From: a virus | Reading direction: 5' to 3' (one strand) | Length of the DNA stretch: 64,000 nucleotides | Virus record (IMG/VR): IMGVR_UViG_3300033153_000868 | Coordinates: 50,220 to 114,219 of that record | Part shown: positions 1 to 64,000 of the stretch, piece by piece | Layout: each line of letters starts with the position of its first letter | Numbering within the stretch: position 1 is the first letter of the stretch | Position numbers and translations under genes: made by a program | The notes under the pieces: generated by a model | Seen by the model: only the letters and a program-made list of their open reading frames with translations | Told to the model about the DNA's origin: nothing | Databases searched by the model: none

Positions 1-327
1 CTAAATACAGACAAAACCTGGAAATCCATTCTAAAGAAAGATGGAAGTGTACAACACTTAGACTTTCCTACCAAAGAAGTATTTAAATCATTTGTTGAGA
101 TATCTCCAAAAGAGATTGTATTGCAGGCGGCACAGAGACAAAAGTATATTGATCAATCACAGTCATTAAACTTAATGATAGATCCATCTGTCTCAGCTAA
201 AGATATAAACAAACTATATATGTACGCTTGGGAAGAAGGTGTAAAAACTTTATACTATCAATTTAGCAAAAGTTCAGCTCAGGATTTTGCACGTAACATT
301 TTAGAATGCTCAAGTTGTGAAGGTTAA
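1..327 (+). CDS. nrdA: Ribonucleotide reductase class I alpha subunit, C-terminal part (5'-truncated by the window)
   Basis: Frame is open from base 1 (LNTDKTWKSILKKDGSVQHL...). It contains the NrdA hallmarks AAQRQKYIDQSQSLN and GVKTLYY (tandem Tyr of the radical pathway) and a C-terminal CxxC tail (ECSSCEG). Confidence 0.95.
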   Translation, partial: LNTDKTWKSILKKDGSVQHLDFPTKEVFKSFVEISPKEIVLQAAQRQKYIDQSQSLNLMIDPSVSAKDINKLYMYAWEEGVKTLYYQFSKSSAQDFARNILECSSCEG

Positions 328-580
328 AAGAAGAATACTCAAATTACTAGCTTATAAAAATAAGCTTACATCATATCAAAAGGTTGCATCCCGTATAGGT
401 TATATGGGTGCAGGCTTTTTGATAGCAGGTCAATGGACACTACATCCGGGATTATTTATACTAGGTTTTATATGTGTAGTTATACAGACATCATCACGTA
501 AACAATGGAATCTTGTTGCTCTGAATATAAACGGGTTAATTGCTTGGACAGTTCATCTTATTAGAACAGTGCTAGGATAA
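317..580 (+). CDS. Small membrane protein with about 3 predicted TM helices, function unknown
   Basis: 87 aa, GTG start overlapping the nrdA stop. Basic N-terminus followed by three hydrophobic segments. Confidence 0.6.
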   Translation: MKVKRRILKLLAYKNKLTSYQKVASRIGYMGAGFLIAGQWTLHPGLFILGFICVVIQTSSRKQWNLVALNINGLIAWTVHLIRTVLG

Positions 581-589
581 GAGTTAAGT

Positions 590-1003
590 TTATTTTCTTA
601 ATCCTTTATGGTTATCAATTCTATCTAGAATTTTATTGAGTTCTTCTGTTTTTATTAAACCTGCCATTGAAGCATTCTTTAAAGCACTTATAAGTTGTAA
701 GATCATAAAAGGAACTACAACTACTTCTGATAGCCAACCTGTTCCTGCAAAGCCTCTTTCTACCATAAGAACAACCGTGAGTATAGCTATCCATACTGCC
801 GTGTTTCTGGTTATTCTTAATGCTTTATATGTTTTAAAACCTTCTCTTTTACAGCCTGCCCAAACTCCAAAAATGCCATCCAACCATAATACTGAACAAA
901 CAGCTAAGTATTGTTCCATGTTTTCCATTGATAAATCAAAAAAGTACGTACATAAATACGTACAAAATGCTGTTATGCTCACTATGAATAATTTAGTTGT
1001 CAT
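590..1003 (-). CDS. Putative holin (phage holin 4 / toxin-secretion holin-like)
   Basis: 137 aa with several TM segments, the pattern LDGIFGVWAG..K.EGF.T.K followed by ISALKNAS.AG, and a charged C-terminal tail. Last gene of the late minus-strand unit. Confidence 0.7.
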   Translation of the reverse strand: MTTKLFIVSITAFCTYLCTYFFDLSMENMEQYLAVCSVLWLDGIFGVWAGCKREGFKTYKALRITRNTAVWIAILTVVLMVERGFAGTGWLSEVVVVPFMILQLISALKNASMAGLIKTEELNKILDRIDNHKGLRK

Positions 1004-1095
1004 TTATAAATCTCATTTACTTTATCTATCCAGGTTTATACTATAATATAACTAAATAATATGTCATATGATAGATTTAAACCTGTTAATTTGTC

Positions 1096-4000
1096 TTACT
1101 TAATATAGAAATCAGAGTTTTTAAGGTATGAATCCCATTTCTGAATAGAATATAGTAGTGGGAATACATCTTTAATGTTTTTATATACCTTTAATTCTCC
1201 TTTTCTTTTACCTCTTTGATATACATAATTAGAATTAGCATAAAATGCTTCTTCATTTCCGGTTGCTTTAGCCATTGTATATTTGAAACCTCCAACAAAA
1301 ATCATTTCAAAAGCTTCAGACATTTCACTTACTGATCTTGATGCAGCAATAGGTGAGTTAAACATTTGCTCTACCTGTTCAAACCCTGCAAAAGAAGGCA
1401 TGAATAAAACAAGTTCCTTATATACTCTATCTGCTTGATATCTTGTTAAATTTTTAAATCTCTTTTCAGTATCACTATCATCATCATCACCAGATAATAA
1501 ATCATCAAATAGCAAAGAAATAAACATAACACTAAACATGATACCTAAATCACCCATACTTCTATAGAAACCAAATAGTCTATTCTTAGCTCTTTGATCT
1601 ATGTTACCCCCTCCACCATAATCTCTTGCTTCTCCAAACTTTTCACTAGTATATGCTCTGACTTGTTGGTTTAGGTATTCTTTACCCATTGTTCTAAAGT
1701 TCATATTACCTTGAGCCAACTCTTTTCTTGCAAAATTTAAGAATGATAAAGCAGATCTATATCTACCTTCCATCCATCCTAGATTTTCATCAAAGTATTC
1801 TCTTTGATACCTTGCTCTAATTGCTGGAGCCAACCACTTTTTAAATTGAATAGCTAATGCACCAAGTGTATGTGACTGAAGAACAATTCTATCTTCCTTG
1901 GCATAGTTACCATGAATTTGTTTGTTAACTTCTCTAATCTCATTTCTAATTTCATATCTTATATCATCATTATAAGCTACTTCTTGTCCATTTCTTTTGA
2001 TTACTATATCAAAACCATCTTTAATTTTATTCTTATGTGTTTTTGTATCGTATTCAAATGCATCATAAAATGACAGCTCTTCTCCTGTTTTACTATTTCT
2101 AATCATAGTGTCCATAAGTATAGCCATACCCACTTTGGTCTGTGAATTATATTCAGCAGCATCTTGCATCACGTAACCCCACTCAGTTGCTCTATCAAAC
2201 CAACTCTTACCATCTTCAGTAGCTCTACTTTGTTCACGTATATCAGACATACTATCCATCATTCTGAACATATCAACAAAAGCTTCATACTTACTATTAG
2301 GTAATTTTTTATCATAGTCAGCTTTAGCTAATCCTGGTATAACACCTAATGTTACTACGTCAAGTAAATCTTCTGCACCACCATGTGCTGTTCTATTGAC
2401 TAATCCTGGAATAGCTCTCTTATTAAATTCCCAGGTTGCTCTTTTAAATGCCTTTTGACTATAAAATCTACCACCAATAGATTCAATATTGTTATTTATT
2501 CTACCAATCAAGTAGTTATTAAAGTTACCAAATGGGTTAAACGCTACATATGATAAAGAAGACAACTGAATAAGACCATCTGCAATTTTATCTACAGCAC
2601 CCTTAGTAATGTTTTCATTTTCATAATGAATCATAGACATAAACTTCTTTGCTCTACGTACTACATTTTTTTCTTGAGTACTTGTATTAGCTTTAGTACC
2701 TAAATTATCTACAACTTTATCTTTTACTTTTGCTACTAGATTTAATCTCAATCCAGGAGCAGGAGTATATGTTCTGTTTTCAATTACCTTAACAAAAGCT
2801 TTTAAGGTATCATCTACAGCGCCCATTGTTTCATAGTTTTGAGCCATTGCACTAAACTTAAGTAAACTAGATGCCATATCTGTGCTAATCTGTCCTCTAC
2901 TTGGTGTTGCTCTGAGCCTTACCATTTTACCATTTAATACAGCTATTTGCTTTTTATACTGTTGATCTTGGATTTCATTCTTTTTATACTTTGATTTAAG
3001 AAGATCAATTTCTTTTTGTAAATCAGCCATATCAGTATCAAGCTTAGGTCTACCGGTATAGTAGATAGGCATTTGATCAATAATATAACCCTCATTATCT
3101 AGTATAACATTTTTTTGAGTAGAGGTTTGTTGAAACATATTCCAAGCCCTACTCTCTGTCATACTAGCATATAGCTTGGTAAACAAAGTTCCTTTCTCTT
3201 TTACATCAGACATCAATCTATTCTGTACTAAAGGAACTCTACCCAACATTTGTGCACTTTGCCCAATAGGTATTTTCTTAAGCAAGTCATTCTCATACAT
3301 ATCTATGTATAATTGATAAAACTCCCTTTGGGCTACAGATTTTGCGTCAGTACCGCTCATTATGGCATCATACTTGGCGTTTCTCATATTACGTCCATCA
3401 AGGGTAGTTTCTAGTATTTGTCTATACTCTGCTTTAGGCACCATCATATCTTGACGGTCTTCTATAATTTGTCCTGTTGCCTCTCCCTTTATTCTTACAG
3501 CTCTGGTATATTCAACCGGCTGATAATATTTTGCAACATAAGCTGCATAGTCTGCATCTGAAATATTTTTTTTCTTTTCCCAACTTCCTCTTTGATTAGT
3601 TTCAGCACCGGGTCTCCACACTTCATATTTATTTCTGATATCAATAAACTCTTGGGTGTACTTGTGATACATACCTGAAGGACGTAATGTACCATCATCT
3701 CTTTTTTGCTCAGCCATATAAAAATCTCCATATGCTTTCTTTTTAGCAGCTAGATCTTTATTGTATTCTATATCTTCCTGACTTGCTGTTTCTAAATCAT
3801 AAACAGGTCTGTATTGATATGGTGTACCTTCATTATCATAAAGTTGACTTCTGAGTTCATTTTGTATAGCCCAATATTGTTCTCCTATTTTTGTTACATA
3901 TCTACCATTAAAAGTACCGTCTGCATCATACTCTAACATGAATTTATATAACTCGTCAAGTTTTAATTCAGGTGATAACTTTGCAAGCTTTTGTCCAGCC

Positions 4001-6873
4001 GTTCTTATAAGGTTTTCTCTTTGAGCCACAAGATCTAATAGCTTTTGATTTTGGGCTTTTCTTATTTTATCCATTGTAGCCAATAGTACATCTGGAGATG
4101 TTGCCATATCTTTAGTTTGATATTCAGTGTCACTGATATCTGCAGCTTTTTCCATCAAAAGCTCTAAGTCTTTTTCAGTATATAAACTATTTTCACCACC
4201 AAAATCTCTATTTGATTTTAGCCTCACCATTTCTTTAACATAGTCTTTTAGTGCTTCACCTACTATTCCTCCTGTGTCAGTGCCAGCACCACTAAGTAAA
4301 TTAAGTTGTTGTTGTAATGATAAAATTAAATTCTTTTGAGTATTATTTAAACCTTTTAAATCTTTAAGTATAAAAAGCCCTTCAAACGTTTTCATATACT
4401 TATCAAAGTTTAAAACATAAGAAACATATTCAGGAGAATTTATATTCTTAGGATTTTCTACATAAGCTCTAAAATCTTTTATTTGAGATAAAGCATCAAG
4501 CAAAACTTCAGACAAAGCTTTTGATTGGCCTTTAACACTACCAGCCATAGCTAAGTTTATATATGCTATTGTTTTAGATATTTGATCAATTTCATTTTCT
4601 TTTGTTGATTCCATATATATATTAGACTTCAACAAAGGAATCATATCCCTTTTCTCAATAAGTGCTTTCTGATATGTATCTAGTAAACCAGCTGCAGCAT
4701 TATATTCATCATAGTTTTCTGCTGCTTTTTTATCATCTTCAGTTGTTTCCTCTTTCTGGTCTTTACCATTCCATATTTTATTGTATGAACCTTCTTGATC
4801 TTTTTCTAATCTACTTTTTTGATAGGAGTTTCTTACTTCTGGTACAAGAGCATCTACTAAATTAAGATTTTGACTTACAGGATGAGGGACCCATCTATCA
4901 AATTCAATTGATCCATCAAACACTTGATCAGATCCTGTTCCTTCTATACCAACTTTAAAGTGTATTGTAGAGGTGGCCCATTCATCATAAGATACTTCAT
5001 ACCCCATATTTTCAGCCATTCTTCTATATACATTAACTTGTAAGTTATGCTGTTGCTCTGTTGATAATTCTTTTGCTAATCCTTGTTGATATAACACTGA
5101 GTCTTGTTCTAAGGCGTAAAATCTTTCTTTATATTGATTTCCTATACGCTTTCCTTTTTTATCATTTAAAGCTACCTCTTTACTTAACTCATTTTTTGTA
5201 GTCTTAAGATCCATGATGTTAATTCTACCATGTTGATCTATAATAAATACATCTGCAGTACCGGCCATCTTAGAAGCTTCATCAAACAAAACAACTTGAG
5301 ATAACACAATTGCACCTTTCATTTTTAAACTATCCATAATACTAGCAAGAGTATCAAAAGTATCTTTAGCTTTATCTTTAGATATGTTATTTGTCTCTAG
5401 TGCAGCATATGCATCTTCAAAAGAAAGATTAGCAATAACACCATCTAATAGTGTGTCAACCTCATTACCAATATCCAAGTTAATCTTATGAGCAACTTGT
5501 TTATCTGGTGAAAGTTTTCCTTTTATAGCTGTGGTTACTGATGTATATACTTTATCAGAATCATTAGAATTTATATATGTATGATCTTCTTTATTAAGTG
5601 TTACAATTGAATCTCCAGCAGCTGCATCTTTTACTGACGCTGACAGAGAATCAACAAGACCAGAGTTTTCACTCTGTGCTACATTAAATAGCTGCATTAT
5701 AATAGGCTTCTGCGTATCATTAGCTCTTTCTAGTGCATCTTTGATTTGTATTTCTTTAGATGGTGATAAACTATATCTTAATTTACCGTCAACTCTTTTT
5801 TCTAGTTTAAACTGAATGCCTTCCGTATTAAGTAGTTTAGCAATATCACTTAGACTTGTACCCGGTTTAATAGCAGATACAGGTAACTCTCTACCAGTAA
5901 TATATTTATTAAGGTTTTCAATTACTCCTTTAAACCACTCAAGAAGTTCTTTAACTTTTGCTAGGAATCCTTTTGTAGGTGTTGTTTCATATTCTTTTTT
6001 GAAGTGTCTTGATAATGCTTGTGTTACAATTTCAAGATCTCTTTCTGTATCTGTAAAATTTCTTGTACTACTATTGTAAGCATCTTCAATTTCTGCTGAT
6101 AGTTCTGGAAAATTATTTACTGCTTCATCAAGAAGTGAGTTAAATAATTCTTCATTCTCCATCTTTACTGCATCTATAAAAGGATGCAACATTTCTTCAA
6201 TTGCTATTTCATCTGTGACCCTACCTTTTATTAAGTAAGCTACACCATCCATATAAAAAGAATTTATCTCATTAAAAGGAACGTTATTGGTTTTAGTTTT
6301 TGGTAATGATTCATACATTACTCTTGCTTGTGCAACAGATAACATTTTAACTTGTATCTGTGGAAACATTCTTTTAAGATGCATAACAACCGCTCTTGAT
6401 CTATTGGTGTCCCATGATCTTGAACTTTCAAGTATATCTCTAGCAGAGAACATATTATTGTTAGGTTCAATCTTATAGCTTTTTGGCGTTCTTGTTACTG
6501 TAAATGAATCTTTTGGTATGTTATTAATTTCTAAGTATCTGTAAAACCTTTTTAGATTACTTTGTAAAAAAGCTTCATCATATGATAATGTCTGAGGATT
6601 TGAATTATTAATTAAAAACTGCCCTGCTAAATTGCTACCTATTCTTTCTCTTCTTAAATTATTGAGCACGCTTTCTCCAAATGCTTTTCTTTTTAATGAG
6701 AATGCAATATCTTGGTCTTTAACCATAGTCTGAGCTTGGACAACACTAGGAAACGCATCAGAATCATTAACACGTTGCCAGTCACTAATAACTTTAGATG
6801 TTTTGATATCAGTACCATATTCATCCTTTAATGCTTGGTATCCCGGATCATTTCTATTATAACATTTAGCCAT
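1096..6873 (-). CDS. Giant putative ejected virion protein with a degenerate zincin-like region and a PD-(D/E)xK nuclease-like domain
   Basis: 1925 aa directly downstream of the vRNAP gene. EEMLHPF (~6178-6199) sits in a zincin-like context. AGTAD..IID..G.I.IMDLKT (~5200-5265) plus QL/QVxxY matches the PD-(D/E)xK fold. Single Cys at residue 4. Confidence 0.75.
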   Translation of the reverse strand: MAKCYNRNDPGYQALKDEYGTDIKTSKVISDWQRVNDSDAFPSVVQAQTMVKDQDIAFSLKRKAFGESVLNNLRRERIGSNLAGQFLINNSNPQTLSYDEAFLQSNLKRFYRYLEINNIPKDSFTVTRTPKSYKIEPNNNMFSARDILESSRSWDTNRSRAVVMHLKRMFPQIQVKMLSVAQARVMYESLPKTKTNNVPFNEINSFYMDGVAYLIKGRVTDEIAIEEMLHPFIDAVKMENEELFNSLLDEAVNNFPELSAEIEDAYNSSTRNFTDTERDLEIVTQALSRHFKKEYETTPTKGFLAKVKELLEWFKGVIENLNKYITGRELPVSAIKPGTSLSDIAKLLNTEGIQFKLEKRVDGKLRYSLSPSKEIQIKDALERANDTQKPIIMQLFNVAQSENSGLVDSLSASVKDAAAGDSIVTLNKEDHTYINSNDSDKVYTSVTTAIKGKLSPDKQVAHKINLDIGNEVDTLLDGVIANLSFEDAYAALETNNISKDKAKDTFDTLASIMDSLKMKGAIVLSQVVLFDEASKMAGTADVFIIDQHGRINIMDLKTTKNELSKEVALNDKKGKRIGNQYKERFYALEQDSVLYQQGLAKELSTEQQHNLQVNVYRRMAENMGYEVSYDEWATSTIHFKVGIEGTGSDQVFDGSIEFDRWVPHPVSQNLNLVDALVPEVRNSYQKSRLEKDQEGSYNKIWNGKDQKEETTEDDKKAAENYDEYNAAAGLLDTYQKALIEKRDMIPLLKSNIYMESTKENEIDQISKTIAYINLAMAGSVKGQSKALSEVLLDALSQIKDFRAYVENPKNINSPEYVSYVLNFDKYMKTFEGLFILKDLKGLNNTQKNLILSLQQQLNLLSGAGTDTGGIVGEALKDYVKEMVRLKSNRDFGGENSLYTEKDLELLMEKAADISDTEYQTKDMATSPDVLLATMDKIRKAQNQKLLDLVAQRENLIRTAGQKLAKLSPELKLDELYKFMLEYDADGTFNGRYVTKIGEQYWAIQNELRSQLYDNEGTPYQYRPVYDLETASQEDIEYNKDLAAKKKAYGDFYMAEQKRDDGTLRPSGMYHKYTQEFIDIRNKYEVWRPGAETNQRGSWEKKKNISDADYAAYVAKYYQPVEYTRAVRIKGEATGQIIEDRQDMMVPKAEYRQILETTLDGRNMRNAKYDAIMSGTDAKSVAQREFYQLYIDMYENDLLKKIPIGQSAQMLGRVPLVQNRLMSDVKEKGTLFTKLYASMTESRAWNMFQQTSTQKNVILDNEGYIIDQMPIYYTGRPKLDTDMADLQKEIDLLKSKYKKNEIQDQQYKKQIAVLNGKMVRLRATPSRGQISTDMASSLLKFSAMAQNYETMGAVDDTLKAFVKVIENRTYTPAPGLRLNLVAKVKDKVVDNLGTKANTSTQEKNVVRRAKKFMSMIHYENENITKGAVDKIADGLIQLSSLSYVAFNPFGNFNNYLIGRINNNIESIGGRFYSQKAFKRATWEFNKRAIPGLVNRTAHGGAEDLLDVVTLGVIPGLAKADYDKKLPNSKYEAFVDMFRMMDSMSDIREQSRATEDGKSWFDRATEWGYVMQDAAEYNSQTKVGMAILMDTMIRNSKTGEELSFYDAFEYDTKTHKNKIKDGFDIVIKRNGQEVAYNDDIRYEIRNEIREVNKQIHGNYAKEDRIVLQSHTLGALAIQFKKWLAPAIRARYQREYFDENLGWMEGRYRSALSFLNFARKELAQGNMNFRTMGKEYLNQQVRAYTSEKFGEARDYGGGGNIDQRAKNRLFGFYRSMGDLGIMFSVMFISLLFDDLLSGDDDDSDTEKRFKNLTRYQADRVYKELVLFMPSFAGFEQVEQMFNSPIAASRSVSEMSEAFEMIFVGGFKYTMAKATGNEEAFYANSNYVYQRGKRKGELKVYKNIKDVFPLLYSIQKWDSYLKNSDFYIK

Positions 6874-6888
6874 TTGATTATTGTTTAA

Positions 6889-9800
6889 TTATATAAGACA
6901 TTTAAGTCTCTCAATTATTTCTTGTTCTCCCTCTTCTGTTTGTGAAAATAAATCACCGTATAAAGCTATTGCATCATCAAGTGTTTTTATATTTTCTCCA
7001 GAAAGCTTTTCTAAAGCAGCACTATTACCTTCTACATTTGCATCCCACCATTCTACTAAACTTGAAGCTTCTGAAATTTCTTCTGAAGCAAAAAGATCAA
7101 GTTCTAGTTGTTCTTGCTCTTGTTGTTCAAGTTCTGTAGCTTCTGGAATGCTCATATCAGTATCTTCTATAATAGCATTTCCTGTCTCATCAAATATAGC
7201 ACTATCTGTGTTAGCAGACAACTCAGCCATTATTTTTGCCATATCAGATATATTTGTTTCTGCTGCATCTATATCTGCTTTAACTGTTACAGAATCTGTA
7301 GTTTGATTAACTATTGCTGAGTCAGAGTTTAATACTTCATTAACTTCTAGTATAGCTCCAAGATTAGTATCAACAGGATACTCAACCTCACTAGTTTGTT
7401 GTGCTGGTTGTTCTAGTTGTGCAGCTCTATCTTGAGGTAAACTATTTTGTGTAGTTCCTTTGCCTACATTTCTTGCTTGATCATATGTAAGTCTAGGTCC
7501 TCCTACAAAACCACCACCAAATTGTTGATTAGAACCCATAGAAGGAACTTCTAAGTATTCAGTTACCTTTGCATTAGGATTATCTTTAGCAAGCAATCTA
7601 AACAAAACATAGAAATCTCTACCTTGTCTTTCAACTTTAACCCTTACAAACTCTTTTGCATTTACATGTTCAAAACTCTCAGAAGTAATAGTAAACTTAT
7701 TAGGTCTAGAAACTGGGTCAAAAGTAAAGCCTTCATCAAGACTAGAAGCATCATAAGTGACAAGCAATGGTCCTACAACATTAGATTGTAAGTATCCATA
7801 TTTAAAATCTTTCATCACTTCTTCTTTAGAGATACCAAAGACACTTTCAAATTCTACTTGTCCTTTAAGTGCAGCTTCTACAGAACCAACATTCTTAAGA
7901 TATTTATTCATAATAAAAGGACTCATTGCACTCATAAGACTTCCATACTTAAGCTGCAATCCATCTTTAACCATCATGTAATGCAGAATGTCTTCAGCTA
8001 TTTCTCTTGTCTCAAGTGAACCATATAGTTTTGCAAAGGATGTTTGTAAATCAAGTTTATTAGATGCATTAAGTCTTCTCCATGTATCCGCTTTTACTAA
8101 ATTCATTCCTGTGTTATTACCCTGAGTTCCGGCATATTGAGTACCTACAAAATTATCTAAGAAGTAATTAGGCTCTGCACCTTGTTCAGCTCTTAGCAAT
8201 TGTAAATCTTCAATTTTTTTAATCAATGATAAGTTAGTTGTACCTACAGGACCAGGATAAAGCAATGTGTTTTCTACAGAAGAATTACCAGAGCTATTAT
8301 TAAGAAGATGTTGGTATGACTTAATTGTTAAATAAGATAATAGATCTTGTTCAATACCATTTTTTGCTACATTATCAAAACCTCTTGAGTCAACATTCAT
8401 TTGATTATAAGTAGGCTCTAGTATATCATTAAAGTCCTGACTCATAGTTAAAATAGTGTTAGGTAAAAGATCATTATGTATTTGACCAAATATTTCTAAA
8501 TAAGTACTCTGCCAAGTTTTGCTATTCTTACCATAAATAGGTCTGATATTCATAGGTGCTTCCTTATCAAACAAACTAGTAATTGTCTCAATAGCATCTT
8601 TCATTTCTGGTATTGAACTAGGTAGACCTTGAGTAAGACTTGTTACTTTATTTATTTTACCTGTAAAGTTTTTAATGTTATTAAGTCTTTCAAATAAAAA
8701 TAGTATTTGAAGTCTTTCATTATTAGTTAAATCTTCAGTGCTGTCTACAGCTGTCTCTAAAAACTCATCTGATAGTTTTACAAATGGTGGTTTATTGCCA
8801 CCTTCTTTTTCCTTAGCAACTAATGAGGCTAAAGATCCAATACGTTTTGTTAAAAGAGTATCTAAACCTGCATCAAATTTGTCCTCTTTATTTAAAGCTT
8901 GATCATACAAGTCTCTTATTTCAGCAGAATTTACTAATAAAATTGAAGTTCTTAGTGGGATCCCCAATGAAACCATATTACCAACTAAACCAACAGCATG
9001 AATATTAAGTCCAAACTTTGCTATTAAACGTTCTTTAGCATTATCAGTTTCCATTGTTACTAGAGTAGAAATAATATCTTGTATTCTTTCACCATTTATT
9101 TTGTCTTTAGTAAACCCATCATATGTATTATTATTAAATTTTATAGGTCTAGCTAATTTAATATTGTACTCACGCAATAAACTTAAAGCTAAATTAGGTT
9201 TAACAATAGCACCAATTGCAGCTCCTTTGTTTGCTTCAAAGGCTTTTATCATTCCATGAAGTGTGTCAATATCTACATCAGAATCCTTTCTGCTTGCAAA
9301 TAATTCTATACCCTCAACATTAGAAAGCTCATCAAATAAATCCTCTAATATTTTTAAGTCAGCTGCTTGATAAGCAATAGGTAAATCAGACTTACCTTCA
9401 CCAGCATCTTGATCAATAGTCTTTAGTGTTTCACCTGTTACACCAGTATTACCTGCTAATACATATCTATAATCTAAAATGTTATTGTTTAAAACCGCCT
9501 CATTAGGTGATCCAAACTTTTTAGAATATTCTTCAAATTGTTTTTTAGTAACAGGAAGACCCAATATTAACATTGCTCTAAGAGCTTCTTCTGATATACT
9601 GTTTACACCTTGTTTATCTGTAACTCTATTTTGTTCAGAATCACTCAAAGAGTTTTCCCTTCTAATAGCCAAGGTTTCCTCCTTGTATAAAGAAGATGAT
9701 GTACTATAAATATTATTAGGTTCAGAAGCTTTTTGATTCATGTACTTTATATACTCAAAATAAGAATTACCAGAACCGTAAGCTTTAAATTCTTTATTGC

Positions 9801-12800
9801 TATCTAAATAGTACTCTTTTGCCAATGCATATACTTTATCAATATCAAAATCCGCTCCTGATATTTCTACAAGTTCTTTTGGAAATATAGCTGTTGAACC
9901 ATAATATACAGGCATAAAATCAACAACTCTTATGTTTACAGCTGAATGTTTATCTTGTGTTGGTATACGTACTCCAAACAACTTGGCTACTGCATCTGGT
10001 ATTGAAGCATTTGAATTTTCTTGAATTAACTCCATTACATTTCTATCCATAGGAGGCATAATAGTTTCACTATATCTTACTCCTGTAGGCTCCCCATTTA
10101 CAACATCATCATTTTGGTATTCCATAACCCCTGTTCTAAGAACATCAAGAACAAGAATGCCATCATGTTTACCATCAACAAGATCATTTATATTTTCTAG
10201 GCTCTCTCCATTATAAGAACTTTCTCTTACAATCTCAGATCTAATAGGCATACCGTTTTTCATTTCATATACACGTCTGTAAACCTTATGACCAAATGAA
10301 GATAGTAATGCAACTGAAGTACCAGGTACTTTTTCTCTTAGTGTGCCTTTGCTAAAATAAGTCAAGAAAAGTTGTTCAAACTTTTTAGCTGTTACCGGAC
10401 TGTTTAAATTATACTTTTGAACACCATCTTCAACTCCAAAGAACTCAAGTAAGTTTGATGCAGCTCCTGAAGCCATAAGACCTTTTTGTGCTTCTAATAA
10501 AAATGCAGCAAGATTTGGGGTAATGGCTCCTTTTTCTTTTGATAATTCTAACTCATCAAGTGCCGTGTCAAAACTAAATACTAAATTTCTTTTGTTTTTG
10601 TATTTTAAAGTTACTCTTTCTCCTACTGCTTTGTTGTATGCGTCTCTTACTTTTCCTACAGTATTTAACTCAGGGCTTCCTTCTATAGTAATTTCTACAT
10701 CATCACTTTGTTCAGAAGTTATAAGCTCCTTGATTTGGTTCATATCAGTTACTATAATCTTGTTAGAAGGGTTTACAACTTGAAGACCCAAGTAAGATGT
10801 GTCTAAATTAATAGATTGCAAATCTTGTGTTGTATCAAATACATTTGACTCAAGTAAATTAATCCCCTGTTTTAGCATTTTTATTGCTGAAACTGGAGCC
10901 GCCATTGCAAAGTTTTTATTTGCTTCTTCATTAGCTTCCATTTGTTCACGTAAATAATGAAGCTGTTGCATGTTAGGTTTAGCCTCCCACGTACCTGTTT
11001 TTTGATTATAGTTGGATGTATACTCTTTTGTTAAAACGGTAACTGACATTTTTAAAGCAGTTTTACCATCCATATATACAAACTTCTTAGAGTTTATAAA
11101 GTCCTGTTGCTTTGCTAAATTAATAGAGTTTTCAGCAGAACCCCATGCTCTATCAGCATTTATAGACTCACCCTTATCAATGCTATCTAGCATACTTGCC
11201 ATTGCAGGACTTAATCTACCAAATGCAAAAGTAGAATATCTTATACCTTTTGTAGTAATATAAACTTGAGCATCTGCTAATTCAATATCATTACCTGTAA
11301 AATCAGACTTAGCTGTTGGATCTTGGAAAGGATATAAATCAAAATTAGTACTAGAATGAGTAATACCTTTATTAAGATCCGTAATTTCACTATAGGCACT
11401 ATAGTATGCGGCATTCTGTAGTTTTGCTCTTTTAACTTTATCAACCATGTCTTTTAAAGATACAGCTTGATCACCAAGCAGTAAATCATTCATTGACTTA
11501 GAATTGATATAGTTGTTAAAAAATATTTGTTTTAAGTTATATGCTGAATCATTTGTAAGATTTAACTTAAGTTGTGATAATTCAACAGCACCTCTAGAAA
11601 CACCAGATGCAATAGTTAATCCGTTTAATACTTGCGTAGAAAGATTATCTTTTGCTTTTAATGATGTAATCACATCATCAAATTCTTTAAAGCTTTGCTC
11701 TAAGCTTTTATTAACTTCTGATCTAATAGATGCATTTGTTACACCTACAGCTAGTGACACAGCTTGTTTAAAAGAAACCGTCTCTCCTTGTTTAGCTTTA
11801 TCAATAGCAACTTGTATTAATGCTTTTTTGGTTGATTCAGAAAGCAATAATCCATTATTAGTAAATTTGAATGCTCTGCCTTTATCAGACCTATCACTTT
11901 TTTCATTATTAAATCCTTGAATATCACCAGGTGCATTTTCAAATGCTAATGTTTCTTTGCTAATTCTATCAAACTCAGCCTCTATGCTATTTATAAATAC
12001 ATTAATAGCTTCTGGTGTAAGAACAACATTACCGTTAACTTCAGTAACTGCTTTAATAACAGGCAAACTTGTTAGGTCTCCAGTGTTAGCTGCTTCCATT
12101 ACTCTTAAAAATACAGGAGCCATTGCAACTTGTTGGCCACCTTTTCCTTCTACAGTTTCAACTCTACCCGTTCTTCTGTTAAAATTAGAAACATAGTTGT
12201 TTATAATAGCTATAGCAAACTCTTGTGGCGTAAACTCTCCAAAACTTTGTGTTGATTTATTTTTTGATATAGATTCATTTAATATATCTTCAACAGCTTG
12301 ATCATTTTCAGCGTTTGTAATTTGCTCTTTAATTTTACTACCAGCAACTCTTATTACTTTTAGTCTATTCTGATCAGATAAGTTTAAAAATGCTTCACTA
12401 TTAAGCAAATAATTATTTGATAAAAAGTCTTCACTTTTTAATTGTTCAATTTTAGATCTGTTATTTAATGACCCAATGCTTTTTAAATGATATGTAGGTA
12501 ATTGATGAGCATATACAATATCACCATTAGGATTTATAAATGTTGATGATCCAATTGTTTCATCAAATGCAGCATTAGAAATACTAAGCTTAGTAAGTCT
12601 TGATGCCATACCATCCTGTTTAGTGGAATATATATTTGCATTTGTACTAAACCCAGAATATAATTGATCTAATAAATCATTTGTTATTGGTTCCTCTGTA
12701 TATCCATCTGACAATGCTTTTAATTCAGGACTGTTTTTTAAGTCAGCTTCTGTTTTAGATTTAGCAATACTATATGCAATGTAGTTAGGGCTTAATCTAA

Positions 12801-15800
12801 TACCTATTAGATCAAACATGCGTTGAGAAAACTCTCTAGACATTTGATATGCTAAAGATGTTGACTCTGGATATGAAGTCATTGCCTCTTTCATATCTTT
12901 AGTAAGGCTTAAGAATTGCTTTAATCTCTTAGGGTTAGCTGCAGCAAGTTTTCTTTTTGTTATGTATGCTTGAGCCCATTCATCTAACTGAGCATTAATA
13001 TCATCTCTTTCAGATGCAGTATATACTAATAAGTTACCATTACCATCTCTTTCATTAAATAGATAATCAACCTTGTAGTTTTCAAATCCTTTTAATATTG
13101 ATATCAATAATGAACCATCTTTAACATCTTTAAATGGTTGCTCTGATGTTAGACCTTCTATTGTTAATCCCGTATCATTAAATAATTTATCTACAACCGC
13201 CTTACCTTGTGGATTTAATCTAGAATATGCATACATTCTTTTAAGCATAACTACAGGATCACTTTCATTTGAAACTGATTTTAATAAGCTAGTATATGCT
13301 TCTTGAAATTTAACAGGAACAATCAATGCTTCACCCTCAGTTAATTCTGTCTTACCAAAGAAGTCAGTATCAACCATTGTTGTAGTAGCTATATATGATC
13401 TTACTTTATATGATAAAGAGTTAAAACCACCTATCTCTGCTGCATCTTTATTAAAGTCACTTGTACTTCTTATACCTGAAGTCTCTTCAACATTTTCTAT
13501 TTTTAATTGATTAGCCTGATCCATATCAGAAATAACATTAATCAAAGCAAACACTTCTTTTTTAATGTCTTCAGGATAATTTATAAATGCCATATCAATT
13601 TGTTCAAGATATGCTTTCTTTGTTCCAGAAAAACCTTTGTTGGCTTCTCCCTCTGGATCAAGCATAATCATGAAATCTGTTTCAAGATCATTATATACTT
13701 TTGTAGGGTTATATGACTTCTCAGTTAATGATAATTCATTTACTCTATTTATAAACATACCAGCCATAGATCTAATTAAAGGATCTATTACATCTGAGTC
13801 AACATATAGCTCTCCTGCAGGCTCACCATTTTCTACAGCTTTAGATGCTGTGTCATATCTAACTAATGCATTGGCAATACTAAACGCACCGCTTAAAGAG
13901 TCATCAAGTTGTGTAAATTCATTAAGTTGTACAGGGGCATTTTTAAATTTACCTGAATCTATATTTTCATATAACGTTAGTAACTCTGTAGAAGAGTACT
14001 TAGAAAATACAGCTTTAATCCACTCTATTAACTTAGTAAAAAATGATTTTATTTCTGTATCTATTTTTGAGCTTCTTGGATTCATTTTGAATGCATCAAA
14101 TTCATCCGCCATATATTCTTCAGCAAACTCATTTTCTAACTCAAGTTGAGACATTTCTTTATATTGCTCAGCTGAATTCTTAAACTTTTCTAATTCTATT
14201 TTATACTTAGATCCATACTTGGCTTTTAATTCTTTTTTAGCAATGCTTCTATATCTATCAATCTGCCCTTGAGTAAGAACTGTTCTAAATATACTATGGA
14301 ATGCCTCATGGTATTTATAAGGGCTTAATGGGCTTGTATATATAATACCGTTTACATCTACTCCATTAGCTACCCTATCTAAATTTAATACAAAAGAACC
14401 TACTCTTTCATATCCTTTAGAAATACCATTGTCAGCAAGAACCAAAAGATCTTCTACACCAATTATATCTGGTAAATTATCATTAGCCCAATCTAAAAAC
14501 TCATTGTAGTCTTCTATACGCTCTACTTCTGATGTTGCTTGTACTAGCTTATTAGCTCCTCTTTCTAGTTTTTTTCTTTTAGCTAATAAATCTTGGTACT
14601 CCTTGCTTTCTTTAATAGCTTTTATTTTATCCTTCTTGGTAGTTAGGCCTTCTTCTAGCTTCTGCTTTAAAGCACTAAGCTCATTTTTTACACTATCAAG
14701 AGTAGTTTCTTTTTCTGATTTTTCTACAGCTAGTGCACCGGCTCCTCCACCTTTAATCACCATAAGGTTAACTAACTGTTTAAAGTTTGAGTCTTTCATT
14801 AACTCTTTTTCTCTTTCAGTTAATTCAATCCCTCTGAGTATTGCATTAGAAATGTGATCAATATTTTCTTGATATTCTCCAAAGTTATTATTAGATACAT
14901 CATCTACCATTTTATCAAACTCAGCTTCTTCCATATCAGATACGGAATCCTCTGCTTCTGCAGATGTAGGTCTATCTCTACCTACTGCTGATTCCATTTC
15001 TAACTCATTGCTTTTATCTGTATTAGGAATATATGCAATATCACGTGATAATTGTATAGAATCTGATGAAGCAGAAACTTCTGCTGTTTGATTTTTTACT
15101 ACTTGTGGTAAAACTTCAGTAGTACTATTTTCATATATTACATCAGGAGATACACCTGTTGCAAAAGATTTTCTAAAGTTTTTATTTTTTAATCCTGCAT
15201 TTAAATCATCTACTGTTTTATCTTGATTATACTTTGCAAGTAAGTCTTCAAATACATCTTTAGCAAACTCTTTTGCTTCAACTTCTTCTGGTTTTAGACC
15301 AACATTTAAACTTGTTTTAGTGCTTGTATTATCTAAAGAAATAAAAATAGATCCGTCAGGTCCTACATTTAACTCTATTAAGTTACCCGAATAACTACTT
15401 AAAAACAATCTTTCATTTAATTCTGCATTATACTTTGCAGCTTCTTCCATACTTTTTTCTGAATCTTTTATAGCACCTATTCTTTTAGCTGCCTCAACTA
15501 CATCTACATATAATTCTTGTAATTCAGTATTAGTATATTCAACCGGTTTTAAATTTACTTTTGCGTATGTACCATTTGGCAACCTAACCATAGCTAGATA
15601 TCTGTCAGTACCCTTTCCTGCATCCAGTAAGTTATCCCACTGATTCTGCATTCTAAGTTGTTGCTCTATTGCTTCTTCTAAAGCCTCTCTTTCTTTACCT
15701 TTTAAATTAGTAGTAAAGTCATAAATTCTTTTACCTGTCTCTTTATCATATTTTAAATCAAATACAAATAAGTTACCTTCTTGATCTGCTGTATTGTACT

Positions 15801-18800
15801 GCAATGCATCCATTGATATAGGATAAACCGTTTCTCTAGATTTAGCATATGCAACTTGACCACCCCCGGCTACTAAGTTTATATTAAAAGGAAGCTCCTT
15901 AGAGTCTGCCATAAAATATGAAGGCTCACTACCTATATTTAAATTATCAAATGTTTGTACAATTAATGCATTTATTGCAAACGCTCTGTGCACTTTCTCT
16001 AGTGCTTCAGCTTTTTGTTCTTTGTTTAATCCTTTTTCTGCTAGTATAACATTGCTTGCTTGTTCTCTAGTCATAGATCTAGGATCTATAGGACTGTTTG
16101 TACGTTGATCTCTAATTAAAAAAGATTCATTGTTTATATAAGCAAAAATTCCTTCCTCACTATTGGATGGTTCAATGCCCATCTCAACTAGTTTTATGTT
16201 AATACTATCACGTAAATCAGATGTAGCTGCTCTTATACCAATGACGTATTTACTTACTAATCTATCTATTAATGGGTTTGCTTCTTTATATATTTCACCA
16301 TCTCTATTTTTAGCAACATAAGCACCTGTATTGTTACCGCCATCAGAAGTTCTCATAACAACCAATTGCAATCCTGCTATTTCTTCAGGAGAAAGCAAAC
16401 TAAGAATAGCATTATATCTTTCTATTGCTTTAGCATTATCAGTACCCACACCACCTTCAGTATAGTTTACATGAGGATAGAATGAAGTTAAATCTTTTAA
16501 TTGAATCTTAGTTACTGTATCCGGAATCAAGTTAAATGTAGTTTCTTCTAAAGTAAACTTGCCATTAAACTCACCTTGTGGAATAAACAAAAACTTTCTT
16601 TCTGAAATAGGACCTGTATTATCAGATTCTTTAATTACTTTAAGCTTTTGATTTTCTCCATACTTTTTAGAAAACCTTGGATCTTGAACAACTATATATT
16701 TTACACCATCTTTGTATACTATTTGTCCATATGTTAATCCATCAACACCATCAAAACTAAATGGAGTTGTGGAGTCTACTAGATTTGCATTCAAAGATTC
16801 TAATGCTTGTTTAGCTGTTTTACCTTGTCCAGATAAAAATACTCCTTGTACTGATTTAAAATTTGTATCTATAAAGTCTAAGATATCATCTGATAACTCA
16901 TTCCCTTTTTTATCCAGGAGTTTATACATTTCAACAATTTCTCCTGTTTGGTTATCTACTACTGATATCTTATATATATCTGCAGTAACACCTTCTTTAT
17001 AGAAAACTCTTTGAGGTGTATCTTCTAGCGCTTGCCCTTCTTCTAAACTAACATCCTTACTTTCAACAATATCAGACATTTCAACACCTGATTGATTTAG
17101 TATTGATGTTATAACAGGGTTGTTAATTAAAACTTCAGGGTCTTGTAGAAACTCTTCAAATCCGGTATCATTTTTTATTACATCTTTTTCAAGCGGATTG
17201 ATAAACTCTAATATGCCCTCAACATTTACTTCAGGTTTTCCTGATGCCCAAACCTTTTTTATAGCATTAACAACATTTCTAATATTCACTGCTTCTGCAG
17301 TATTCATCCATTCAGTGCTATCTAAAATAGGCTGTCCTAATCTTGCTTGTTTTGCTCTATATTTATTATAACTTCTTTTTAAAGCATTGACTAATAAAGG
17401 GCTATTAACACTTACATCAATTTTAATATCTATTCCCGCTTTATCTAAAAGCATATCTAGTGCAGATCTAGTTTCTTCACTTTCTTCAATAGATATTTCT
17501 TCTTCTGTTTTTACTTCTTCAGGTTGAGTGCTTTCTGCTCTAGTTTCTTTATAAACGTTTAGGTGACTTTGAATTTGTTTAAATAATACTGAATGTACTT
17601 CTGGTACAACCTTACCATTATCATCATAGAAGTCCTGTAAAAATGTTACATTACCTGTTTCCAAAAACATTTTTGTTTGTGAAATAGCCGGGTATACGCC
17701 CATTTTACCTAACTGATTTATTAATTCATTTGCCTCAACAATACTTACATACTGCTTTAACATTGCTTCAGTTATCTTAGAACGCTGATTATAAATCTCT
17801 TTGTTTACTTCGTATTGTCTTTGTTGAATCTCAGAAAACTTTTCTGGATTTTGCATGTATTGAATAGCTTTATCATATACACGTGCTCTTCCTTTTAAAG
17901 CACCGTAGTCAACAATTTGCTCAAGAGCTGCATCTATTTTTGATTCATCAGCAAATGTACCAGCAGCAGATGCCATGAATCTTACATAGTTTCTAAATTC
18001 AGTTCTAAGCTTTCCTTTTAAAAGTTTGTTTCTTTTAAAGGTTCCATTCTTAAATCTATTCTTTGGATCAGTAATGATTTTTTGAATGGCTTTTAGTCTT
18101 TTTATTTTTTCTTTTTTTGTTTTATTAGATTCTCCAATACCTTTATCTGAACCTTCAGTTGCAATAATCTCAAGGTTAAGCATATCTATTTCATTCTGAA
18201 TTGATTTTTCATCAAGCAAGTTTGTTATATCATTTGCTGACATTTTATCAAATAGCGGATCAGATTGTAATTTAGTGTAGATACTATCTGCTCTTTCTAA
18301 TGCTCTTGTAAATCCATCATTAGTAAACATATATAAATAACGCACATGTTCATATGCTTCTTCATTTAACATTTCTCTAATGTATTCTCTTTGTTGAGTC
18401 TTAGGATTAAATTTATTTTTGTTAAAAGGGTTTTTATATTTATCCTTGTTTAAATTATAAGACTCCTCCATCTTATCAATACCCACAAGCATATCATTAA
18501 TACGTCCTCTTAGCTTACCATCTTTTTTATCTTTATTAGATACGCCTGGAAATGCTTGAGCTAACTCTTCATCTGTTAATTCTAAAAACCCTCTTAATTG
18601 ATCTTTAAAGTGTTGTGACCCATTACCAGCAAACATTGTATAGTATTGTTGGAATTTAGCTCTATCAGCACTATCAACAAAATTAAATATATCAAGAGCA
18701 CCCTTTATGTTTTCAGCTGCTTCTTTCTGAATCATAAAGTTTAATCTGTTTACATCAAATAAACTAGAAGGATCTATTGCTTGCGCATCCCAAGATTTAT

Positions 18801-20712
18801 TATATGATTCTACAACTTTTTGAATCATATTTTCTCTATTAGTCTTGTACTCTGTATATGCTTCCTTTTGAGACTTAGTTGCTAAACCTATACCTGCTTC
18901 CTGAAGACCATAGTTATATATAGAAGGTATACCTTGAAAGAATAACTTTTGAGGACCTTGCACTAAACCACCCATTAAAAAACCAGATAAAAACACACCT
19001 GCTCCCTCAGATGAAAACTGATCACCCATTGCTGATAGTATCATTTGATTTTTAAGTGCTTCACCACCTTGAGCTGGATTGTTAAGTACTTCTGTATAGT
19101 AACCTACTGTTGCTGCAGAAATAGCTTCCTGTCCAATTTCTTGTATACCTTCAGCAACATTGGCTGCAAAATAATCAAGCATAGCTATACCACCCGAACC
19201 AACAATACCTTTAAAACCTCCTGCTTTAACTTTTGCTAAAGTGTTTTTGAATCCACCACTTACATATTTAAATGGGCTTTTAATTACTTCACCTGCACCA
19301 TTGATAACTTTTTTACCTGCGGTGTTAACAATATTTTTATTTATGCCTTTCTGAAATGTAGAACCCAAAGTCCTTTGTATTCCTCTTTGAAAACCACCCA
19401 TAGCATTACCAATAACAAACCAGTTACTAGCATATATAAGAGGTGCATTACCCAATAATGTTTTAAATGCAGCTTGATTAGCAGCATTAGATACATCTCT
19501 ACCATCAGTAATACCTTGTCCGCCACTAAAGTTATTAGCATCTGTAAGACCTTGCTTAAGAACCTTGTTGTAAACCATACCTGATTCCAATTTACTTTCA
19601 GCCATTGCTAAATTTACAGCTCTAAGATCTCTATAGAAACCACCAAAGCCAGAACTCATTTTAGCAAGATTAGTCATGTTTTGCCCAGCATTTTGTGCTG
19701 TCTTCATGTTTTGGAATGCTTTTACTGTGTTTGGTGTAAACCCTTTTCCTAATGTATTAATCACCATTTTTCCACCTGTAACAGAAGCATTATAAAAATC
19801 TCTTGCTGTTTCAAGCTGTTTTGCTTTTTGAAGTATCTTTCTTGTTCTATCAAACAGTTTGCTAAAACTGTATATAGCTTTTCCTGCTTTAGCAACATTT
19901 GCAACAGTTTTTGCACCAGCAGCTGGAGCAAGGGTACCTCCAGATAAACCAGAAATACCAGCTAGGATAATTTCTTCAACAACAATAGAACTTAATATAC
20001 CAAATGTATATGCAGAGTTAGCTGCTAAATTATTAAAGAAAGCACCAGCACCTCCTCTGGTTGATGAAGCAATTCCCATGGTATCTTCAAACTCAGTTGC
20101 AGATTCAAAATCAGGAGCTAAGTAATCTCCTCCTGTAGCAAACTCATATACAGAGTTTAAACCAGTGCCAGCAAGAGACATCCATTGACCTCTCATTCTA
20201 GCCATGTCATCCCAGATAGTAGAGTTTGCATTATAAAAGTTTTCCATATTAGAATATGGTGTATAACCTAACTTATCAAATTCAGGATGATTATAATATC
20301 TCAAAAATTGACCCTGCCTCATACCAGAAAAAACAGGAGTTATCTTGCTATCAACAAATGGTTTTGGATCTAAAGTTAATACGTTCTTAACTTTTGTATA
20401 GTCATTTTCTTTAGGTATATCTTGAGTTATTGGATTATATGTATCAGTTGCAAAACTAGGTACACCAACTCCTAATGAAGCCATAGCACCTATACCATAC
20501 TTATCTATATCTGCTTTATATTCATTAACACCGGAAATATCATCTGCTGCTAAACCACTACTTAGCAAATAGTCATTAAAGTTTTCTTCAGGAGTTTCAA
20601 ACATTTCTGCCATAGGCTCAAAGCGGAACTGCCCTTCAGGTATAATGCTTGGGGCAGGTCTTTCTTGATTTCTAATCTCTTGCTGTAATGGCTTGTTAGA
20701 TTCGTTTTCCAT
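6889..20712 (-). CDS. Virion-packaged DNA-dependent RNA polymerase polyprotein (crAss-like, phi14:2 gp66-type catalytic region) with a zincin domain
   Basis: 4607 aa. Catalytic GADFDIDK (DFDID at 9838-9852) is preceded by RIPTQ (~9955-9970). Zincin HEAFH (14296-14310) is followed by EEYMADEF. Gly/Ala-rich hydrophobic N-terminal segments. Position matches the crAss-like RNAP locus. Confidence 0.9.
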   Translation of the reverse strand: MENESNKPLQQEIRNQERPAPSIIPEGQFRFEPMAEMFETPEENFNDYLLSSGLAADDISGVNEYKADIDKYGIGAMASLGVGVPSFATDTYNPITQDIPKENDYTKVKNVLTLDPKPFVDSKITPVFSGMRQGQFLRYYNHPEFDKLGYTPYSNMENFYNANSTIWDDMARMRGQWMSLAGTGLNSVYEFATGGDYLAPDFESATEFEDTMGIASSTRGGAGAFFNNLAANSAYTFGILSSIVVEEIILAGISGLSGGTLAPAAGAKTVANVAKAGKAIYSFSKLFDRTRKILQKAKQLETARDFYNASVTGGKMVINTLGKGFTPNTVKAFQNMKTAQNAGQNMTNLAKMSSGFGGFYRDLRAVNLAMAESKLESGMVYNKVLKQGLTDANNFSGGQGITDGRDVSNAANQAAFKTLLGNAPLIYASNWFVIGNAMGGFQRGIQRTLGSTFQKGINKNIVNTAGKKVINGAGEVIKSPFKYVSGGFKNTLAKVKAGGFKGIVGSGGIAMLDYFAANVAEGIQEIGQEAISAATVGYYTEVLNNPAQGGEALKNQMILSAMGDQFSSEGAGVFLSGFLMGGLVQGPQKLFFQGIPSIYNYGLQEAGIGLATKSQKEAYTEYKTNRENMIQKVVESYNKSWDAQAIDPSSLFDVNRLNFMIQKEAAENIKGALDIFNFVDSADRAKFQQYYTMFAGNGSQHFKDQLRGFLELTDEELAQAFPGVSNKDKKDGKLRGRINDMLVGIDKMEESYNLNKDKYKNPFNKNKFNPKTQQREYIREMLNEEAYEHVRYLYMFTNDGFTRALERADSIYTKLQSDPLFDKMSANDITNLLDEKSIQNEIDMLNLEIIATEGSDKGIGESNKTKKEKIKRLKAIQKIITDPKNRFKNGTFKRNKLLKGKLRTEFRNYVRFMASAAGTFADESKIDAALEQIVDYGALKGRARVYDKAIQYMQNPEKFSEIQQRQYEVNKEIYNQRSKITEAMLKQYVSIVEANELINQLGKMGVYPAISQTKMFLETGNVTFLQDFYDDNGKVVPEVHSVLFKQIQSHLNVYKETRAESTQPEEVKTEEEISIEESEETRSALDMLLDKAGIDIKIDVSVNSPLLVNALKRSYNKYRAKQARLGQPILDSTEWMNTAEAVNIRNVVNAIKKVWASGKPEVNVEGILEFINPLEKDVIKNDTGFEEFLQDPEVLINNPVITSILNQSGVEMSDIVESKDVSLEEGQALEDTPQRVFYKEGVTADIYKISVVDNQTGEIVEMYKLLDKKGNELSDDILDFIDTNFKSVQGVFLSGQGKTAKQALESLNANLVDSTTPFSFDGVDGLTYGQIVYKDGVKYIVVQDPRFSKKYGENQKLKVIKESDNTGPISERKFLFIPQGEFNGKFTLEETTFNLIPDTVTKIQLKDLTSFYPHVNYTEGGVGTDNAKAIERYNAILSLLSPEEIAGLQLVVMRTSDGGNNTGAYVAKNRDGEIYKEANPLIDRLVSKYVIGIRAATSDLRDSINIKLVEMGIEPSNSEEGIFAYINNESFLIRDQRTNSPIDPRSMTREQASNVILAEKGLNKEQKAEALEKVHRAFAINALIVQTFDNLNIGSEPSYFMADSKELPFNINLVAGGGQVAYAKSRETVYPISMDALQYNTADQEGNLFVFDLKYDKETGKRIYDFTTNLKGKEREALEEAIEQQLRMQNQWDNLLDAGKGTDRYLAMVRLPNGTYAKVNLKPVEYTNTELQELYVDVVEAAKRIGAIKDSEKSMEEAAKYNAELNERLFLSSYSGNLIELNVGPDGSIFISLDNTSTKTSLNVGLKPEEVEAKEFAKDVFEDLLAKYNQDKTVDDLNAGLKNKNFRKSFATGVSPDVIYENSTTEVLPQVVKNQTAEVSASSDSIQLSRDIAYIPNTDKSNELEMESAVGRDRPTSAEAEDSVSDMEEAEFDKMVDDVSNNNFGEYQENIDHISNAILRGIELTEREKELMKDSNFKQLVNLMVIKGGGAGALAVEKSEKETTLDSVKNELSALKQKLEEGLTTKKDKIKAIKESKEYQDLLAKRKKLERGANKLVQATSEVERIEDYNEFLDWANDNLPDIIGVEDLLVLADNGISKGYERVGSFVLNLDRVANGVDVNGIIYTSPLSPYKYHEAFHSIFRTVLTQGQIDRYRSIAKKELKAKYGSKYKIELEKFKNSAEQYKEMSQLELENEFAEEYMADEFDAFKMNPRSSKIDTEIKSFFTKLIEWIKAVFSKYSSTELLTLYENIDSGKFKNAPVQLNEFTQLDDSLSGAFSIANALVRYDTASKAVENGEPAGELYVDSDVIDPLIRSMAGMFINRVNELSLTEKSYNPTKVYNDLETDFMIMLDPEGEANKGFSGTKKAYLEQIDMAFINYPEDIKKEVFALINVISDMDQANQLKIENVEETSGIRSTSDFNKDAAEIGGFNSLSYKVRSYIATTTMVDTDFFGKTELTEGEALIVPVKFQEAYTSLLKSVSNESDPVVMLKRMYAYSRLNPQGKAVVDKLFNDTGLTIEGLTSEQPFKDVKDGSLLISILKGFENYKVDYLFNERDGNGNLLVYTASERDDINAQLDEWAQAYITKRKLAAANPKRLKQFLSLTKDMKEAMTSYPESTSLAYQMSREFSQRMFDLIGIRLSPNYIAYSIAKSKTEADLKNSPELKALSDGYTEEPITNDLLDQLYSGFSTNANIYSTKQDGMASRLTKLSISNAAFDETIGSSTFINPNGDIVYAHQLPTYHLKSIGSLNNRSKIEQLKSEDFLSNNYLLNSEAFLNLSDQNRLKVIRVAGSKIKEQITNAENDQAVEDILNESISKNKSTQSFGEFTPQEFAIAIINNYVSNFNRRTGRVETVEGKGGQQVAMAPVFLRVMEAANTGDLTSLPVIKAVTEVNGNVVLTPEAINVFINSIEAEFDRISKETLAFENAPGDIQGFNNEKSDRSDKGRAFKFTNNGLLLSESTKKALIQVAIDKAKQGETVSFKQAVSLAVGVTNASIRSEVNKSLEQSFKEFDDVITSLKAKDNLSTQVLNGLTIASGVSRGAVELSQLKLNLTNDSAYNLKQIFFNNYINSKSMNDLLLGDQAVSLKDMVDKVKRAKLQNAAYYSAYSEITDLNKGITHSSTNFDLYPFQDPTAKSDFTGNDIELADAQVYITTKGIRYSTFAFGRLSPAMASMLDSIDKGESINADRAWGSAENSINLAKQQDFINSKKFVYMDGKTALKMSVTVLTKEYTSNYNQKTGTWEAKPNMQQLHYLREQMEANEEANKNFAMAAPVSAIKMLKQGINLLESNVFDTTQDLQSINLDTSYLGLQVVNPSNKIIVTDMNQIKELITSEQSDDVEITIEGSPELNTVGKVRDAYNKAVGERVTLKYKNKRNLVFSFDTALDELELSKEKGAITPNLAAFLLEAQKGLMASGAASNLLEFFGVEDGVQKYNLNSPVTAKKFEQLFLTYFSKGTLREKVPGTSVALLSSFGHKVYRRVYEMKNGMPIRSEIVRESSYNGESLENINDLVDGKHDGILVLDVLRTGVMEYQNDDVVNGEPTGVRYSETIMPPMDRNVMELIQENSNASIPDAVAKLFGVRIPTQDKHSAVNIRVVDFMPVYYGSTAIFPKELVEISGADFDIDKVYALAKEYYLDSNKEFKAYGSGNSYFEYIKYMNQKASEPNNIYSTSSSLYKEETLAIRRENSLSDSEQNRVTDKQGVNSISEEALRAMLILGLPVTKKQFEEYSKKFGSPNEAVLNNNILDYRYVLAGNTGVTGETLKTIDQDAGEGKSDLPIAYQAADLKILEDLFDELSNVEGIELFASRKDSDVDIDTLHGMIKAFEANKGAAIGAIVKPNLALSLLREYNIKLARPIKFNNNTYDGFTKDKINGERIQDIISTLVTMETDNAKERLIAKFGLNIHAVGLVGNMVSLGIPLRTSILLVNSAEIRDLYDQALNKEDKFDAGLDTLLTKRIGSLASLVAKEKEGGNKPPFVKLSDEFLETAVDSTEDLTNNERLQILFLFERLNNIKNFTGKINKVTSLTQGLPSSIPEMKDAIETITSLFDKEAPMNIRPIYGKNSKTWQSTYLEIFGQIHNDLLPNTILTMSQDFNDILEPTYNQMNVDSRGFDNVAKNGIEQDLLSYLTIKSYQHLLNNSSGNSSVENTLLYPGPVGTTNLSLIKKIEDLQLLRAEQGAEPNYFLDNFVGTQYAGTQGNNTGMNLVKADTWRRLNASNKLDLQTSFAKLYGSLETREIAEDILHYMMVKDGLQLKYGSLMSAMSPFIMNKYLKNVGSVEAALKGQVEFESVFGISKEEVMKDFKYGYLQSNVVGPLLVTYDASSLDEGFTFDPVSRPNKFTITSESFEHVNAKEFVRVKVERQGRDFYVLFRLLAKDNPNAKVTEYLEVPSMGSNQQFGGGFVGGPRLTYDQARNVGKGTTQNSLPQDRAAQLEQPAQQTSEVEYPVDTNLGAILEVNEVLNSDSAIVNQTTDSVTVKADIDAAETNISDMAKIMAELSANTDSAIFDETGNAIIEDTDMSIPEATELEQQEQEQLELDLFASEEISEASSLVEWWDANVEGNSAALEKLSGENIKTLDDAIALYGDLFSQTEEGEQEIIERLKCLI

Positions 20713-20726
20713 CTAATTTTGATTTA

Positions 20727-23700
20727 TTATTTACCGTGTATAGCTTTATCTTTTTTCTGCAAAGCTCTATTATTAGTTCTAATATTTTCTAAGAGTTCCT
20801 GCATCTTCATTGTTTGCTGATCAATACCCATTAAACCTTGGCTAAAATCCATTTTCTCTGAGCCAGTTGAAGTTGTATATTCAGTCCAATTAGCTTGTTC
20901 AGCTGGATCTGTTGGCTTAGGATTATATCTATTAATTTCATATATCATATCATAGTCACCGGTTCCATTTTTAGTAATTCTAAAAGTACCTGTATTTGTA
21001 ATTCCATCATCATTAGGAACAACATAATCATGATAAGTACTATTATCTCCTCCTAATATATCCATTTCAGTAGAAGAAAAATAATCATTTTTTCTAGCTT
21101 TAGGGTTTAGATCATACTTTTGATCAAAGACAAGAAATATACCCGTTCCTTGATCATCCTCACCGGCTCCTTTTAATAAAGCAATGTCATCAGTAGTTAA
21201 TGCACCAAATTGTTTTGTAACGTCTGATGTTGGTCCTTTTACTTTTGAAGCTAACCATTCAGACATATTATCTATTTCAAAACCAGCATGCGTTTTGTCT
21301 GCCTTAGATGCTATATCAAAAACAGATTTGTATGAAAGTCTAAATATAGGAGCAATTGCTGCTGTATTAGATCTTTTAGGATTATTAAGCCAAGTTTGTG
21401 TATCTTTTATTAATAGATCCAAAACCTTAGTACCAAGACCATCTCTCTGTAGAAGTTGATCTTCATTTTTCAATGTACCAGTACCTATACCAAATGGAAT
21501 ACCGTTTTCTTTTAAGTACTTTAATTGACCAAGCATGTTTTGCATTTCTCCAAATGCATTGGGGCTTGGTGATAACGGATTAAATTCATATGTATATGTA
21601 GGATTATTTACTATATCTGCATAGCCACCTTGGACACCATTCTTAATAGATTCAAATGAAGCTGACGCAGTGTTAGCATCTCTTTGATCTGTTAAAGCAG
21701 CATTTAATTCTAATGCCAAAGCATCATAAACTTTGTTTGCCTCGTCTCTAATTTCTTCTTTGTTAATGCGTCTTGCAACGTGGGGTATGTTTATAGGTCT
21801 ATCACCTCTTATTGCTTGTACAGCAGGTTTTCCTGTATTTTCTGTTGTAAACATTGTTCCATCTTGATCTGGACTATCTACATAGAACAAAGGCGTAGAA
21901 CTATTAAAAGCCTCTCTAACTTTTACCATGTCATTTCTGCTCATTGTAAATTTGAACTTATAGTTTTTATCAGTACCGCCATCAACAACCCATGATTGAT
22001 CTGTATTAATTAACTCACCTGCTCTAGCCCTTTTTAAAGCTTCTTGATAATGAGCCTCTCTAGAACCATAAGGTACACCATTCTCATCAAACAAACCTGG
22101 CATACCAGCTTCTAACATGCCTTTTATATTTGTAGCTTCAGTAGACCCAGATGTAACAGTATTCAAAACATCATTGTTATCATAAGCCTCTTTATATGTT
22201 CTATATGCTTCTTGAATAATTATATCACCTGCTTTTGCTTTTGTATCTATACCATTAACCCCAACCATTCTATTATACAAAGCATCATATTGTGTTGACT
22301 GATCTTGAGTAGTAGGTATATTATCTTTAGTTACCTGTCTAGTATCTATAAATGCAGCTTTATTTGTATTATATAATTCTTTGATAGCATCTATATATTT
22401 TAACCCTCCAGTTCCATCTGAATTAGCAGGAGTACTTAATATTCTTCTTAAATCACTAATACTTCCATTTACTTCTCCTCTGCCTTTAATATTTATACTA
22501 TAGGTTTGATCTTCAGCATTTGTATTTCCTTTAGGGTACATTAGCTGCAGCATTCCGCTTTGGTTATCTGTACCCAATATTGCTCCAACATAATCTACAG
22601 CAGTAGACTGTAAATGTTCCGCATAAGCTTTTTGTGTAGTTCCTACAATATCTGAATTAGCCGTAAAATTACCATCTTCATCTACTGCACCAGTTATAGT
22701 ATTTGCATCTGAAAGACTAAACACAGGTTCATTTAACATAGATGCTAAATCACCAAAAAAACCACCACCAGCAGCAGCAGATCCTTCAGCCCAAGGTAAT
22801 GCAACAAGGTTTCCTTCCTTGTCATACTTATACCCTTTCTCTAATAAAGTATTATCATCTTTTCTATTTGCTTTATATGCTGCAAGGTTAAATTCATTAG
22901 TAGCACGTGCTTGAATTTCTGCCATGTTATATTTAAACTCCTTTTCCTTAACAGCAAATTCATTAGGTTTCATTTCAAAGATATAGTCTCTAGCACTCCA
23001 TGCTTGAGCAGATTCTTTCATATCATCTATAATGTTACTTTGCATATACAAGTTATATGCTTTATTTATAACATTCTGATTTGTAGGAGTAGGTCTATTG
23101 ACTTCTTGTGCTATTTGTTTTTTAGCTTCTATATCTAATTTATACTTTTCTATATCAGATAGTTGCTCTCTGTCTAGTTTATCAAGACCACTACCCGGTA
23201 CAATACCATTTTTAGCTTTATAGTTAGACCATGTAACAGCAGAATTTTCTGCTTTACGTAATGCTTCTACATCATTATTTAACTCAGCAGAATTTCTAGC
23301 TTCTATTCTTCTAATAGTTTCATTGGCCCACATTTCTTGACCGTTACTAAGAGATGCAGCTGCACCATTATTAACAGCATCAGTTGCAAAGTCCATCCCT
23401 GCAACATAAGCTTCCATTTGATAAGCTTTTTGTACAGAAGGATTATCTAATAGGTTATTTCTAATCTGTTGTAGTGCTGCACCAGTAACCAAAGAACCAT
23501 TTTGTTCAGTAATAATCCAATCAGTGTTGGCTATTTCTTTTCTATTTTCACGTGATACAGGTTTATTAGGATCAAAGTTTGGGTTTGGTACTTTAGCAAA
23601 CCTATCCATTTTCATTTTCAATGGTGGATCCATGTTAGCCAACATTTGCTGACTCATTTTAAATAAGTTAGCTTTAGGCACATAATCAGGCAAAGACATT

Positions 23701-24185
23701 CTTAATGCATCTTCTGGATCAGAATTAATAAACTCATCCATTTTATATTGCATGCCTCTCATTCCAACATCCCAGTATTTTTCTTGTACCGTTTGATCAG
23801 GAGAATTTAATAAGTTCTGTGCTCTTTGTGATTGATCTCTAAACCTTGAGGTATAGACCATATCCTTTACAGTAATATCATCTTCATAGAATGGTGCAAA
23901 AACACTTTTAGCCGCATCTACATTAGAAGCTAATGATAAATCTAATCCTGATATTTGTTCTATTTGAGGAGCAATTTGCTCAGCATATTGATCTCTCCTC
24001 TCTTTAGTATCTTCTCTTGATAAGTCTGCATAAACAACTTTATTATATAAGTCATTTGTAGCTTTGTAATTAGCATCATACTTATCAGTTCTAGTTTGTA
24101 GAACAGCAGACAAGAATTTATAATCCGGTGTAAACGGTTTAATGTCTGGTAAATAAGTATCTGCTCCTTTAACGTATGTTGCCAT
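20727..24185 (-). CDS. Large putative internal virion (cargo/ejection) protein
   Basis: 1152 aa, no Cys, helical character. Lies between cargo genes and the vRNAP, as in crAss-like phages. Confidence 0.6.
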   Translation of the reverse strand: MATYVKGADTYLPDIKPFTPDYKFLSAVLQTRTDKYDANYKATNDLYNKVVYADLSREDTKERRDQYAEQIAPQIEQISGLDLSLASNVDAAKSVFAPFYEDDITVKDMVYTSRFRDQSQRAQNLLNSPDQTVQEKYWDVGMRGMQYKMDEFINSDPEDALRMSLPDYVPKANLFKMSQQMLANMDPPLKMKMDRFAKVPNPNFDPNKPVSRENRKEIANTDWIITEQNGSLVTGAALQQIRNNLLDNPSVQKAYQMEAYVAGMDFATDAVNNGAAASLSNGQEMWANETIRRIEARNSAELNNDVEALRKAENSAVTWSNYKAKNGIVPGSGLDKLDREQLSDIEKYKLDIEAKKQIAQEVNRPTPTNQNVINKAYNLYMQSNIIDDMKESAQAWSARDYIFEMKPNEFAVKEKEFKYNMAEIQARATNEFNLAAYKANRKDDNTLLEKGYKYDKEGNLVALPWAEGSAAAGGGFFGDLASMLNEPVFSLSDANTITGAVDEDGNFTANSDIVGTTQKAYAEHLQSTAVDYVGAILGTDNQSGMLQLMYPKGNTNAEDQTYSINIKGRGEVNGSISDLRRILSTPANSDGTGGLKYIDAIKELYNTNKAAFIDTRQVTKDNIPTTQDQSTQYDALYNRMVGVNGIDTKAKAGDIIIQEAYRTYKEAYDNNDVLNTVTSGSTEATNIKGMLEAGMPGLFDENGVPYGSREAHYQEALKRARAGELINTDQSWVVDGGTDKNYKFKFTMSRNDMVKVREAFNSSTPLFYVDSPDQDGTMFTTENTGKPAVQAIRGDRPINIPHVARRINKEEIRDEANKVYDALALELNAALTDQRDANTASASFESIKNGVQGGYADIVNNPTYTYEFNPLSPSPNAFGEMQNMLGQLKYLKENGIPFGIGTGTLKNEDQLLQRDGLGTKVLDLLIKDTQTWLNNPKRSNTAAIAPIFRLSYKSVFDIASKADKTHAGFEIDNMSEWLASKVKGPTSDVTKQFGALTTDDIALLKGAGEDDQGTGIFLVFDQKYDLNPKARKNDYFSSTEMDILGGDNSTYHDYVVPNDDGITNTGTFRITKNGTGDYDMIYEINRYNPKPTDPAEQANWTEYTTSTGSEKMDFSQGLMGIDQQTMKMQELLENIRTNNRALQKKDKAIHGK

Positions 24186-24244
24186 AATGTAAAATTAATA
24201 TAATTATATAAGTTTACAAAGTGTTTTGTATAAACCCTTTAGGT

Positions 24245-27208
24245 TTACATTCCCATCTTACCACTGTAAAATGGTACTGCCCACTTTGATAACTTTTTTA
24301 TTTCTTTTCCTTTTTGTGATCTAGTTATTGTATTCCTAGCTGCATCATATCCTACTGGTGCTCCTTGAGTGTTAAGTTCATTTTGACCATATGTTCTTTG
24401 AGTATTAGTAGAAGAACTTACAGGACCATATATTCTTTCCCACATGCTTTCTGTAACTTCCCTTTGATTACCCTTTTCATCTTTACCAACAAGTTCTTGC
24501 AGTCTTTGCCACTTTTCTATATTTGATTGAACTTGATCTCCTTGATTATCTTTCATTAATTTTTTGCCATTTGGACCAAATTCTACTATACCTGCTCTAG
24601 ATGGATTAACATTATAATAATCATACAGTTGATTCATATTATATGTATTAGCCATATTGGTAAGTCCTGCATTATATAACTCATTTGTTTTTGCAGTTTG
24701 CCAATTCTTAAAGTTATCGGCATTTTGCAATGCAGTAACTGTATCATCATATAGTTTTTTGGTTGTTGCATTATTTAACTGATCAACTTTCATGTCTAAC
24801 TGAGGCTGCATAGTTGCAACTTGATTCATAGTTCTGACATTGTTCTGATTAACTTGATTAATAGCTTTAGCATTAGCATCTAAAGTTTTACCTTGAATGT
24901 TACTACGTGCAATTGCCTGTGGACCATAAGCACCTAGTGCCTGCGCCATTGTATTTTGAGCAGCAAGATTAGCATTTACTCTACCAGTATAGTCATCTAA
25001 TACATAATCAATTTTTTGATCCTCTAATACTGGAGCAAATGGAAGATATAGATTATCTTTTATATTATTTTGTGCAATAAGGTTATTTATATCTTGTTGC
25101 CACCATTGTGGATCTACTTCTGGTTTAGGTTGTACTGCTGGTTTCTTTGTAATCTTTTCTGGATCATCTGGTAAATCCATAAACTTCTCATCTCTTGGTT
25201 GATAGTTCATATCAAAACCAGGAGCATTTACAGTATAACCACCTCTCTTACCATCAAATCTTCTTTTTTTCCATTCTTTATCTAGCTTACCATCTCCATC
25301 CTTATCATATGTAGCAGGATCATTTTTAAGTCTTTCTGCTAATACTTCATCTGTAAAGAAGTAAGGAATATATTGAACACCTTTTTTGTCAAAGTATTCT
25401 TTTCTTTTTTCTTCATATTTATTTTGAAATGTTCTCCAGTTTTTATCATAATCCGGATCTGACATTTTCATATTAAACTTAAAGTCAACCCCCTCTTCTT
25501 CTTTCATTGCATCAATGACTGCTTTATTTCTGTAATAAAAATCTTTTTCAGAATCCTCACTAGAAAAAACATTTGAACCATAGCCAAAATTATCTGTATT
25601 TACAGCTTGAACATCAGGTAATTGATTACCAGAATACTTACCACTTATAAAAGTTGCTATATCACCTACATTAGGATCCTCATTTAATTCTTGCTGAGTT
25701 CTTATATCTGGTGTATATGTATCTGCAAGAGCTCCTGAACCTGCTATTTTATCTTGATCAAATACTTGTACTTTAGTGCCTTCTTTCATGGTTCTACCAT
25801 CAACAGCTTCTCTTACAAAAGATATTTTGTTTTTACCATCTTTCTTTACTACAGTAGGAATATATCCATCTGCTATATATTGATCATATTGTTTAGCCTT
25901 TTCACTTCCTGCTGCATATGGATTTTTATTACCACCAGACTCTACAACAGTTTCTACTTGTTTGTCAGTAGCTCCTACTTGCTTATCAGTTGTTACAGCT
26001 TCTGCCTCAGTTTCTGTTACTGTCTCAGTTACATCTTCTGTAATTCTGTATTCTTCAGGTACTTGACCATTTTGAATTGCAGCAATAGCTTGTCTTCTCA
26101 ATTCTGATTTAGGAATAGGATCAGAGCCATCTTCTAAATACCAAGCTTTACCATCCCAAGTAGCATCTTTCATGTTCTTAGGATAACCAAGATTTTTTCT
26201 TTTATAATACTGTCTAGCAGTTTCACCTTTCTTTTGATAGCTTTCTAGTTCTTTACCTTCTCCTGCTTTAATTAAAAAGTCACCCAGCTCAGTACCAAAT
26301 TGAGCCATATTGCCAATCATAGCATTATTTTCCATAGCTAATCCTGGTTCACCTGCAGGTGGCATAAATGCATCCATTGGTGCAGGCATTCCTTGTTGTG
26401 GCATTTGTTGTTGAATATCTTGTTGTTGCATTTGTTGAGCCATCATTTCTTGCAACATCATTATTTGTTGCTGTTGCTCTAATGGTAATGATGCAAATGC
26501 TTTGGCTTCTGCTTCTTTTCTTGATATCTCTTCTACTTTAGCAGTAAACTCAATTGGGTCTTCGCCAATAGAAACCAAGTATGGATGAGATGCTAAAGGC
26601 ACCCCATCTGAAAAATCTTTTTTAGCTTCTTGTATAAAGGCAAGTTTAGATAAATCATTCATATTTTTTTTAAGCATAAGCTCTGCACTTGTAGCAGAAA
26701 TATTATCTGCATATTGTGAATCTAATTCTGCATAATAATCTTGCAACCCAAACTTTTTAGAAATTTTAGCTGGGGTTTTTCTACTTCCTCCTAATCCAAA
26801 CTCACTCATTTCATCTTTTGAAAGTTTAAGTTTTCTTGTATCAGAAAAAATAAAAGATTGTTCTGGCAAAAACATTGGTACACCACCACTACTATGTCTT
26901 GGTCCTGTTATATCATATAAACCAAATGTTCCATCATCATTTAAATCAGTTAATACTGTTTCTCCACCTTCTGCTTCTAAGTTAGCATCTTCTCTAGGTA
27001 CACTAGATAAACTATATCTAACAGATTCATCTTGTGAATTATTAAAGTTAGTGCTACCATAATATGCTTGTGGAGTTGTAACCAAACCATAATCAGCTTG
27101 ATCACCTGTTGTCATACCACCATCTCTCATAGACTTTGCATCTTCAACAACTTTTCCATTACGGATGCTGAAACCTTGCGGTAATTTGTTTATTTTAATT
27201 TTTGCCAT
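24245..27208 (-). CDS. Putative internal virion cargo protein
   Basis: 987 aa with ANLEAEGGETV...GPRHSSGGV, a motif I recognise from crAss-like cargo proteins. Has a Q/M-rich linker and an N/Q-rich coiled C-terminal region. No Cys. Confidence 0.65.
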   Translation of the reverse strand: MAKIKINKLPQGFSIRNGKVVEDAKSMRDGGMTTGDQADYGLVTTPQAYYGSTNFNNSQDESVRYSLSSVPREDANLEAEGGETVLTDLNDDGTFGLYDITGPRHSSGGVPMFLPEQSFIFSDTRKLKLSKDEMSEFGLGGSRKTPAKISKKFGLQDYYAELDSQYADNISATSAELMLKKNMNDLSKLAFIQEAKKDFSDGVPLASHPYLVSIGEDPIEFTAKVEEISRKEAEAKAFASLPLEQQQQIMMLQEMMAQQMQQQDIQQQMPQQGMPAPMDAFMPPAGEPGLAMENNAMIGNMAQFGTELGDFLIKAGEGKELESYQKKGETARQYYKRKNLGYPKNMKDATWDGKAWYLEDGSDPIPKSELRRQAIAAIQNGQVPEEYRITEDVTETVTETEAEAVTTDKQVGATDKQVETVVESGGNKNPYAAGSEKAKQYDQYIADGYIPTVVKKDGKNKISFVREAVDGRTMKEGTKVQVFDQDKIAGSGALADTYTPDIRTQQELNEDPNVGDIATFISGKYSGNQLPDVQAVNTDNFGYGSNVFSSEDSEKDFYYRNKAVIDAMKEEEGVDFKFNMKMSDPDYDKNWRTFQNKYEEKRKEYFDKKGVQYIPYFFTDEVLAERLKNDPATYDKDGDGKLDKEWKKRRFDGKRGGYTVNAPGFDMNYQPRDEKFMDLPDDPEKITKKPAVQPKPEVDPQWWQQDINNLIAQNNIKDNLYLPFAPVLEDQKIDYVLDDYTGRVNANLAAQNTMAQALGAYGPQAIARSNIQGKTLDANAKAINQVNQNNVRTMNQVATMQPQLDMKVDQLNNATTKKLYDDTVTALQNADNFKNWQTAKTNELYNAGLTNMANTYNMNQLYDYYNVNPSRAGIVEFGPNGKKLMKDNQGDQVQSNIEKWQRLQELVGKDEKGNQREVTESMWERIYGPVSSSTNTQRTYGQNELNTQGAPVGYDAARNTITRSQKGKEIKKLSKWAVPFYSGKMGM

Positions 27209-27210
27209 AA

Positions 27211-30012
27211 TTATAATTTTTCTATGTCAGCTCCAGCTGCAATTAGTTTTGCCAACATTCTTGAATCAACTTCTACAGTCTGCTCTCCTCCATTTTGTTT
27301 TTTTGATTTAATCAAATGAATGTAACCATTGTCATCATCATAATAATCAGCGGTCTTAAAATCATATGATCTACCATCTTCACTTGGATCTGAAGTATAA
27401 TAAGGAGCTTTATTTTTATAATTTACATTAACAGGTTGACCTGCATTATATGCTTCAGGATCAATTTGTGATGCTAAGTATTGTTGTAGTTTAAACTCAG
27501 GAAACATTCTAGCACCACTTAAGTTATTGCTATTACCTATAAACAGTGTATCATTTTCAGTAACTCCCATTTGAGACATAATATCTTTTATAGCAGTTTT
27601 ATCATTTTTGTTTTTATCTCTAAATAACTCTATATACTCTTGTAGATAATTATGATCATAGTTTTTAATTCTTTCTTTTCTTTCTTTTCTTGTTTCTCCA
27701 GCATCTTGAGCTTTAGCTAACTCTCTTTTAATAACTCTATCTCTATTTGCTAAGTATGCTTCTTCTCCTTTAGCTCCACCATATGCCATATTACTAAGTA
27801 TGTTATGCTGTGCTTCTGGAGGCAATGCTTTAAAGCCAGGATTGTTTACACCACCACCTTCTTTACTCATATATAATCCTGTTGTTCTATCACCCTCACT
27901 ACCCATTAGTCCGGTGTTTACATCAAAAGTCCCCCTCTTATTAAATGCATCAGTAGTAGTTCCATATAAATTATCTGCAACTACATCACCACGCATATCT
28001 GCATAAGCATTATTCCATTCTTTTTGCTGGTAAATATCATTAAAAATATCAGCTGTTTGAACTGCTGCATTAGATAAATCACCAAATAATCTACCACCTA
28101 TTGTATTTGGAAATCTTAGTAAGCTATTATTAAAATTACTAAGTAAAGCATTAGGACTTTTATCCTTTTTGGCTGTAGGAAGATTTATATCTCCAAATAA
28201 ATCTGCTGCTGTTCTTTGAGCAGGTTGACTATTTGTTTGATCTTCTGTTGGATTTGGATTAAAAGGATTATCAAACTGTTCTTCATATTCTGCATACAGC
28301 TGTTGAGCATTGGCACCACCTCTTGTAACAGGGTCTTGCACCACCCATTCCTTAAAGGTAAGCTTATCATTTGCTACCGGACCTCCAGCTGAACCTGCAT
28401 ACTGTTTAATAGGAAGCTCTGCTCCATACATAGCAAACATTTCTTGAAAGTCTGTAAGATAAGGAAGGCCTTTTTCAAACTTTGGGTCTAAAGGACCATC
28501 ATAGTCTTTTGGTATAAACATATCAAAATTCGGATCATTACCTTCAATAGCATCTTCACCAGGTCCTTGATTAAATTCAGGATCTAAATCTACTTCTTGT
28601 GGATCTTTCTTTTCAGTAGCAGGAAACCTACCTTCAGCAGACATTGGATCTACTTGATATTCAGTTGGTATTTCTTGTCCTTTCTTTTTTAATATAGATT
28701 CAATATATGCTTTTGTTTCTGCTGTTCCTGTTTGCCATTTCTTTAGCAGATCATCAGAGATTTTTTTTACTGCACTTGGAGCATTTACATCATCTAGTAT
28801 TCTATCTGCTTCTGTTTTTATAATATTTCCTAATGCATCTTTCTGTTGATCTAGTTCTGGATTTTCAATTTTAAATTGTTCAAACCATTTAGCTGCAGCA
28901 TTTTTATTTTCATCACTTAAATCAAATTCAAATTTATATTTAGTATCTGCTGCTTTTTGTAATTGATTAGATATTCTTCTTCCTTTCCAATCTCTAAAAC
29001 TGCCATCTTTTACACCATCACCATCTTCATCTTTACCGCTAAATAAATCTTTTCCTACTGAACTAATTGCATTAAGAGTTTTACCCAAATTTAAACCACT
29101 GCTTGTTTTAAATAAAGCAGGATTAAACATAAAAGGATCTGGATTTATATATCCATTGTCATTTTGATCTACATAATCTTTAATTACATTTTTATCTTGA
29201 TCAGTGACTTTTACATTATTACCAGAAATATCTATATTACTATTCTTTGCAGCATTTGCAAAAGAATTCATCATGTCTAAGTTATCTGTGCCAGCAGAGT
29301 TTGATGTTTCTTTTCCTTCTTGTGCTTTAGGTGCATCATGAGTATATCCGGCTTTCTTTAATCTAAGGTGAGCTTCATGATCCCTTGCTCTAATCTTTCT
29401 ATCACCTTTATACATAAAGTGTGGCTCAAATTCACCACCTTCTTCCTTCTTCCATCCAGCAGCATTCTTAGCAAAGTTTGCCATTTTTACTACTGATGGT
29501 GGATAATTATCCGTGTTACTCATAACTTTGTTATAAGCTTCAGATACTGACATACCTCTTGCTTTAGCCCATCTAGTAAACTTACCTTTATTTTCAGGTT
29601 TAATTTCTATACCAGATTTAGCTTGATCAATAGATGTAATATCCATATCCATAGCAGGAGCTTGTTCTTGCATTTCTTCTGCTCTTGCTAGTTGTTGAGG
29701 ATTATTTGTTATTTCTTGAGGGCTGGGTTCTTTTGGTTGTTGCATCCTTTGAACTTCTTCAAACAATTGAATGATTGCTTCCTCTTCATAACCAAGTTGC
29801 ATAAGTGCTTGACCTATAAGATTTTGATCTACTTCTTGTTGCATTAATCCCATTAATACTTCTTGAGGTTGTCTACCCTCATCAATAGATGTAGAAAATA
29901 TTTCAGTTATTTGCATAACTTGTGGATCAACTTGAGGCTGCTGTTGCATTCCAGGTTGACCAGGCATCATTGCACCTCCTTGTTGTTTTACACTTTTTTT
30001 GTTTAAATCCAC
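27211..30012 (-). CDS. Putative internal virion cargo protein built of short modules
   Basis: 933 aa, GTG start, Q/M-rich N-terminus. Contains an IKPENKGKFT...ANFAKNA module that I recognise from crAss-like virion proteins, and many xAQxGGE-like motifs. No Cys. Confidence 0.65.
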   Translation of the reverse strand: MDLNKKSVKQQGGAMMPGQPGMQQQPQVDPQVMQITEIFSTSIDEGRQPQEVLMGLMQQEVDQNLIGQALMQLGYEEEAIIQLFEEVQRMQQPKEPSPQEITNNPQQLARAEEMQEQAPAMDMDITSIDQAKSGIEIKPENKGKFTRWAKARGMSVSEAYNKVMSNTDNYPPSVVKMANFAKNAAGWKKEEGGEFEPHFMYKGDRKIRARDHEAHLRLKKAGYTHDAPKAQEGKETSNSAGTDNLDMMNSFANAAKNSNIDISGNNVKVTDQDKNVIKDYVDQNDNGYINPDPFMFNPALFKTSSGLNLGKTLNAISSVGKDLFSGKDEDGDGVKDGSFRDWKGRRISNQLQKAADTKYKFEFDLSDENKNAAAKWFEQFKIENPELDQQKDALGNIIKTEADRILDDVNAPSAVKKISDDLLKKWQTGTAETKAYIESILKKKGQEIPTEYQVDPMSAEGRFPATEKKDPQEVDLDPEFNQGPGEDAIEGNDPNFDMFIPKDYDGPLDPKFEKGLPYLTDFQEMFAMYGAELPIKQYAGSAGGPVANDKLTFKEWVVQDPVTRGGANAQQLYAEYEEQFDNPFNPNPTEDQTNSQPAQRTAADLFGDINLPTAKKDKSPNALLSNFNNSLLRFPNTIGGRLFGDLSNAAVQTADIFNDIYQQKEWNNAYADMRGDVVADNLYGTTTDAFNKRGTFDVNTGLMGSEGDRTTGLYMSKEGGGVNNPGFKALPPEAQHNILSNMAYGGAKGEEAYLANRDRVIKRELAKAQDAGETRKERKERIKNYDHNYLQEYIELFRDKNKNDKTAIKDIMSQMGVTENDTLFIGNSNNLSGARMFPEFKLQQYLASQIDPEAYNAGQPVNVNYKNKAPYYTSDPSEDGRSYDFKTADYYDDDNGYIHLIKSKKQNGGEQTVEVDSRMLAKLIAAGADIEKL

Positions 30013-30072
30013 GTTGATAATATTATATTATTAATATACAAATAATTAGGGAGATTCACTAATCTTTATGGT

Positions 30073-33000
30073 TTAAGCTTTATAAAGATGAGTCAAAATA
30101 TAATTTGGTGGAGACATGTTTCCTAACTCTTTTGCATCTTTATAATGTTTTCTATTTAATTTATCATATATACTTTTAGCTTTAGCTTCTTCATTAGTAC
30201 CATCATATATTCCATCCATATAATCTTTATACATCTGAAGCTTTTTCTTTTCTCCACCTATTTTATAATCTGGCATGTACTTACCCAATTGCTGAAATTT
30301 CAAATATTTAGCATTTTTCTTAACTCCTTCAGTATATGTCTTACCGTCATCTTTGCTTGAACCACCCCAATGTTTAGGAAGAGTATTAAACAAATCATTT
30401 CTATCTACACCTTCTCTATTGTTAGCTAAAAATGCTAATCTTAACACAGTAGCAATTGCTGCTTTCTCAGGATCTAACAAATCTTTATTAGATGTTATTC
30501 CAAATTTCTTTAAAATATTTATTTGTTTTTTATTTTCTGGTAAGTTTTTATCTTCTTTAGCTATATTTTCCCATCTAAGCTGAGTTAACCCAACACTATT
30601 ATAATCTTCTTGTGCACTTTTAGAATAAGTTGGTAAGTTAATATTTGATGATTGTGCTGCAATTGCTAATAAAGGAGAAACATTTGATAACTGATTAGTG
30701 GTATCTAATGTAAAACCTTCATATTTTTTAAACACATCAGGAGATGAAGTTACAGTAGGTAACAGATTAGTTGAACCTACTACTGGCAATTGACCTTTTT
30801 TATTTAGGTCAGCAACATATTTGTTGGCTCCTCTTAAAAGGTTACCTGATTTACTATGCGTGTCACCAAAATTAGATTCATTACCATAAATACCAAAAGC
30901 AATTCTAGCAATATCATTATATACATCACTAGGTATACCTGCTTCTTGCATTATTTGTTTCTTGTTATTTACTAAAGCATTTATAAATGGCTTTGTTGAA
31001 TTTTCTTGTTCTTCTTTATCTGATGTATCTGACGTAAAGAAATTACCAACAGATTTTAAACCTCCTGTTTCATTATACACATCTTCTTCAAAAGCCTGTT
31101 GATCAAACACTGGACGTATAGGTTGATAGTTTAATGTGTTTACAGTATAGTTAGATCCTTGTTGAGTTTGCTCACTACCTTTAGAGTCAATATAATTAGA
31201 TGCATATTTTTCTCTATTATCTTTAGACATTTTTAATACAGCTTGTCCATCAACCCATTGGAAATTATTACCTTCATCTTCTGGTAATATATATACTGCT
31301 GTACCTGCTGGCATTCCTAAATCATATAATGCTTGCAAATCACTACATTGACCATTTACACAGCCATTACTTGCTCTATTATTATCTATATTACCATCAT
31401 CAAATAAACCTTTTCTACCTTTTGTGGGTCCATGAATAGCTGTAGCTACATCTATATCAGTACCATCTGTATATAAATTAAATGAAGGAACACCTTTACC
31501 ACCATATTTATCAGGTGAATCAGCATAACTTTCTTTTATATAATACTTACCAGCACCTGTATTTTTATTACCGGCACTCCAATTAGGAATCCACTTACCA
31601 TTTCTTTTATCTTCATCTGTTATTTGTCCATCATTATTCAAATCCCACATTTTTGTTACAGTTAAAGCATCACCTTCATTAGCACCTGTAAGAACTTCAA
31701 AATCTAATACTGGTTTGCCACCCCTCCAAACTTCTAATCTTTTTGTTTTTTTGTTTACTATAACATAATGACCATTTGGATCATTAACCATTTGTGATTT
31801 TTTTATAATATCTTCATCAGATGAATCATTAATATTTCTTCTATCCTGATCCAACAGCTCAACATCTTGCCAAGTTTCTTCAATTTCATCTACTGGTTCA
31901 TATGAATCTTGAGGTATCCTTAGTTCTTGATTAACAAAAATTTCATTAATATTAGATATATCATTTTCTTGTGCTAACTTTCTTACTGTTGTACCATATT
32001 TAGTTGCTATTCTTCCAAGAGTATCACCAGACTTTACATCATAAAAAGCATATTTAGTTTTACTCTTTGGTAATTTTATTTCTTGATTTATTGAAATCTT
32101 ACTCGGATTAGCTATATCATTTAACTCAGCTATCTCATCTACAGTAGTTCCATATTTATCTGCTATTCTAGTTAAGTTATCTCCAGACTTTACAGTGTAT
32201 ATATTTAATTCTTCTTTTGGTTTTTCATTTTGTTTTTCTGGTTCACGTAAAGGGCCAACAAAAGAAGAGTTTAATTCTGGAAGTTCTTCAACATAATTAG
32301 ATGGCATCCATAATTGACTATAGTCATAACCTTCTTGCTCATTTTCTCTCACAGGTCCAGCAAATTGTTTTTCAGGAAGATCATCTTGATATTTATATAA
32401 TTGCTTATAGTAATCATATGCTTCATCAGTAGTTGTCTTTAGAAAATTTTCCTGTACATTAGGTCTGCCTTCTGTATTTTTATCAAACAAAATCATATCA
32501 ATATAATCTTGAGTTTCTTTAGGTAATCTAGAAACCCATTGAACATCATTATATATATCCAGACCTTCTTCTTTTAATTCATTTAGCAAATCTCTTGTAT
32601 TACCTCTACCCCAGTTATATGCTGCTAGTGTTTTAATCAATCTTACATCTTGATCTTGATTTTCCTTATTTATAAATGATGAGTTATACAATTCATTCAT
32701 AGACCATTCTTGGACATCATGATTTTGTTCAGGATCATATGGATCTATTTCTTTAACATTTTTTGCTTTCTTATAATCTGCTATAAGACTATCTCCTATT
32801 TGACCAAGACCCATATAACCTGCACTACTTTTAGCTTTTGGATTTAAGTTAGATTCAACAAAAGCTTGCTTATACAATAGATTAGGGTTAATACTATTTT
32901 TATTTTCTACCTTTTTATCAGAGTCTTTAGGGATATAGATTCTATCATAAAACTCATATGGTTTTATGGCTGCATTTGCTATACTGTTAAAATCATACTT

Positions 33001-36000
33001 ATCATATATAGAAAGATATTTCTGATCTTTTGCTTTGTCATAACCTACCTCAACTTGAAAATTTTGTAATGGATCAATATTCATAAATTGTTCTGGTGTT
33101 ACTTTACCATCAGAACCATCTTCAGTTTTACTCCAATAATCTTCTTTCATGTAACCCGCTAAGCCATCAACAGTTTCTTTATATCCTATAGGGAGATCTT
33201 TAAAGTCTGATATCATACTTTCTCTATCAAGTATATCATCTGATATTTTATAATATTGCACTCCTTCCTCTTTTGAATTGGTTGGTGAATATTCTGTTTG
33301 CTTTTGTATATATTTTTCTTTAGGATTAAGACCAAGCGCACGTGCCCATGCTTCTTCAGAAAAATCATAATCACCATCAGAATCAAACAAGGGTTTTGTT
33401 GGTTCTGTTATACCCAGTGCATTACCTATTGCACCAAATGCTTCTTTAGTAATGCTGCCAAAACCAGGATAACTTTCAGGTCTTACTTCTTGAAATATTT
33501 TAAATCTAGTTTCAAGATCAAGTTCTGGATTAAGTATGTCCTTAGTTTTTTTACCTAACCAATCATTAAAGCTATCTGCTTTTTCAGCAGCACCTTTTAA
33601 AACTGGTATTACTGCATCATCTAATGTATTACCTCCTCTTTGGTAGAGTTTATTAATTCTTTGCTGTGTATCTATTTGTTTGCTATTGGGTTTCCATTTT
33701 GATGGACCATAATAATCTATTATATCTTCATTGTCTACTCCGCTCATAGCAAGCTTAGCCTTTTCTTCAGAATCATATATTCCTATAGTTCCACCGGTAC
33801 TTATATCACGCACTATAATCCTTCCGTCACCTGTTTTTATAGATACTAATTGACTTTTAGATTTTTTTACAGGTTCTGAAAGTGGAGGCTTATCATTCAT
33901 GTCAAAATCAGACATCAGCTTTTGTAAAGGTTTTAACTCTGGCTTTTCTATAAATTGATGTCCAAGTTCATACCATGCACTTTTAATAGTGTCATTATTT
34001 TTAATAGATGTAAAACTATCAATTTTGTTATTTTCAGCATAATCTGGATAATATTTGTTTATCCATTGTCTAAATACACTTTCATCTACATCAGATGGTA
34101 AGTCTGATAAATTATATTTAATATCATGCGGTAATTTTAAAACAGGCATCTCAGGATATTGATCTGATAAATCAGCTGCTGGATCAAAGTATGGTATATG
34201 TTTTAAGTTACTTTTGTTGCTGACTCCAGGATTTGCACCTACTTTAGCTTTACCATACTTTCCTAATGTTTGTATTGCATTTTGCCAATCCGGATTATTC
34301 TCCTGCCAATTTTCTCTTTCTTTAACTGTATTAAAAGTTGTGTCTTTATATTGATTATACCAAACATCTTTATAAAGTTCTTTTGCTTTTTCTATATCTG
34401 CTATGCTTTGATTTCTTTTATTCAATTCTATCTGATAAGCCTTACGTGCTGCATCATTTTCTAATTGTTTTTCTCTTACTCTTGGGTCAAATATTGATTC
34501 ATATACATCATCCTCATTATATCTAATGTTTACATTTTCATCCGGTGTATAAAATCTATTTAGCACTTCAAGACCAGATTGAGCATACCGTAATTTATCT
34601 TTGCTGTCATCTGCAGATGAAATCTCATTTAATTGATTAAAAATCTCATCATTACTATATACATCCTGTAATTGCATTAATGGATTGTAACCATCTGACT
34701 CTCCTCTGTTTAACTCTGAAGTTCTATCAATTATTTGTTGAAATTTTTCTCTAGTTAATGGCTCAGTCATAGGATCATATATTCCTAGATCTTTTGCTGC
34801 TGACCTAATTGTATTTAATCTAGTTCTAGCTTCAGTAGGATCAGAAACATAATCTCCCCAGGGGCTTCTCTCTATTTCTATCTGTCCTTCTTTTACAGAC
34901 CCATCTCTATTAAAAGCTACTATGGGATTACCATCTGCATCATAGGTTCCATAGCTTGCTATATCAATATTATTTATTATAGGATTTCCATCATCATCAT
35001 ACCCCTCTATATTAACCCTTTCGTCTTCAAATCTTTTAATAGTTTTTTGAGGTATAAGTCTATCTGAATTAAGGTTTTTATATATCTGTATAGCCCTATC
35101 TTCAAGATCGTTTGTTTCTTGGCCAGTAATATAATTATATGCTTGATTTGCCAAAGCAACATAGTTTGGTAAAACTACACTGCTTGGTCTAGTACTTAGT
35201 GAAGCATTTGCTAAAGCAATTTTATCTCCAATGCTTAAGTTATCTTTATATCTTTTTAATGTATCTTTTCCAACTCTATCTCCACTATGGCCTACTTCAT
35301 GTTCAAAAGTGTTTTCATAAACATGCCCTTCATGATCAGTATGTGATGGTTTAAAAAATTCAAGTTCACCATTCTTACTCCAAGATGTTGCACCTACACC
35401 TTCATCTTCGTGTGTATTAGGATTTACTATTATAGGTACGTTTTGTAAATTACCTATTCTACTATTAGTTATAAATTCAGCATCATCATTTGGACCAACT
35501 TCATTTGCTAATATTTTTTTATACATGGGTGAATCTAACCATTGTCTTTGAAATGAATTATCAACACTTTCTTGATTAGGTACAACTCCTTTAATATCAT
35601 TTACTTCACCCCTTAACTGAAATTTAGGTTTCCAAGAACCTTCTCCAAACTTTATAGCAGCTTCTTTATCTGCTCCAAAGTCTATAAGCTCACCTCTTCT
35701 TTTAGCTTCTTCATATGCTTCTTTCCAAGGTTTATTAGACATATCAACCCAAGTACCATCCGGATCTTGGAATAATGTTGGAAATGAAAACCAGTTCTTT
35801 CCATCTAAAGTTTCAGTAGCCATAAGGTGTGTTGACTCACTACCATCAGGATTTTTTCTAGCACCTTGTCTTTTAGGTACTTCAATACCATTTTGAGCCA
35901 TAGGCGTTTCCATTACCATATCACCTGGAAATTGATATTCATTTTCAGGCATCATCATTTGTGAATTACCAAGGTTATCTACACCCATAATAGGAAAGTC

Positions 36001-36159
36001 TACATCTTTCATGCTTATGTTTCCTGACGGAATGAAATTAACCGGATTGGTTTTATCTGGGCTATCATTTCTATACCCATCTACAGATATATATTGTGTT
36101 ATATCTATTAAGAACTCATTTGGTCCTCCTGGTAATCCTATGCTCTTTCTTTTTCCCAT
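30073..36159 (-). CDS. Multidomain virion peptidoglycan-modifying polyprotein: zincin, SLT lytic transglycosylase, 2x LysM, YkuD L,D-transpeptidase, second lysozyme-like domain
   Basis: 2028 aa. HEVGH (35287-35301). VESNLNPKAKSSAGYMGLGQ...AAYNWGRG (~32600-32860). Two YxVKSGDxLxxIAxKYGTTV LysM repeats (~31915-32200). IVNK..KRL...AIHG...ASNGCVN (~31350-31770). GNESNFG...GLTQL...LLDPEKAAIAT (~30450-30900). Confidence 0.85.
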   Translation of the reverse strand: MGKRKSIGLPGGPNEFLIDITQYISVDGYRNDSPDKTNPVNFIPSGNISMKDVDFPIMGVDNLGNSQMMMPENEYQFPGDMVMETPMAQNGIEVPKRQGARKNPDGSESTHLMATETLDGKNWFSFPTLFQDPDGTWVDMSNKPWKEAYEEAKRRGELIDFGADKEAAIKFGEGSWKPKFQLRGEVNDIKGVVPNQESVDNSFQRQWLDSPMYKKILANEVGPNDDAEFITNSRIGNLQNVPIIVNPNTHEDEGVGATSWSKNGELEFFKPSHTDHEGHVYENTFEHEVGHSGDRVGKDTLKRYKDNLSIGDKIALANASLSTRPSSVVLPNYVALANQAYNYITGQETNDLEDRAIQIYKNLNSDRLIPQKTIKRFEDERVNIEGYDDDGNPIINNIDIASYGTYDADGNPIVAFNRDGSVKEGQIEIERSPWGDYVSDPTEARTRLNTIRSAAKDLGIYDPMTEPLTREKFQQIIDRTSELNRGESDGYNPLMQLQDVYSNDEIFNQLNEISSADDSKDKLRYAQSGLEVLNRFYTPDENVNIRYNEDDVYESIFDPRVREKQLENDAARKAYQIELNKRNQSIADIEKAKELYKDVWYNQYKDTTFNTVKERENWQENNPDWQNAIQTLGKYGKAKVGANPGVSNKSNLKHIPYFDPAADLSDQYPEMPVLKLPHDIKYNLSDLPSDVDESVFRQWINKYYPDYAENNKIDSFTSIKNNDTIKSAWYELGHQFIEKPELKPLQKLMSDFDMNDKPPLSEPVKKSKSQLVSIKTGDGRIIVRDISTGGTIGIYDSEEKAKLAMSGVDNEDIIDYYGPSKWKPNSKQIDTQQRINKLYQRGGNTLDDAVIPVLKGAAEKADSFNDWLGKKTKDILNPELDLETRFKIFQEVRPESYPGFGSITKEAFGAIGNALGITEPTKPLFDSDGDYDFSEEAWARALGLNPKEKYIQKQTEYSPTNSKEEGVQYYKISDDILDRESMISDFKDLPIGYKETVDGLAGYMKEDYWSKTEDGSDGKVTPEQFMNIDPLQNFQVEVGYDKAKDQKYLSIYDKYDFNSIANAAIKPYEFYDRIYIPKDSDKKVENKNSINPNLLYKQAFVESNLNPKAKSSAGYMGLGQIGDSLIADYKKAKNVKEIDPYDPEQNHDVQEWSMNELYNSSFINKENQDQDVRLIKTLAAYNWGRGNTRDLLNELKEEGLDIYNDVQWVSRLPKETQDYIDMILFDKNTEGRPNVQENFLKTTTDEAYDYYKQLYKYQDDLPEKQFAGPVRENEQEGYDYSQLWMPSNYVEELPELNSSFVGPLREPEKQNEKPKEELNIYTVKSGDNLTRIADKYGTTVDEIAELNDIANPSKISINQEIKLPKSKTKYAFYDVKSGDTLGRIATKYGTTVRKLAQENDISNINEIFVNQELRIPQDSYEPVDEIEETWQDVELLDQDRRNINDSSDEDIIKKSQMVNDPNGHYVIVNKKTKRLEVWRGGKPVLDFEVLTGANEGDALTVTKMWDLNNDGQITDEDKRNGKWIPNWSAGNKNTGAGKYYIKESYADSPDKYGGKGVPSFNLYTDGTDIDVATAIHGPTKGRKGLFDDGNIDNNRASNGCVNGQCSDLQALYDLGMPAGTAVYILPEDEGNNFQWVDGQAVLKMSKDNREKYASNYIDSKGSEQTQQGSNYTVNTLNYQPIRPVFDQQAFEEDVYNETGGLKSVGNFFTSDTSDKEEQENSTKPFINALVNNKKQIMQEAGIPSDVYNDIARIAFGIYGNESNFGDTHSKSGNLLRGANKYVADLNKKGQLPVVGSTNLLPTVTSSPDVFKKYEGFTLDTTNQLSNVSPLLAIAAQSSNINLPTYSKSAQEDYNSVGLTQLRWENIAKEDKNLPENKKQINILKKFGITSNKDLLDPEKAAIATVLRLAFLANNREGVDRNDLFNTLPKHWGGSSKDDGKTYTEGVKKNAKYLKFQQLGKYMPDYKIGGEKKKLQMYKDYMDGIYDGTNEEAKAKSIYDKLNRKHYKDAKELGNMSPPNYILTHLYKA

Positions 36160-39100
36160 TATCTTTGTGATAGTAAAAGTTTAGTATTATTAAGTCTAAG
36201 CAGCATTTTTCTGTTGCCTGATACATTCCTACGTAAAATAACATTATTAGAGTAGTGTCTAAACTTCTTACGTTCCGTTTGACTTTTACCGTAATTAATG
36301 TTAGTTTGATTTAAAGGTCTAATATATCCATTACATGATGTGTCAAATATTGGTTGTTCTGCATTTGTAAACTCACCTCTATCATTAGTCACATCCCAGA
36401 ATTGATTAAATCTAAATTTATGTTCTACTTTAGAAACTAGTATTTGTATACCATTAAATCCAATAGAAGGAAAATCTAAATTAGTCCAAGGGCTGTTAAC
36501 CGGTTGTGGATTTAGTAATAGTAAACCTGATGTTTGATCATTATTATAAATAATAGAAGCATCAAAGTTAAAATCTAAATCTTCCCATTTATCTCCACCA
36601 CACATGTTGTATTGTGGATCTCCTTTATATACATAAGTTTCTAATTGATATTCAAAACTTCTTATGGTATTAACCGCTTGTCCAGTATTAGATATCAAAT
36701 CTATTTCCCATGGGTAGTCTTCACCATAATAATTTGCAAAAGAGTCACATCTTACATTGTGTCTCCAAAAACCACCCACTTTATAATTAGGCTGTAAAGA
36801 ATCATAATAAAAATAGTTACACTGCTTAGGGTTTGATTGAACAAAATCTGGATTTCCAATCTGATAAAGTAAAGGTGGTGTATCTGGACATTCACCTGTC
36901 TCAGTTAAAACAGAACCCGGTACAGTAGAAGGTGGACATTCACATGTAACTTTCCTACATATCGGTCTTTCATTTTCTAGATCACTACATGTTCCACTAG
37001 CCTGATCATATACATTTCCATTTGATGCATCTGGATAAACTAATGTATATCCTGTTGGACATTCACAAACAAAATCACTACCACATATACTTGATGTTAT
37101 TTCTTGAGCAACAACATCCCAATTAGAAATAGGATAATTTGCATTTATATTAGATTGAATCCCATATATATAAGCACTAGTTGTTGATCCAGCTGTACCA
37201 CTAGTTATAGTAATATTTTGACCATATTGACAAACTATATTGTTTAAAGCTGCACTTTGAGGTTGACCGGGTCCTCCTGGATAAGGTGAATTAACTCCAC
37301 AAAATACAGTATACATAAATTGAAAATTAGGAGCAGCATTACTTACTGTTTGAATTGTTGGAGATTGCAAATTACATTGAGGACCTGGGTTATTACCAGT
37401 ATCTGTAACAGTAATAACAATTCTTCTATAGCTTGGATCATTTTGTCTTGCTGGATAATTTGCTGCTAAACTTGATGATCCCGTTTGTTGAGCTAAACTA
37501 ATTGCCTGGTTCATACCTGCAGCTGTTGCAGTGTTACCACCATACCAATTATTTATGTACCAAGTTTGTACATTAGCAGAACTAACATTATCTGACATTG
37601 AAACAGGGCTAATAAATGCTCCATTTCCAGTTGTCCAACTTCTTTGTTGATTATTACCAGACCAACTTGTAAAACCAATTTGCATAGAACCTCCGTTTAA
37701 TGCATTTTGTATTTCTGGTTGATCAACAAAAGACATCACCCATTGTAACTGTGCAAAAGCTCTAGTCCCATTGTTTTGTGGGTTACCCGTACTACCAGAA
37801 GTATCCATTGCTACTACAATATCAATAAGACATGCTTGAGGACCTCCCGATATAATTGAGTCACGGTTATCTACAATAACTTCTGCAAGTTCTGTTGTAT
37901 TAATTCCTATTTCACATAAACCTGTACTAGGATTAAAATTATAACCCGGAGGACATTGCGGAACAGTTGTCTCAACAGTCTTTGTAGTAAAGAAGTGATT
38001 TATACTTGGTAAAGCTAACTCAGGATGCCAATCATGAAAAGATATCCATGCTTTAGATTTTGGGTCATAACTAATAGTCCATGAACAATCATCAAAATAT
38101 ATTGGATCACCAATATCAATACTTACTGGCACTCTTGCCTCACCTCTTATCTCTATTGGTCTAACTGGTCTATCAACAAATGTTGCTTGACCAATATAAT
38201 CAGGTTTTAATTGATAATCTTTTTTCATAAAGTAGACTACATCATCTACTGAATCATACATTACTTGACATCCTACTCCTGCTACAGGATTATCTGTCCA
38301 TTGTGTATTTTCTGAACTTGGAAATTGTTTTATAAATCTAGAAGGTAAATATTTAGCAAACCACCATTTCATTCCGTTATTAGATATAGGATCTAAACCT
38401 TTACCTCCATACTGAAATATTTTACCTTGTTGTTGAGATATAAAGAATAATCCAAGTGGTGTATTAATAACACCTCTTAAACTCTCACATGAACCATATT
38501 CATTTGATATGTCTGCATTAGCTACATTTTGAAACGGTTGACTAAATAAACCTCCATCACCTATAGTAAGCTTTGTATCTAATTGAGTTTTCAGTGTATC
38601 AAGACCCTGAAACATTTGTGGAGATAAGTATGGGAAAAATACTAATGCACCACTTTTGTTTATAGGTTTAATTACACTTACTTCATTTTTAAAATCTTTG
38701 TAATTGTTATTTAAAAATACTCTCCAATAATCTCTTTTTGATTCTTCTTGCGCTTGTAATGAATAAATTAATCTTTTTGGATAACTAACAAAACAATTTG
38801 CTGCAACATAGGGATCATAATCTCTAGGTTGAATTTGACCAAAAGATGACATTTGAGTAGGGAATCTACTTGGACTTAATGATTCATCATACTTGTAAAA
38901 ATTATCATCTTTTTCTATTCTTGCATGAAAGAGCTCATTTAAATCATTATAATCATATACATTATAGATTCTTTTTTTAGGTTCATCTTCCCAATCTCTT
39001 TGATCTAAATTTACTTCTGATTCAACATAAAAATCTAAGATTCCATTTACATGAGAATAAATATATGCAAATGCCATAGACAATGCAGGATTAGGATCAC

Positions 39101-42100
39101 TACCATTATTAAATATACTACCCCAAGAGGTGTTTGTTGAATTACTTGTTCTATCTAAATAAAATAAATCATTTGGCATCAATGCTGTAGCAGCATTTGA
39201 ACTACCTAATCCAAGAGTAACAAACTTTTGTGCTAAAGGTGTTAAATCAAATCTTTGTGAGTTTAACCAGTATCTTGGATATGGTATATTTACATATAAT
39301 GAATAATCAAAAGTATAACCATCAGGTTGACCTAATAAAAATCTTGTAAAAATAGGCATTATGGTTTTTTCAGTATATCTACCTATAAATGTGTCTCCAC
39401 TAAAAATTGGATCACTAGTATACATATATTGATTTGGTAATGTTGAATCTAACAATTGAATGCAAGATCTCATTGGTATTTGTTTTATACCATCTAGTTG
39501 ACCATACTGATTATCAAAATTAAATTTAAGAGCACCATAGTATGCAGATATATTACTTTTTCTTGCTTGTTTATATTTTTGAAAATATGAGTTACTATGT
39601 GGTGCAGGGTTTGAGTTTTGATATACTCCAGCTGAGCTTAATGATACATCTAATGATCCACCTATAGTATATCTTGATTTATCTTTTACATCAGGATCAG
39701 TAAGACTTTTTTCTAAACTTACAGCTACTGTAGAAGGTCTAAATAAATTATTAATTTTATAGTTACCATTATCAAATGTCTGAAATGATTGTCCAATATA
39801 GTTAGAGTCTGAATTTTTAATTCTCCATAAACCATTTGTTTGCTTATTAAAATTACTAAAGAACCCAAATGAATTGTGTTTTAAGACAAAACTATTTGAT
39901 GACTGCATGTTATATATTAGCTCTAAAAACTCATTACCTCCAGCTGCTATATTAGCTTTAGAAGTTTGAGCTGACATCCATATTTTTAAAAATATAGGTA
40001 TTGATGAAAAGTTGTTATCTGATGTCCATGCTATTTCTTCACTACCACCACGCATACCTGGCAAATTACCTATAGCTTGTGATAAACCCATCTGAATTTT
40101 TTCAGTAGCATAATTAGCAGCACCACCCACCCATAAGTCTGCTACACCAGTAGCTGAATCTAATAAAGCTTCAAGAAGTACTGATATAACTGATTGACCA
40201 GTATTAGCAGCAACATTTGCTAAAGAATATGCTGCTTGTGCAAAACCTGGTTGATTACCAATACCAGCTAATCCTCCAAAGGATCCTGACTGTGATGTCA
40301 TATTACCAGCAGCACCAACCCTTCTAACATTTTTAGTACCCCTTACTTGTCTTATTGCATAACCTAATCCTATAACTCCAGATATTATAGCTGCACCATT
40401 TCTTAATAATTTAAATTGAGGATGATCCTCGGATGGTTGAAATGTTCCACTTGCACTACCTGATAACTGACCGTATATTTTAGTTTCATATGCATTCAAA
40501 AAAGGTTTAGTAAACATAAGCTCTGGTGAAGAAAAAGTAAAAACTTTTCTTGAATATCCACTTGGCTCACCATTAATATCTGGTTCATCTCCTAATGCTT
40601 TATAATCATCTAATGATTCACCAAATGAATGAACACCGTCAGTTCTATTTAGTATATTATTTCCGCCTTTATGGAAATATACATCTGGTCTTAAATCATT
40701 ATATGGATAATTAGGATATAAACCTTGTACATCTCCACCAATTAAATTTTCTGCATTTGGTACAGTATACTTACGCATGTTTCTAAATAAACCTTTTCCT
40801 AAAATAGATTTTGCACCTAATCTAGATCCACGTAGTATTTCATAACCAACTACATTTTCTATGTAAGATCCATCATTATATTTAGGTCTCCCAATATTGC
40901 TAAACTCAACCCCTAGTATATTTATTTCGTCTCCATTTGAGCTTGTTAAATGCAATGGAGAAGTATTACCTCCTATTGATTCATCAGGCATTTTATGATG
41001 CCTTATTGGTTTACCACATAAGTCACCCCATATATCTGGTCTATTTGATGGATAAAGTTCTGTTGATTCCCAATACCCCATTTCACCTCTACCAGTAATT
41101 TTAGTTTCATCAGGTAAAGCGGTTATTGCAGTAGAAGTAATTGAAGCTGTATTGTATACTTTAAAAAGAGGATCTCCAGTTGGGTTTAGTACATTATTAC
41201 CATTTATAATTTCGTTCTCCATTGTCCCATTATACATTTCAGGTGCTCTACCTGGTATATGATATGATGAAGATCTTTCTCCTGTGTTATATATCCATCT
41301 TATAAAGAATGCATATTGTTCATCACGCAATAACCCTGTTCTATTACCGCCTTTAGAATAATATGTAGATGGTACAGAATTAATTACCCAATTTGTTTTT
41401 ATTTCATTTGCAATAGGTTGATAATTAAAATCAAATTGTTCTGTTGGTCCTTGTCTTATTAACCAATCATTAACCACAAACATAGATTCAGACTTTTCAT
41501 AAGCTGGACTTCTAAGAGGTATCAATTTTAAATCTATAGCTGATAATGACTCGTCTATAAAGTCAATGTTTATTGTGCTTACTTGAGTACTATATAAACC
41601 AATTCTTTTTGCTGAGGTTTGCCCTTGATTTCTTCTTAATATAACTAACTCAAAATAATCATAGTCTAAATCTAAATTAGAAAAATTTATGTCCAATGAT
41701 CCTCCAGTTCCTTCATGATTCCATAGTGTCTGAATATTAGATATACCTATATAATCAGTTACTCTTTGTTCATTTTCTGTATAGCCTACAAAAACTTGAT
41801 AAGCACCATTAGCCAACATTCCGCCATCAATAGACTTTTCTAAAGTAATGCAGGGTGTATCTAAAAGAGGTGCTAACCTTATTTGCTCACAGTCTAATGA
41901 TTTTGGTTCAATAATTTCATATTCTACACAGTCAGAACCATCTATATCTGGACCAGATATTTGAATTTTTTTCCAAGGTATATCATCTATATTTAGAGCT
42001 CTTGATGGATTGTTTGCATCATCCCAATATACTTCCCATGTACAATCAAAATTTTCTTTTGCTGCACCAACAATTAAATGCTTTTTACTAAAGTTTAAAC

Positions 42101-42446
42101 AAGGATCATTAACTAATGTAGTATACTTACATTCGCTGTCATCAAATCTACCTATTTCAGAACTAACGTTATCTGTAGAAAATACAACCCATTCATCACC
42201 ATATCTATGTATAGCACCTATAACAGTATAAGGTATGACACCACATGATAAATTTGAAGGCTCATTACCAATCATTCCTAGATCACCATCTTCAGAATTA
42301 TTAGCTGCATTTCTTGCATGCCACCATGCTTGTTGTCCTTCAAATGAAGGAGCAACATCTTTGTTCATCCCTTTAGTAAACGTATTTATATTTACTGATG
42401 ATGAACCAGAACTTTGTGGTTGAGATGGATTTTTCTTTTTAGCCAT
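36159..42446 (-). CDS. Tail stabilization / muzzle-like protein (crAss-like Tstab) with an inserted vWA domain
   Basis: 2095 aa. N-terminal FTKGMNKD...NA.N and C-terminal WTISYDPKSKAWISFHDWHP are typical of this family. It follows the ring genes. vWA MIDAS motif DIVVAMDTSGST (~37790-37830). The stop overlaps the next start (TAATG). Confidence 0.8.
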   Translation of the reverse strand: MAKKKNPSQPQSSGSSSVNINTFTKGMNKDVAPSFEGQQAWWHARNAANNSEDGDLGMIGNEPSNLSCGVIPYTVIGAIHRYGDEWVVFSTDNVSSEIGRFDDSECKYTTLVNDPCLNFSKKHLIVGAAKENFDCTWEVYWDDANNPSRALNIDDIPWKKIQISGPDIDGSDCVEYEIIEPKSLDCEQIRLAPLLDTPCITLEKSIDGGMLANGAYQVFVGYTENEQRVTDYIGISNIQTLWNHEGTGGSLDINFSNLDLDYDYFELVILRRNQGQTSAKRIGLYSTQVSTINIDFIDESLSAIDLKLIPLRSPAYEKSESMFVVNDWLIRQGPTEQFDFNYQPIANEIKTNWVINSVPSTYYSKGGNRTGLLRDEQYAFFIRWIYNTGERSSSYHIPGRAPEMYNGTMENEIINGNNVLNPTGDPLFKVYNTASITSTAITALPDETKITGRGEMGYWESTELYPSNRPDIWGDLCGKPIRHHKMPDESIGGNTSPLHLTSSNGDEINILGVEFSNIGRPKYNDGSYIENVVGYEILRGSRLGAKSILGKGLFRNMRKYTVPNAENLIGGDVQGLYPNYPYNDLRPDVYFHKGGNNILNRTDGVHSFGESLDDYKALGDEPDINGEPSGYSRKVFTFSSPELMFTKPFLNAYETKIYGQLSGSASGTFQPSEDHPQFKLLRNGAAIISGVIGLGYAIRQVRGTKNVRRVGAAGNMTSQSGSFGGLAGIGNQPGFAQAAYSLANVAANTGQSVISVLLEALLDSATGVADLWVGGAANYATEKIQMGLSQAIGNLPGMRGGSEEIAWTSDNNFSSIPIFLKIWMSAQTSKANIAAGGNEFLELIYNMQSSNSFVLKHNSFGFFSNFNKQTNGLWRIKNSDSNYIGQSFQTFDNGNYKINNLFRPSTVAVSLEKSLTDPDVKDKSRYTIGGSLDVSLSSAGVYQNSNPAPHSNSYFQKYKQARKSNISAYYGALKFNFDNQYGQLDGIKQIPMRSCIQLLDSTLPNQYMYTSDPIFSGDTFIGRYTEKTIMPIFTRFLLGQPDGYTFDYSLYVNIPYPRYWLNSQRFDLTPLAQKFVTLGLGSSNAATALMPNDLFYLDRTSNSTNTSWGSIFNNGSDPNPALSMAFAYIYSHVNGILDFYVESEVNLDQRDWEDEPKKRIYNVYDYNDLNELFHARIEKDDNFYKYDESLSPSRFPTQMSSFGQIQPRDYDPYVAANCFVSYPKRLIYSLQAQEESKRDYWRVFLNNNYKDFKNEVSVIKPINKSGALVFFPYLSPQMFQGLDTLKTQLDTKLTIGDGGLFSQPFQNVANADISNEYGSCESLRGVINTPLGLFFISQQQGKIFQYGGKGLDPISNNGMKWWFAKYLPSRFIKQFPSSENTQWTDNPVAGVGCQVMYDSVDDVVYFMKKDYQLKPDYIGQATFVDRPVRPIEIRGEARVPVSIDIGDPIYFDDCSWTISYDPKSKAWISFHDWHPELALPSINHFFTTKTVETTVPQCPPGYNFNPSTGLCEIGINTTELAEVIVDNRDSIISGGPQACLIDIVVAMDTSGSTGNPQNNGTRAFAQLQWVMSFVDQPEIQNALNGGSMQIGFTSWSGNNQQRSWTTGNGAFISPVSMSDNVSSANVQTWYINNWYGGNTATAAGMNQAISLAQQTGSSSLAANYPARQNDPSYRRIVITVTDTGNNPGPQCNLQSPTIQTVSNAAPNFQFMYTVFCGVNSPYPGGPGQPQSAALNNIVCQYGQNITITSGTAGSTTSAYIYGIQSNINANYPISNWDVVAQEITSSICGSDFVCECPTGYTLVYPDASNGNVYDQASGTCSDLENERPICRKVTCECPPSTVPGSVLTETGECPDTPPLLYQIGNPDFVQSNPKQCNYFYYDSLQPNYKVGGFWRHNVRCDSFANYYGEDYPWEIDLISNTGQAVNTIRSFEYQLETYVYKGDPQYNMCGGDKWEDLDFNFDASIIYNNDQTSGLLLLNPQPVNSPWTNLDFPSIGFNGIQILVSKVEHKFRFNQFWDVTNDRGEFTNAEQPIFDTSCNGYIRPLNQTNINYGKSQTERKKFRHYSNNVILRRNVSGNRKMLLRLNNTKLLLSQR

Positions 42447-42460
42447 AATATATTATCTAT

Positions 42461-43399
42461 TTAGCAAGTTGGGCATGAACTAGATGATGTAGTAGGCGCA
42501 GCTACTACTTGTGGATTAGCTGGTGCATAACTTAAAAACATATTATAATAATTATGATATTGTGCTCTTCTATTCATATTCCACACTTTTCTCATTTCTT
42601 GGAAGTTTGGTGTATTAACAAATCCTAATGCATTATTTCTTGCACCTCTTAATCTGCCTTCTACAAGTTGCAACTGCTGAGATACATTTTCACCATTCCA
42701 AACCATATTTTCTAATATTCTTTGTTTTATTGCATACTCATAATATTCATTGCAATAGGGTTGATCTAAAACTAATAAATCTCCCTCTGCATTTTCCATA
42801 GCACCTTGATAACTTAAATACACTTTCCCTGTTGTAAAAGTAGTTACCAAAAACCCATCTTTTATTTCTGCTATATCTAATGCTTGTGCACCTAAACTTG
42901 GACAATAACAAACTTTATCATTTACATCTTTTATTCTTAATTCAGTCCATGTTGTAAAACTTCTGAATTGTCCACCACCAATTCTTTGTACTAGTTGATA
43001 TTCATTCTTATTATCACATGTTTTAACTACACATACATCTTTACATGTATCACTGTCTTTACATGGTTCAGCATCATTAGGTGCTGGGACATAGGGTACA
43101 TCATTAAAGGTTTCAACGTGAGTACCAGATGGCATAGAGTTATTTACAGTATATTCCCCACATCTAAATGCATAATTTAAATATTGAAAATCAAAAGGTA
43201 ATTGACCTCTTCCATGTTCTATATCTATAATAACTTCTTTAGTTCTATGAATGCGTAAACCTAAATCATAATTAACTCTTTGTGCAACTTTAATTAGTTG
43301 AGCAGGTTCTATCATTCCTTCTAACGCATACGTAGAAAAATCAATAGATACGTCTTCCATCAATTGACTAAATGTTCTATATTTTTGTGATACCCCCAT
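42461..43399 (-). CDS. Putative tail ring / tubular protein
   Basis: 312 aa, position immediately upstream of Tstab; G.VYLSYQG...GDLLVLD.PY..EYYEYAIK pattern; Cys-rich insert. Confidence 0.6.
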   Translation of the reverse strand: MGVSQKYRTFSQLMEDVSIDFSTYALEGMIEPAQLIKVAQRVNYDLGLRIHRTKEVIIDIEHGRGQLPFDFQYLNYAFRCGEYTVNNSMPSGTHVETFNDVPYVPAPNDAEPCKDSDTCKDVCVVKTCDNKNEYQLVQRIGGGQFRSFTTWTELRIKDVNDKVCYCPSLGAQALDIAEIKDGFLVTTFTTGKVYLSYQGAMENAEGDLLVLDQPYCNEYYEYAIKQRILENMVWNGENVSQQLQLVEGRLRGARNNALGFVNTPNFQEMRKVWNMNRRAQYHNYYNMFLSYAPANPQVVAAPTTSSSSCPTC

Positions 43400-43410
43400 T
43401 ATTATAATTT

Positions 43411-44085
43411 TTAAGTTCTTGCTAGATTGCGTTTATTATCTGAGTCTTCAGATGGTATTTTTAATGTACCTGACATAGTAGCAATAACTTGACTTTCTAT
43501 TTCTGCAAACAATGCTTCTGGTATATATATTTCTTGTTCATATCTTGGAGTACAATCATCTTCAGTATCACAATTCCATTTTGTAATATCTGAATCAAAT
43601 ACACCTTCTACTTTTATTGCATCCCACTCAATGTTTGGACAATAAATATATCCATCTAACCACCAAAAGTATTTTGTCTTATTATATTTAAATGAAGTTG
43701 ATTTTGTTAATGAAGTATATGTACCCGGTTGAGTTCCTTGTAATTCTTGTGATCCATCTATTGAACTAATAGTACGGATTAGTGGACCCCAATAGCCTTC
43801 AAACATTGACGGCAATCTCACCTTTGTACGTTTTATTGTACATCCACTTTGTATACCAGCACAATGTGCTTCTACTTTATCTACATCTATTAATTCTACA
43901 TATGGTAATGTTTTCCATACTGAATTAAACTTTAATAACTTATTAGCATAGTCTTGTCTTCTCATTAAAAACTGAGCATATTTTTCTATTAAGCTGTATA
44001 TATATCTATCAGTAACAAAGGCATCTTGAACTCCTGCTTTTACTTGACCTCTTATTCTAGATATTGTTTCTGCTATTGTTGACAT
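43411..44085 (-). CDS. Putative tail tubular / ring protein (Ttub-like)
   Basis: 224 aa, follows the IHF-like gene in the crAss-like order; Y.W..DGYIY.PN...IKVEGVF pattern. Confidence 0.6.
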   Translation of the reverse strand: MSTIAETISRIRGQVKAGVQDAFVTDRYIYSLIEKYAQFLMRRQDYANKLLKFNSVWKTLPYVELIDVDKVEAHCAGIQSGCTIKRTKVRLPSMFEGYWGPLIRTISSIDGSQELQGTQPGTYTSLTKSTSFKYNKTKYFWWLDGYIYCPNIEWDAIKVEGVFDSDITKWNCDTEDDCTPRYEQEIYIPEALFAEIESQVIATMSGTLKIPSEDSDNKRNLART

Positions 44086-44090
44086 GTCTT

Positions 44091-44657
44091 TTATTTTTCA
44101 AATTCATTATAATACTTTAATGCTTTGTTGGTTTCTTCTGGGTTTTCATCATAAAGATGAGCCACCTTATATTTATTTTTCATTACTACATATTTGGTCC
44201 AGTTGGTAGGGTAAGTTTTTGCAACAGATCTTTTAAAATCTCTACATGCTACAAATCTCCACAACTCTCTATTTTTAAATCTATATTTAGTTGAGTAATT
44301 TGTATAAAATATTTTACCTAAATTTCCATCTGTTTCCCAATTTTTATTTTGTAATACTTTACCATATTGATTAGATAATGCATAGTTCGTGTTTACTGAT
44401 TTTGAAGAAGGGCATGTACCTATAAATAAATACCCTAATGAATCAGGTAATTCTACACCATCTCTATTCTCTACTACAGCATTCCAAAGTCTAACATTGT
44501 ATATCTTTATTATCTTTTTTAATTTAACGTTATCTATGTCTGAGTATAAAGGTTTTTTATCTTTAAACTCTTTGATTGTTTCTTCATTTAATAACCCCAT
44601 TCTTTTCTCTCTATATCTAGGAGCTTTTAAATCAGGTTTTTTGAAATTGTTGATCAT
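44091..44657 (-). CDS. IHF/HU-like DNA-binding protein (crAss-like IHF gene)
   Basis: 188 aa, basic. KKIIKIYN..LWNAVVENRDGVELPDSLGYLFI resembles the helix plus V.L.G.G.F strand of HU/IHF. Syntenic position. Confidence 0.6.
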   Translation of the reverse strand: MINNFKKPDLKAPRYREKRMGLLNEETIKEFKDKKPLYSDIDNVKLKKIIKIYNVRLWNAVVENRDGVELPDSLGYLFIGTCPSSKSVNTNYALSNQYGKVLQNKNWETDGNLGKIFYTNYSTKYRFKNRELWRFVACRDFKRSVAKTYPTNWTKYVVMKNKYKVAHLYDENPEETNKALKYYNEFEK

Positions 44658-44678
44658 ACAGTTATATTTATAATTTAC

Positions 44679-44714
44679 AAAAAAAACCTCACTTAATGAA
44701 ATTAAAAGTGAGGT
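44679..44714 (-). terminator. Intrinsic terminator after the metallophosphoesterase gene
   Basis: Minus strand ACCTCACTT-loop-AAGTGAGGT followed by a T run. Confidence 0.75.
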
Positions 44715-44716
44715 CT

Positions 44717-45940
44717 TTACAAAGCTTGATAGGTTAATTCACATATATTACCCATTGTTGGGTGTTGTAATTCTAATTTACCAGATCTTCTATTACCCAC
44801 ATATTTGTTACTATAATGATAATAATCTGTCTTACCTAAGCTGGGCAAAGTCTTTTCAATAAAACCCGCTGTTTCATTAGATGTCATATATTCTACTTTC
44901 CTATCTGTATGTATATGACCTTTAAATAATGTTCTGTTAGTTGTAGCTCCCCATTCTTTTGGATACTCTGAGGCATATATCAATGGATTATTTTTACTTC
45001 TTTTATCTCCATGCTCAAAAGCATTAAAGTTGCTGTGCCATACATGAACTTTTCTTTCTTCATATTTAGTATCCCATGTAATTTCATCACTAATAATAGA
45101 TTTAGACAACGCATGCACTAAATGAAAAGAAGAAAGTCTATCATGATTTCCAGGTACATATACAATAACCAATTCTTTACAATAAGATTTAATATAATTT
45201 ATAGCCCAATGCATTGCATCAAATGCTTGCATATAAGCCTCTGTAGCACTCATACAATTATCTAAAGGGGTACCACTAGTAGTAGTCCCAGAAAACGTAT
45301 CCATGTTGATTAAATCACCTCCTACAACAAAGTACATTCTTTCTATATAATTAACTGGAGCTGCTTTTTGTATTAAGTATGTTATTGTATCTTCAAAATC
45401 TTTATCTATAGTATCATTACCTTCTTTTCCAAAATGAATATCTTGTAATGATATCACACCACAGACAGGATCATCTGATACAATATTTTTAAGATTTACT
45501 TTAGGAAGTTTGTAAGTTTTAGGTTCCCAGTTTTCCAATAACTCTTTAAAAAGTTTTTCTTCTGGGTTTTTAATTTGAGATACTAATGCTGACACTCTCC
45601 AGTGATCACCCATTTGTTTGTTCCAATACTGAGATAATTTCCATTTATCAGTATCTATTTTTAATAGCTCAATTATTTCTTCTGCACTTTTAGGTTCATG
45701 ATCAAAAGTTCCTGATATCTTACCTTCTCCCTTTTCTAAATCAATAGCTTCTACTACTTGAGCATTTTCTGCTGCCTTACTAAAAAATATTGATTTCTTT
45801 TTTTTATTCTTTCTTTCAGCTAACAATTCATTTTTAATCTTCCGGTATTTTTCTTCACTGATACCTAATCTTGCACTACTGATAGAAGGATGTTTTTTCC
45901 ACTTTAATGATTCTAATACTCTTTGTTTTAAATTGTCCAT
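44717..45940 (-). CDS. Calcineurin-like metallophosphoesterase (407 aa; start re-called to ATG 45940)
   Basis: All five motifs are present: DIHFG, GGDLIN, PGNHD, EHGD, GHIH. The ORF-track extension to 46039 crosses a terminator, so MDNLKQ is the likelier start. Confidence 0.85.
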   Translation of the reverse strand: MDNLKQRVLESLKWKKHPSISSARLGISEEKYRKIKNELLAERKNKKKKSIFFSKAAENAQVVEAIDLEKGEGKISGTFDHEPKSAEEIIELLKIDTDKWKLSQYWNKQMGDHWRVSALVSQIKNPEEKLFKELLENWEPKTYKLPKVNLKNIVSDDPVCGVISLQDIHFGKEGNDTIDKDFEDTITYLIQKAAPVNYIERMYFVVGGDLINMDTFSGTTTSGTPLDNCMSATEAYMQAFDAMHWAINYIKSYCKELVIVYVPGNHDRLSSFHLVHALSKSIISDEITWDTKYEERKVHVWHSNFNAFEHGDKRSKNNPLIYASEYPKEWGATTNRTLFKGHIHTDRKVEYMTSNETAGFIEKTLPSLGKTDYYHYSNKYVGNRRSGKLELQHPTMGNICELTYQAL

Positions 45941-45970
45941 AAAAATTTTTTTGATTATTGTAAAGATATG

Positions 45971-46001
45971 AAAAAAAAAGAGACTGGAATAAATCCAGCC
46001 T
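45971..46001 (-). terminator. Intrinsic terminator after the 186-aa gene
   Basis: Minus strand AGGCTGGA-TTTAT-TCCAGTCT-C-T9. Confidence 0.75.
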
Positions 46002-46051
46002 CTTCCAACGTTTGTAGTAGAAAACCAACAAACCACCACTTGTTGTTTTTT

Positions 46052-46612
46052 TTATGCTGACAGGGTAGAAATAAGTATTTCAATTGGTTTACATCCTGTG
46101 TTACCAGCATCTACAACTTTAACTTTATATGCTGTACTAGCAGTTAAATTTGTTATAGTAAAATTATTTACTGTAGGAACAATAGGTCCTAATGGATTAG
46201 CTAATGTCCATCCTACAGGTGTTATTTGTTCATCAATATATACATTTAAACCAGTACTGTTACTCCATATACCATCCCATATAACTGAAATAGTACTACT
46301 TGTTACTGTACCTGCATAAACATTGTATGGATCATGTTGTACATCATTTGAAGTACATGTTCCAAGGCCATTAGATAAAATCATAGAAAACTTTTGTATG
46401 ATAGAATCTAATCTTTCACCAGAGGTTATAACTATTCGTTCACCAGCTTCACCTATTTGAAAAGATGTACCACAATAGCTTACACATGAAGCACACTGCA
46501 CATCATCACATCTTTCACTACCTGTACTACAATCAGTATAGGTACATGCGTTAGTTATTGCTGTGTCAGCACAACTACATTTTTGACTACATTTTGTACA
46601 ATTACATGCCAT
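46052..46612 (-). CDS. Cys-rich structural protein with a C-terminal FN3-like domain
   Basis: 186 aa. N-terminus MACNCTKCSQKCSCAD...; FN3 signature TISVIW...FTITNLTASTAYKVKV. Confidence 0.65.
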   Translation of the reverse strand: MACNCTKCSQKCSCADTAITNACTYTDCSTGSERCDDVQCASCVSYCGTSFQIGEAGERIVITSGERLDSIIQKFSMILSNGLGTCTSNDVQHDPYNVYAGTVTSSTISVIWDGIWSNSTGLNVYIDEQITPVGWTLANPLGPIVPTVNNFTITNLTASTAYKVKVVDAGNTGCKPIEILISTLSA

Positions 46613-46638
46613 TGTTTATTTTTTTATTTTTAATTATT

Positions 46639-48885
46639 TTAAGTTAGAGGTGTTGATCCACCACATCCAGCTACTATTTCACTTGATATTGTTGTTGGGT
46701 TAGGGTCAGAGTTATATGAACCATTTGTTCCTGTTGCTAACTCTCTCCATGGATAAATAGTTTGACCTAAATCATCTATCCATACTCTATTTACACCAGC
46801 ACCACAAACAAACACTTTAATTCCTTGTACACTACATGTAGTTATAAGATTTTGAATTCTAGCCCAAGATTGATTGTTCATTACATCTTCATCTCCACCT
46901 GGTAATTGATCTGTTATTGCTATAACATATTTTGCTACACTAGATCTAAATGATCCTGTAAATGCTAAACTACTCACAATATTTTGAATAGCTATATCCA
47001 TAGGTTCTGCAACACCATTTCCTGCACCTAAATTCACACATGTTCCATCAACTCCTTTGTTTAATTTTGCAATTTGAGTTTGGAATGTTGAACCATTATT
47101 ATTTTGGAACATTTCCCAAGCAGTATATACTTGATATGCTCCTGTTGGTCCTTGTTGAATTGATTTTTGTGATGCTGGTAAAGCTATGTAATCTGCACAA
47201 TCTTTATAAGTAGGTTCACCACCTACATTAGATGCTGAATATTCATCTACTGTAGTTAAACTAATTCTATAGTTATTTGAACCAGATGATGTATCAATTG
47301 TATTTACTAAACCTGCAGCACCTGATTTAACTGTATCTATTACACCTCCCATTGATGATGTGTAATCAATAACAAATGCTACATCCATACCATTACTACA
47401 TGGAGCGTCTCCATCTAATGTATTAAATGTTACAGTTGATAATGGACATAAATTTGTTGCACCAGCAAAGTTTACAGTAACTTGAACTTGATATGATGTG
47501 CTAGGTATTAACCCTGTAAATACAGCTGATACTGTAGGGCCAGGATTATTAACAGTTTGAGTTGCTGCTACAACACCCGTAGATGCATTAATTACATTAA
47601 CTATATATGAGGCTGTAGTTCCTAAATTATTTGCAAAAGATACTGTCACACCGTCTTCTGTTATTGGATTAATTTGAAGTGATGGACAAGGAACAACACC
47701 GTTTAGTACACTTGATAATACAGTTTCACATGTATCTGTTCCATTACTTACATTAAATTGAACACTGACATTTAAATCATTTGCAGTATTTAATCCAGCA
47801 GTATCAAATAATACTCCTGAAGTTGATTGTTCTACTTGAACGCTAAATATTTGATTAAGTGATACACCATTAATATCTGTTACAATAATTTTACTAAATC
47901 CAGTCACATCAGCAAATCCTGTTGGTATTGTAGATCCTTGGAAATTAAAATTAATTCCTGTTACTAAACCTTGTGAATCAGTTACAACTTGTGCTACATA
48001 ATCAAATATAACTGAATCACATCCTGATGGACAACAGTTAGTTTGTATGTTACCTATAGCAGTATACAAATCATCTATTACAATCCAAGCATTTTGAACT
48101 GATTCTGCTAGTGTACTTGCAGAATTATTCCATCCTGTTTTAGATCCATAAGATACAGATGATGAGGTTCTAGTTAATGATGAACCTGTTATTACTGATT
48201 GTGAAATTGCAGAATTAATAGCAGATGGAAAACCAACTGCGTTTCTTAATGAACAAAATGCAGTTTCTAATGCTAAAACAACTACTGAAACATTAGTTAA
48301 TGTACCTACATTACTTACACATGATGGTACAATTTGAGCTTCTACTACACCTCCTGAACAAGGTAAAACACATGCTTCTAATACATCTATTCTTGTATTA
48401 AGACTTGATAATGTAGAATTAATAGTATTAATACTTGCTAAATTATCACATACTTGATTTGCTATTAATGTAGCAAATTGATCTAAAGGAAGTTGAGTTA
48501 CTGGGTTACCGCTTTTATCATCATACTGCATACATGCAGGTAATGTCATTATAGGAAGAGAACTAGATTTTTCATTTCCACCACCACCACTATATGCATT
48601 TAAACATATTTGATTAACCATTGCTTGTAATACTGGTACAAGCTCAGTTGGTGTTGCTCCTTTAACATTTAAACATGTAATATCTAATCCTTCTAAATTA
48701 GGATTAGCATCTACACCACTTTCTAAAAGATCACATACTTTAGTTGCAAGCTTAAATACAACTTCACTAATTGAGTCACCGTTACATAGGTCTATACATG
48801 AAATATCTGGCCCTTGCCATATTACACAATTAGAAGATATATTATCACATCCATTTGTGGAGCCGCTTGAATTTGTTGGGATCAT
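46639..48885 (-). CDS. Cys-rich structural protein with coiled coil, FN3 and vWA domains
   Basis: 748 aa. N-terminal CDNISSNCVIWQGPDISC; FN3 motif FTGLIPSTSYQVQV; vWA motifs DVAFVIDYTSSMG (~47350-47388), AITD and ELATGTNG. Confidence 0.75.
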   Translation of the reverse strand: MIPTNSSGSTNGCDNISSNCVIWQGPDISCIDLCNGDSISEVVFKLATKVCDLLESGVDANPNLEGLDITCLNVKGATPTELVPVLQAMVNQICLNAYSGGGGNEKSSSLPIMTLPACMQYDDKSGNPVTQLPLDQFATLIANQVCDNLASINTINSTLSSLNTRIDVLEACVLPCSGGVVEAQIVPSCVSNVGTLTNVSVVVLALETAFCSLRNAVGFPSAINSAISQSVITGSSLTRTSSSVSYGSKTGWNNSASTLAESVQNAWIVIDDLYTAIGNIQTNCCPSGCDSVIFDYVAQVVTDSQGLVTGINFNFQGSTIPTGFADVTGFSKIIVTDINGVSLNQIFSVQVEQSTSGVLFDTAGLNTANDLNVSVQFNVSNGTDTCETVLSSVLNGVVPCPSLQINPITEDGVTVSFANNLGTTASYIVNVINASTGVVAATQTVNNPGPTVSAVFTGLIPSTSYQVQVTVNFAGATNLCPLSTVTFNTLDGDAPCSNGMDVAFVIDYTSSMGGVIDTVKSGAAGLVNTIDTSSGSNNYRISLTTVDEYSASNVGGEPTYKDCADYIALPASQKSIQQGPTGAYQVYTAWEMFQNNNGSTFQTQIAKLNKGVDGTCVNLGAGNGVAEPMDIAIQNIVSSLAFTGSFRSSVAKYVIAITDQLPGGDEDVMNNQSWARIQNLITTCSVQGIKVFVCGAGVNRVWIDDLGQTIYPWRELATGTNGSYNSDPNPTTISSEIVAGCGGSTPLT

Positions 48886-48943
48886 AAATGTTTTATTTTA
48901 CTATAATGTACTGCTCTGTTGTAAACTATACATTTATAATATA

Positions 48944-48992
48944 CAAAATTTTTTAAAACCAAACAAGTTAATGCCAGTTTTAAAAAATTTTG
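48944..48992. repeat. Perfect 16-bp inverted repeat with a 17-nt spacer
   Basis: CAAAATTTTTTAAAAC (48944-48959) and GTTTTAAAAAATTTTG (48977-48992), intergenic. Confidence 0.85.
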
Positions 48993-49014
48993 CAAACAGT
49001 TATGAAAGGAGGTA

Positions 49015-49275
49015 TTAAGCTTTCTTTAATGGCTCTTCTTCTGCTTCTATCTCAGAAATAGTTCCGTCTTCTAAACTTATATTAACTGAACCATATTTTT
49101 CTTCTAATGATTGACTTACTGCTTTCCATTGTACTTGCAGTTCAGCATGTGAAGATACTAGTTGATTTTTAACTAACTCAGCATTTCCAATATTCATTAG
49201 TAATGCATTTATTTGTTGTTGAAGTTCTTTAACTTCAGTCAATTCCTTTTTAGAAATCTTTTTTGATTTTGCCAT
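49015..49275 (-). CDS. Small coiled-coil protein (fibre-associated, possibly a chaperone)
   Basis: 86 aa with a heptad pattern ending LEEKYGSVNISLEDG; located next to fibre genes. Confidence 0.55.
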   Translation of the reverse strand: MAKSKKISKKELTEVKELQQQINALLMNIGNAELVKNQLVSSHAELQVQWKAVSQSLEEKYGSVNISLEDGTISEIEAEEEPLKKA

Positions 49276-49307
49276 TATAATTGGTTTTTAAAAATTTGTA
49301 TACTCTT

Positions 49308-49337
49308 CAAAGATAATAATATTTTTTAAACTACCAA
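49308..49337 (-). promoter_or_regulatory. Bacteroidota housekeeping-sigma promoter (-33 TTG, 19-nt spacer, -7 TATCTTTG)
   Basis: Exact match to the TTG-N19-TAnnTTTG Flavobacterium/Bacteroides consensus, about 30 nt upstream of ATG 49275. Confidence 0.65.
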
Positions 49338-49780
49338 GGCAGATCAACAACTAAATTTGTATCAGGTAATAGATCTTTCTTAATTATATTCTGCATTCCT
49401 GTTATATAATCATCCCGTAAATACTTTACTAAAAATGTTTTTACATCATTTTTAGATAATGATTTATAATCTCGTTCTGCTACAACTCCTTCATCAGTAT
49501 CTTTTACAATGTATGATCCGTGTACAGTAACACTCTTTTTTTCATATGTTGATTTTAATGACTTGGGTATTACTAATGAACCTGTATAAGTAAATACTAT
49601 CTCCTTTATTAAAGAATTGCCATCTGTAACTAAAGACTCAATATCAAAATAAAATCTTTGAGATAAGTGCTCTTTAACTACAGGTGCCTCTACTTTTTTA
49701 ATAGTCTTCTTTTTTACTACTTTTTTCTTAGTGGGTTTTTTAATTACTTTTTTGCTTGATGTTTTTTTCTTTTTTGCCAT
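49331..49780 (-). CDS. Fibre-associated protein with a Lys-rich N-terminal tail
   Basis: 149 aa. N-terminus MAKKKKTSSKKVIKKPTKKKVVKKKTIKK; C-terminal LPW like small proteins found beside phage fibres. Confidence 0.55.
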   Translation of the reverse strand: MAKKKKTSSKKVIKKPTKKKVVKKKTIKKVEAPVVKEHLSQRFYFDIESLVTDGNSLIKEIVFTYTGSLVIPKSLKSTYEKKSVTVHGSYIVKDTDEGVVAERDYKSLSKNDVKTFLVKYLRDDYITGMQNIIKKDLLPDTNLVVDLPW

Positions 49781-49797
49781 AATAGTTAGTTTAAATA

Positions 49798-52788
49798 TTA
49801 AAATCTAGGGCAGTCTACTGCACTAAAACAAAGAGTTGTTCCATCTTCCAGTCTTATCTGCATAATAGGAAATTTTTGTCCTTCCACAAAAAAGTCCATA
49901 CTGGCAATTGCACTAGTTTTAAAGTCAAGTGAAACTGGAAAACTTGCACCATCTTTTCCGGCTGGCCCTTGCGGCCCTTGTGGTCCAGTTGCTCCTGTAG
50001 CACCTTTTGACCCTGCAGGGCCTTGTATTCCCTGTGGTCCTTGACTTCCCGTTGCACCTGTATTACCAGTAGGTCCTCTAGCACCAGTTGGTCCTTGACT
50101 ACCAGTTGGTCCTTTATCACCTTGTGGACCTTGCGGGCCTTGGCTACCTGTGGCTCCAGCTGCTCCGGTTGCACCTTTAGGTCCAGTAGGACCAGTTGCA
50201 CCCCGTGCTCCATCATTACCATCAGTACCATTAGTTCCTGCCGGTCCTTGAGCACCTGTATTTCCTTTAGCTCCAGCTGGTCCCTGGGCACCAGTAGCAC
50301 CTTGTATACCCTGAATACCTTGAGACCCGGTGTCCCCTTTAGGTCCTTGTAGCCCAGTTGGTGAACCAACCCATTCACCTTTAACATTAATTACATCATT
50401 ACCATTTATTCTAACGTATCCTACATCTGCAACTCCTTTAAGTTTTAAGTTACCTGAAGTAGTTAAAGACATAGCTCCATCAGTATTTGACTGACCTTCA
50501 TATTTCCAAACCCATCCACGGTCTGCGTCATTATTCATTTGAAATACTGTAGCGTAGTCATTCAAATAACCATAGCTTTGACCAGATTGCATTCCTATAC
50601 CATAAGTAGATGAGGTACCCCAAAATCTATATTTACTTGGGTTATCACCTGAATTAGTATAATGATATGTCCCACCATTTGGTCCGGCTGGACCTTGTGA
50701 ACCAGTATCACCTTTTGGACCTTGTGCACCAGTATCCCCCTTTGCTCCGGCTGCACCAGCTGCACCCGCTGGACCTCTTGCTCCAGTATCTCCCTTAGCT
50801 CCTGCGGCTCCCGGATTACCTTGAATACCTTGTAAACCTTGAGGACCTCTGTCTCCAGTGTCACCCTTGGCACCCGCAGCTCCAGCGGCTCCTGCAGGTC
50901 CTCTTGCTCCTGTAGCTCCTGTATCACCTGTATCACCTTTTGCACCAGCTGATCCAGTTAATCCACGTATACCTTGTATACCTTGTGATCCTGTATCTCC
51001 CTTAACACCTTGAATACCTTGAATACCTTGATCACCTTTAGGGCCTTGTGGTCCCGTATTAGTTGGCATTGTTACAGAGTTACCATCACTAATTGTAAGT
51101 GTTTGACCTACTACAGAAAGGGTTTGTTGATCTGCACAAATAGTAACAGTTCTTGATTCTTCATCAACTTCTACATTTGTTCCTTTACAACCTACTAAAG
51201 TTAAAGTATCATTATTGCTACCCGCTTTAATAAGACCTTTACCATTAGTTACGTTTTTAAATATATCTTGAGAAGAACCTCTATCTGTATTTGTAATAGT
51301 TATAGTACCTCCACTAGATGTAGAAGTCATTTCTGATTGTATACCACTACCTTGTGCTATTGTTACTGTTTCACCATTTGTAACAGTTGTACTTTCTGTT
51401 CCGTTTCCTTCTTTAATAGTCCAAGAAGACATATTCCCAACTTGTGAGTTATCTACTTTTGTCCATGTTGTATTAGCAAATACAGCCCAATCACCTATTT
51501 GCCAATCTGTAATACCATTTAAATTTGTACTACCTGCAACAGACACTATATAATAATCTCCTGATGTACCTACATTACTTGCAAGACTTGGTGAATTTGT
51601 ACTAGCGTTCCATGTACCTTCAAATTGTAATACTCCAGTTAAAGCATCATTAATAGCTTTTTGTATTTGAGCACCTGTTGCAAGATTGGAAGACGAAGAA
51701 GTTACAGCAGCAGTTTTTGGTGTTAGTGTTACTGATGTTGTACCAGTCTTAGTTAATGTATTTGTATTTCCAGATGCAACACTTGTTACACCTGAGCTTG
51801 AACTAGTACCTGCACCAATTAATGTTCTAACTTCTGCAGCACTAATTCCTGAATTAAGTGTAGGTGTAGTTCCATTTGAAAGTATTGCTGGTACACCACT
51901 ATCTGTTACTTTTTTAGTATTATTTACAATAGCAGTTGCTTGTGTAGAAGTAATAGTTGTTGTATTACCTGCCATTGCAGTTGTTGCTGTTGTACCAATA
52001 ACTAAGTTGGAAGAACCAGTTCCTGCTCCTATAAGAGATCTTACCTCTGCTGCACTTATCCCTGTATTTAGAGTTGGACTTGTGCCATCAGATAATATTG
52101 CAGGTCTACCAGTATCTGGTAATGTATTAGTAATAGTTATAGTTCCACCACTACTTGTTGATGTCATCTCAGATGTAATACCTACACCCTGAGCAATAGT
52201 AAAAATCTCTCCATTAGATACTTTAGCTGTTTCGGTACCATTACCTTCTTTTATTGTCCAAGAGGTCATAGTTCCTGAACCAGTTCCAGCTCCAATTAAT
52301 GTCCTTACTTCTGCTCCAGTTACTCCGGAGGCTAAAGTTGGTGTACCACCACCACTAAATATACCTGGCTCAGCATAAATAGTAGAACTATTAAATGCAT
52401 TACTTCCATATGTATATGTTTGATTTGTAGCACCACTAACGCTAAATGTAAGTGTGTTACCTGATTTAGTTATGCCATCAAGATAAAAGTTTGAAGCAGA
52501 GGTTAAATATCTACCATCTAAATCTACTGTAAGATCTCCCAGACCTGAACGTGTTAATGTTAGAACTCCATTTGTTGTATTAAAACTTATACCTGATACA
52601 TAGTTATTTGTACCTGTCTGATCATCAATCCATTTTACAGCTGTACCTGTAGTACTAAGAACTTGACCATTAGTACCAGCAGATCCACTACTATCTAATA
52701 TTCTACCACCTGCCCCTAAAGAAACAGTAGTATCTACAGTGTTACCTTCTAAAGATAATAATCTTTGTGAGCCAGTTATTGTTGCCAT
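49798..52788 (-). CDS. Collagen-like tail/head fibre protein
   Basis: 996 aa, Thr/Gly/Ser-rich with internal repeats and two long Gly-X-Y tracts. Confidence 0.85.
49945..51055 (-). repeat. Two collagen Gly-X-Y tracts (~49945-50355 and ~50674-51055, roughly 40-45 triplets each)
   Basis: Repeating [15 protein letters not shown] triplets separated by a ~105-aa non-collagen insert. Locally GC-richer. Confidence 0.9.
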
Positions 52789-52789
52789 A

Positions 52790-54535
52790 TTATTTCTTTT
52801 TTCCTCTTAATTTAAACTTAGTCATTTTTTGTTTAATAGCAGGATCCATTTCTGATGCATACTTAGTTCCACACATCATAAAATCTTCTGAATCACTCAT
52901 CTTATATGCATTTCTAGATATGTCACCTGATGCAGATAATTTTAACAAAAGTTTATTTCCTGGTTTTGAAAACGTATGTTCTCCAGTATCAGTACCGGAA
53001 TATACTTCCCATGTTGCTCCATCATCATTAGACACATAATAACCCAATGTACAACCATTAGGAATAAAATAATCTACTCTATTCCAAAAAACAAAATCAA
53101 CAGAAGCTGAGTTATCTAATATATAAGGTCCATATACTATTTCCCAATTAGGTATAAAATGATTAGCATATTTTGCATCCCATATTCTAAAACCATGTCC
53201 ATCATATCCATAACCCATCTGAATCCACCATTCTACACCGCCTGTAGAATACATTCTAGTAATGTTACATCCATAATCAGCTCTATAAGATCTTCCTCTT
53301 CCACCAGTTGTTGTATCTTCAACAACTGTATCATGTCTACGTAAAGCAACATATCTATCATTATCTTGATCTAAGAATCCTGATATCATAGCTCCACCTC
53401 TATCTGCTGCAGTAGGAATAAAATTAGGATGACCTACCATTCTATCAGTTGGTTTACCACCTTGAGCATCTTGATACTTTACTCCAGCTCTAAATAAAAT
53501 ACCATAGTTATTACCTGGATTAGTAGCACCTTCATATGTAATTTGCAAAACAGTGGCTTTATTACCAGTAAAACATGGAGTCACATCAAGTTTAGTATGT
53601 CTACCAGACGCACCAACCCAAAATATATTAGGTTCATTTATTGGATCGGGTATAAACCATCCTTGTTCATAACCATCATCTCCCTGACCTATATCTCCCA
53701 TATCTACATAAACTGATTTAGGTTTGGCTGTAGATGCATCTAATATTAGAGAAAAGTTTGCATTATGGTAATAAGCATATAATATTCTGTCATTAATTTC
53801 ATCATACATAATCCAACCTCTGTATCCATTTCTATCTACAGGTTCGGAGCCTTCAAACATTATATTTCCTGCTGTGGCATCCATATATAATCTTTCTTCA
53901 ACACCAGTTTTCATGTTTCTACGCATACATCTTTTATAATGTCTTGCATCATAGTCACTTGCATATGCCCATTCTCCTGCTGCACACAAGCCTCCTACAT
54001 AATATAGACCTGTGCTTTCTACATAACCTCCACCAGTATCTTGTGATCCTATATATATTTGAGGATTACTGTGTGTTGGTCTTGGATCTTTAACAAAGGT
54101 TGATCCTCCATTCATAAGACCACTGTAGTCAAATGTAGTATAGCCATTAACATTATAAGTCATAACTACACCTTTCTTGTTTATTTTATCAATACAAATA
54201 GATTGTATATGGTTGTATGTAGATGTTGTATCTCTCCATAAAAAGTTACTGTCAAAAAATAACCTTGTCATAGTACCATCATCATTTAGTCTACGTACAG
54301 CAAAACCATCACCCCAACCAACTGTAAAAAGTAAGTCACCATCTATTTCAAAAGCAGTTGTATAACCAATAAGTCTGTCACCACCATCATATTCACCACT
54401 ACCAGAAGACACAGTAACATTACTCATACCTCTTTTAGTTACAGGTACAATAGCTACTTGCCCACCATAATTATTAGAGGCACATCCTACAATGGATTTT
54501 ATATCACTTTTACTTACGTTAGTTGCTTTAAACAT
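52790..54535 (-). CDS. Beta-rich putative fibre / receptor-binding-associated protein
   Basis: 581 aa, rich in aromatic residues, Gly and Asp; within the fibre cluster; C-terminal [11 protein letters not shown] (BNR/Asp-box-like). Confidence 0.5.
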
Positions 54536-54696
54536 TCTTGTATTTCAAATTGTAACATTTTAATCATACTATCATTAGAACCTGCTGGAGCTACATTTAC
54601 CATGTTTAACTCTTCAGCCAATGCTTCTTCAAATTCAGCTAGACAATCTAACCAATATTGTCTGTCATCTGTTATTTCAGTTCCTCTTTCTGACAT
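54514..54696 (-). CDS. Small acidic helical protein
   Basis: 60 aa. Its ATG follows the upstream stop by 1 nt and it overlaps the next gene by 22 nt, filling the gap exactly. Confidence 0.6.
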   Translation of the reverse strand: MSERGTEITDDRQYWLDCLAEFEEALAEELNMVNVAPAGSNDSMIKMLQFEIQECLKQLT

Positions 54697-54697
54697 C

Positions 54698-55465
54698 TTA
54701 TGTTGTTATTACTTCTACCCAAAACTGGTGAAAATTCCTACTTGCTCCTACACTATGCATATAAGATGAATTCATTCCGCTATAAACCAATGACGCATTA
54801 GATCTTGATAATGCACCTTGAGTTGTTGCTGAATCCATGTATATTTCTATGTGGTCTATAAATCTTGACAAAGGCAAATCATATTGAACATAATATGCAG
54901 AAGGTAATTCTATTACTGACATATTAATAACAGACAACGCACCTGCTGTATAAACTTGACTTACTAATGAAGGACTTGAATATACACCTTCTTTAACGGC
55001 ATATATTCTATATGACATTGTACCACTAGTATTAAATGTAGTATCCACAATAGTCATTGTGCCAGAAAAATCATCTATTGGTACTTGACCTATAATACCA
55101 AAGTCTGCACCATCATCTGATGACCAAACTTGATAGTAATCTATATTATTTGAACTTGATTTACCAAATACAACCTCTATTGTTTGACCAACCACTGAAG
55201 CTGATACATTAGTAGGAGCACCTGGAGCTGCAGGTCTATGATTGCTTATAGCATTATCTACATATGTTTTATTTGTTGCATCTGTACCAGATGAAACTGT
55301 ATCTACCCCTTGTATTCTACCAGTTCCCCCAAGGGTAATATTACCACCAGAAACTGTTATATTATTAGCAAAAGTAGAATTACCACTTGAATCATTTATT
55401 GTTGATGTTTTTCTACCTGCCCAGCTACTACTCCAATTATCAGGGGAATATTCCTGACTCAGCAT
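54698..55465 (-). CDS. FN3-containing fibre C-terminal part (possibly the frameshifted continuation of 55440-56279)
   Basis: 255 aa. DATNKTYVD fibre motif and FN3-like PGAPTNVSAS...DYYQVW...YRIYAV. Overlaps the upstream ORF at a CCC-TGA site. Confidence 0.65.
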   Translation of the reverse strand: MLSQEYSPDNWSSSWAGRKTSTINDSSGNSTFANNITVSGGNITLGGTGRIQGVDTVSSGTDATNKTYVDNAISNHRPAAPGAPTNVSASVVGQTIEVVFGKSSSNNIDYYQVWSSDDGADFGIIGQVPIDDFSGTMTIVDTTFNTSGTMSYRIYAVKEGVYSSPSLVSQVYTAGALSVINMSVIELPSAYYVQYDLPLSRFIDHIEIYMDSATTQGALSRSNASLVYSGMNSSYMHSVGASRNFHQFWVEVITT

Positions 55466-56279
55466 TTAAATAAACTAACTCACCTGTTTGTCCTGATGCG
55501 TAACTAGATGATTCTCCTGCATTAAGTACAAGTTGTTGACCACCATAAGTTCTTACTTGATTAGTTCTTAATCCATCTGCATTACTAAAATCAGCTCTAC
55601 TTGAAAATGTTTTTACATCACCAATAGTTTGTGCACCTGAAGTTCTTACTACTGTGCTATCTAATTGAATAGTACCTGTACTTGTTATAGTACCTCCTGT
55701 AATACCATTTGTTGTAGCTATAGATGTTACACCTGAGCTTGTAGCATATCTTCCGTCAAGATCAACCGTTACTGCACTAAGACCTGATCTATTAAGTGTT
55801 AATACACCATTACTTGTATCAAAAGATGCAGAACTTAAATAATAGTTTGTTGTTGTATCCTTAGATGTAATCTCAATAGTATCTGTACTTGCATCAGTCT
55901 TTATTGTAATATTACTACCTGCTTTAAATGTAAGTGTATCATTATTATTATCTGCAACAATGTTAGATTGACCAGCTGCTGCAATATTTTTAAATATGTT
56001 TTGAGCTGAACCTCTATCACTATTTGATAAGGTTATTGTACCACTTGATGTTATTGTACCTGTACCAGATAAACCATTAGAACCTGTAACAGTAACTGAA
56101 GTCACAGTCCCTGTTCCTGAACCTGCACCAATATCTGATAAAAGTTGAGCTTTAGTTCTGTACTTCAATCCTGAACCATCCCATACTAATATACCAGTAT
56201 ATGTACTGTTATCATTCGCTATACTAGTTACAGTACATGATCCGTCTATTTCTATTGAAGATAAAAAACTTATAGCCAT
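55440..56279 (-). CDS. Tail-fibre-like protein, N-terminal part
   Basis: 279 aa. GTVTSV and GVTSI...G.TGGTIT.TGTI fibre repeats; shares modules with the 996-aa fibre. Confidence 0.75.
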   Translation of the reverse strand: MAISFLSSIEIDGSCTVTSIANDNSTYTGILVWDGSGLKYRTKAQLLSDIGAGSGTGTVTSVTVTGSNGLSGTGTITSSGTITLSNSDRGSAQNIFKNIAAAGQSNIVADNNNDTLTFKAGSNITIKTDASTDTIEITSKDTTTNYYLSSASFDTSNGVLTLNRSGLSAVTVDLDGRYATSSGVTSIATTNGITGGTITSTGTIQLDSTVVRTSGAQTIGDVKTFSSRADFSNADGLRTNQVRTYGGQQLVLNAGESSSYASGQTGELVYLNAESGIFP

Positions 56280-56314
56280 GACATTTTATTCTTTGTTTGC
56301 AATATACATATTTT

Positions 56315-56361
56315 AAAAAAAAGGGGAAACACTAAATTCTAGATTTAAATGCTCCCCCTTT
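56315..56361 (-). terminator. Intrinsic terminator after the 801-aa fibre gene
   Basis: Minus strand AAAGGGGGAGCA...TGTTTCCCC followed by a T run. Confidence 0.75.
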
Positions 56362-56376
56362 AAATTCTACTTTTTA

Positions 56377-58782
56377 TTATCCTACAAGCTGCATTACTAC
56401 TGTAATGTTATTTGCACCTAAATTAGAAGATGCAGTAAATGTTACAGTTCCTGTAGCTGTATTCGCAACAACATCCATAAATACTTGATTTCCTTTAGAA
56501 TCATAAGTTTGAATAATCCAAGGTCCATTAGCTAATCCATGAACACCAGTAGCAATACTAAAGGTGTTTGTAGTAGTTGCTGGATAAGTACCTGTGTATG
56601 ATCTTTTAGATTGAGCACTTGCCAATGTTGCTGGAGTTACATATCTAAATGTATCTGTTCCCGCATCTACTTCAGCTTGTGTTGCTATCTCTGTAACACC
56701 AACTGATCCTGTTGCAGCATTAGGCAATGTTCTTTTACTCATTGATGTAATAACACCATCAGTAACATTAATTTGATCTACAACGTCTACATCACTTGTA
56801 TCAAGATCTGTACTAGTACCAATCTGTTTGTTAAATGTACTTGCTAATTGTGCATCACTAATTCCACCTGCTTTAACAGTAATAAATCCAGTTGCTGTAC
56901 CAGCAAAAGTTGCACTACTAAATCCAGCAACACCTTTTTCAGTTGCTCCATCTGTAGCACCTACTCCTGCAATGTTTTGATCTTGAATAACAATAGCATA
57001 ATCTGAAGCTGGAGGATTAGAACTTGCTGCAATTGCTTGATTAGCATAAATTGTATCTCCAACCTCTACATCTACAGTACTTCCATTAAATGATATAGTA
57101 CCATCTTTAGTAACAACAAAGAAATCCCCGGTTGTTAGTGCAATGTTACTTGCTCCTGCTATTGCTGGTGAGTTTGCTGATGCATCATATCCACCTTGGA
57201 ATACACCAACTCCGGCTACAAGTGCTTGCACTTGCCCTAAGTTAACTGCATCTTTTGATGCTGTACCATTTGCTAAAGTTGTAAGTTTGAAATTTCCAAA
57301 ACTTAAATCAGCAGAAGGTGCATCAAATACAGATAATGAAACTTTACCAAGCGGTTGTTTAACTGTTTCTCCTTTACCACTTGCTGCATCTTGTATTAAT
57401 ATAAGGTCATCAGTCAGTGGAACTTGTGCCATTAATGGAGCATCTTCTATAAGACCAGTTATACCATAATCAACTTCAACTGTACCTGTAGATGTTATTG
57501 TTCCACCTTTAAGACCTGCTCCTGTAGCAACACTTTTTACTGTACCAGTTGTATAAGTACCTAAAGTTAAATCACCAAGTATTACTTGACTTGATGAACC
57601 TGCTCCTGCAATGTTTATTGTACCTGAAGTAGTAATTGGTCCACCTGTAATTGTTAATGCATTACCTGTTTCTGTTATTTCAATACTTGTTACACCTGAA
57701 CCAGAATCATTAACCCACTCTACTACACCTGTTGAAGAAACAGCAAGTCTTTGCCCATTTCCACCAATTGCTAATGTAGCTAATGAATTTGCACCGTCTG
57801 CAAATAATATATCTCCTTTGGTATATGATGCTAATCCTGTACCTCCATTTACTACGTTTAATGTACCAGCTAAAGTAATTGTTCCACTACTTGTAATTGG
57901 ACCACCACTTGTTGTTAAACCAGTAAGTCCACCACTAACATCAACAGAAGTTACAGAACCTGCACCTGCATTAATATAAGTTGCTACTTGAGATAAGTTT
58001 GCAAATTTAGCATTGCTATCTGAATCATCAGAAAATAAAACTTTATCATCCGCAAGTAAAGTAACAGCTGTTCCATCAGCAGCTGCTAATACAACGTTAT
58101 CTGTTCCTGCATAATCTACTGCTAGTGTTCCTGCTGCAGTAATTGCACCACCTGTTAAACCTGCTCCAGATCCTACAGAAGTAACTGTACCATCTTTACC
58201 AAAACCTGGCATTTTATTAAGAGGGGTCTTGTAGATATTATTATCGTCTGCAGCTGAAAACCATAGATAATCTTCTGATTTAATAACTGAATCACCAGCT
58301 GTTAAGATTGCATTATCTACACCGTTATAATCAATATTTACAGTTGGGTTTACAGTTGACGTACCTGTAATACTAATTCCTTTACCTTCACTTACATCTG
58401 TTACTGTACCAACGTATTGATCAGCTGAATTAATAGTGAATGTAGAACCGGCACGTGTTACTGTAGTTGTACCAGAACCTGTATATACTATTGAATCAGT
58501 ACTAGCTGGATTTGAAGCAACTAAATTTAATGTTGCTGTTCCGTTACCAGATCCTGTTGCTGTTAAGTCATAAGTTGTGTTACCATCTGTACCTGTTGTT
58601 ATATCTACCCAAGCAGAACCATCATATAATTTTAGTTTATTTGTACTAGAGTTATAATAGATTTTACCTGCAATTCCTGACGGGTCAGCGCCAAGAGGCT
58701 GAATAATAACATTTTGTATTTGGTTATTATTCAGGTTTAAATTTCCTTGGACATCTAGTCCTGTTAAAAATTGTACTGCCAT
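56377..58782 (-). CDS. Tail fibre-like structural protein
   Basis: 801 aa. GKIYYNS..NKLKLYDGSAW; several GTVTSV..G.GL.GG.IT..GT repeats; DAVNLGQV; EIATQAEVDAGTD...VTPATL. Confidence 0.8.
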   Translation of the reverse strand: MAVQFLTGLDVQGNLNLNNNQIQNVIIQPLGADPSGIAGKIYYNSSTNKLKLYDGSAWVDITTGTDGNTTYDLTATGSGNGTATLNLVASNPASTDSIVYTGSGTTTVTRAGSTFTINSADQYVGTVTDVSEGKGISITGTSTVNPTVNIDYNGVDNAILTAGDSVIKSEDYLWFSAADDNNIYKTPLNKMPGFGKDGTVTSVGSGAGLTGGAITAAGTLAVDYAGTDNVVLAAADGTAVTLLADDKVLFSDDSDSNAKFANLSQVATYINAGAGSVTSVDVSGGLTGLTTSGGPITSSGTITLAGTLNVVNGGTGLASYTKGDILFADGANSLATLAIGGNGQRLAVSSTGVVEWVNDSGSGVTSIEITETGNALTITGGPITTSGTINIAGAGSSSQVILGDLTLGTYTTGTVKSVATGAGLKGGTITSTGTVEVDYGITGLIEDAPLMAQVPLTDDLILIQDAASGKGETVKQPLGKVSLSVFDAPSADLSFGNFKLTTLANGTASKDAVNLGQVQALVAGVGVFQGGYDASANSPAIAGASNIALTTGDFFVVTKDGTISFNGSTVDVEVGDTIYANQAIAASSNPPASDYAIVIQDQNIAGVGATDGATEKGVAGFSSATFAGTATGFITVKAGGISDAQLASTFNKQIGTSTDLDTSDVDVVDQINVTDGVITSMSKRTLPNAATGSVGVTEIATQAEVDAGTDTFRYVTPATLASAQSKRSYTGTYPATTTNTFSIATGVHGLANGPWIIQTYDSKGNQVFMDVVANTATGTVTFTASSNLGANNITVVMQLVG

Positions 58783-58816
58783 TTTGTTTTATTTATTTGT
58801 TATTTATTTTAGTTAT

Positions 58817-59359
58817 TTAATTTAAAAAGACGCACCCTGAAAAAGAGGCTGCAAATGTTATTCTTAATTGTTGTGAACTTATATATTCTACATTACCTAC
58901 TACTACTGTATTTCCACTATCTATTACTGTAACAGAAGGATACTCTCCTAAATTATGTGTAACAGTCCAAACAGATGAAGCTACTTCAAAACATTCCGTA
59001 TATGTACCTTGGTCTGCTACTACACCTTCTAAATCAAGAACTGTACAAACACTACTTGGTGTTTCAGGACAACTCATGCTGGCCTTTAAATTTATTTCTG
59101 CTAATGGTTCAACAAATACACCTGGTGTTTCTGTTGCTGCTATAACTTTATTACTAGCTGAATTCTGCCAATCACATAAATCTTTTCTTAATACTGCTAA
59201 TTCCATATCAGTATAACAACAAGCATCTATTCCAAATCTAATAGACTGAAAATTTGCATATACTTGTTTAGCAAAAGTTTGTTCAACTTTTATTCTTTTA
59301 AGTAATGCAAGTTCTTTTGCCTTTTCACTATTAGAGAATGATCTTATTGCTTTACCCAT
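58817..59359 (-). CDS. Structural protein with a C-terminal WTVTHNLG...PSVTV beta domain
   Basis: 180 aa. The C-terminal domain resembles the end of the adjacent 801-aa fibre. Several Cys. Confidence 0.6.
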   Translation of the reverse strand: MGKAIRSFSNSEKAKELALLKRIKVEQTFAKQVYANFQSIRFGIDACCYTDMELAVLRKDLCDWQNSASNKVIAATETPGVFVEPLAEINLKASMSCPETPSSVCTVLDLEGVVADQGTYTECFEVASSVWTVTHNLGEYPSVTVIDSGNTVVVGNVEYISSQQLRITFAASFSGCVFLN

Positions 59360-59360
59360 G

Positions 59361-59540
59361 TTATTTATTTCTTAAATCTTGTATCTGCTGTCTAGCTAAT
59401 TCTCTATTCAAATTACTTGATGTAGAAACATCAGCATCAACTTTTGCTTTACATTGCTTGCATACTATTACTCCATTACCTAATGAAGCTTTTTGACATC
59501 CGCAAGTAAATTGCTTATTACAGTGTGCACAATTTGCCAT
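59361..59540 (-). CDS. 59-aa Cys-rich (Zn-ribbon-like) protein missing from the ORF track
   Basis: MANCAHCNKQFTCGCQKASLGNGVIVCKQCKAKVDADVSTSSNLNRELARQQIQDLRNK*. It fills the gap exactly, follows an A-rich leader, and its stop is 1 nt before the next ATG. Confidence 0.8.
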   Translation of the reverse strand: MANCAHCNKQFTCGCQKASLGNGVIVCKQCKAKVDADVSTSSNLNRELARQQIQDLRNK

Positions 59541-59555
59541 TTTTTTTTTTTGGTT

Positions 59556-60131
59556 TTAAATTAAATATTGAGAACTTGATCCGCAGTTTCCTGATGGACA
59601 AGCTATTTTATTTAGTCTATTTTTAGCATAATTATATAATTGCATTCCATGTGCTGCAGATTGACAATATTCTACATTAGCAACAGCCGCATCAATTACT
59701 GTTCTTATATAACTCATTTCTGCTAACAATGATTGTTTTTCTGAATCTGGTTGGCATGCTTGCACTTCTAAATCACATAGTACTTCATAATAAGTAGTAA
59801 GTAATCTAGTTACTCTAAGATGATTGTATTCTACATATACTTTAGAGTTTGGTGATACACTATATTTAATAATATAAACACCATCTGGAATTTTTTCCTG
59901 TGTTGTACCACAGTCTGATTTTTGTATTGCCAGTGTACAAGCTGTAAGACACATATCAAAATCTTTGTCAACTTTTATAAGTACTGGTACAGAAAAACCT
60001 GGAAGAGTGATTAATAATTCTTCACAATCTACAGCAAGTTCTGAACTGTATTGACTTGTATCTTTAATACACAATAAATCACAGTTAGATACTGTGGGTA
60101 TTTCTAAACTTAATATATGTTTGCTTGCCAT
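59556..60131 (-). CDS. Cys-rich putative structural (tail hub/fibre-docking-like) protein
   Basis: 191 aa with an IPDGVYIIKYSV motif; first gene of the fibre cluster. Confidence 0.55.
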   Translation of the reverse strand: MASKHILSLEIPTVSNCDLLCIKDTSQYSSELAVDCEELLITLPGFSVPVLIKVDKDFDMCLTACTLAIQKSDCGTTQEKIPDGVYIIKYSVSPNSKVYVEYNHLRVTRLLTTYYEVLCDLEVQACQPDSEKQSLLAEMSYIRTVIDAAVANVEYCQSAAHGMQLYNYAKNRLNKIACPSGNCGSSSQYLI

Positions 60132-60191
60132 TTTTTAGTACTTTATTACACTATATAGATAATATACAAAAAATTACAGACAATATAAAAT

Positions 60192-60221
60192 AAAAAGAGC
60201 AGGAGATTTCTCCCCTGCCCT
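60192..60221 (-). terminator. Intrinsic terminator after the 401-aa gene
   Basis: Minus strand AGGGCAGGGG-AGAAAT-CTCCTGCTCT-TTTT. Confidence 0.75.
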
Positions 60222-60245
60222 AATATTTAAAATAGAGTTCTCAGA

Positions 60246-61451
60246 TTATACTGCGTCTATATCTTGCTCATAAGGAACAAAATTACCAGCTGAATCTGCC
60301 CATGTTGCTAAAGCAGTCATAAGTTTTTCAACTTCTGCTTGAGCACCTGCATCAGAACATTTTACAAAAATCTTATATACATACTGATCATTATCAAACA
60401 CTCCAGATGGATTGTTGAATCTTGGCACAGAATGCTGAATATAATATGCTTTGTAAGTTGCACTTCTGTCAACAGCAGATAGTAATTCATCAGACATTTC
60501 AATTTCTCTGAATCTTGCACTATCAGCATTTCCTTGATTGTAAGGAGACTGACGGTATCTTTCAGACATAATTAAATCTCTAATTACTTCTTCACCTTGA
60601 GTTTGTTGCATCATACCAGGAGTTCTTGAAGCAACTCCACAGTCATTACATACTTCACCTGTTTCATCTAATTGAGAAACAATAATTTCTACAGGCTCAG
60701 CATTAAAGTGATCTCTTGTATCAAAAGAACAGTTACCAAATACAGTGTCTACATAAGCACCAACAAAGTTAGCAGCAGCACTTACTTGATCAGCAACTGG
60801 ATCAGTTGAAGGTACGTAAGTTCCGTCTAATGCTTGTTCAATAGTGTATGTTGTAGAAACACCTGCTACTGTAGCAACAATACCACCACCACTAGCTTCA
60901 GCTACAAAAGGCTTAATTAATGGATCAGCTAGAGCCATTTTTGCCATAGTTGCTAATACTAATACTGGATCAATGTACTCTTGTCCATCTACACAGCAAA
61001 TGTTTGCTGAATCAGCAATTGCATATGCATTGTGATTTAAGAATCTTAATGCTGGTGAACCTTTTACATCAATTCTTAGAAATTGTGTTTTACCACATGG
61101 TGCACAATCAGAAGCTAAAGATAAGCTTGCTGTAGCTTGTACAGCTGATTGACATGTTGCATCCCATAATCTTGTAATATATCTTGGGTTAATCCCTTTA
61201 GATTTTACAGATTCTTTGTACCCTCCGTGACCTGGATTGTTTCCAATAGTATCTTTAGAGTAGAATGAACCTTGAACTACGTAGCCAAGTGCTCCCTTTG
61301 CAGGTGCTCCTGGTAATGCTACTGATGCCCAAGTTGCATCACTTACTAAAGCTACTTGACCAGCAGTAAGAGCACTTGTTGCAGTACCCGCTGTATCTAG
61401 CGTGCTATCTGCAATAAACGTCTTGTTAAACGCATGATTAAAATAAGCCAT
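60246..61451 (-). CDS. Abundant structural protein, likely auxiliary capsid protein (crAss gene-73-like position)
   Basis: 401 aa, Ala/Gly-rich, with its own candidate promoter and terminator. Assignment rests mainly on synteny. Confidence 0.55.
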   Translation of the reverse strand: MAYFNHAFNKTFIADSTLDTAGTATSALTAGQVALVSDATWASVALPGAPAKGALGYVVQGSFYSKDTIGNNPGHGGYKESVKSKGINPRYITRLWDATCQSAVQATASLSLASDCAPCGKTQFLRIDVKGSPALRFLNHNAYAIADSANICCVDGQEYIDPVLVLATMAKMALADPLIKPFVAEASGGGIVATVAGVSTTYTIEQALDGTYVPSTDPVADQVSAAANFVGAYVDTVFGNCSFDTRDHFNAEPVEIIVSQLDETGEVCNDCGVASRTPGMMQQTQGEEVIRDLIMSERYRQSPYNQGNADSARFREIEMSDELLSAVDRSATYKAYYIQHSVPRFNNPSGVFDNDQYVYKIFVKCSDAGAQAEVEKLMTALATWADSAGNFVPYEQDIDAV

Positions 61452-61577
61452 AATTATTAATTTTGTGTGAGGACCATTACCCTCACTGGTTATAAATAAA
61501 TGATTTTACCAGTTTACTCTGTCCGTAACTTCCTTGTTACTATAATAATATACACATTTTTTGTTTAAAATCATATA

Positions 61578-62282
61578 TTAATTATTTCTTTCTGCAGCTT
61601 GAGTACCTCTTTGTTGTTGAAACATATTTTCTATATCTCCTGCAATCAATGCAGCTGTATCATCTAAAATTACTTCAACAAGATCATCTTTAAATTGACA
61701 GTTTACATTTGTAGTACTCAATATACCGGTATAAGGATCAATACAACCCTCTACCTGAATAAGCACAGGTTTTTCATAATAAGTCAATATAGGATTAACA
61801 ATGTTAAAACTGCTATTCCTATATATTCTTATTGTATTTCCCAGCATTGTACAAAATGTTTCTCCCCAGTCAAAGTCTGGATTTTTTAAAGGATCCCTTA
61901 ATAACAATGATACATTAGCTTCTTCTGCTAAATAAACTGTCATTGACCTAGGTGTACAACAATCATCTTTTGCTTGAGTGGTTACTTTTTTAAATTCTAA
62001 ATATGTATCTATTGGAAAATTGTTTGATTCAAAATAATCATTTGTCTCAGCTCCAGTAAGAGATAACTCTCTAAGTAAAGGCTGTAAATCATCTATTCTT
62101 TTTTTAGATAGTTCATCACCTTCCTTATACATGTTACCTCCATGAAGATTTCTTCTACACCACTCTATCTGTGCTTTATTAAAAGCCTCAACAAATTGCC
62201 AACATTCTATATTATCATAGTCTTGACTATCAAGCTTATTTAGCCTTTGTTTTAATTTAATTAAGAGTGTACTATTTTCCAT
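61578..62282 (-). CDS. Putative head-tail ring/adaptor protein (crAss gene-74-like)
   Basis: 234 aa. LNKLDSQDY...FNKAQ...E.SKKRIDDLQ.L and LTYYEKP patterns; synteny after the MCP. Confidence 0.6.
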   Translation of the reverse strand: MENSTLLIKLKQRLNKLDSQDYDNIECWQFVEAFNKAQIEWCRRNLHGGNMYKEGDELSKKRIDDLQPLLRELSLTGAETNDYFESNNFPIDTYLEFKKVTTQAKDDCCTPRSMTVYLAEEANVSLLLRDPLKNPDFDWGETFCTMLGNTIRIYRNSSFNIVNPILTYYEKPVLIQVEGCIDPYTGILSTTNVNCQFKDDLVEVILDDTAALIAGDIENMFQQQRGTQAAERNN

Positions 62283-62294
62283 TAGTAATAATAT

Positions 62295-63314
62295 TTATGA
62301 GTTCCAATATGGTTCTACTTTTTCCATCAATGAAAGAAGCTGTTCTTCATTATCAGGTTTCATTAAGAACTCAAGCACTTCTGCTGGTCTTTTACCCATT
62401 CTAATACCACTATCAATAGGTTCAATCCAACCACCTGCTTTTGTTGTTATGAATCTGTAATACAGACCGTCTTTAATTAATGCTCTAATTTTTAATTCTT
62501 CCATTCCTAATTTTGAAACTTCTAAGAATTGACTTGCAGCTCTTTTCTTATTTGACTCTCCACCATTACCGTTTATATATGTATCCATATTTTCATACAT
62601 AATATCATTAGGAGTGTTCTTAGTATACTGCACACTATCTACATCAGTTACTTTAGCCACATACATTAACTTTGTAGGGTTTGTGTCATATAAACTTTGT
62701 AATGCTGATAACGCTTTATTTTTTAATTTTGTTAATTCAGTTCTTGTTGTAAGAGTTTCTTCAACAGTATCTAAATAAAATTTAGGATTATTTTGTGCTC
62801 TTTTTGCTTCTTTTAATGACGCAGCAACAATAGAAAATCCTCCTGCTTTTATTGCATGTAATTTTATTCTGTCATATGGATCTACCTCAGCATCTAAAAA
62901 TACTGGATCATTTCCACATCTTAATTGTATCTTATCCCAAAATTTAGAATTATCAGGTTTCATTATAGTAAGTTTATTCCAAAATTCTTTATCATCTGGA
63001 TCAACTAAATTAGCCGCTAATTCTGCTTCTAGTTCAGAAACAACTTTTCTGATTTCAGCAATTTTCTTTTTCTTTTCTTTTGGAGGTAGCATTTTTACTT
63101 CAGGAGCAAACTCATTTAATCCTGTAACATATCTTTTTACACCATTCATTTCTAAACATGCTAAAGACTCTTGATGAAATACTCCATCATGTAATGCTAA
63201 TCCATATTGTTCTAAACCCATATTTTCCTTGTTTGGATTAAAATAAGGTCTTATAGCAATAGTGCTACTTTTTTTTGTTTGTTGATACTTTTCAACAATT
63301 GTGTAATCTTCCAT
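62295..63314 (-). CDS. Conserved crAss-like protein downstream of the MCP (gene-75-like)
   Basis: 339 aa with a FW..I.L......LD...P.D pattern; synteny. Confidence 0.55.
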   Translation of the reverse strand: MEDYTIVEKYQQTKKSSTIAIRPYFNPNKENMGLEQYGLALHDGVFHQESLACLEMNGVKRYVTGLNEFAPEVKMLPPKEKKKKIAEIRKVVSELEAELAANLVDPDDKEFWNKLTIMKPDNSKFWDKIQLRCGNDPVFLDAEVDPYDRIKLHAIKAGGFSIVAASLKEAKRAQNNPKFYLDTVEETLTTRTELTKLKNKALSALQSLYDTNPTKLMYVAKVTDVDSVQYTKNTPNDIMYENMDTYINGNGGESNKKRAASQFLEVSKLGMEELKIRALIKDGLYYRFITTKAGGWIEPIDSGIRMGKRPAEVLEFLMKPDNEEQLLSLMEKVEPYWNS

Positions 63315-63397
63315 TTTGGTTTTTTTAAAAATTAATAATTATTACTCTAGTCAAATTGTATACTGTAGTATACGCATCTATTATTACTAATATTTCT

Positions 63398-63420
63398 AAA
63401 GCAAGGTTTTACCCTTGCTA
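63398..63420 (-). terminator. Probable weak terminator hairpin after the 87-aa gene
   Basis: Minus strand AGCAAGG-GTAAAA-CCTTGCT followed by only a short T run. Confidence 0.5.
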
Positions 63421-63432
63421 AAGTTTTTGACT

Positions 63433-63696
63433 TTATTGTTGCTCAACTACTGGAATAACAATTTTTAATATGCCTTCTGTATGATATATATCTCCTGTTT
63501 TTAAACCAGCTGCAATTGCTGCAGCATTATCTAAATAAGAACTTGAAACAGCTACATCACGTACCCAAGAAATTACTTCATTTACATGCAGTAGTCTTGC
63601 GTTTCCTGTTTCTGCTCTTGATACACCTTCATAAGCAGGGCTCTCAAATTGTTGCTTCAACTTAGTTATTTGTTTTGGTGCTGCCATGATTGCCAT
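63433..63696 (-). CDS. Small head-decoration / fibre-like protein
   Basis: 87 aa right after the MCP, with the YLDNAAAIAAGL..GDIY.T motif I associate with short phage structural proteins. Confidence 0.5.
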   Translation of the reverse strand: MAIMAAPKQITKLKQQFESPAYEGVSRAETGNARLLHVNEVISWVRDVAVSSSYLDNAAAIAAGLKTGDIYHTEGILKIVIPVVEQQ

Positions 63697-63714
63697 ATTT
63701 ATTAGTTAAAAAAT

Positions 63715-63750
63715 AAAAAAAGGGAGGAGGCATAAACCACCTCCCCTTTT
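63715..63750 (-). terminator. Intrinsic terminator after the major capsid gene
   Basis: Minus strand GGGGAGGTGG-TTTATG-CCTCCTCCC followed by T7. Confidence 0.8.
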
Positions 63751-63763
63751 AATTAAATAGTTC

Positions 63764-64000
63764 TTAGAATGATCCTCCTGTTACAGGGTTTCTCATTACA
63801 ATTTTAAGAACTTTAGTTGGATCCTTAACCCATATAGCTGGCATGGTCTGAGTCATATAAACTCTATATCCATTGAACTGACCAGTAGAAGCAAATCCTT
63901 GAGTTCTTCCCATGTAGTCCATAGTACCATTTTGGTAGAACCACTTAAGTTGATTATCCCAAGAAAGTTTCAACAAGTGAATGTTGTCATTTCCTTCATC
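63764..64000 (-). CDS. Major capsid protein, C-terminal end (5'-truncated by the window)
   Basis: Frame is open to the window edge (DEGNDNIHLLKL...). It ends GYRVYM...AIWVKDPTKVLKI, like HK97-fold crAss-like MCP C-termini, and is followed by a strong terminator. Confidence 0.75.
   Translation of the reverse strand, partial: DEGNDNIHLLKLSWDNQLKWFYQNGTMDYMGRTQGFASTGQFNGYRVYMTQTMPAIWVKDPTKVLKIVMRNPVTGGSF

Follow-up and report, generated by a model that had tools for sequence, protein, structure and literature searches.

Two adjacent giant proteins encoded in the window, a 64,000-nucleotide stretch of viral DNA (positions 50,220 to 114,219 of the IMG/VR record IMGVR_UViG_3300033153_000868), contain one cysteine each, and the two cysteines face each other across the gene junction. 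The upstream protein (4607 aa plus stop; 6889..20712, minus strand), below referred to as the giant, ends with K-C-L-I-stop, its cysteine being residue 4605, third from the C-end (TGT codon, 6898..6900, minus strand). The downstream protein (1925 aa plus stop; 1096..6873, minus strand) starts with M-A-K-C and has its cysteine at residue 4 (TGT codon, 6862..6864, minus strand). A script count finds no other cysteine in either protein, in agreement with the first-pass annotation, which had read two cysteines in 6532 aa, both at the junction of the adjacent genes. In related phages a C-terminal and an N-terminal cysteine flank every examined break between the corresponding modules, whereas fused junctions are without the pair. 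Judging from these sequence patterns, a disulfide probably clasps Cys4605 and Cys4 together, head to tail, and takes the place of a peptide bond.

The window comes from a crAss-like phage and represents its virion and cargo module. Its assignment to Crassvirales is based on the tail barrel ring proteins R1 and R2, which are encoded upstream of the cargo genes (42461..44085, minus strand) and both score above the Pfam cut-off of 27 (CrAss_Ring_1, 34.9 bits; CrAss_Ring_2, 65.1 bits). By sequence similarity, the giant combines a gp47-like zincin module and a gp50-like two-barrel DFDID RNA polymerase in one fused chain. Its residues 2073-2278 align with residues 2103-2321 of PhiCrAss001 gp47 (BLASTP, E 8e-8) and residues 3540-3634 with residues 1397-1496 of PhiCrAss001 gp50 (E 2e-15). 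The gp47-like half is marked by the zincin motif HEAFH (residues 2135-2139; 14296..14310, minus strand), and the same HEAFH occurs in PhiCrAss001 gp47 approximately 185 residues before the C-end. The polymerase half contains the metal-binding motif DFDID (residues 3621-3625; 9838..9852, minus strand). The DFDxD motif has been described for crAss-like virion polymerases (bioRxiv 10.1101/2020.03.07.982082), and a tblastn search with the DFDID region of the giant matched 108 crAss-like records. Thus the first-pass name for the 4607-aa product, vRNAP, holds for its gp50-like part but leaves out the gp47-like zincin module. A profile of gp50-like N-ends located no relic inside the fused giants, and hence the fusion point is placed only roughly, from the position of the zincin motif and from the alignment with gp47, at residues 2300-2330; there is no cysteine in this region. 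The 1925-aa protein is gp49-like, its residues 1308-1713 being aligned with residues 795-1181 of PhiCrAss001 gp49 (BLASTP, E 1e-25). PHROGs, Pfam and PDB sequence searches with both whole giant proteins produced no match.

The two cysteines are strictly conserved in the window's own clade, sampled as 109 related loci with 54 distinct junctions and down to approximately 33% identity in the tail of the giant. About 231,000 residues were scanned (131,027 in the upstream parts and 100,119 in the downstream proteins), and there is exactly one cysteine per side in all 109 loci, 2-5 residues from the upstream C-end and at residue 3 or 4 of the downstream protein. Neither at the 54 distinct junctions nor in the four other families examined was a substitution of these cysteines seen.

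The families Steigviridae, Intestiviridae, Suoliviridae and Crevaviridae were sampled for the arrangement of the gp47-, gp50- and gp49-like modules, and three split or fused arrangements were found. Firstly, all three modules may be separate proteins. The signature is seen in its cleanest form in two cultured phages of this type, phi14:2 and PhiCrAss001. In phi14:2, the only cysteine of g067 is its last residue, the polymerase g066 has Cys3 and Cys2179 (of 2180 residues) and no other, and g065 has only Cys3. In PhiCrAss001, gp47 has a single Cys2339 (of 2341 residues), the two cysteines of gp50 are Cys5 and Cys2404 (of 2412), and that of gp49 is a single Cys5. Approximately 35 distinct Steigviridae variants have the same three-protein pattern. 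Secondly, a gp47-like protein may be followed by a fusion of the gp50- and gp49-like modules, as in p-crAssphage, crAss002, cr3_1 and cr127_1, and the cysteine pair is then found at the single break. In p-crAssphage and crAss002 the fused junction was placed by alignment, though not residue by residue, and has no cysteine nearby; in cr3_1 and cr127_1 the check covered the break. A scan with the N-end of p-crAssphage gp44 returned near-identical genomes only and added no diversity. Finally, the gp47- and gp50-like modules may be fused and the gp49-like protein separate, as in the window and six Suoliviridae, and again the cysteine pair is at the single break. As the gp47- and gp50-like modules of the window form one chain, it has one cysteine pair, against two in PhiCrAss001 and phi14:2. 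The outer ends of the set, that is, the N-end of the gp47-like module and the C-end of the gp49-like module, are free of cysteines in the window, PhiCrAss001 and phi14:2. One locus, L029, has an extra split with an additional 400-aa protein and a GIY-YIG endonuclease gene, and cysteines again flank both sides.

The first-pass annotation had proposed to check whether the terminal cysteines are conserved and whether fused orthologues lose them. Both are kept not only in the 109 loci but in every sampled Crassvirales family, and the pair is absent at fused junctions; both outcomes favour the end-to-end link that it had suggested. Against this stands the small number of independent fissions or fusions behind the split-or-fused pattern (at least two, and L029 in addition). 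Shared ancestry accounts for most of the cysteine conservation, and within the clade the co-evolution of tail types and N-end types is not separable from it.

In the window, 15 nt separate the TAA that ends the giant from the ATG that starts the gp49-like gene (6874..6888, minus strand). Both open reading frames are in one frame with the single TAA between them, which could mean that the pattern arises at the nucleotide level of the junction, for example from a coupling signal or a read-through context, or else by chance. However, the frame and the spacer length vary among relatives. In PhiCrAss001 gp47 and gp50 are encoded on opposite strands and the cysteine pair is still kept, and thus the signal resides in the proteins rather than in the DNA or RNA of the junction. 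If the single cysteine of each protein were placed at random, the chance of both being so near to the facing ends would be approximately 1.4e-6; an event with a chance of the order of 1e-6 in one genome recurs in all sampled families. Both chance and a nucleotide-level signal are thus extremely improbable, and we regard them as refuted by the frame variation and by the opposite strands in PhiCrAss001. A fusion of the two frames by read-through or frameshift was likewise rejected, since relatives do not share the frame relation. A blastn search of the junction against the phage collection produced no match.

Both cysteines belong to conserved terminal modules. The C-terminal module of the giant (approximately 58 residues; 6892..7065, minus strand) has a conserved pattern in alignments A2 and A3 and is predicted by AlphaFold2 to form four short helices. 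In the model built on alignment A3 (mean pLDDT 70.7) these are at model residues 33-44, 47-55, 61-68 and 76-89, and Cys4605 is in the last turn of the final helix. Among the 32 diverse relatives of this alignment, no column other than Cys4605 is invariant over the final 90 residues of the giant. On the other side of the junction, the first 300 residues of the gp49-like protein (5974..6873, minus strand) are conserved, with a mean column identity of 62% in alignment A4 and an AlphaFold2 pLDDT of 76.6. Cys4 is invariant there together with N6 and N8 (alignments A1 and A4). Residues 1-9, with Cys4, are predicted as coil, followed by a helical part and then by a zincin-like part. Residues 150-298 of the model resemble zincin-like folds (VIA-align, Z 5-7.4, which is middling), and the zincin motif is degenerate, being E-E-x-x-H at residues 226-230 with the first His lost. 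A Foldseek search of the 300-residue model against PDB gave nothing at E up to 0.001, and a PDB profile search with alignment A4 gave a chance ribosomal match only. An interface prediction that paired the C-terminal 90 residues of the giant with the first 300 of the gp49-like protein, each entered as a 32-row alignment and run without controls, scored 0.27 against a mark of 0.32, which weighs neither for nor against docking.

The zincin-like parts suggest that the two thiols might share a metal instead of forming a disulfide, either in a zinc bridge or as a "cysteine switch" that caps the neighbouring zincin and keeps it latent in the particle. An HExxH motif lies approximately 185-215 residues before the gp47-like C-end, adjoining the junction, an HExxH or E-E-x-x-H motif lies approximately 230-260 residues after the gp49-like N-end, the fold matches point the same way, and in some Suoliviridae tails a His adjoins the cysteine. 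However, two thiolates are insufficient for a zinc site, and no extra conserved ligand is seen, as the cysteine is the sole invariant residue in alignment A3 and only Asn is conserved near Cys4. Moreover, the HEAFH of the window giant is intact with no cysteine nearby, so that this zincin needs no cysteine cap, and the gp49-like motif of the window has lost its first His while the cysteine pair is kept. We consider a shared metal unlikely.

Another possibility is that the ends dock without a covalent link, the cysteines being mere buried residues of the interface. Their position within conserved terminal modules would agree with that, and head-to-tail docking without covalent links is well known: in modular polyketide and non-ribosomal peptide synthases, short C- and N-terminal docking modules fix the order of polypeptides and are dispensable when these are fused. 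Such docking domains, being non-covalent and unrelated in sequence, are a functional analogy only to the proposed clasp. A buried position could be served sterically by Ser, Ala or Val in proteins with one cysteine per 2,000-4,600 residues, yet none of the sampled junctions has such a substitution. Besides, the C-terminal cysteine is followed by anything from none to ten residues, a poor fit to a fixed buried position. Purely non-covalent docking therefore seems improbable.

Several other roles of terminal cysteines were considered and rejected. A split intein would require halves of at least 6-12 residues, whereas two residues follow Cys4605 and three precede Cys4. In a CaaX lipidation box the cysteine is fixed fourth from the end and followed by aliphatic residues, whereas its position varies from last to eleventh from the C-end among relatives. 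There is no signal peptide ahead of Cys4, as would be needed for a lipoprotein signal.

For the disulfide clasp, we infer the following order of events. The RNA-polymerase cargo would be made as two chains, the 4607-aa fusion and the 1925-aa gp49-like protein. The small helical C-terminal module of the giant would dock on the N-terminal region of the gp49-like protein, and the Cys4605-Cys4 disulfide would form between the proteins upon particle assembly or release, doing the job of the peptide bond found in relatives with fused modules. The modules would thus be held at 1:1 stoichiometry, end to end, in one unbranched thread of approximately 6,500 residues, which, partly unfolded, would pass in single file through the narrow portal and the tail channel. 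Such passage would still be possible because the bond would lie within 2-4 residues of both chain ends, and wrong cross-links would not arise because the cargo is otherwise purged of cysteines. In the reducing cytoplasm of the host the disulfide would open.

A bond of this kind has been seen in the cyanopodophage A4 (Anabaena phage A-4L). In the cryo-EM structure of its pre-ejectosome, the C-terminal helix of gp27 is inserted into gp26 and fixed there by a disulfide between gp27 Cys1715 and gp26 Cys5 (PNAS 2025, PMC12002296). A check of the A4 sequences shows the same signature: gp27 (1717 aa) has a lone Cys1715 and gp26 (1114 aa) a lone Cys5. As in the window, these are adjacent genes of the ejection operon, with a lone cysteine third from the upstream C-end and another at the start of the downstream protein, in A4 at residue 5. 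Unlike the window proteins, they contain no RNA polymerase, and the A4 study reports a single bond in a single phage, with no rule that follows gene splits and fusions. BLASTP of A4 gp27 and gp26 against the crAss proteins gave no match better than E 0.1, and thus, on sequence grounds, the A4 precedent is an analogy rather than homology. No A4 chain was among the matches in the fold searches (Foldseek, VIA-align) with the first 300 residues of the gp49-like protein, a result compatible with kinship.

Closer counterparts of the window proteins are PhiCrAss001 gp47/gp50/gp49 and phi14:2 gp67/gp66/gp65, which have homologous modules, the DFDxD motif and the same terminal-cysteine rule. Their cargo homologues are present in the virion by mass spectrometry, and thus the two giant proteins of the window, one of them with an RNA polymerase, are, on sequence grounds, most likely injected into the host. 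The structure of phi14:2 gp66 reportedly appeared in Nature in 2021. The papers that describe phi14:2 gp66 and the virion of PhiCrAss001 mention neither linked species nor these cysteines, and we found no paper stating the terminal-cysteine rule for crassviruses. Gut crassviruses live anaerobically and assemble in a reducing cytoplasm, so that an oxidant or a catalyst would be needed for a disulfide, which speaks against the clasp. In its favour, the PhiCrAss001 virion does have inter-subunit disulfides, in gp57 and between the tail hub and ring proteins; its cargo is packed in the virion and is expected to be ejected partly unfolded, and the polymerase cargo is not resolved in the reconstructions (PMC10172136).

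These several structural disulfides (PMC10172136) would also fit terminal cysteines that bond elsewhere, namely between two copies of one protein (C-end with C-end, N-end with N-end) or with some other virion component, for example the portal, the inside of the capsid or other cargo. Indeed, a lone C-terminal cysteine with no N-terminal cysteine in the next gene is found in some cargo or tail proteins of Intestiviridae, and no obvious partner there is seen for p-crAssphage gp47 and gp48, crAss002 gp30 and cr3_1 gp20. Thus terminal cysteines can have other partners. However, such bonds leave unexplained why cysteines occur on both sides of the breaks and at neither fused junctions nor outer ends, and the bond in the solved A4 structure is heterotypic and runs head to tail. 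For the pair considered here, bonding elsewhere is a minor possibility.

The giant works like the N4 virion polymerase but does not belong to its type, being of the DFDID two-barrel type. Like the cargo of the window, the vRNAP operon of N4-like phages (Schitoviridae) encodes a giant virion-packed polymerase with partners, under strong cysteine suppression. This suppression has been attributed to passage through the cell envelope, and the absence of cysteines from the N4 virion RNAP, stated in the first-pass annotation, is confirmed in the same source (PMC11445570). Unlike the window proteins, the N4-like ones have no terminal cysteines, carry three domains in one chain and contain a T7-like single-subunit polymerase. 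The giant has no sequence match in PDB at E up to 1, N4-type structures included.

More generally, and as a tentative suggestion that may well prove too broad, crassviruses could use a redox-cleavable "substitute peptide bond", on which some unrelated podophages such as A4 would have converged, and in which matched one-cysteine docking modules join the cargo into a single unbranched thread with fixed stoichiometry and exit order, to be cleaved in the host cytoplasm. The clasp and the peptide bond would then be interchangeable, so that fission and fusion of polymerase-module genes would be neutral. At issue is the way in which podophages pass protein in megadalton amounts, a whole RNA polymerase included, through their narrow tails. 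For the exit order, the authors of the PhiCrAss001 study suggest only packing and mutual interactions (PMC10172136). A conserved clasp, if true, would provide a mechanism for stoichiometric packing and for ordered, tethered ejection in crassviruses, the phages that are most abundant in the human gut. The purge of cysteines and the free splitting and fusing of the three modules would be explained as well, and the clasp would show where the true protein ends lie.

The depletion of cysteines extends beyond the two proteins of the first-pass annotation to a block of six consecutive open reading frames (1096..36159), which has four cysteines in 11,632 aa, as compared to 140 in 8,450 aa of the other long open reading frames of the window (Fisher p 2e-47). 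Four more cysteine-poor putative cargo genes (20727..36159, minus strand) encode proteins of 1152, 987, 933 and 2028 aa; a script count found no cysteine in the first three and two in the last. Pfam assigns SLT, two LysM and YkuD domains to the 2028-aa protein, with YkuD spanning residues 1464-1624, and its Cys1600 and Cys1605 (31345..31362, minus strand), the sole cysteines of the block besides the terminal pair, are in the YkuD catalytic S-x-G-C region. Thus cysteines in the cargo block seem to be tolerated only where they are needed. Separately, the terminal-cysteine rule flags one start codon in crAss002 as probably annotated too early.

The window carries a long series of minus-strand genes, as follows from the ORF list, and the products of two adjacent genes have a single cysteine each, at their facing ends. 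In the 4607-aa giant protein encoded by ORF 6889..20712 (-) it is residue 4605, third from the C-terminus (TGT, 6898-6900), and in the 1925-aa product of the next gene, ORF 1096..6873 (-), it is residue 4 (TGT, 6862-6864). This script count exactly reproduces the number and coordinates of the cysteines in the first-pass annotation. The probability of such placement by chance alone is approximately 1.4e-6. Depletion of cysteines spans six consecutive ORFs (1096..36159), with 4 cysteines per 11,632 aa vs. 140 per 8,450 aa in the long ORFs elsewhere in the window (p 2e-47). The other two cysteines of this block are residues 1600 and 1605 of a 2028-aa cysteine-poor putative cargo protein (30073-36159, -), which consists of an SLT transglycosylase domain, two LysM domains and then a YkuD L,D-transpeptidase domain. 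Both fall in the catalytic S-x-G-C region of the latter, and thus cysteines seem to be retained in the cargo block only where they are functional. It is unusual for an L,D-transpeptidase domain to be injected or virion-borne. A 186-aa protein encoded at 46052-46612 (-) forms a sharp contrast to the cysteine-free cargo block: 11 cysteines lie among its 47 N-terminal residues, and a weak match to fibronectin type III comes after them.

The upstream genes in the window score above the cut-offs of the Pfam families for the R1 and R2 tail ring proteins of crassviruses. Whole-protein profile searches and PDB sequence searches with the two giant products gave no matches. BLASTP aligns the end of PhiCrAss001 gp47 to residues 2073-2278 of the 4607-aa protein, the core of gp50 to residues 3540-3634 of the same protein, and gp49 to residues 1308-1713 of the 1925-aa protein. 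The zincin motif HEAFH occurs at residue 2135 of the larger protein, and gp47 likewise has one near its own end; the polymerase motif DFDID is at residue 3621. Since both alignments and both motifs are found in one chain, this protein is, judging by its sequence, a fusion of gp47-like and gp50-like modules, and the following gene is by the same measure a homologue of gp49. The initial labelling of the giant as a virion RNA polymerase fits the gp50-like half with DFDID and does not fit the gp47-like half with HEAFH.

Two scans of IMG/VR yielded 109 loci with this junction, representing 54 distinct junction sequences; this distinct set covers 131,027 residues of the upstream parts and 100,119 residues of the downstream proteins. 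The giants of related loci were seen in part, up to 3,000 residues, and the downstream proteins were complete (about 1,900 residues). Identity in the tail of the giant falls to approximately 33%. With two apparent exceptions (loci L074 and L029), the visible part of every giant has exactly one cysteine, 2-5 residues from the C-terminus, and every downstream protein has exactly one, at residue 3 or 4. An alignment of the C-terminal 90 residues from 32 diverse giants has the cysteine as its sole invariant column, and M1, C4, N6 and N8 are invariant at the N-terminus of the downstream protein. Thus the terminal cysteines, whose conservation in orthologous pairs had been proposed for checking, are indeed conserved in the clade of the window. 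It is quite unlikely that the ends dock without a covalent bond, as the complete absence of substitutions is hard to reconcile with such docking. The deviation of L074 is an artefact of the reading frame, as its normal twin L075 shows. In L020, which shares its contig with L056, a frame change splits the giant ORF (L020:3484-3523); the two pieces overlap by 40 nt and have no cysteine at the break, and in the near-identical L018 and L057 the ORF is intact. Comparison of these sequences suggests that the L020 break is probably a sequencing frameshift and no real protein end.

The three modules form three architectures in Crassvirales, and pairs of cysteines, one near the C-terminus of the upstream protein and one near the N-terminus of the downstream protein, track the breaks. 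All three modules are separate in phi14:2, where the lone cysteine of g067 is its final residue, that of g065 is Cys3, and the g066 polymerase (2180 aa) contains Cys3, Cys2179 and no others, giving four cysteines per 5,398 residues, all on facing ends. The same holds for PhiCrAss001, with lone Cys2339 of 2341 in gp47, lone Cys5 in gp49, and, in gp50 (2412 aa), one internal cysteine in addition to Cys5 and Cys2404. About 35 distinct Steigviridae variants and, it appears, cr116_1 follow this pattern. The second architecture, gp47-like followed by fused gp50 and gp49, occurs in p-crAssphage, crAss002, cr3_1 and cr127_1 (Intestiviridae, Crevaviridae), with a pair at the single break; in cr3_1 and cr127_1 the break alone was inspected for cysteines. 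No cysteines were found near the fused junction, placed by alignment, in p-crAssphage and crAss002. The third, fused gp47 and gp50 followed by gp49, is shared by six Suoliviridae with the window and its marine clade, again with a pair at the single break, and the giant of the window has no further cysteine, including at the fused junction. The outer ends of the three-module set have no cysteines where read (window, PhiCrAss001, phi14:2). The covariation suggested earlier, with pairs present at splits and lost upon fusion, is thus favoured by these comparisons. The cargo genes of the Suoliviridae cr4_1, cr56_1 and cr7_1 (L113, L115, L122) contain many in-frame TAG codons (between 7 and 148 in an ORF), which agrees with known stop-codon recoding. 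The terminal-cysteine rule is also true of these three of the six Suoliviridae.

The gp47 and gp50 genes of PhiCrAss001 lie on opposite strands and still keep the pair, which rules out a nucleotide-level explanation. Read-through of the two ORFs was rejected as well, since their frame relation differs among relatives. Chance or an RNA feature is therefore refuted as the source of the pattern by the low placement probability, the opposite-strand pair and the variable frame, and its likelihood is negligible.

A reasonably likely explanation is that the facing ends dock and their thiols form a disulfide, which takes the place of the peptide bond that fused relatives have. The ends of the giant and the gp49-like protein would come together, and the two thiols would be oxidised inside the particle. 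This would keep the modules equimolar and tie them into a single unbranched thread. The bond would be only a few residues from both ends, so that the thread could still traverse the channel in single file, and the reducing cytoplasm would then open it. Suppression of cysteines is an established feature of the proteins that N4-like phages eject (PMC11445570). Other inter-subunit disulfides occur in the PhiCrAss001 virion (PMC10172136), and hence crassvirus particles do form bonds of this kind. There is one solved example of an end-to-end cysteine tie, in an unrelated phage: cryo-EM of cyanopodophage A4 shows a Cys1715-Cys5 disulfide that holds the C-terminal helix of gp27 in place within gp26 (PMC12002296). 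The cysteine signature is the same as that of the crassvirus proteins, as a sequence check of A-4L demonstrates one cysteine in gp27 (1717 aa), third from the end, and one in gp26 (1114 aa), at residue 5. BLASTP found no similarity between the crassvirus proteins and gp27 or gp26, and so this precedent is taken as an analogy. A literature search found no paper stating the split-or-fused cysteine rule for crassviruses. The window adds a two-chain architecture with just one cysteine pair left, as well as a large marine clade that keeps this pair without variation.

In the predicted structure, the C-terminal 58 residues of the giant form four short helices with the cysteine in the last turn (pLDDT 70.7). 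The model of the gp49-like N-terminus starts with a coil (residues 1-9), followed by a helical part and then a zincin-like part at middling Z of 5-7.4. The latter contains a degenerate E-E-x-x-H (window 6184-6198, -), also present in PhiCrAss001 gp49 and cr118_1, and the HExxH at this position is intact in phi14:2 g065 and cr7_1 gp33. Judging from these motifs, many lineages may carry a gp49-like protease that is altered or no longer active. The terminal cysteines could instead form a metal bridge, or a cysteine switch acting on the neighbouring zincins. However, there are no extra conserved ligands, and the fused giant holds its zincin without any cysteine, making this unlikely.

Cysteines near the C-terminus followed by a gene with no N-terminal cysteine were found in p-crAssphage gp47 and gp48 (L118), crAss002 gp30 (L119) and cr3_1 gp20 (L124). 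One group of such Intestiviridae virion proteins is a small membrane protein family with a conserved terminal R-C-G-G motif; the other, an 857-aa protein, has its only cysteine at the penultimate position. These unpaired cysteines demonstrate that other partners exist, but bonds with such partners, or homotypic ones, would leave the cysteines on both sides of every break unexplained, and it is doubtful that they account for the pairs. In crAss002 gp33 (L119:15624-15730), an internal M-S-C located 32 codons after the annotated start matches the beginning of p-crAssphage gp44. From this match, the internal methionine is probably the true start, with the cysteine at residue 3.

The remaining exception, L029, may be a recent extra split, again with cysteines on both sides. 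The gene order at L029:8101-11186 is the giant, a protein of 400 aa carrying Cys3 and, second from the C-terminus, a further cysteine, then a GIY-YIG homing endonuclease gene, and an ORF with a cysteine at residue 3. The contig ends within this ORF, which in its later portion matches the protein normally found next. In the Steigviridae loci L192-L199 and L204 from IMG/VR, an interruption near DFD splits the gp50-like polymerase ORF, and the broken ends have no cysteines; in L194 the gap contains a cysteine-rich 244-aa ORF. These interruptions are probably introns or endonuclease insertions that create no true protein ends. In cr116_1 (L121:20642-23870), a LAGLIDADG-like 215-aa gene separates the gp50-like gene from an 833-aa ORF with a C-terminal cysteine and no N-terminal one, and the subsequent ORF has Cys6. 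The true start of the 833-aa ORF may lie at another site, or the ORF may be joined by splicing.

Follow-up and report, generated by a model that had tools for sequence, protein, structure and literature searches.

The window analysed here is a 64,000-nucleotide stretch of the virus record IMGVR_UViG_3300033153_000868; its positions are used throughout, and every feature described lies on its minus strand. A 2095-aa upstream virion protein (36159-42446), which sets the context of the cargo genes and has weak colinear similarity to the Crassvirales stabilization (muzzle) protein (E 1e-4), is followed by proteins of 2028 aa (30073-36159), 933 aa (27211-30012), 987 aa (24245-27208) and 1152 aa, and then by a 4607-aa protein that contains HEAFH (14296-14310) and is a candidate polyvalent-protein metallopeptidase. 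The crAss loci are ordered alike, and both the gene for gp45, the cargo protein C1 of PhicrAss001, and the cargo genes described here have the muzzle/stabilization gene on one side and the virion RNA polymerase genes on the other. Because of this Crassvirales cargo-gene position and of a module shared with C1, the 2028-, 933- and 987-aa proteins look like ejected cargo, probably packaged and injected by a marine crAss-related phage.

The 2028-aa protein is a modular, cell-wall-attacking cargo protein. It unites unrelated effector domains in one polypeptide (by Pfam, an SLT lytic transglycosylase that also matches phrog_342, two LysM domains and a YkuD L,D-transpeptidase) with an optional zincin-like module bearing HEVGH (35287-35301), and its N-terminal module (residues 1-86) and C-terminal module (1971-2028) are found in all orthologues. 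The 933-aa protein consists of mini-modules. One of these, a three-helix module (residues 137-187; 29452-29604), relates it to gp45 and occurs as a cassette at many positions in many proteins, Crassvirales cargo proteins included; another, a beta-hairpin plus helix of the PHxMY type (residues 195-228; 29329-29430), is optional and mobile. Its C-terminal tail, VDSxMLAKLIAAGADIExL (27214-27282), is present in 102 of 150 representatives and is a candidate address or anchor. In the 987-aa protein a conserved N-terminal domain is followed by a Gln/Met-rich tract, three tandem motifs, a variable middle and a conserved C-terminal part.

An earlier note on this DNA had listed 21 copies of a degenerate heptapeptide in these three proteins, and all 21 are present at the residues it named, spanning positions 24302-35901. 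Six lie in the 2028-aa protein: MAQNGIE at residue 87 (35881-35901), with homology breakpoints at 91-95 in seven orthologues; KFQLRGE at 179 (35605-35625; breakpoint 181-184); YAQSGLE at 525 (34567-34587; breakpoint 529); LYQRGGN at 838 (33628-33648; breakpoint 841); EKQFAGP at 1263 (32353-32373; breakpoint 1258 in relative L006); and DYKIGGE at 1964 (30250-30270; breakpoints 1964-1966). As far as the Pfam domains of this protein go, it is true, as claimed, that none of the copies lies within a recognisable domain, but several domain boundaries within residues 841-1963 have no motif.

The 933-aa protein has ten copies. VKQQGGA at residue 8 (29971-29991) has its Gly-Gly in 11 of 11 aligned orthologues. 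QAKSGIE at 130 (29605-29625) directly precedes the three-helix module, as it does in 90 representatives, and KKEEGGE at 188 (29431-29451) directly follows it; KAQEGKE lies at 229 (29308-29328; Gly in 10/10). The motif-like FAMYGAE at 526 (28417-28437) is confined to close relatives, and IKQYAGS at 535 (28390-28410), also motif-like, is weakly conserved, with K[KRQ][YF]GG nearby in relatives. Three copies end cassettes: MSKEGGG at 715 (27850-27870) a widespread G module, NMAYGGA at 741 (27772-27792) an NPGF cassette of about 25 aa, and KAQDAGE at 767 (27694-27714; close relatives only) a mobile AYLANR cassette. KKQNGGE at 904 (27283-27303), with invariant Gly-Gly, stands before the C-terminal tail. 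In the 987-aa protein, the motif-like SMRDGGM at 26 (27113-27133; Gly-Gly in 11/11) is followed by MAQFGTE at 301 (26288-26308), KAGEGKE at 314 (26249-26269) and the motif-like SYQKKGE at 323 (26222-26242), which is restricted to close relatives and just downstream of which a swap starts (breakpoint 334); the motif-like RSQKGKE at 963 (24302-24322) precedes the conserved C-terminal tail.

The motif was expected to exceed shuffled controls, and in the three proteins it does: AQxGxE occurs 4 times where 0.08 are expected, the strict form x[AKYFS][QKE]xGGE 3 times (0.10 expected) and [AKYFS][QKE]xGxE 10 times (1.3 expected). The other 24 proteins of the window are at chance level (AQxGxE 0; loose form 11 against 10.6), and neither G.E alone nor GG alone is enriched. 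These patterns were chosen post hoc, after the data had been seen, and an unbiased four-letter scan of the whole proteome did not rank the motif first, its top being taken by a collagen-like fibre and Thr-rich repeats; the within-genome statistics alone are therefore weak. An EM-refined matrix yielded the longer consensus [LMI]-P-[MK]-A-Q-x-G-G-E-[TIV], and this matrix, trained on the same protein families that it later scored, found 16 matches in the 114-kb genome, where shuffles gave 2.4; of the 16, 12 lie in the 2028-, 933- and 987-aa proteins. It gave no credible copy in the 4607-, 1925-, 1152- and 2095-aa proteins, and the idea that the motif tags all packaged giants was rejected.

Conservation was followed in 15 syntenic IMG/VR relatives, where few columns are as well conserved as those of the motif glycines. 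The 933- and 987-aa proteins have 15 sites between them, and at about 12 of these nearly all aligned orthologues have Gly in one of the two glycine positions of the motif; G908 and G909 are two of just nine invariant columns in the 933-aa alignment. Codons differ from copy to copy. Since the copies share at most a few bases, a DNA-level repeat or microhomology was rejected as their cause, and the peptide is demonstrably under selection at the protein level. In Cellulophaga phage phi4:1, whose syntenic block is virion-borne by MS/MS, the proteins are without the motif (one weak match among 18 virion proteins). The idea that the motif is shared throughout the wider clade was rejected on this result, and on the failure of the matrix trained here to detect the looser Crassvirales form.

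The motif also marks the places at which modules come and go, as the earlier note had predicted. Homology breakpoints fall on five of the six sites of the 2028-aa protein (P<5e-5) and on five of the ten of the 933-aa protein (P=0.02). Among 152 related proteins, 25.7% of 5330 internal HSP ends, which are not independent events, have a motif no more than 5 aa away, compared with 7.3% at random, and the family-wide peak is at offsets 0 to +4 relative to the motif. The family numbers 1965 members. Orthologue comparison revealed insertions flanked on both sides by motif copies, such as those near residue 188 of the 933-aa protein in relatives L006 and L013. Among relatives, cassettes are permuted in order and cross between gene families and among the three neighbouring genes, always at the motif, and one cassette has the same motif flanks in 90 diverse proteins. 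Distant relatives have tandem copies 7-10 aa apart, and in some relatives (cr127_1 gp46 and P0134) the gene starts exactly at the motif. The gain, loss and exchange of swappable cassettes at the motif is shown.

Could the pattern nevertheless be an accident of composition, a loose by-eye pattern in proteins rich in Gly, Gln, Lys and Glu? Its degeneracy, its post hoc definition, the lack of enrichment of its simplest parts and the outcome of the unbiased scan would all allow this. However, conservation among orthologues, coincidence with breakpoints and the identical flanks of one cassette in so many proteins refute it for the core copies, and as a general explanation it is very improbable; it still holds for a few weak copies, such as those at residues 526 and 535 of the 933-aa protein. 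The pattern is real.

An AlphaFold model of residues 120-240 of the 933-aa protein places three motif copies, as anticipated, in low-confidence stretches between two confident mini-domains. The mini-domains reach pLDDT 81-94 and 86-89 and the motif stretches remain below 50, a low value that is no proof of disorder. The full-length model is poor (mean pLDDT 38.8), and Foldseek returned no match for the 121-residue model (best E 1.3). The peptide lies in exposed, probably disordered segments that separate folded mini-domains.

In the 933-aa protein, residues 114-195 match residues 355-437 of gp45 (35% identity, E 3e-8); what the two have in common is a three-helix module flanked on either side by a motif copy. 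The homology is local only; outside the single shared module none could be demonstrated. Matches by tblastn were found in the same gene slot of cr128_1, cr108_1, cr127_1 and Rudgehvirus jaberico. For the 987-aa protein, homology to gp45 was not demonstrable by sequence or profile comparison: in a comparison aimed at the portal-binding domain of gp45 (425-552), the top hhalign match of the 987-aa family to the gp45 family joined the expected regions (107-155 with 464-513), with a probability of only 0.11 and E 0.52. Profiles A1 and A2 matched no PDB sequence. Structures of PhicrAss001 have been determined (PDB 7QOG, 7QOI, 7QOJ, 7QOL and 8CKB; PMC10172136), and when the sequence is read with that paper, the resolved pieces of gp45 either start just past AYGG or traverse AFGG, TQGG and NEGG. 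According to the paper's text, segment 425-552 is resolved (PMC10172136), and in the sequence it traverses three aromatic-x-Gly-Gly sites; the portal-bound piece starts at such copies, with twelve chains on twelve portal subunits. The bands in PhicrAss001 virion gels include sizes near the full-length cargo-protein masses. Like the cargo described here, gp45 is built as beads on a string, with structured pieces that start at aromatic-x-Gly-Gly sites. Unlike gp45, the cargo here is divided among three genes, of which one encodes a 2028-aa array of cell-wall enzymes, and its motif (P-x-A-Q-x-G-G-E) is tighter than the looser Crassvirales form, which the matrix trained here fails to detect.

Our tentative explanation, to which we give a little under an even chance, is that the motif is an uncleaved joint, and a recombination seam, between the small modules, each folding independently, of thread-like cargo (ejection) proteins. 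In each of the three proteins the N- and C-terminal modules are fixed and the cassettes strung between these vary, and each cassette ends in, or follows, the peptide hydrophobic/Pro-x-Ala-Gln-x-Gly-Gly-Glu-hydrophobic. According to this explanation, the peptide would stay intact in the virion as a pliable hinge or turn, so that modules may dock separately on surfaces inside the virion and lose and regain their fold one after another while the chain threads through portal and tail, an arrangement like that proposed for C1 of PhicrAss001, which spans tail barrel and capsid. It would be a tolerated seam because only junctions inside the peptide spare both neighbours. That it stays uncleaved is suggested by analogy with a distant relative whose motif is looser. 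Against a simple joint, passive linkers are rarely so specific: the Pro at -5, the Ala-Gln pair, the Gly-Gly pair and the Glu, together with the hydrophobics on their flanks, recur at non-homologous positions, a recurrence that points to something reading the peptide.

The reader could be a protease. Nearly all module boundaries have this specific peptide in an exposed linker, as would suit polyproteins cut behind the Gly-Gly or the Glu to release their cassettes, either while the head matures or once they have been ejected. The earlier note had proposed such a protease site; we regard cleavage as possible but doubtful. Cassettes ending in QxGG resemble ubiquitin-type or adenain-type substrates. 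Sites of the phiKZ-type head protease have the form S/A/G-x-Glu, which the Glu after Gly-x in the motif fits, and the gene starts at the motif in cr127_1 gp46 and P0134 point the same way. The adenovirus protease, ASFV pS273R, T4 gp21 and phiKZ gp175 cut at short Gly-Gly or Gly-x-Glu sites at the boundaries of packaged proteins, and these sites resemble the motif. Unlike in those systems, no clan CE, C39 or T4/HK97-type protease was detected here: peptidases of families C48, C39, S77 and S78 were not found in the complete genome, PF03420, PF04586, PF02902 and PF03412 are all absent from it, and searches of it for T4-type, HK97-type, Ulp1-type and C39 proteases were empty. Nor do the copies behave as double-glycine leaders, for the Gly-Gly of the 933-aa protein lies at residues 12-13, a C39 domain is absent and most copies are internal.

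A phage zincin or a host enzyme could take the place of such proteases, and polyvalent proteins have been suggested to be processed by zincins (PMC5512222). The two zincins named as candidates fare poorly, however: the HEVGH module is without a Pfam peptidase match, and among 11 distinct orthologues that retain the motif, 4 (L002, L003, L006 and L009/10) do not have this module; the 4607-aa protein that carries HEAFH has no credible copy. In addition, the N4 virion RNA polymerase, with a zincin of the same type, is packaged unprocessed (PMC5512222), gp45 is resolved across three of its sites, and tandem copies so close together are odd for cleavage sites and would free nothing. Literature searches found nothing on the processing of Crassvirales cargo. 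Of the earlier interpretation, then, module exchange at the motif stands and proteolytic cleavage is without support. A related reading, in which a protease of phage or host, dedicated to this task and as yet unrecognised, reads the motif as an address code after ejection, is likewise somewhat unlikely. A binding site could also read the peptide. It would then be a short linear motif bound either by a loading chaperone or by a repeated site in the particle (portal wing, tail-barrel rings or scaffold), and its many copies would provide avidity and put the cargo in order. High specificity in a disordered context, multiple and tandem copies and the portal-bound start of gp45 at such copies favour this, and the hydrophobic-xx-turn-xx-hydrophobic layout may form a hairpin that extends a beta sheet. 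Still, other packaged giants (4607, 1925 and 1152 aa) lack the motif, so this candidate tag is not a general loading signal. The capsid-loading role suggested earlier is better suited to the invariant terminal modules, and we hold docking or loading at the motif to be less probable again.

Other ejected proteins offer a comparison. The gp14-gp16 proteins of T7, gp7, gp16 and gp20 of P22 and those of N4 are internal proteins ejected before the DNA, one with an SLT domain, as here; we know of no description in them of a recurring junction peptide or of shuffled cassettes. Polyvalent proteins likewise combine many effector domains, unrelated to one another, in one virion-delivered polypeptide, with extensive shuffling of domains and HExxH modules (Iyer et al. 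2017, PMC5512222). Autoproteolytic release was proposed for them with neither a defined site nor a linker motif, whereas here the joint is defined and its link to a zincin is contradicted by its distribution. The motif seems to be undescribed, being absent from the accounts in PMC10172136 and PMC5512222.

Crass-like phages are the commonest in the human gut and kin of abundant marine phages, and no part of their virions is understood as poorly as the cargo proteins. Were the address code true, these proteins would be programmable polyproteins whose cassettes, wall enzymes as well as small helical and hairpin modules, are freed in periplasm or cytoplasm in a set order, and the trade of cassettes among cargo genes, in Crassvirales and their marine relatives, would be explained. 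As a joint, the peptide would provide a rule by which large proteins that resist annotation could be divided into modules, both to annotate them and to predict their structures, and would make it directly testable whether, and where, packaged polyvalent proteins are processed. It would also explain how the cargo diversifies, by exchange of cassettes at one seam, neighbouring genes included.

The heptapeptide that recurs in the three cargo proteins of this phage is a specific peptide of exposed stretches between modules, and it marks the points at which cassettes are exchanged. All 21 copies of the degenerate form x-[AKYFS]-[QKE]-x-G-G-E listed in the earlier note were found at their residues in the 2028-, 933- and 987-aa proteins (minus strand; window 30073-36159, 27211-30012 and 24245-27208). 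Their suspected enrichment over composition-preserving shuffles of the three proteins was borne out, with 3 strict motifs versus 0.10, 10 matches to [AKYFS][QKE]xGxE versus 1.3 and 4 to AQxGxE versus 0.08, for patterns picked post hoc after inspection of the sequences; the remaining 24 window proteins carry these patterns at expectation, with no excess. Since the patterns were chosen in this way and did not rank first in an unbiased scan of the whole proteome, independent evidence was sought. An EM-refined matrix (consensus [LMI]-P-[MK]-A-Q-x-G-G-E-[TIV]) gave 16 matches in the genome versus 2.4 in shuffles, 12 of them within the three proteins, and no credible copy in the other giant proteins. 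Around the Gly-Gly pair the 933-aa family prefers M/Y/K/F at -3, Q/K/E/A at -2 and E after the pair, then I/V, preferences without counterpart in the rest of the phage proteome. Codons differ among the copies, and conservation therefore acts at the protein level. A lone motif-like copy beyond the cargo genes (score 11.4) is the LDYKQYGGPKKVKK ending of a 66-aa protein (genome 45158-45358, 5,061 to 4,861 bases upstream of the window start). All repeat statistics of the proteome are dominated by the long collagen-like G-x-x repeats of a 996-aa tail fibre (window 49798-52788).

The phage genome is complete (114,219 bp, direct terminal repeats, G+C ~32%), the window being its right 64 kb, and its large genes, ordered 2095, 2028, 933, 987, 1152, 4607 and 1925 aa, are all encoded on the minus strand. 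For the 2095-aa protein, matches came from virion structural PHROGs and from large structural proteins of Cellulophaga phi4:1/phi17:2, Flavobacterium FPSV phages and one crAss-like phage; its similarity to the Crassvirales stabilization (muzzle) protein is colinear but weak (E 1e-4). This muzzle-like neighbour and the 4607-aa protein, which contains HEAFH, place the three proteins in the cargo slot of Bacteroides phage PhicrAss001, where gp45 and gp46 likewise lie between the muzzle protein and the virion RNA polymerase. The 2028-aa protein is probably an ejected wall-degrading protein; the presence of a YkuD L,D-transpeptidase domain (window 31287-31770, residues 1464-1624) beside its SLT domain and a pair of LysM domains is an uncommon feature in a lytic virion enzyme.

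Across 15 syntenic IMG/VR loci, orthologues of the 2028-aa protein span 409-2061 aa and those of the 933-aa protein 521-1009 aa, the 987-aa protein being stable in length. In the 933- and 987-aa proteins, about 12 of the 15 sites retain a Gly at one of the two motif positions in almost every aligned orthologue; G908 and G909 are two of the nine invariant columns in the entire 933-aa family alignment, and G12, G13, A131, G134, G192 and E194 vary hardly at all. Among the 2028-aa orthologues, BLAST segments break at residues 91-95, 181, 529, 841, 1258 and 1964-1966, positions that match the six motif sites of the earlier note, and the junctions in relatives read PMAQxGxE, PKAQTGN, YKQGGE, FKEGGS or RYGGS. 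Extra modules in relatives start after one motif copy and end in their own: a 675-aa insert in L002 runs from AQLG to YQEGG, and insertions in L006 and L013 are placed after KKEEGG. In permutation tests a breakpoint fell at 5/6 sites of the 2028-aa protein (expected 0.53; P<5e-5) and at 5/10 sites of the 933-aa protein (P=0.02). In two 933-aa orthologues (L007:549-3569, L008:10001-13027) there is an additional Cys/His module, GYGCTSYGCG ... HTMIF, with the look of a CHAP/NlpC-P60 peptidase cassette; at L014:9995-12779 the single gene is replaced by a pair of overlapping ORFs (443 and 492 aa), through either gene fission or a frameshift.

The predicted structure agrees with the anticipated placement of the motif at domain boundaries. 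The full-length 933-aa model (mean pLDDT 38.8) is confident only at residues 30-92 and 143-184. Modelled from a 42-sequence alignment, residues 120-240 form a three-helix module at 144-186 (pLDDT 81-94) and a hairpin-plus-helix module at 198-220 (pLDDT 86-89); around and between them pLDDT falls below 50 at 120-133, 187-193 and 232-237, where the three motif copies lie. A fold search with this 121-residue model gave no match.

A profile of the 933-aa family recovered 1965 proteins at E<=1e-3 from 1.84 billion representatives searched. Among the best 150 of these 1965, the three-helix mini-module (residues 137-187) is found in 90, at places that range from residue 8 to past 1100, essentially always with A[KQ]SGIE or xGGIH upstream and W-[KN]K-x-x-GG-(E) downstream. 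When 152 proteins were compared all-against-all by BLAST, 25.7% of the 5330 internal ends of segments, which are non-independent events, fell <=5 aa from a motif of the listed type versus 7.3% of random positions, with a peak at offsets 0 to +4. Cassette orders are permuted (A-B-C-I-D-E..., A-B-E-G-D-K, H-H-C, C-C), while fixed places are held by the leader, the helical bundle, the G module and the C-terminal tail. The mini-module is also found in 2028-aa family members, immediately after motif 1, which points to a single cassette pool common to the three genes. The nearly invariant tail, GGE-TxxVDSxMLAKLIAAGADIExL (residues 911-933, window 27214-27282), is present in 102 of the best 150 of 1965 representatives, independent of the preceding modules, and is likely an anchor or address element. 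Gln/Met/Pro-rich low-complexity tracts of the 933- and 987-aa proteins (window 29893-29970 and 26330-26500; MQQQPQ..., QQQQIMMLQEMMAQQMQQQ) are kept in relatives. Several family representatives, P0036, P0043 and P0053 among them, carry after the three-helix module a cassette, FPDLTGDGxVTQADILKG, whose sequence resembles a dockerin or EF-hand calcium loop.

Between the 933-aa protein and PhicrAss001 gp45, an alignment joins residues 114-195 of the former to 355-437 of the latter (35% identity, E 3e-8), with AKSGIEIKPENKGKF opposite AKDGGDIKIKEKNKGKF and GWKKEEGGEF opposite GWLNTQGGDF. Five PDB entries contain gp45, deposited as Cargo protein 1. In the published account of the virion, its residues 214-245 run along the tail barrel and 425-552 are bound to the portal wing, and a single chain through the portal is proposed to join these parts; the paper makes no mention of cleavage (PMC10172136). 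AYGG (208-210) precedes residue 214, and the 425-552 segment includes AFGG, TQGG and NEGG. Virion gel bands of PhicrAss001, unassigned in the text that lists them, include ~58, 85-100, 150 and 270 kDa, near the full-length masses reported for gp46, gp45, gp49 and gp47/gp50 (PMC10172136).

Zincin processing of polyvalent proteins has been proposed, with an undefined cleavage site, in a paper that also describes the N4 virion RNA polymerase as packaged without processing (PMC5512222). The complete genome holds no PF03420, PF04586, PF02902 or PF03412 domain and three HExxH motifs, the third being the metallopeptidase-like HELLHIAFGH in a 364-aa early-region protein (genome 29717-30811, 20,502 to 19,408 bases upstream of the window start). 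In the 2028-aa protein, the HEVGH module had no match in a Pfam scan and counts among the optional cassettes: of 11 distinct orthologues, 7 have an HExxH module and 4 lack one, and the motif is kept in 11/11; the HEAFH-bearing 4607-aa protein lacks the motif. Of the earlier proposal, cassette exchange at the motif thus stands on the orthologue breakpoints and bracketed inserts, and cleavage by these two zincins is at odds with their distribution. That distribution, the PhicrAss001 structure and the tandem copies all speak against simple cleavage, and a protease site is a less likely alternative. The peptide is specific enough to argue for a factor that reads it, and a docking tag would supply such a role; we consider this less probable still, and for loading signals the invariant terminal modules are better candidates. 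Tentatively, we favour a motif that would stay uncleaved as a joint of thread-like ejection proteins and double as their recombination seam.
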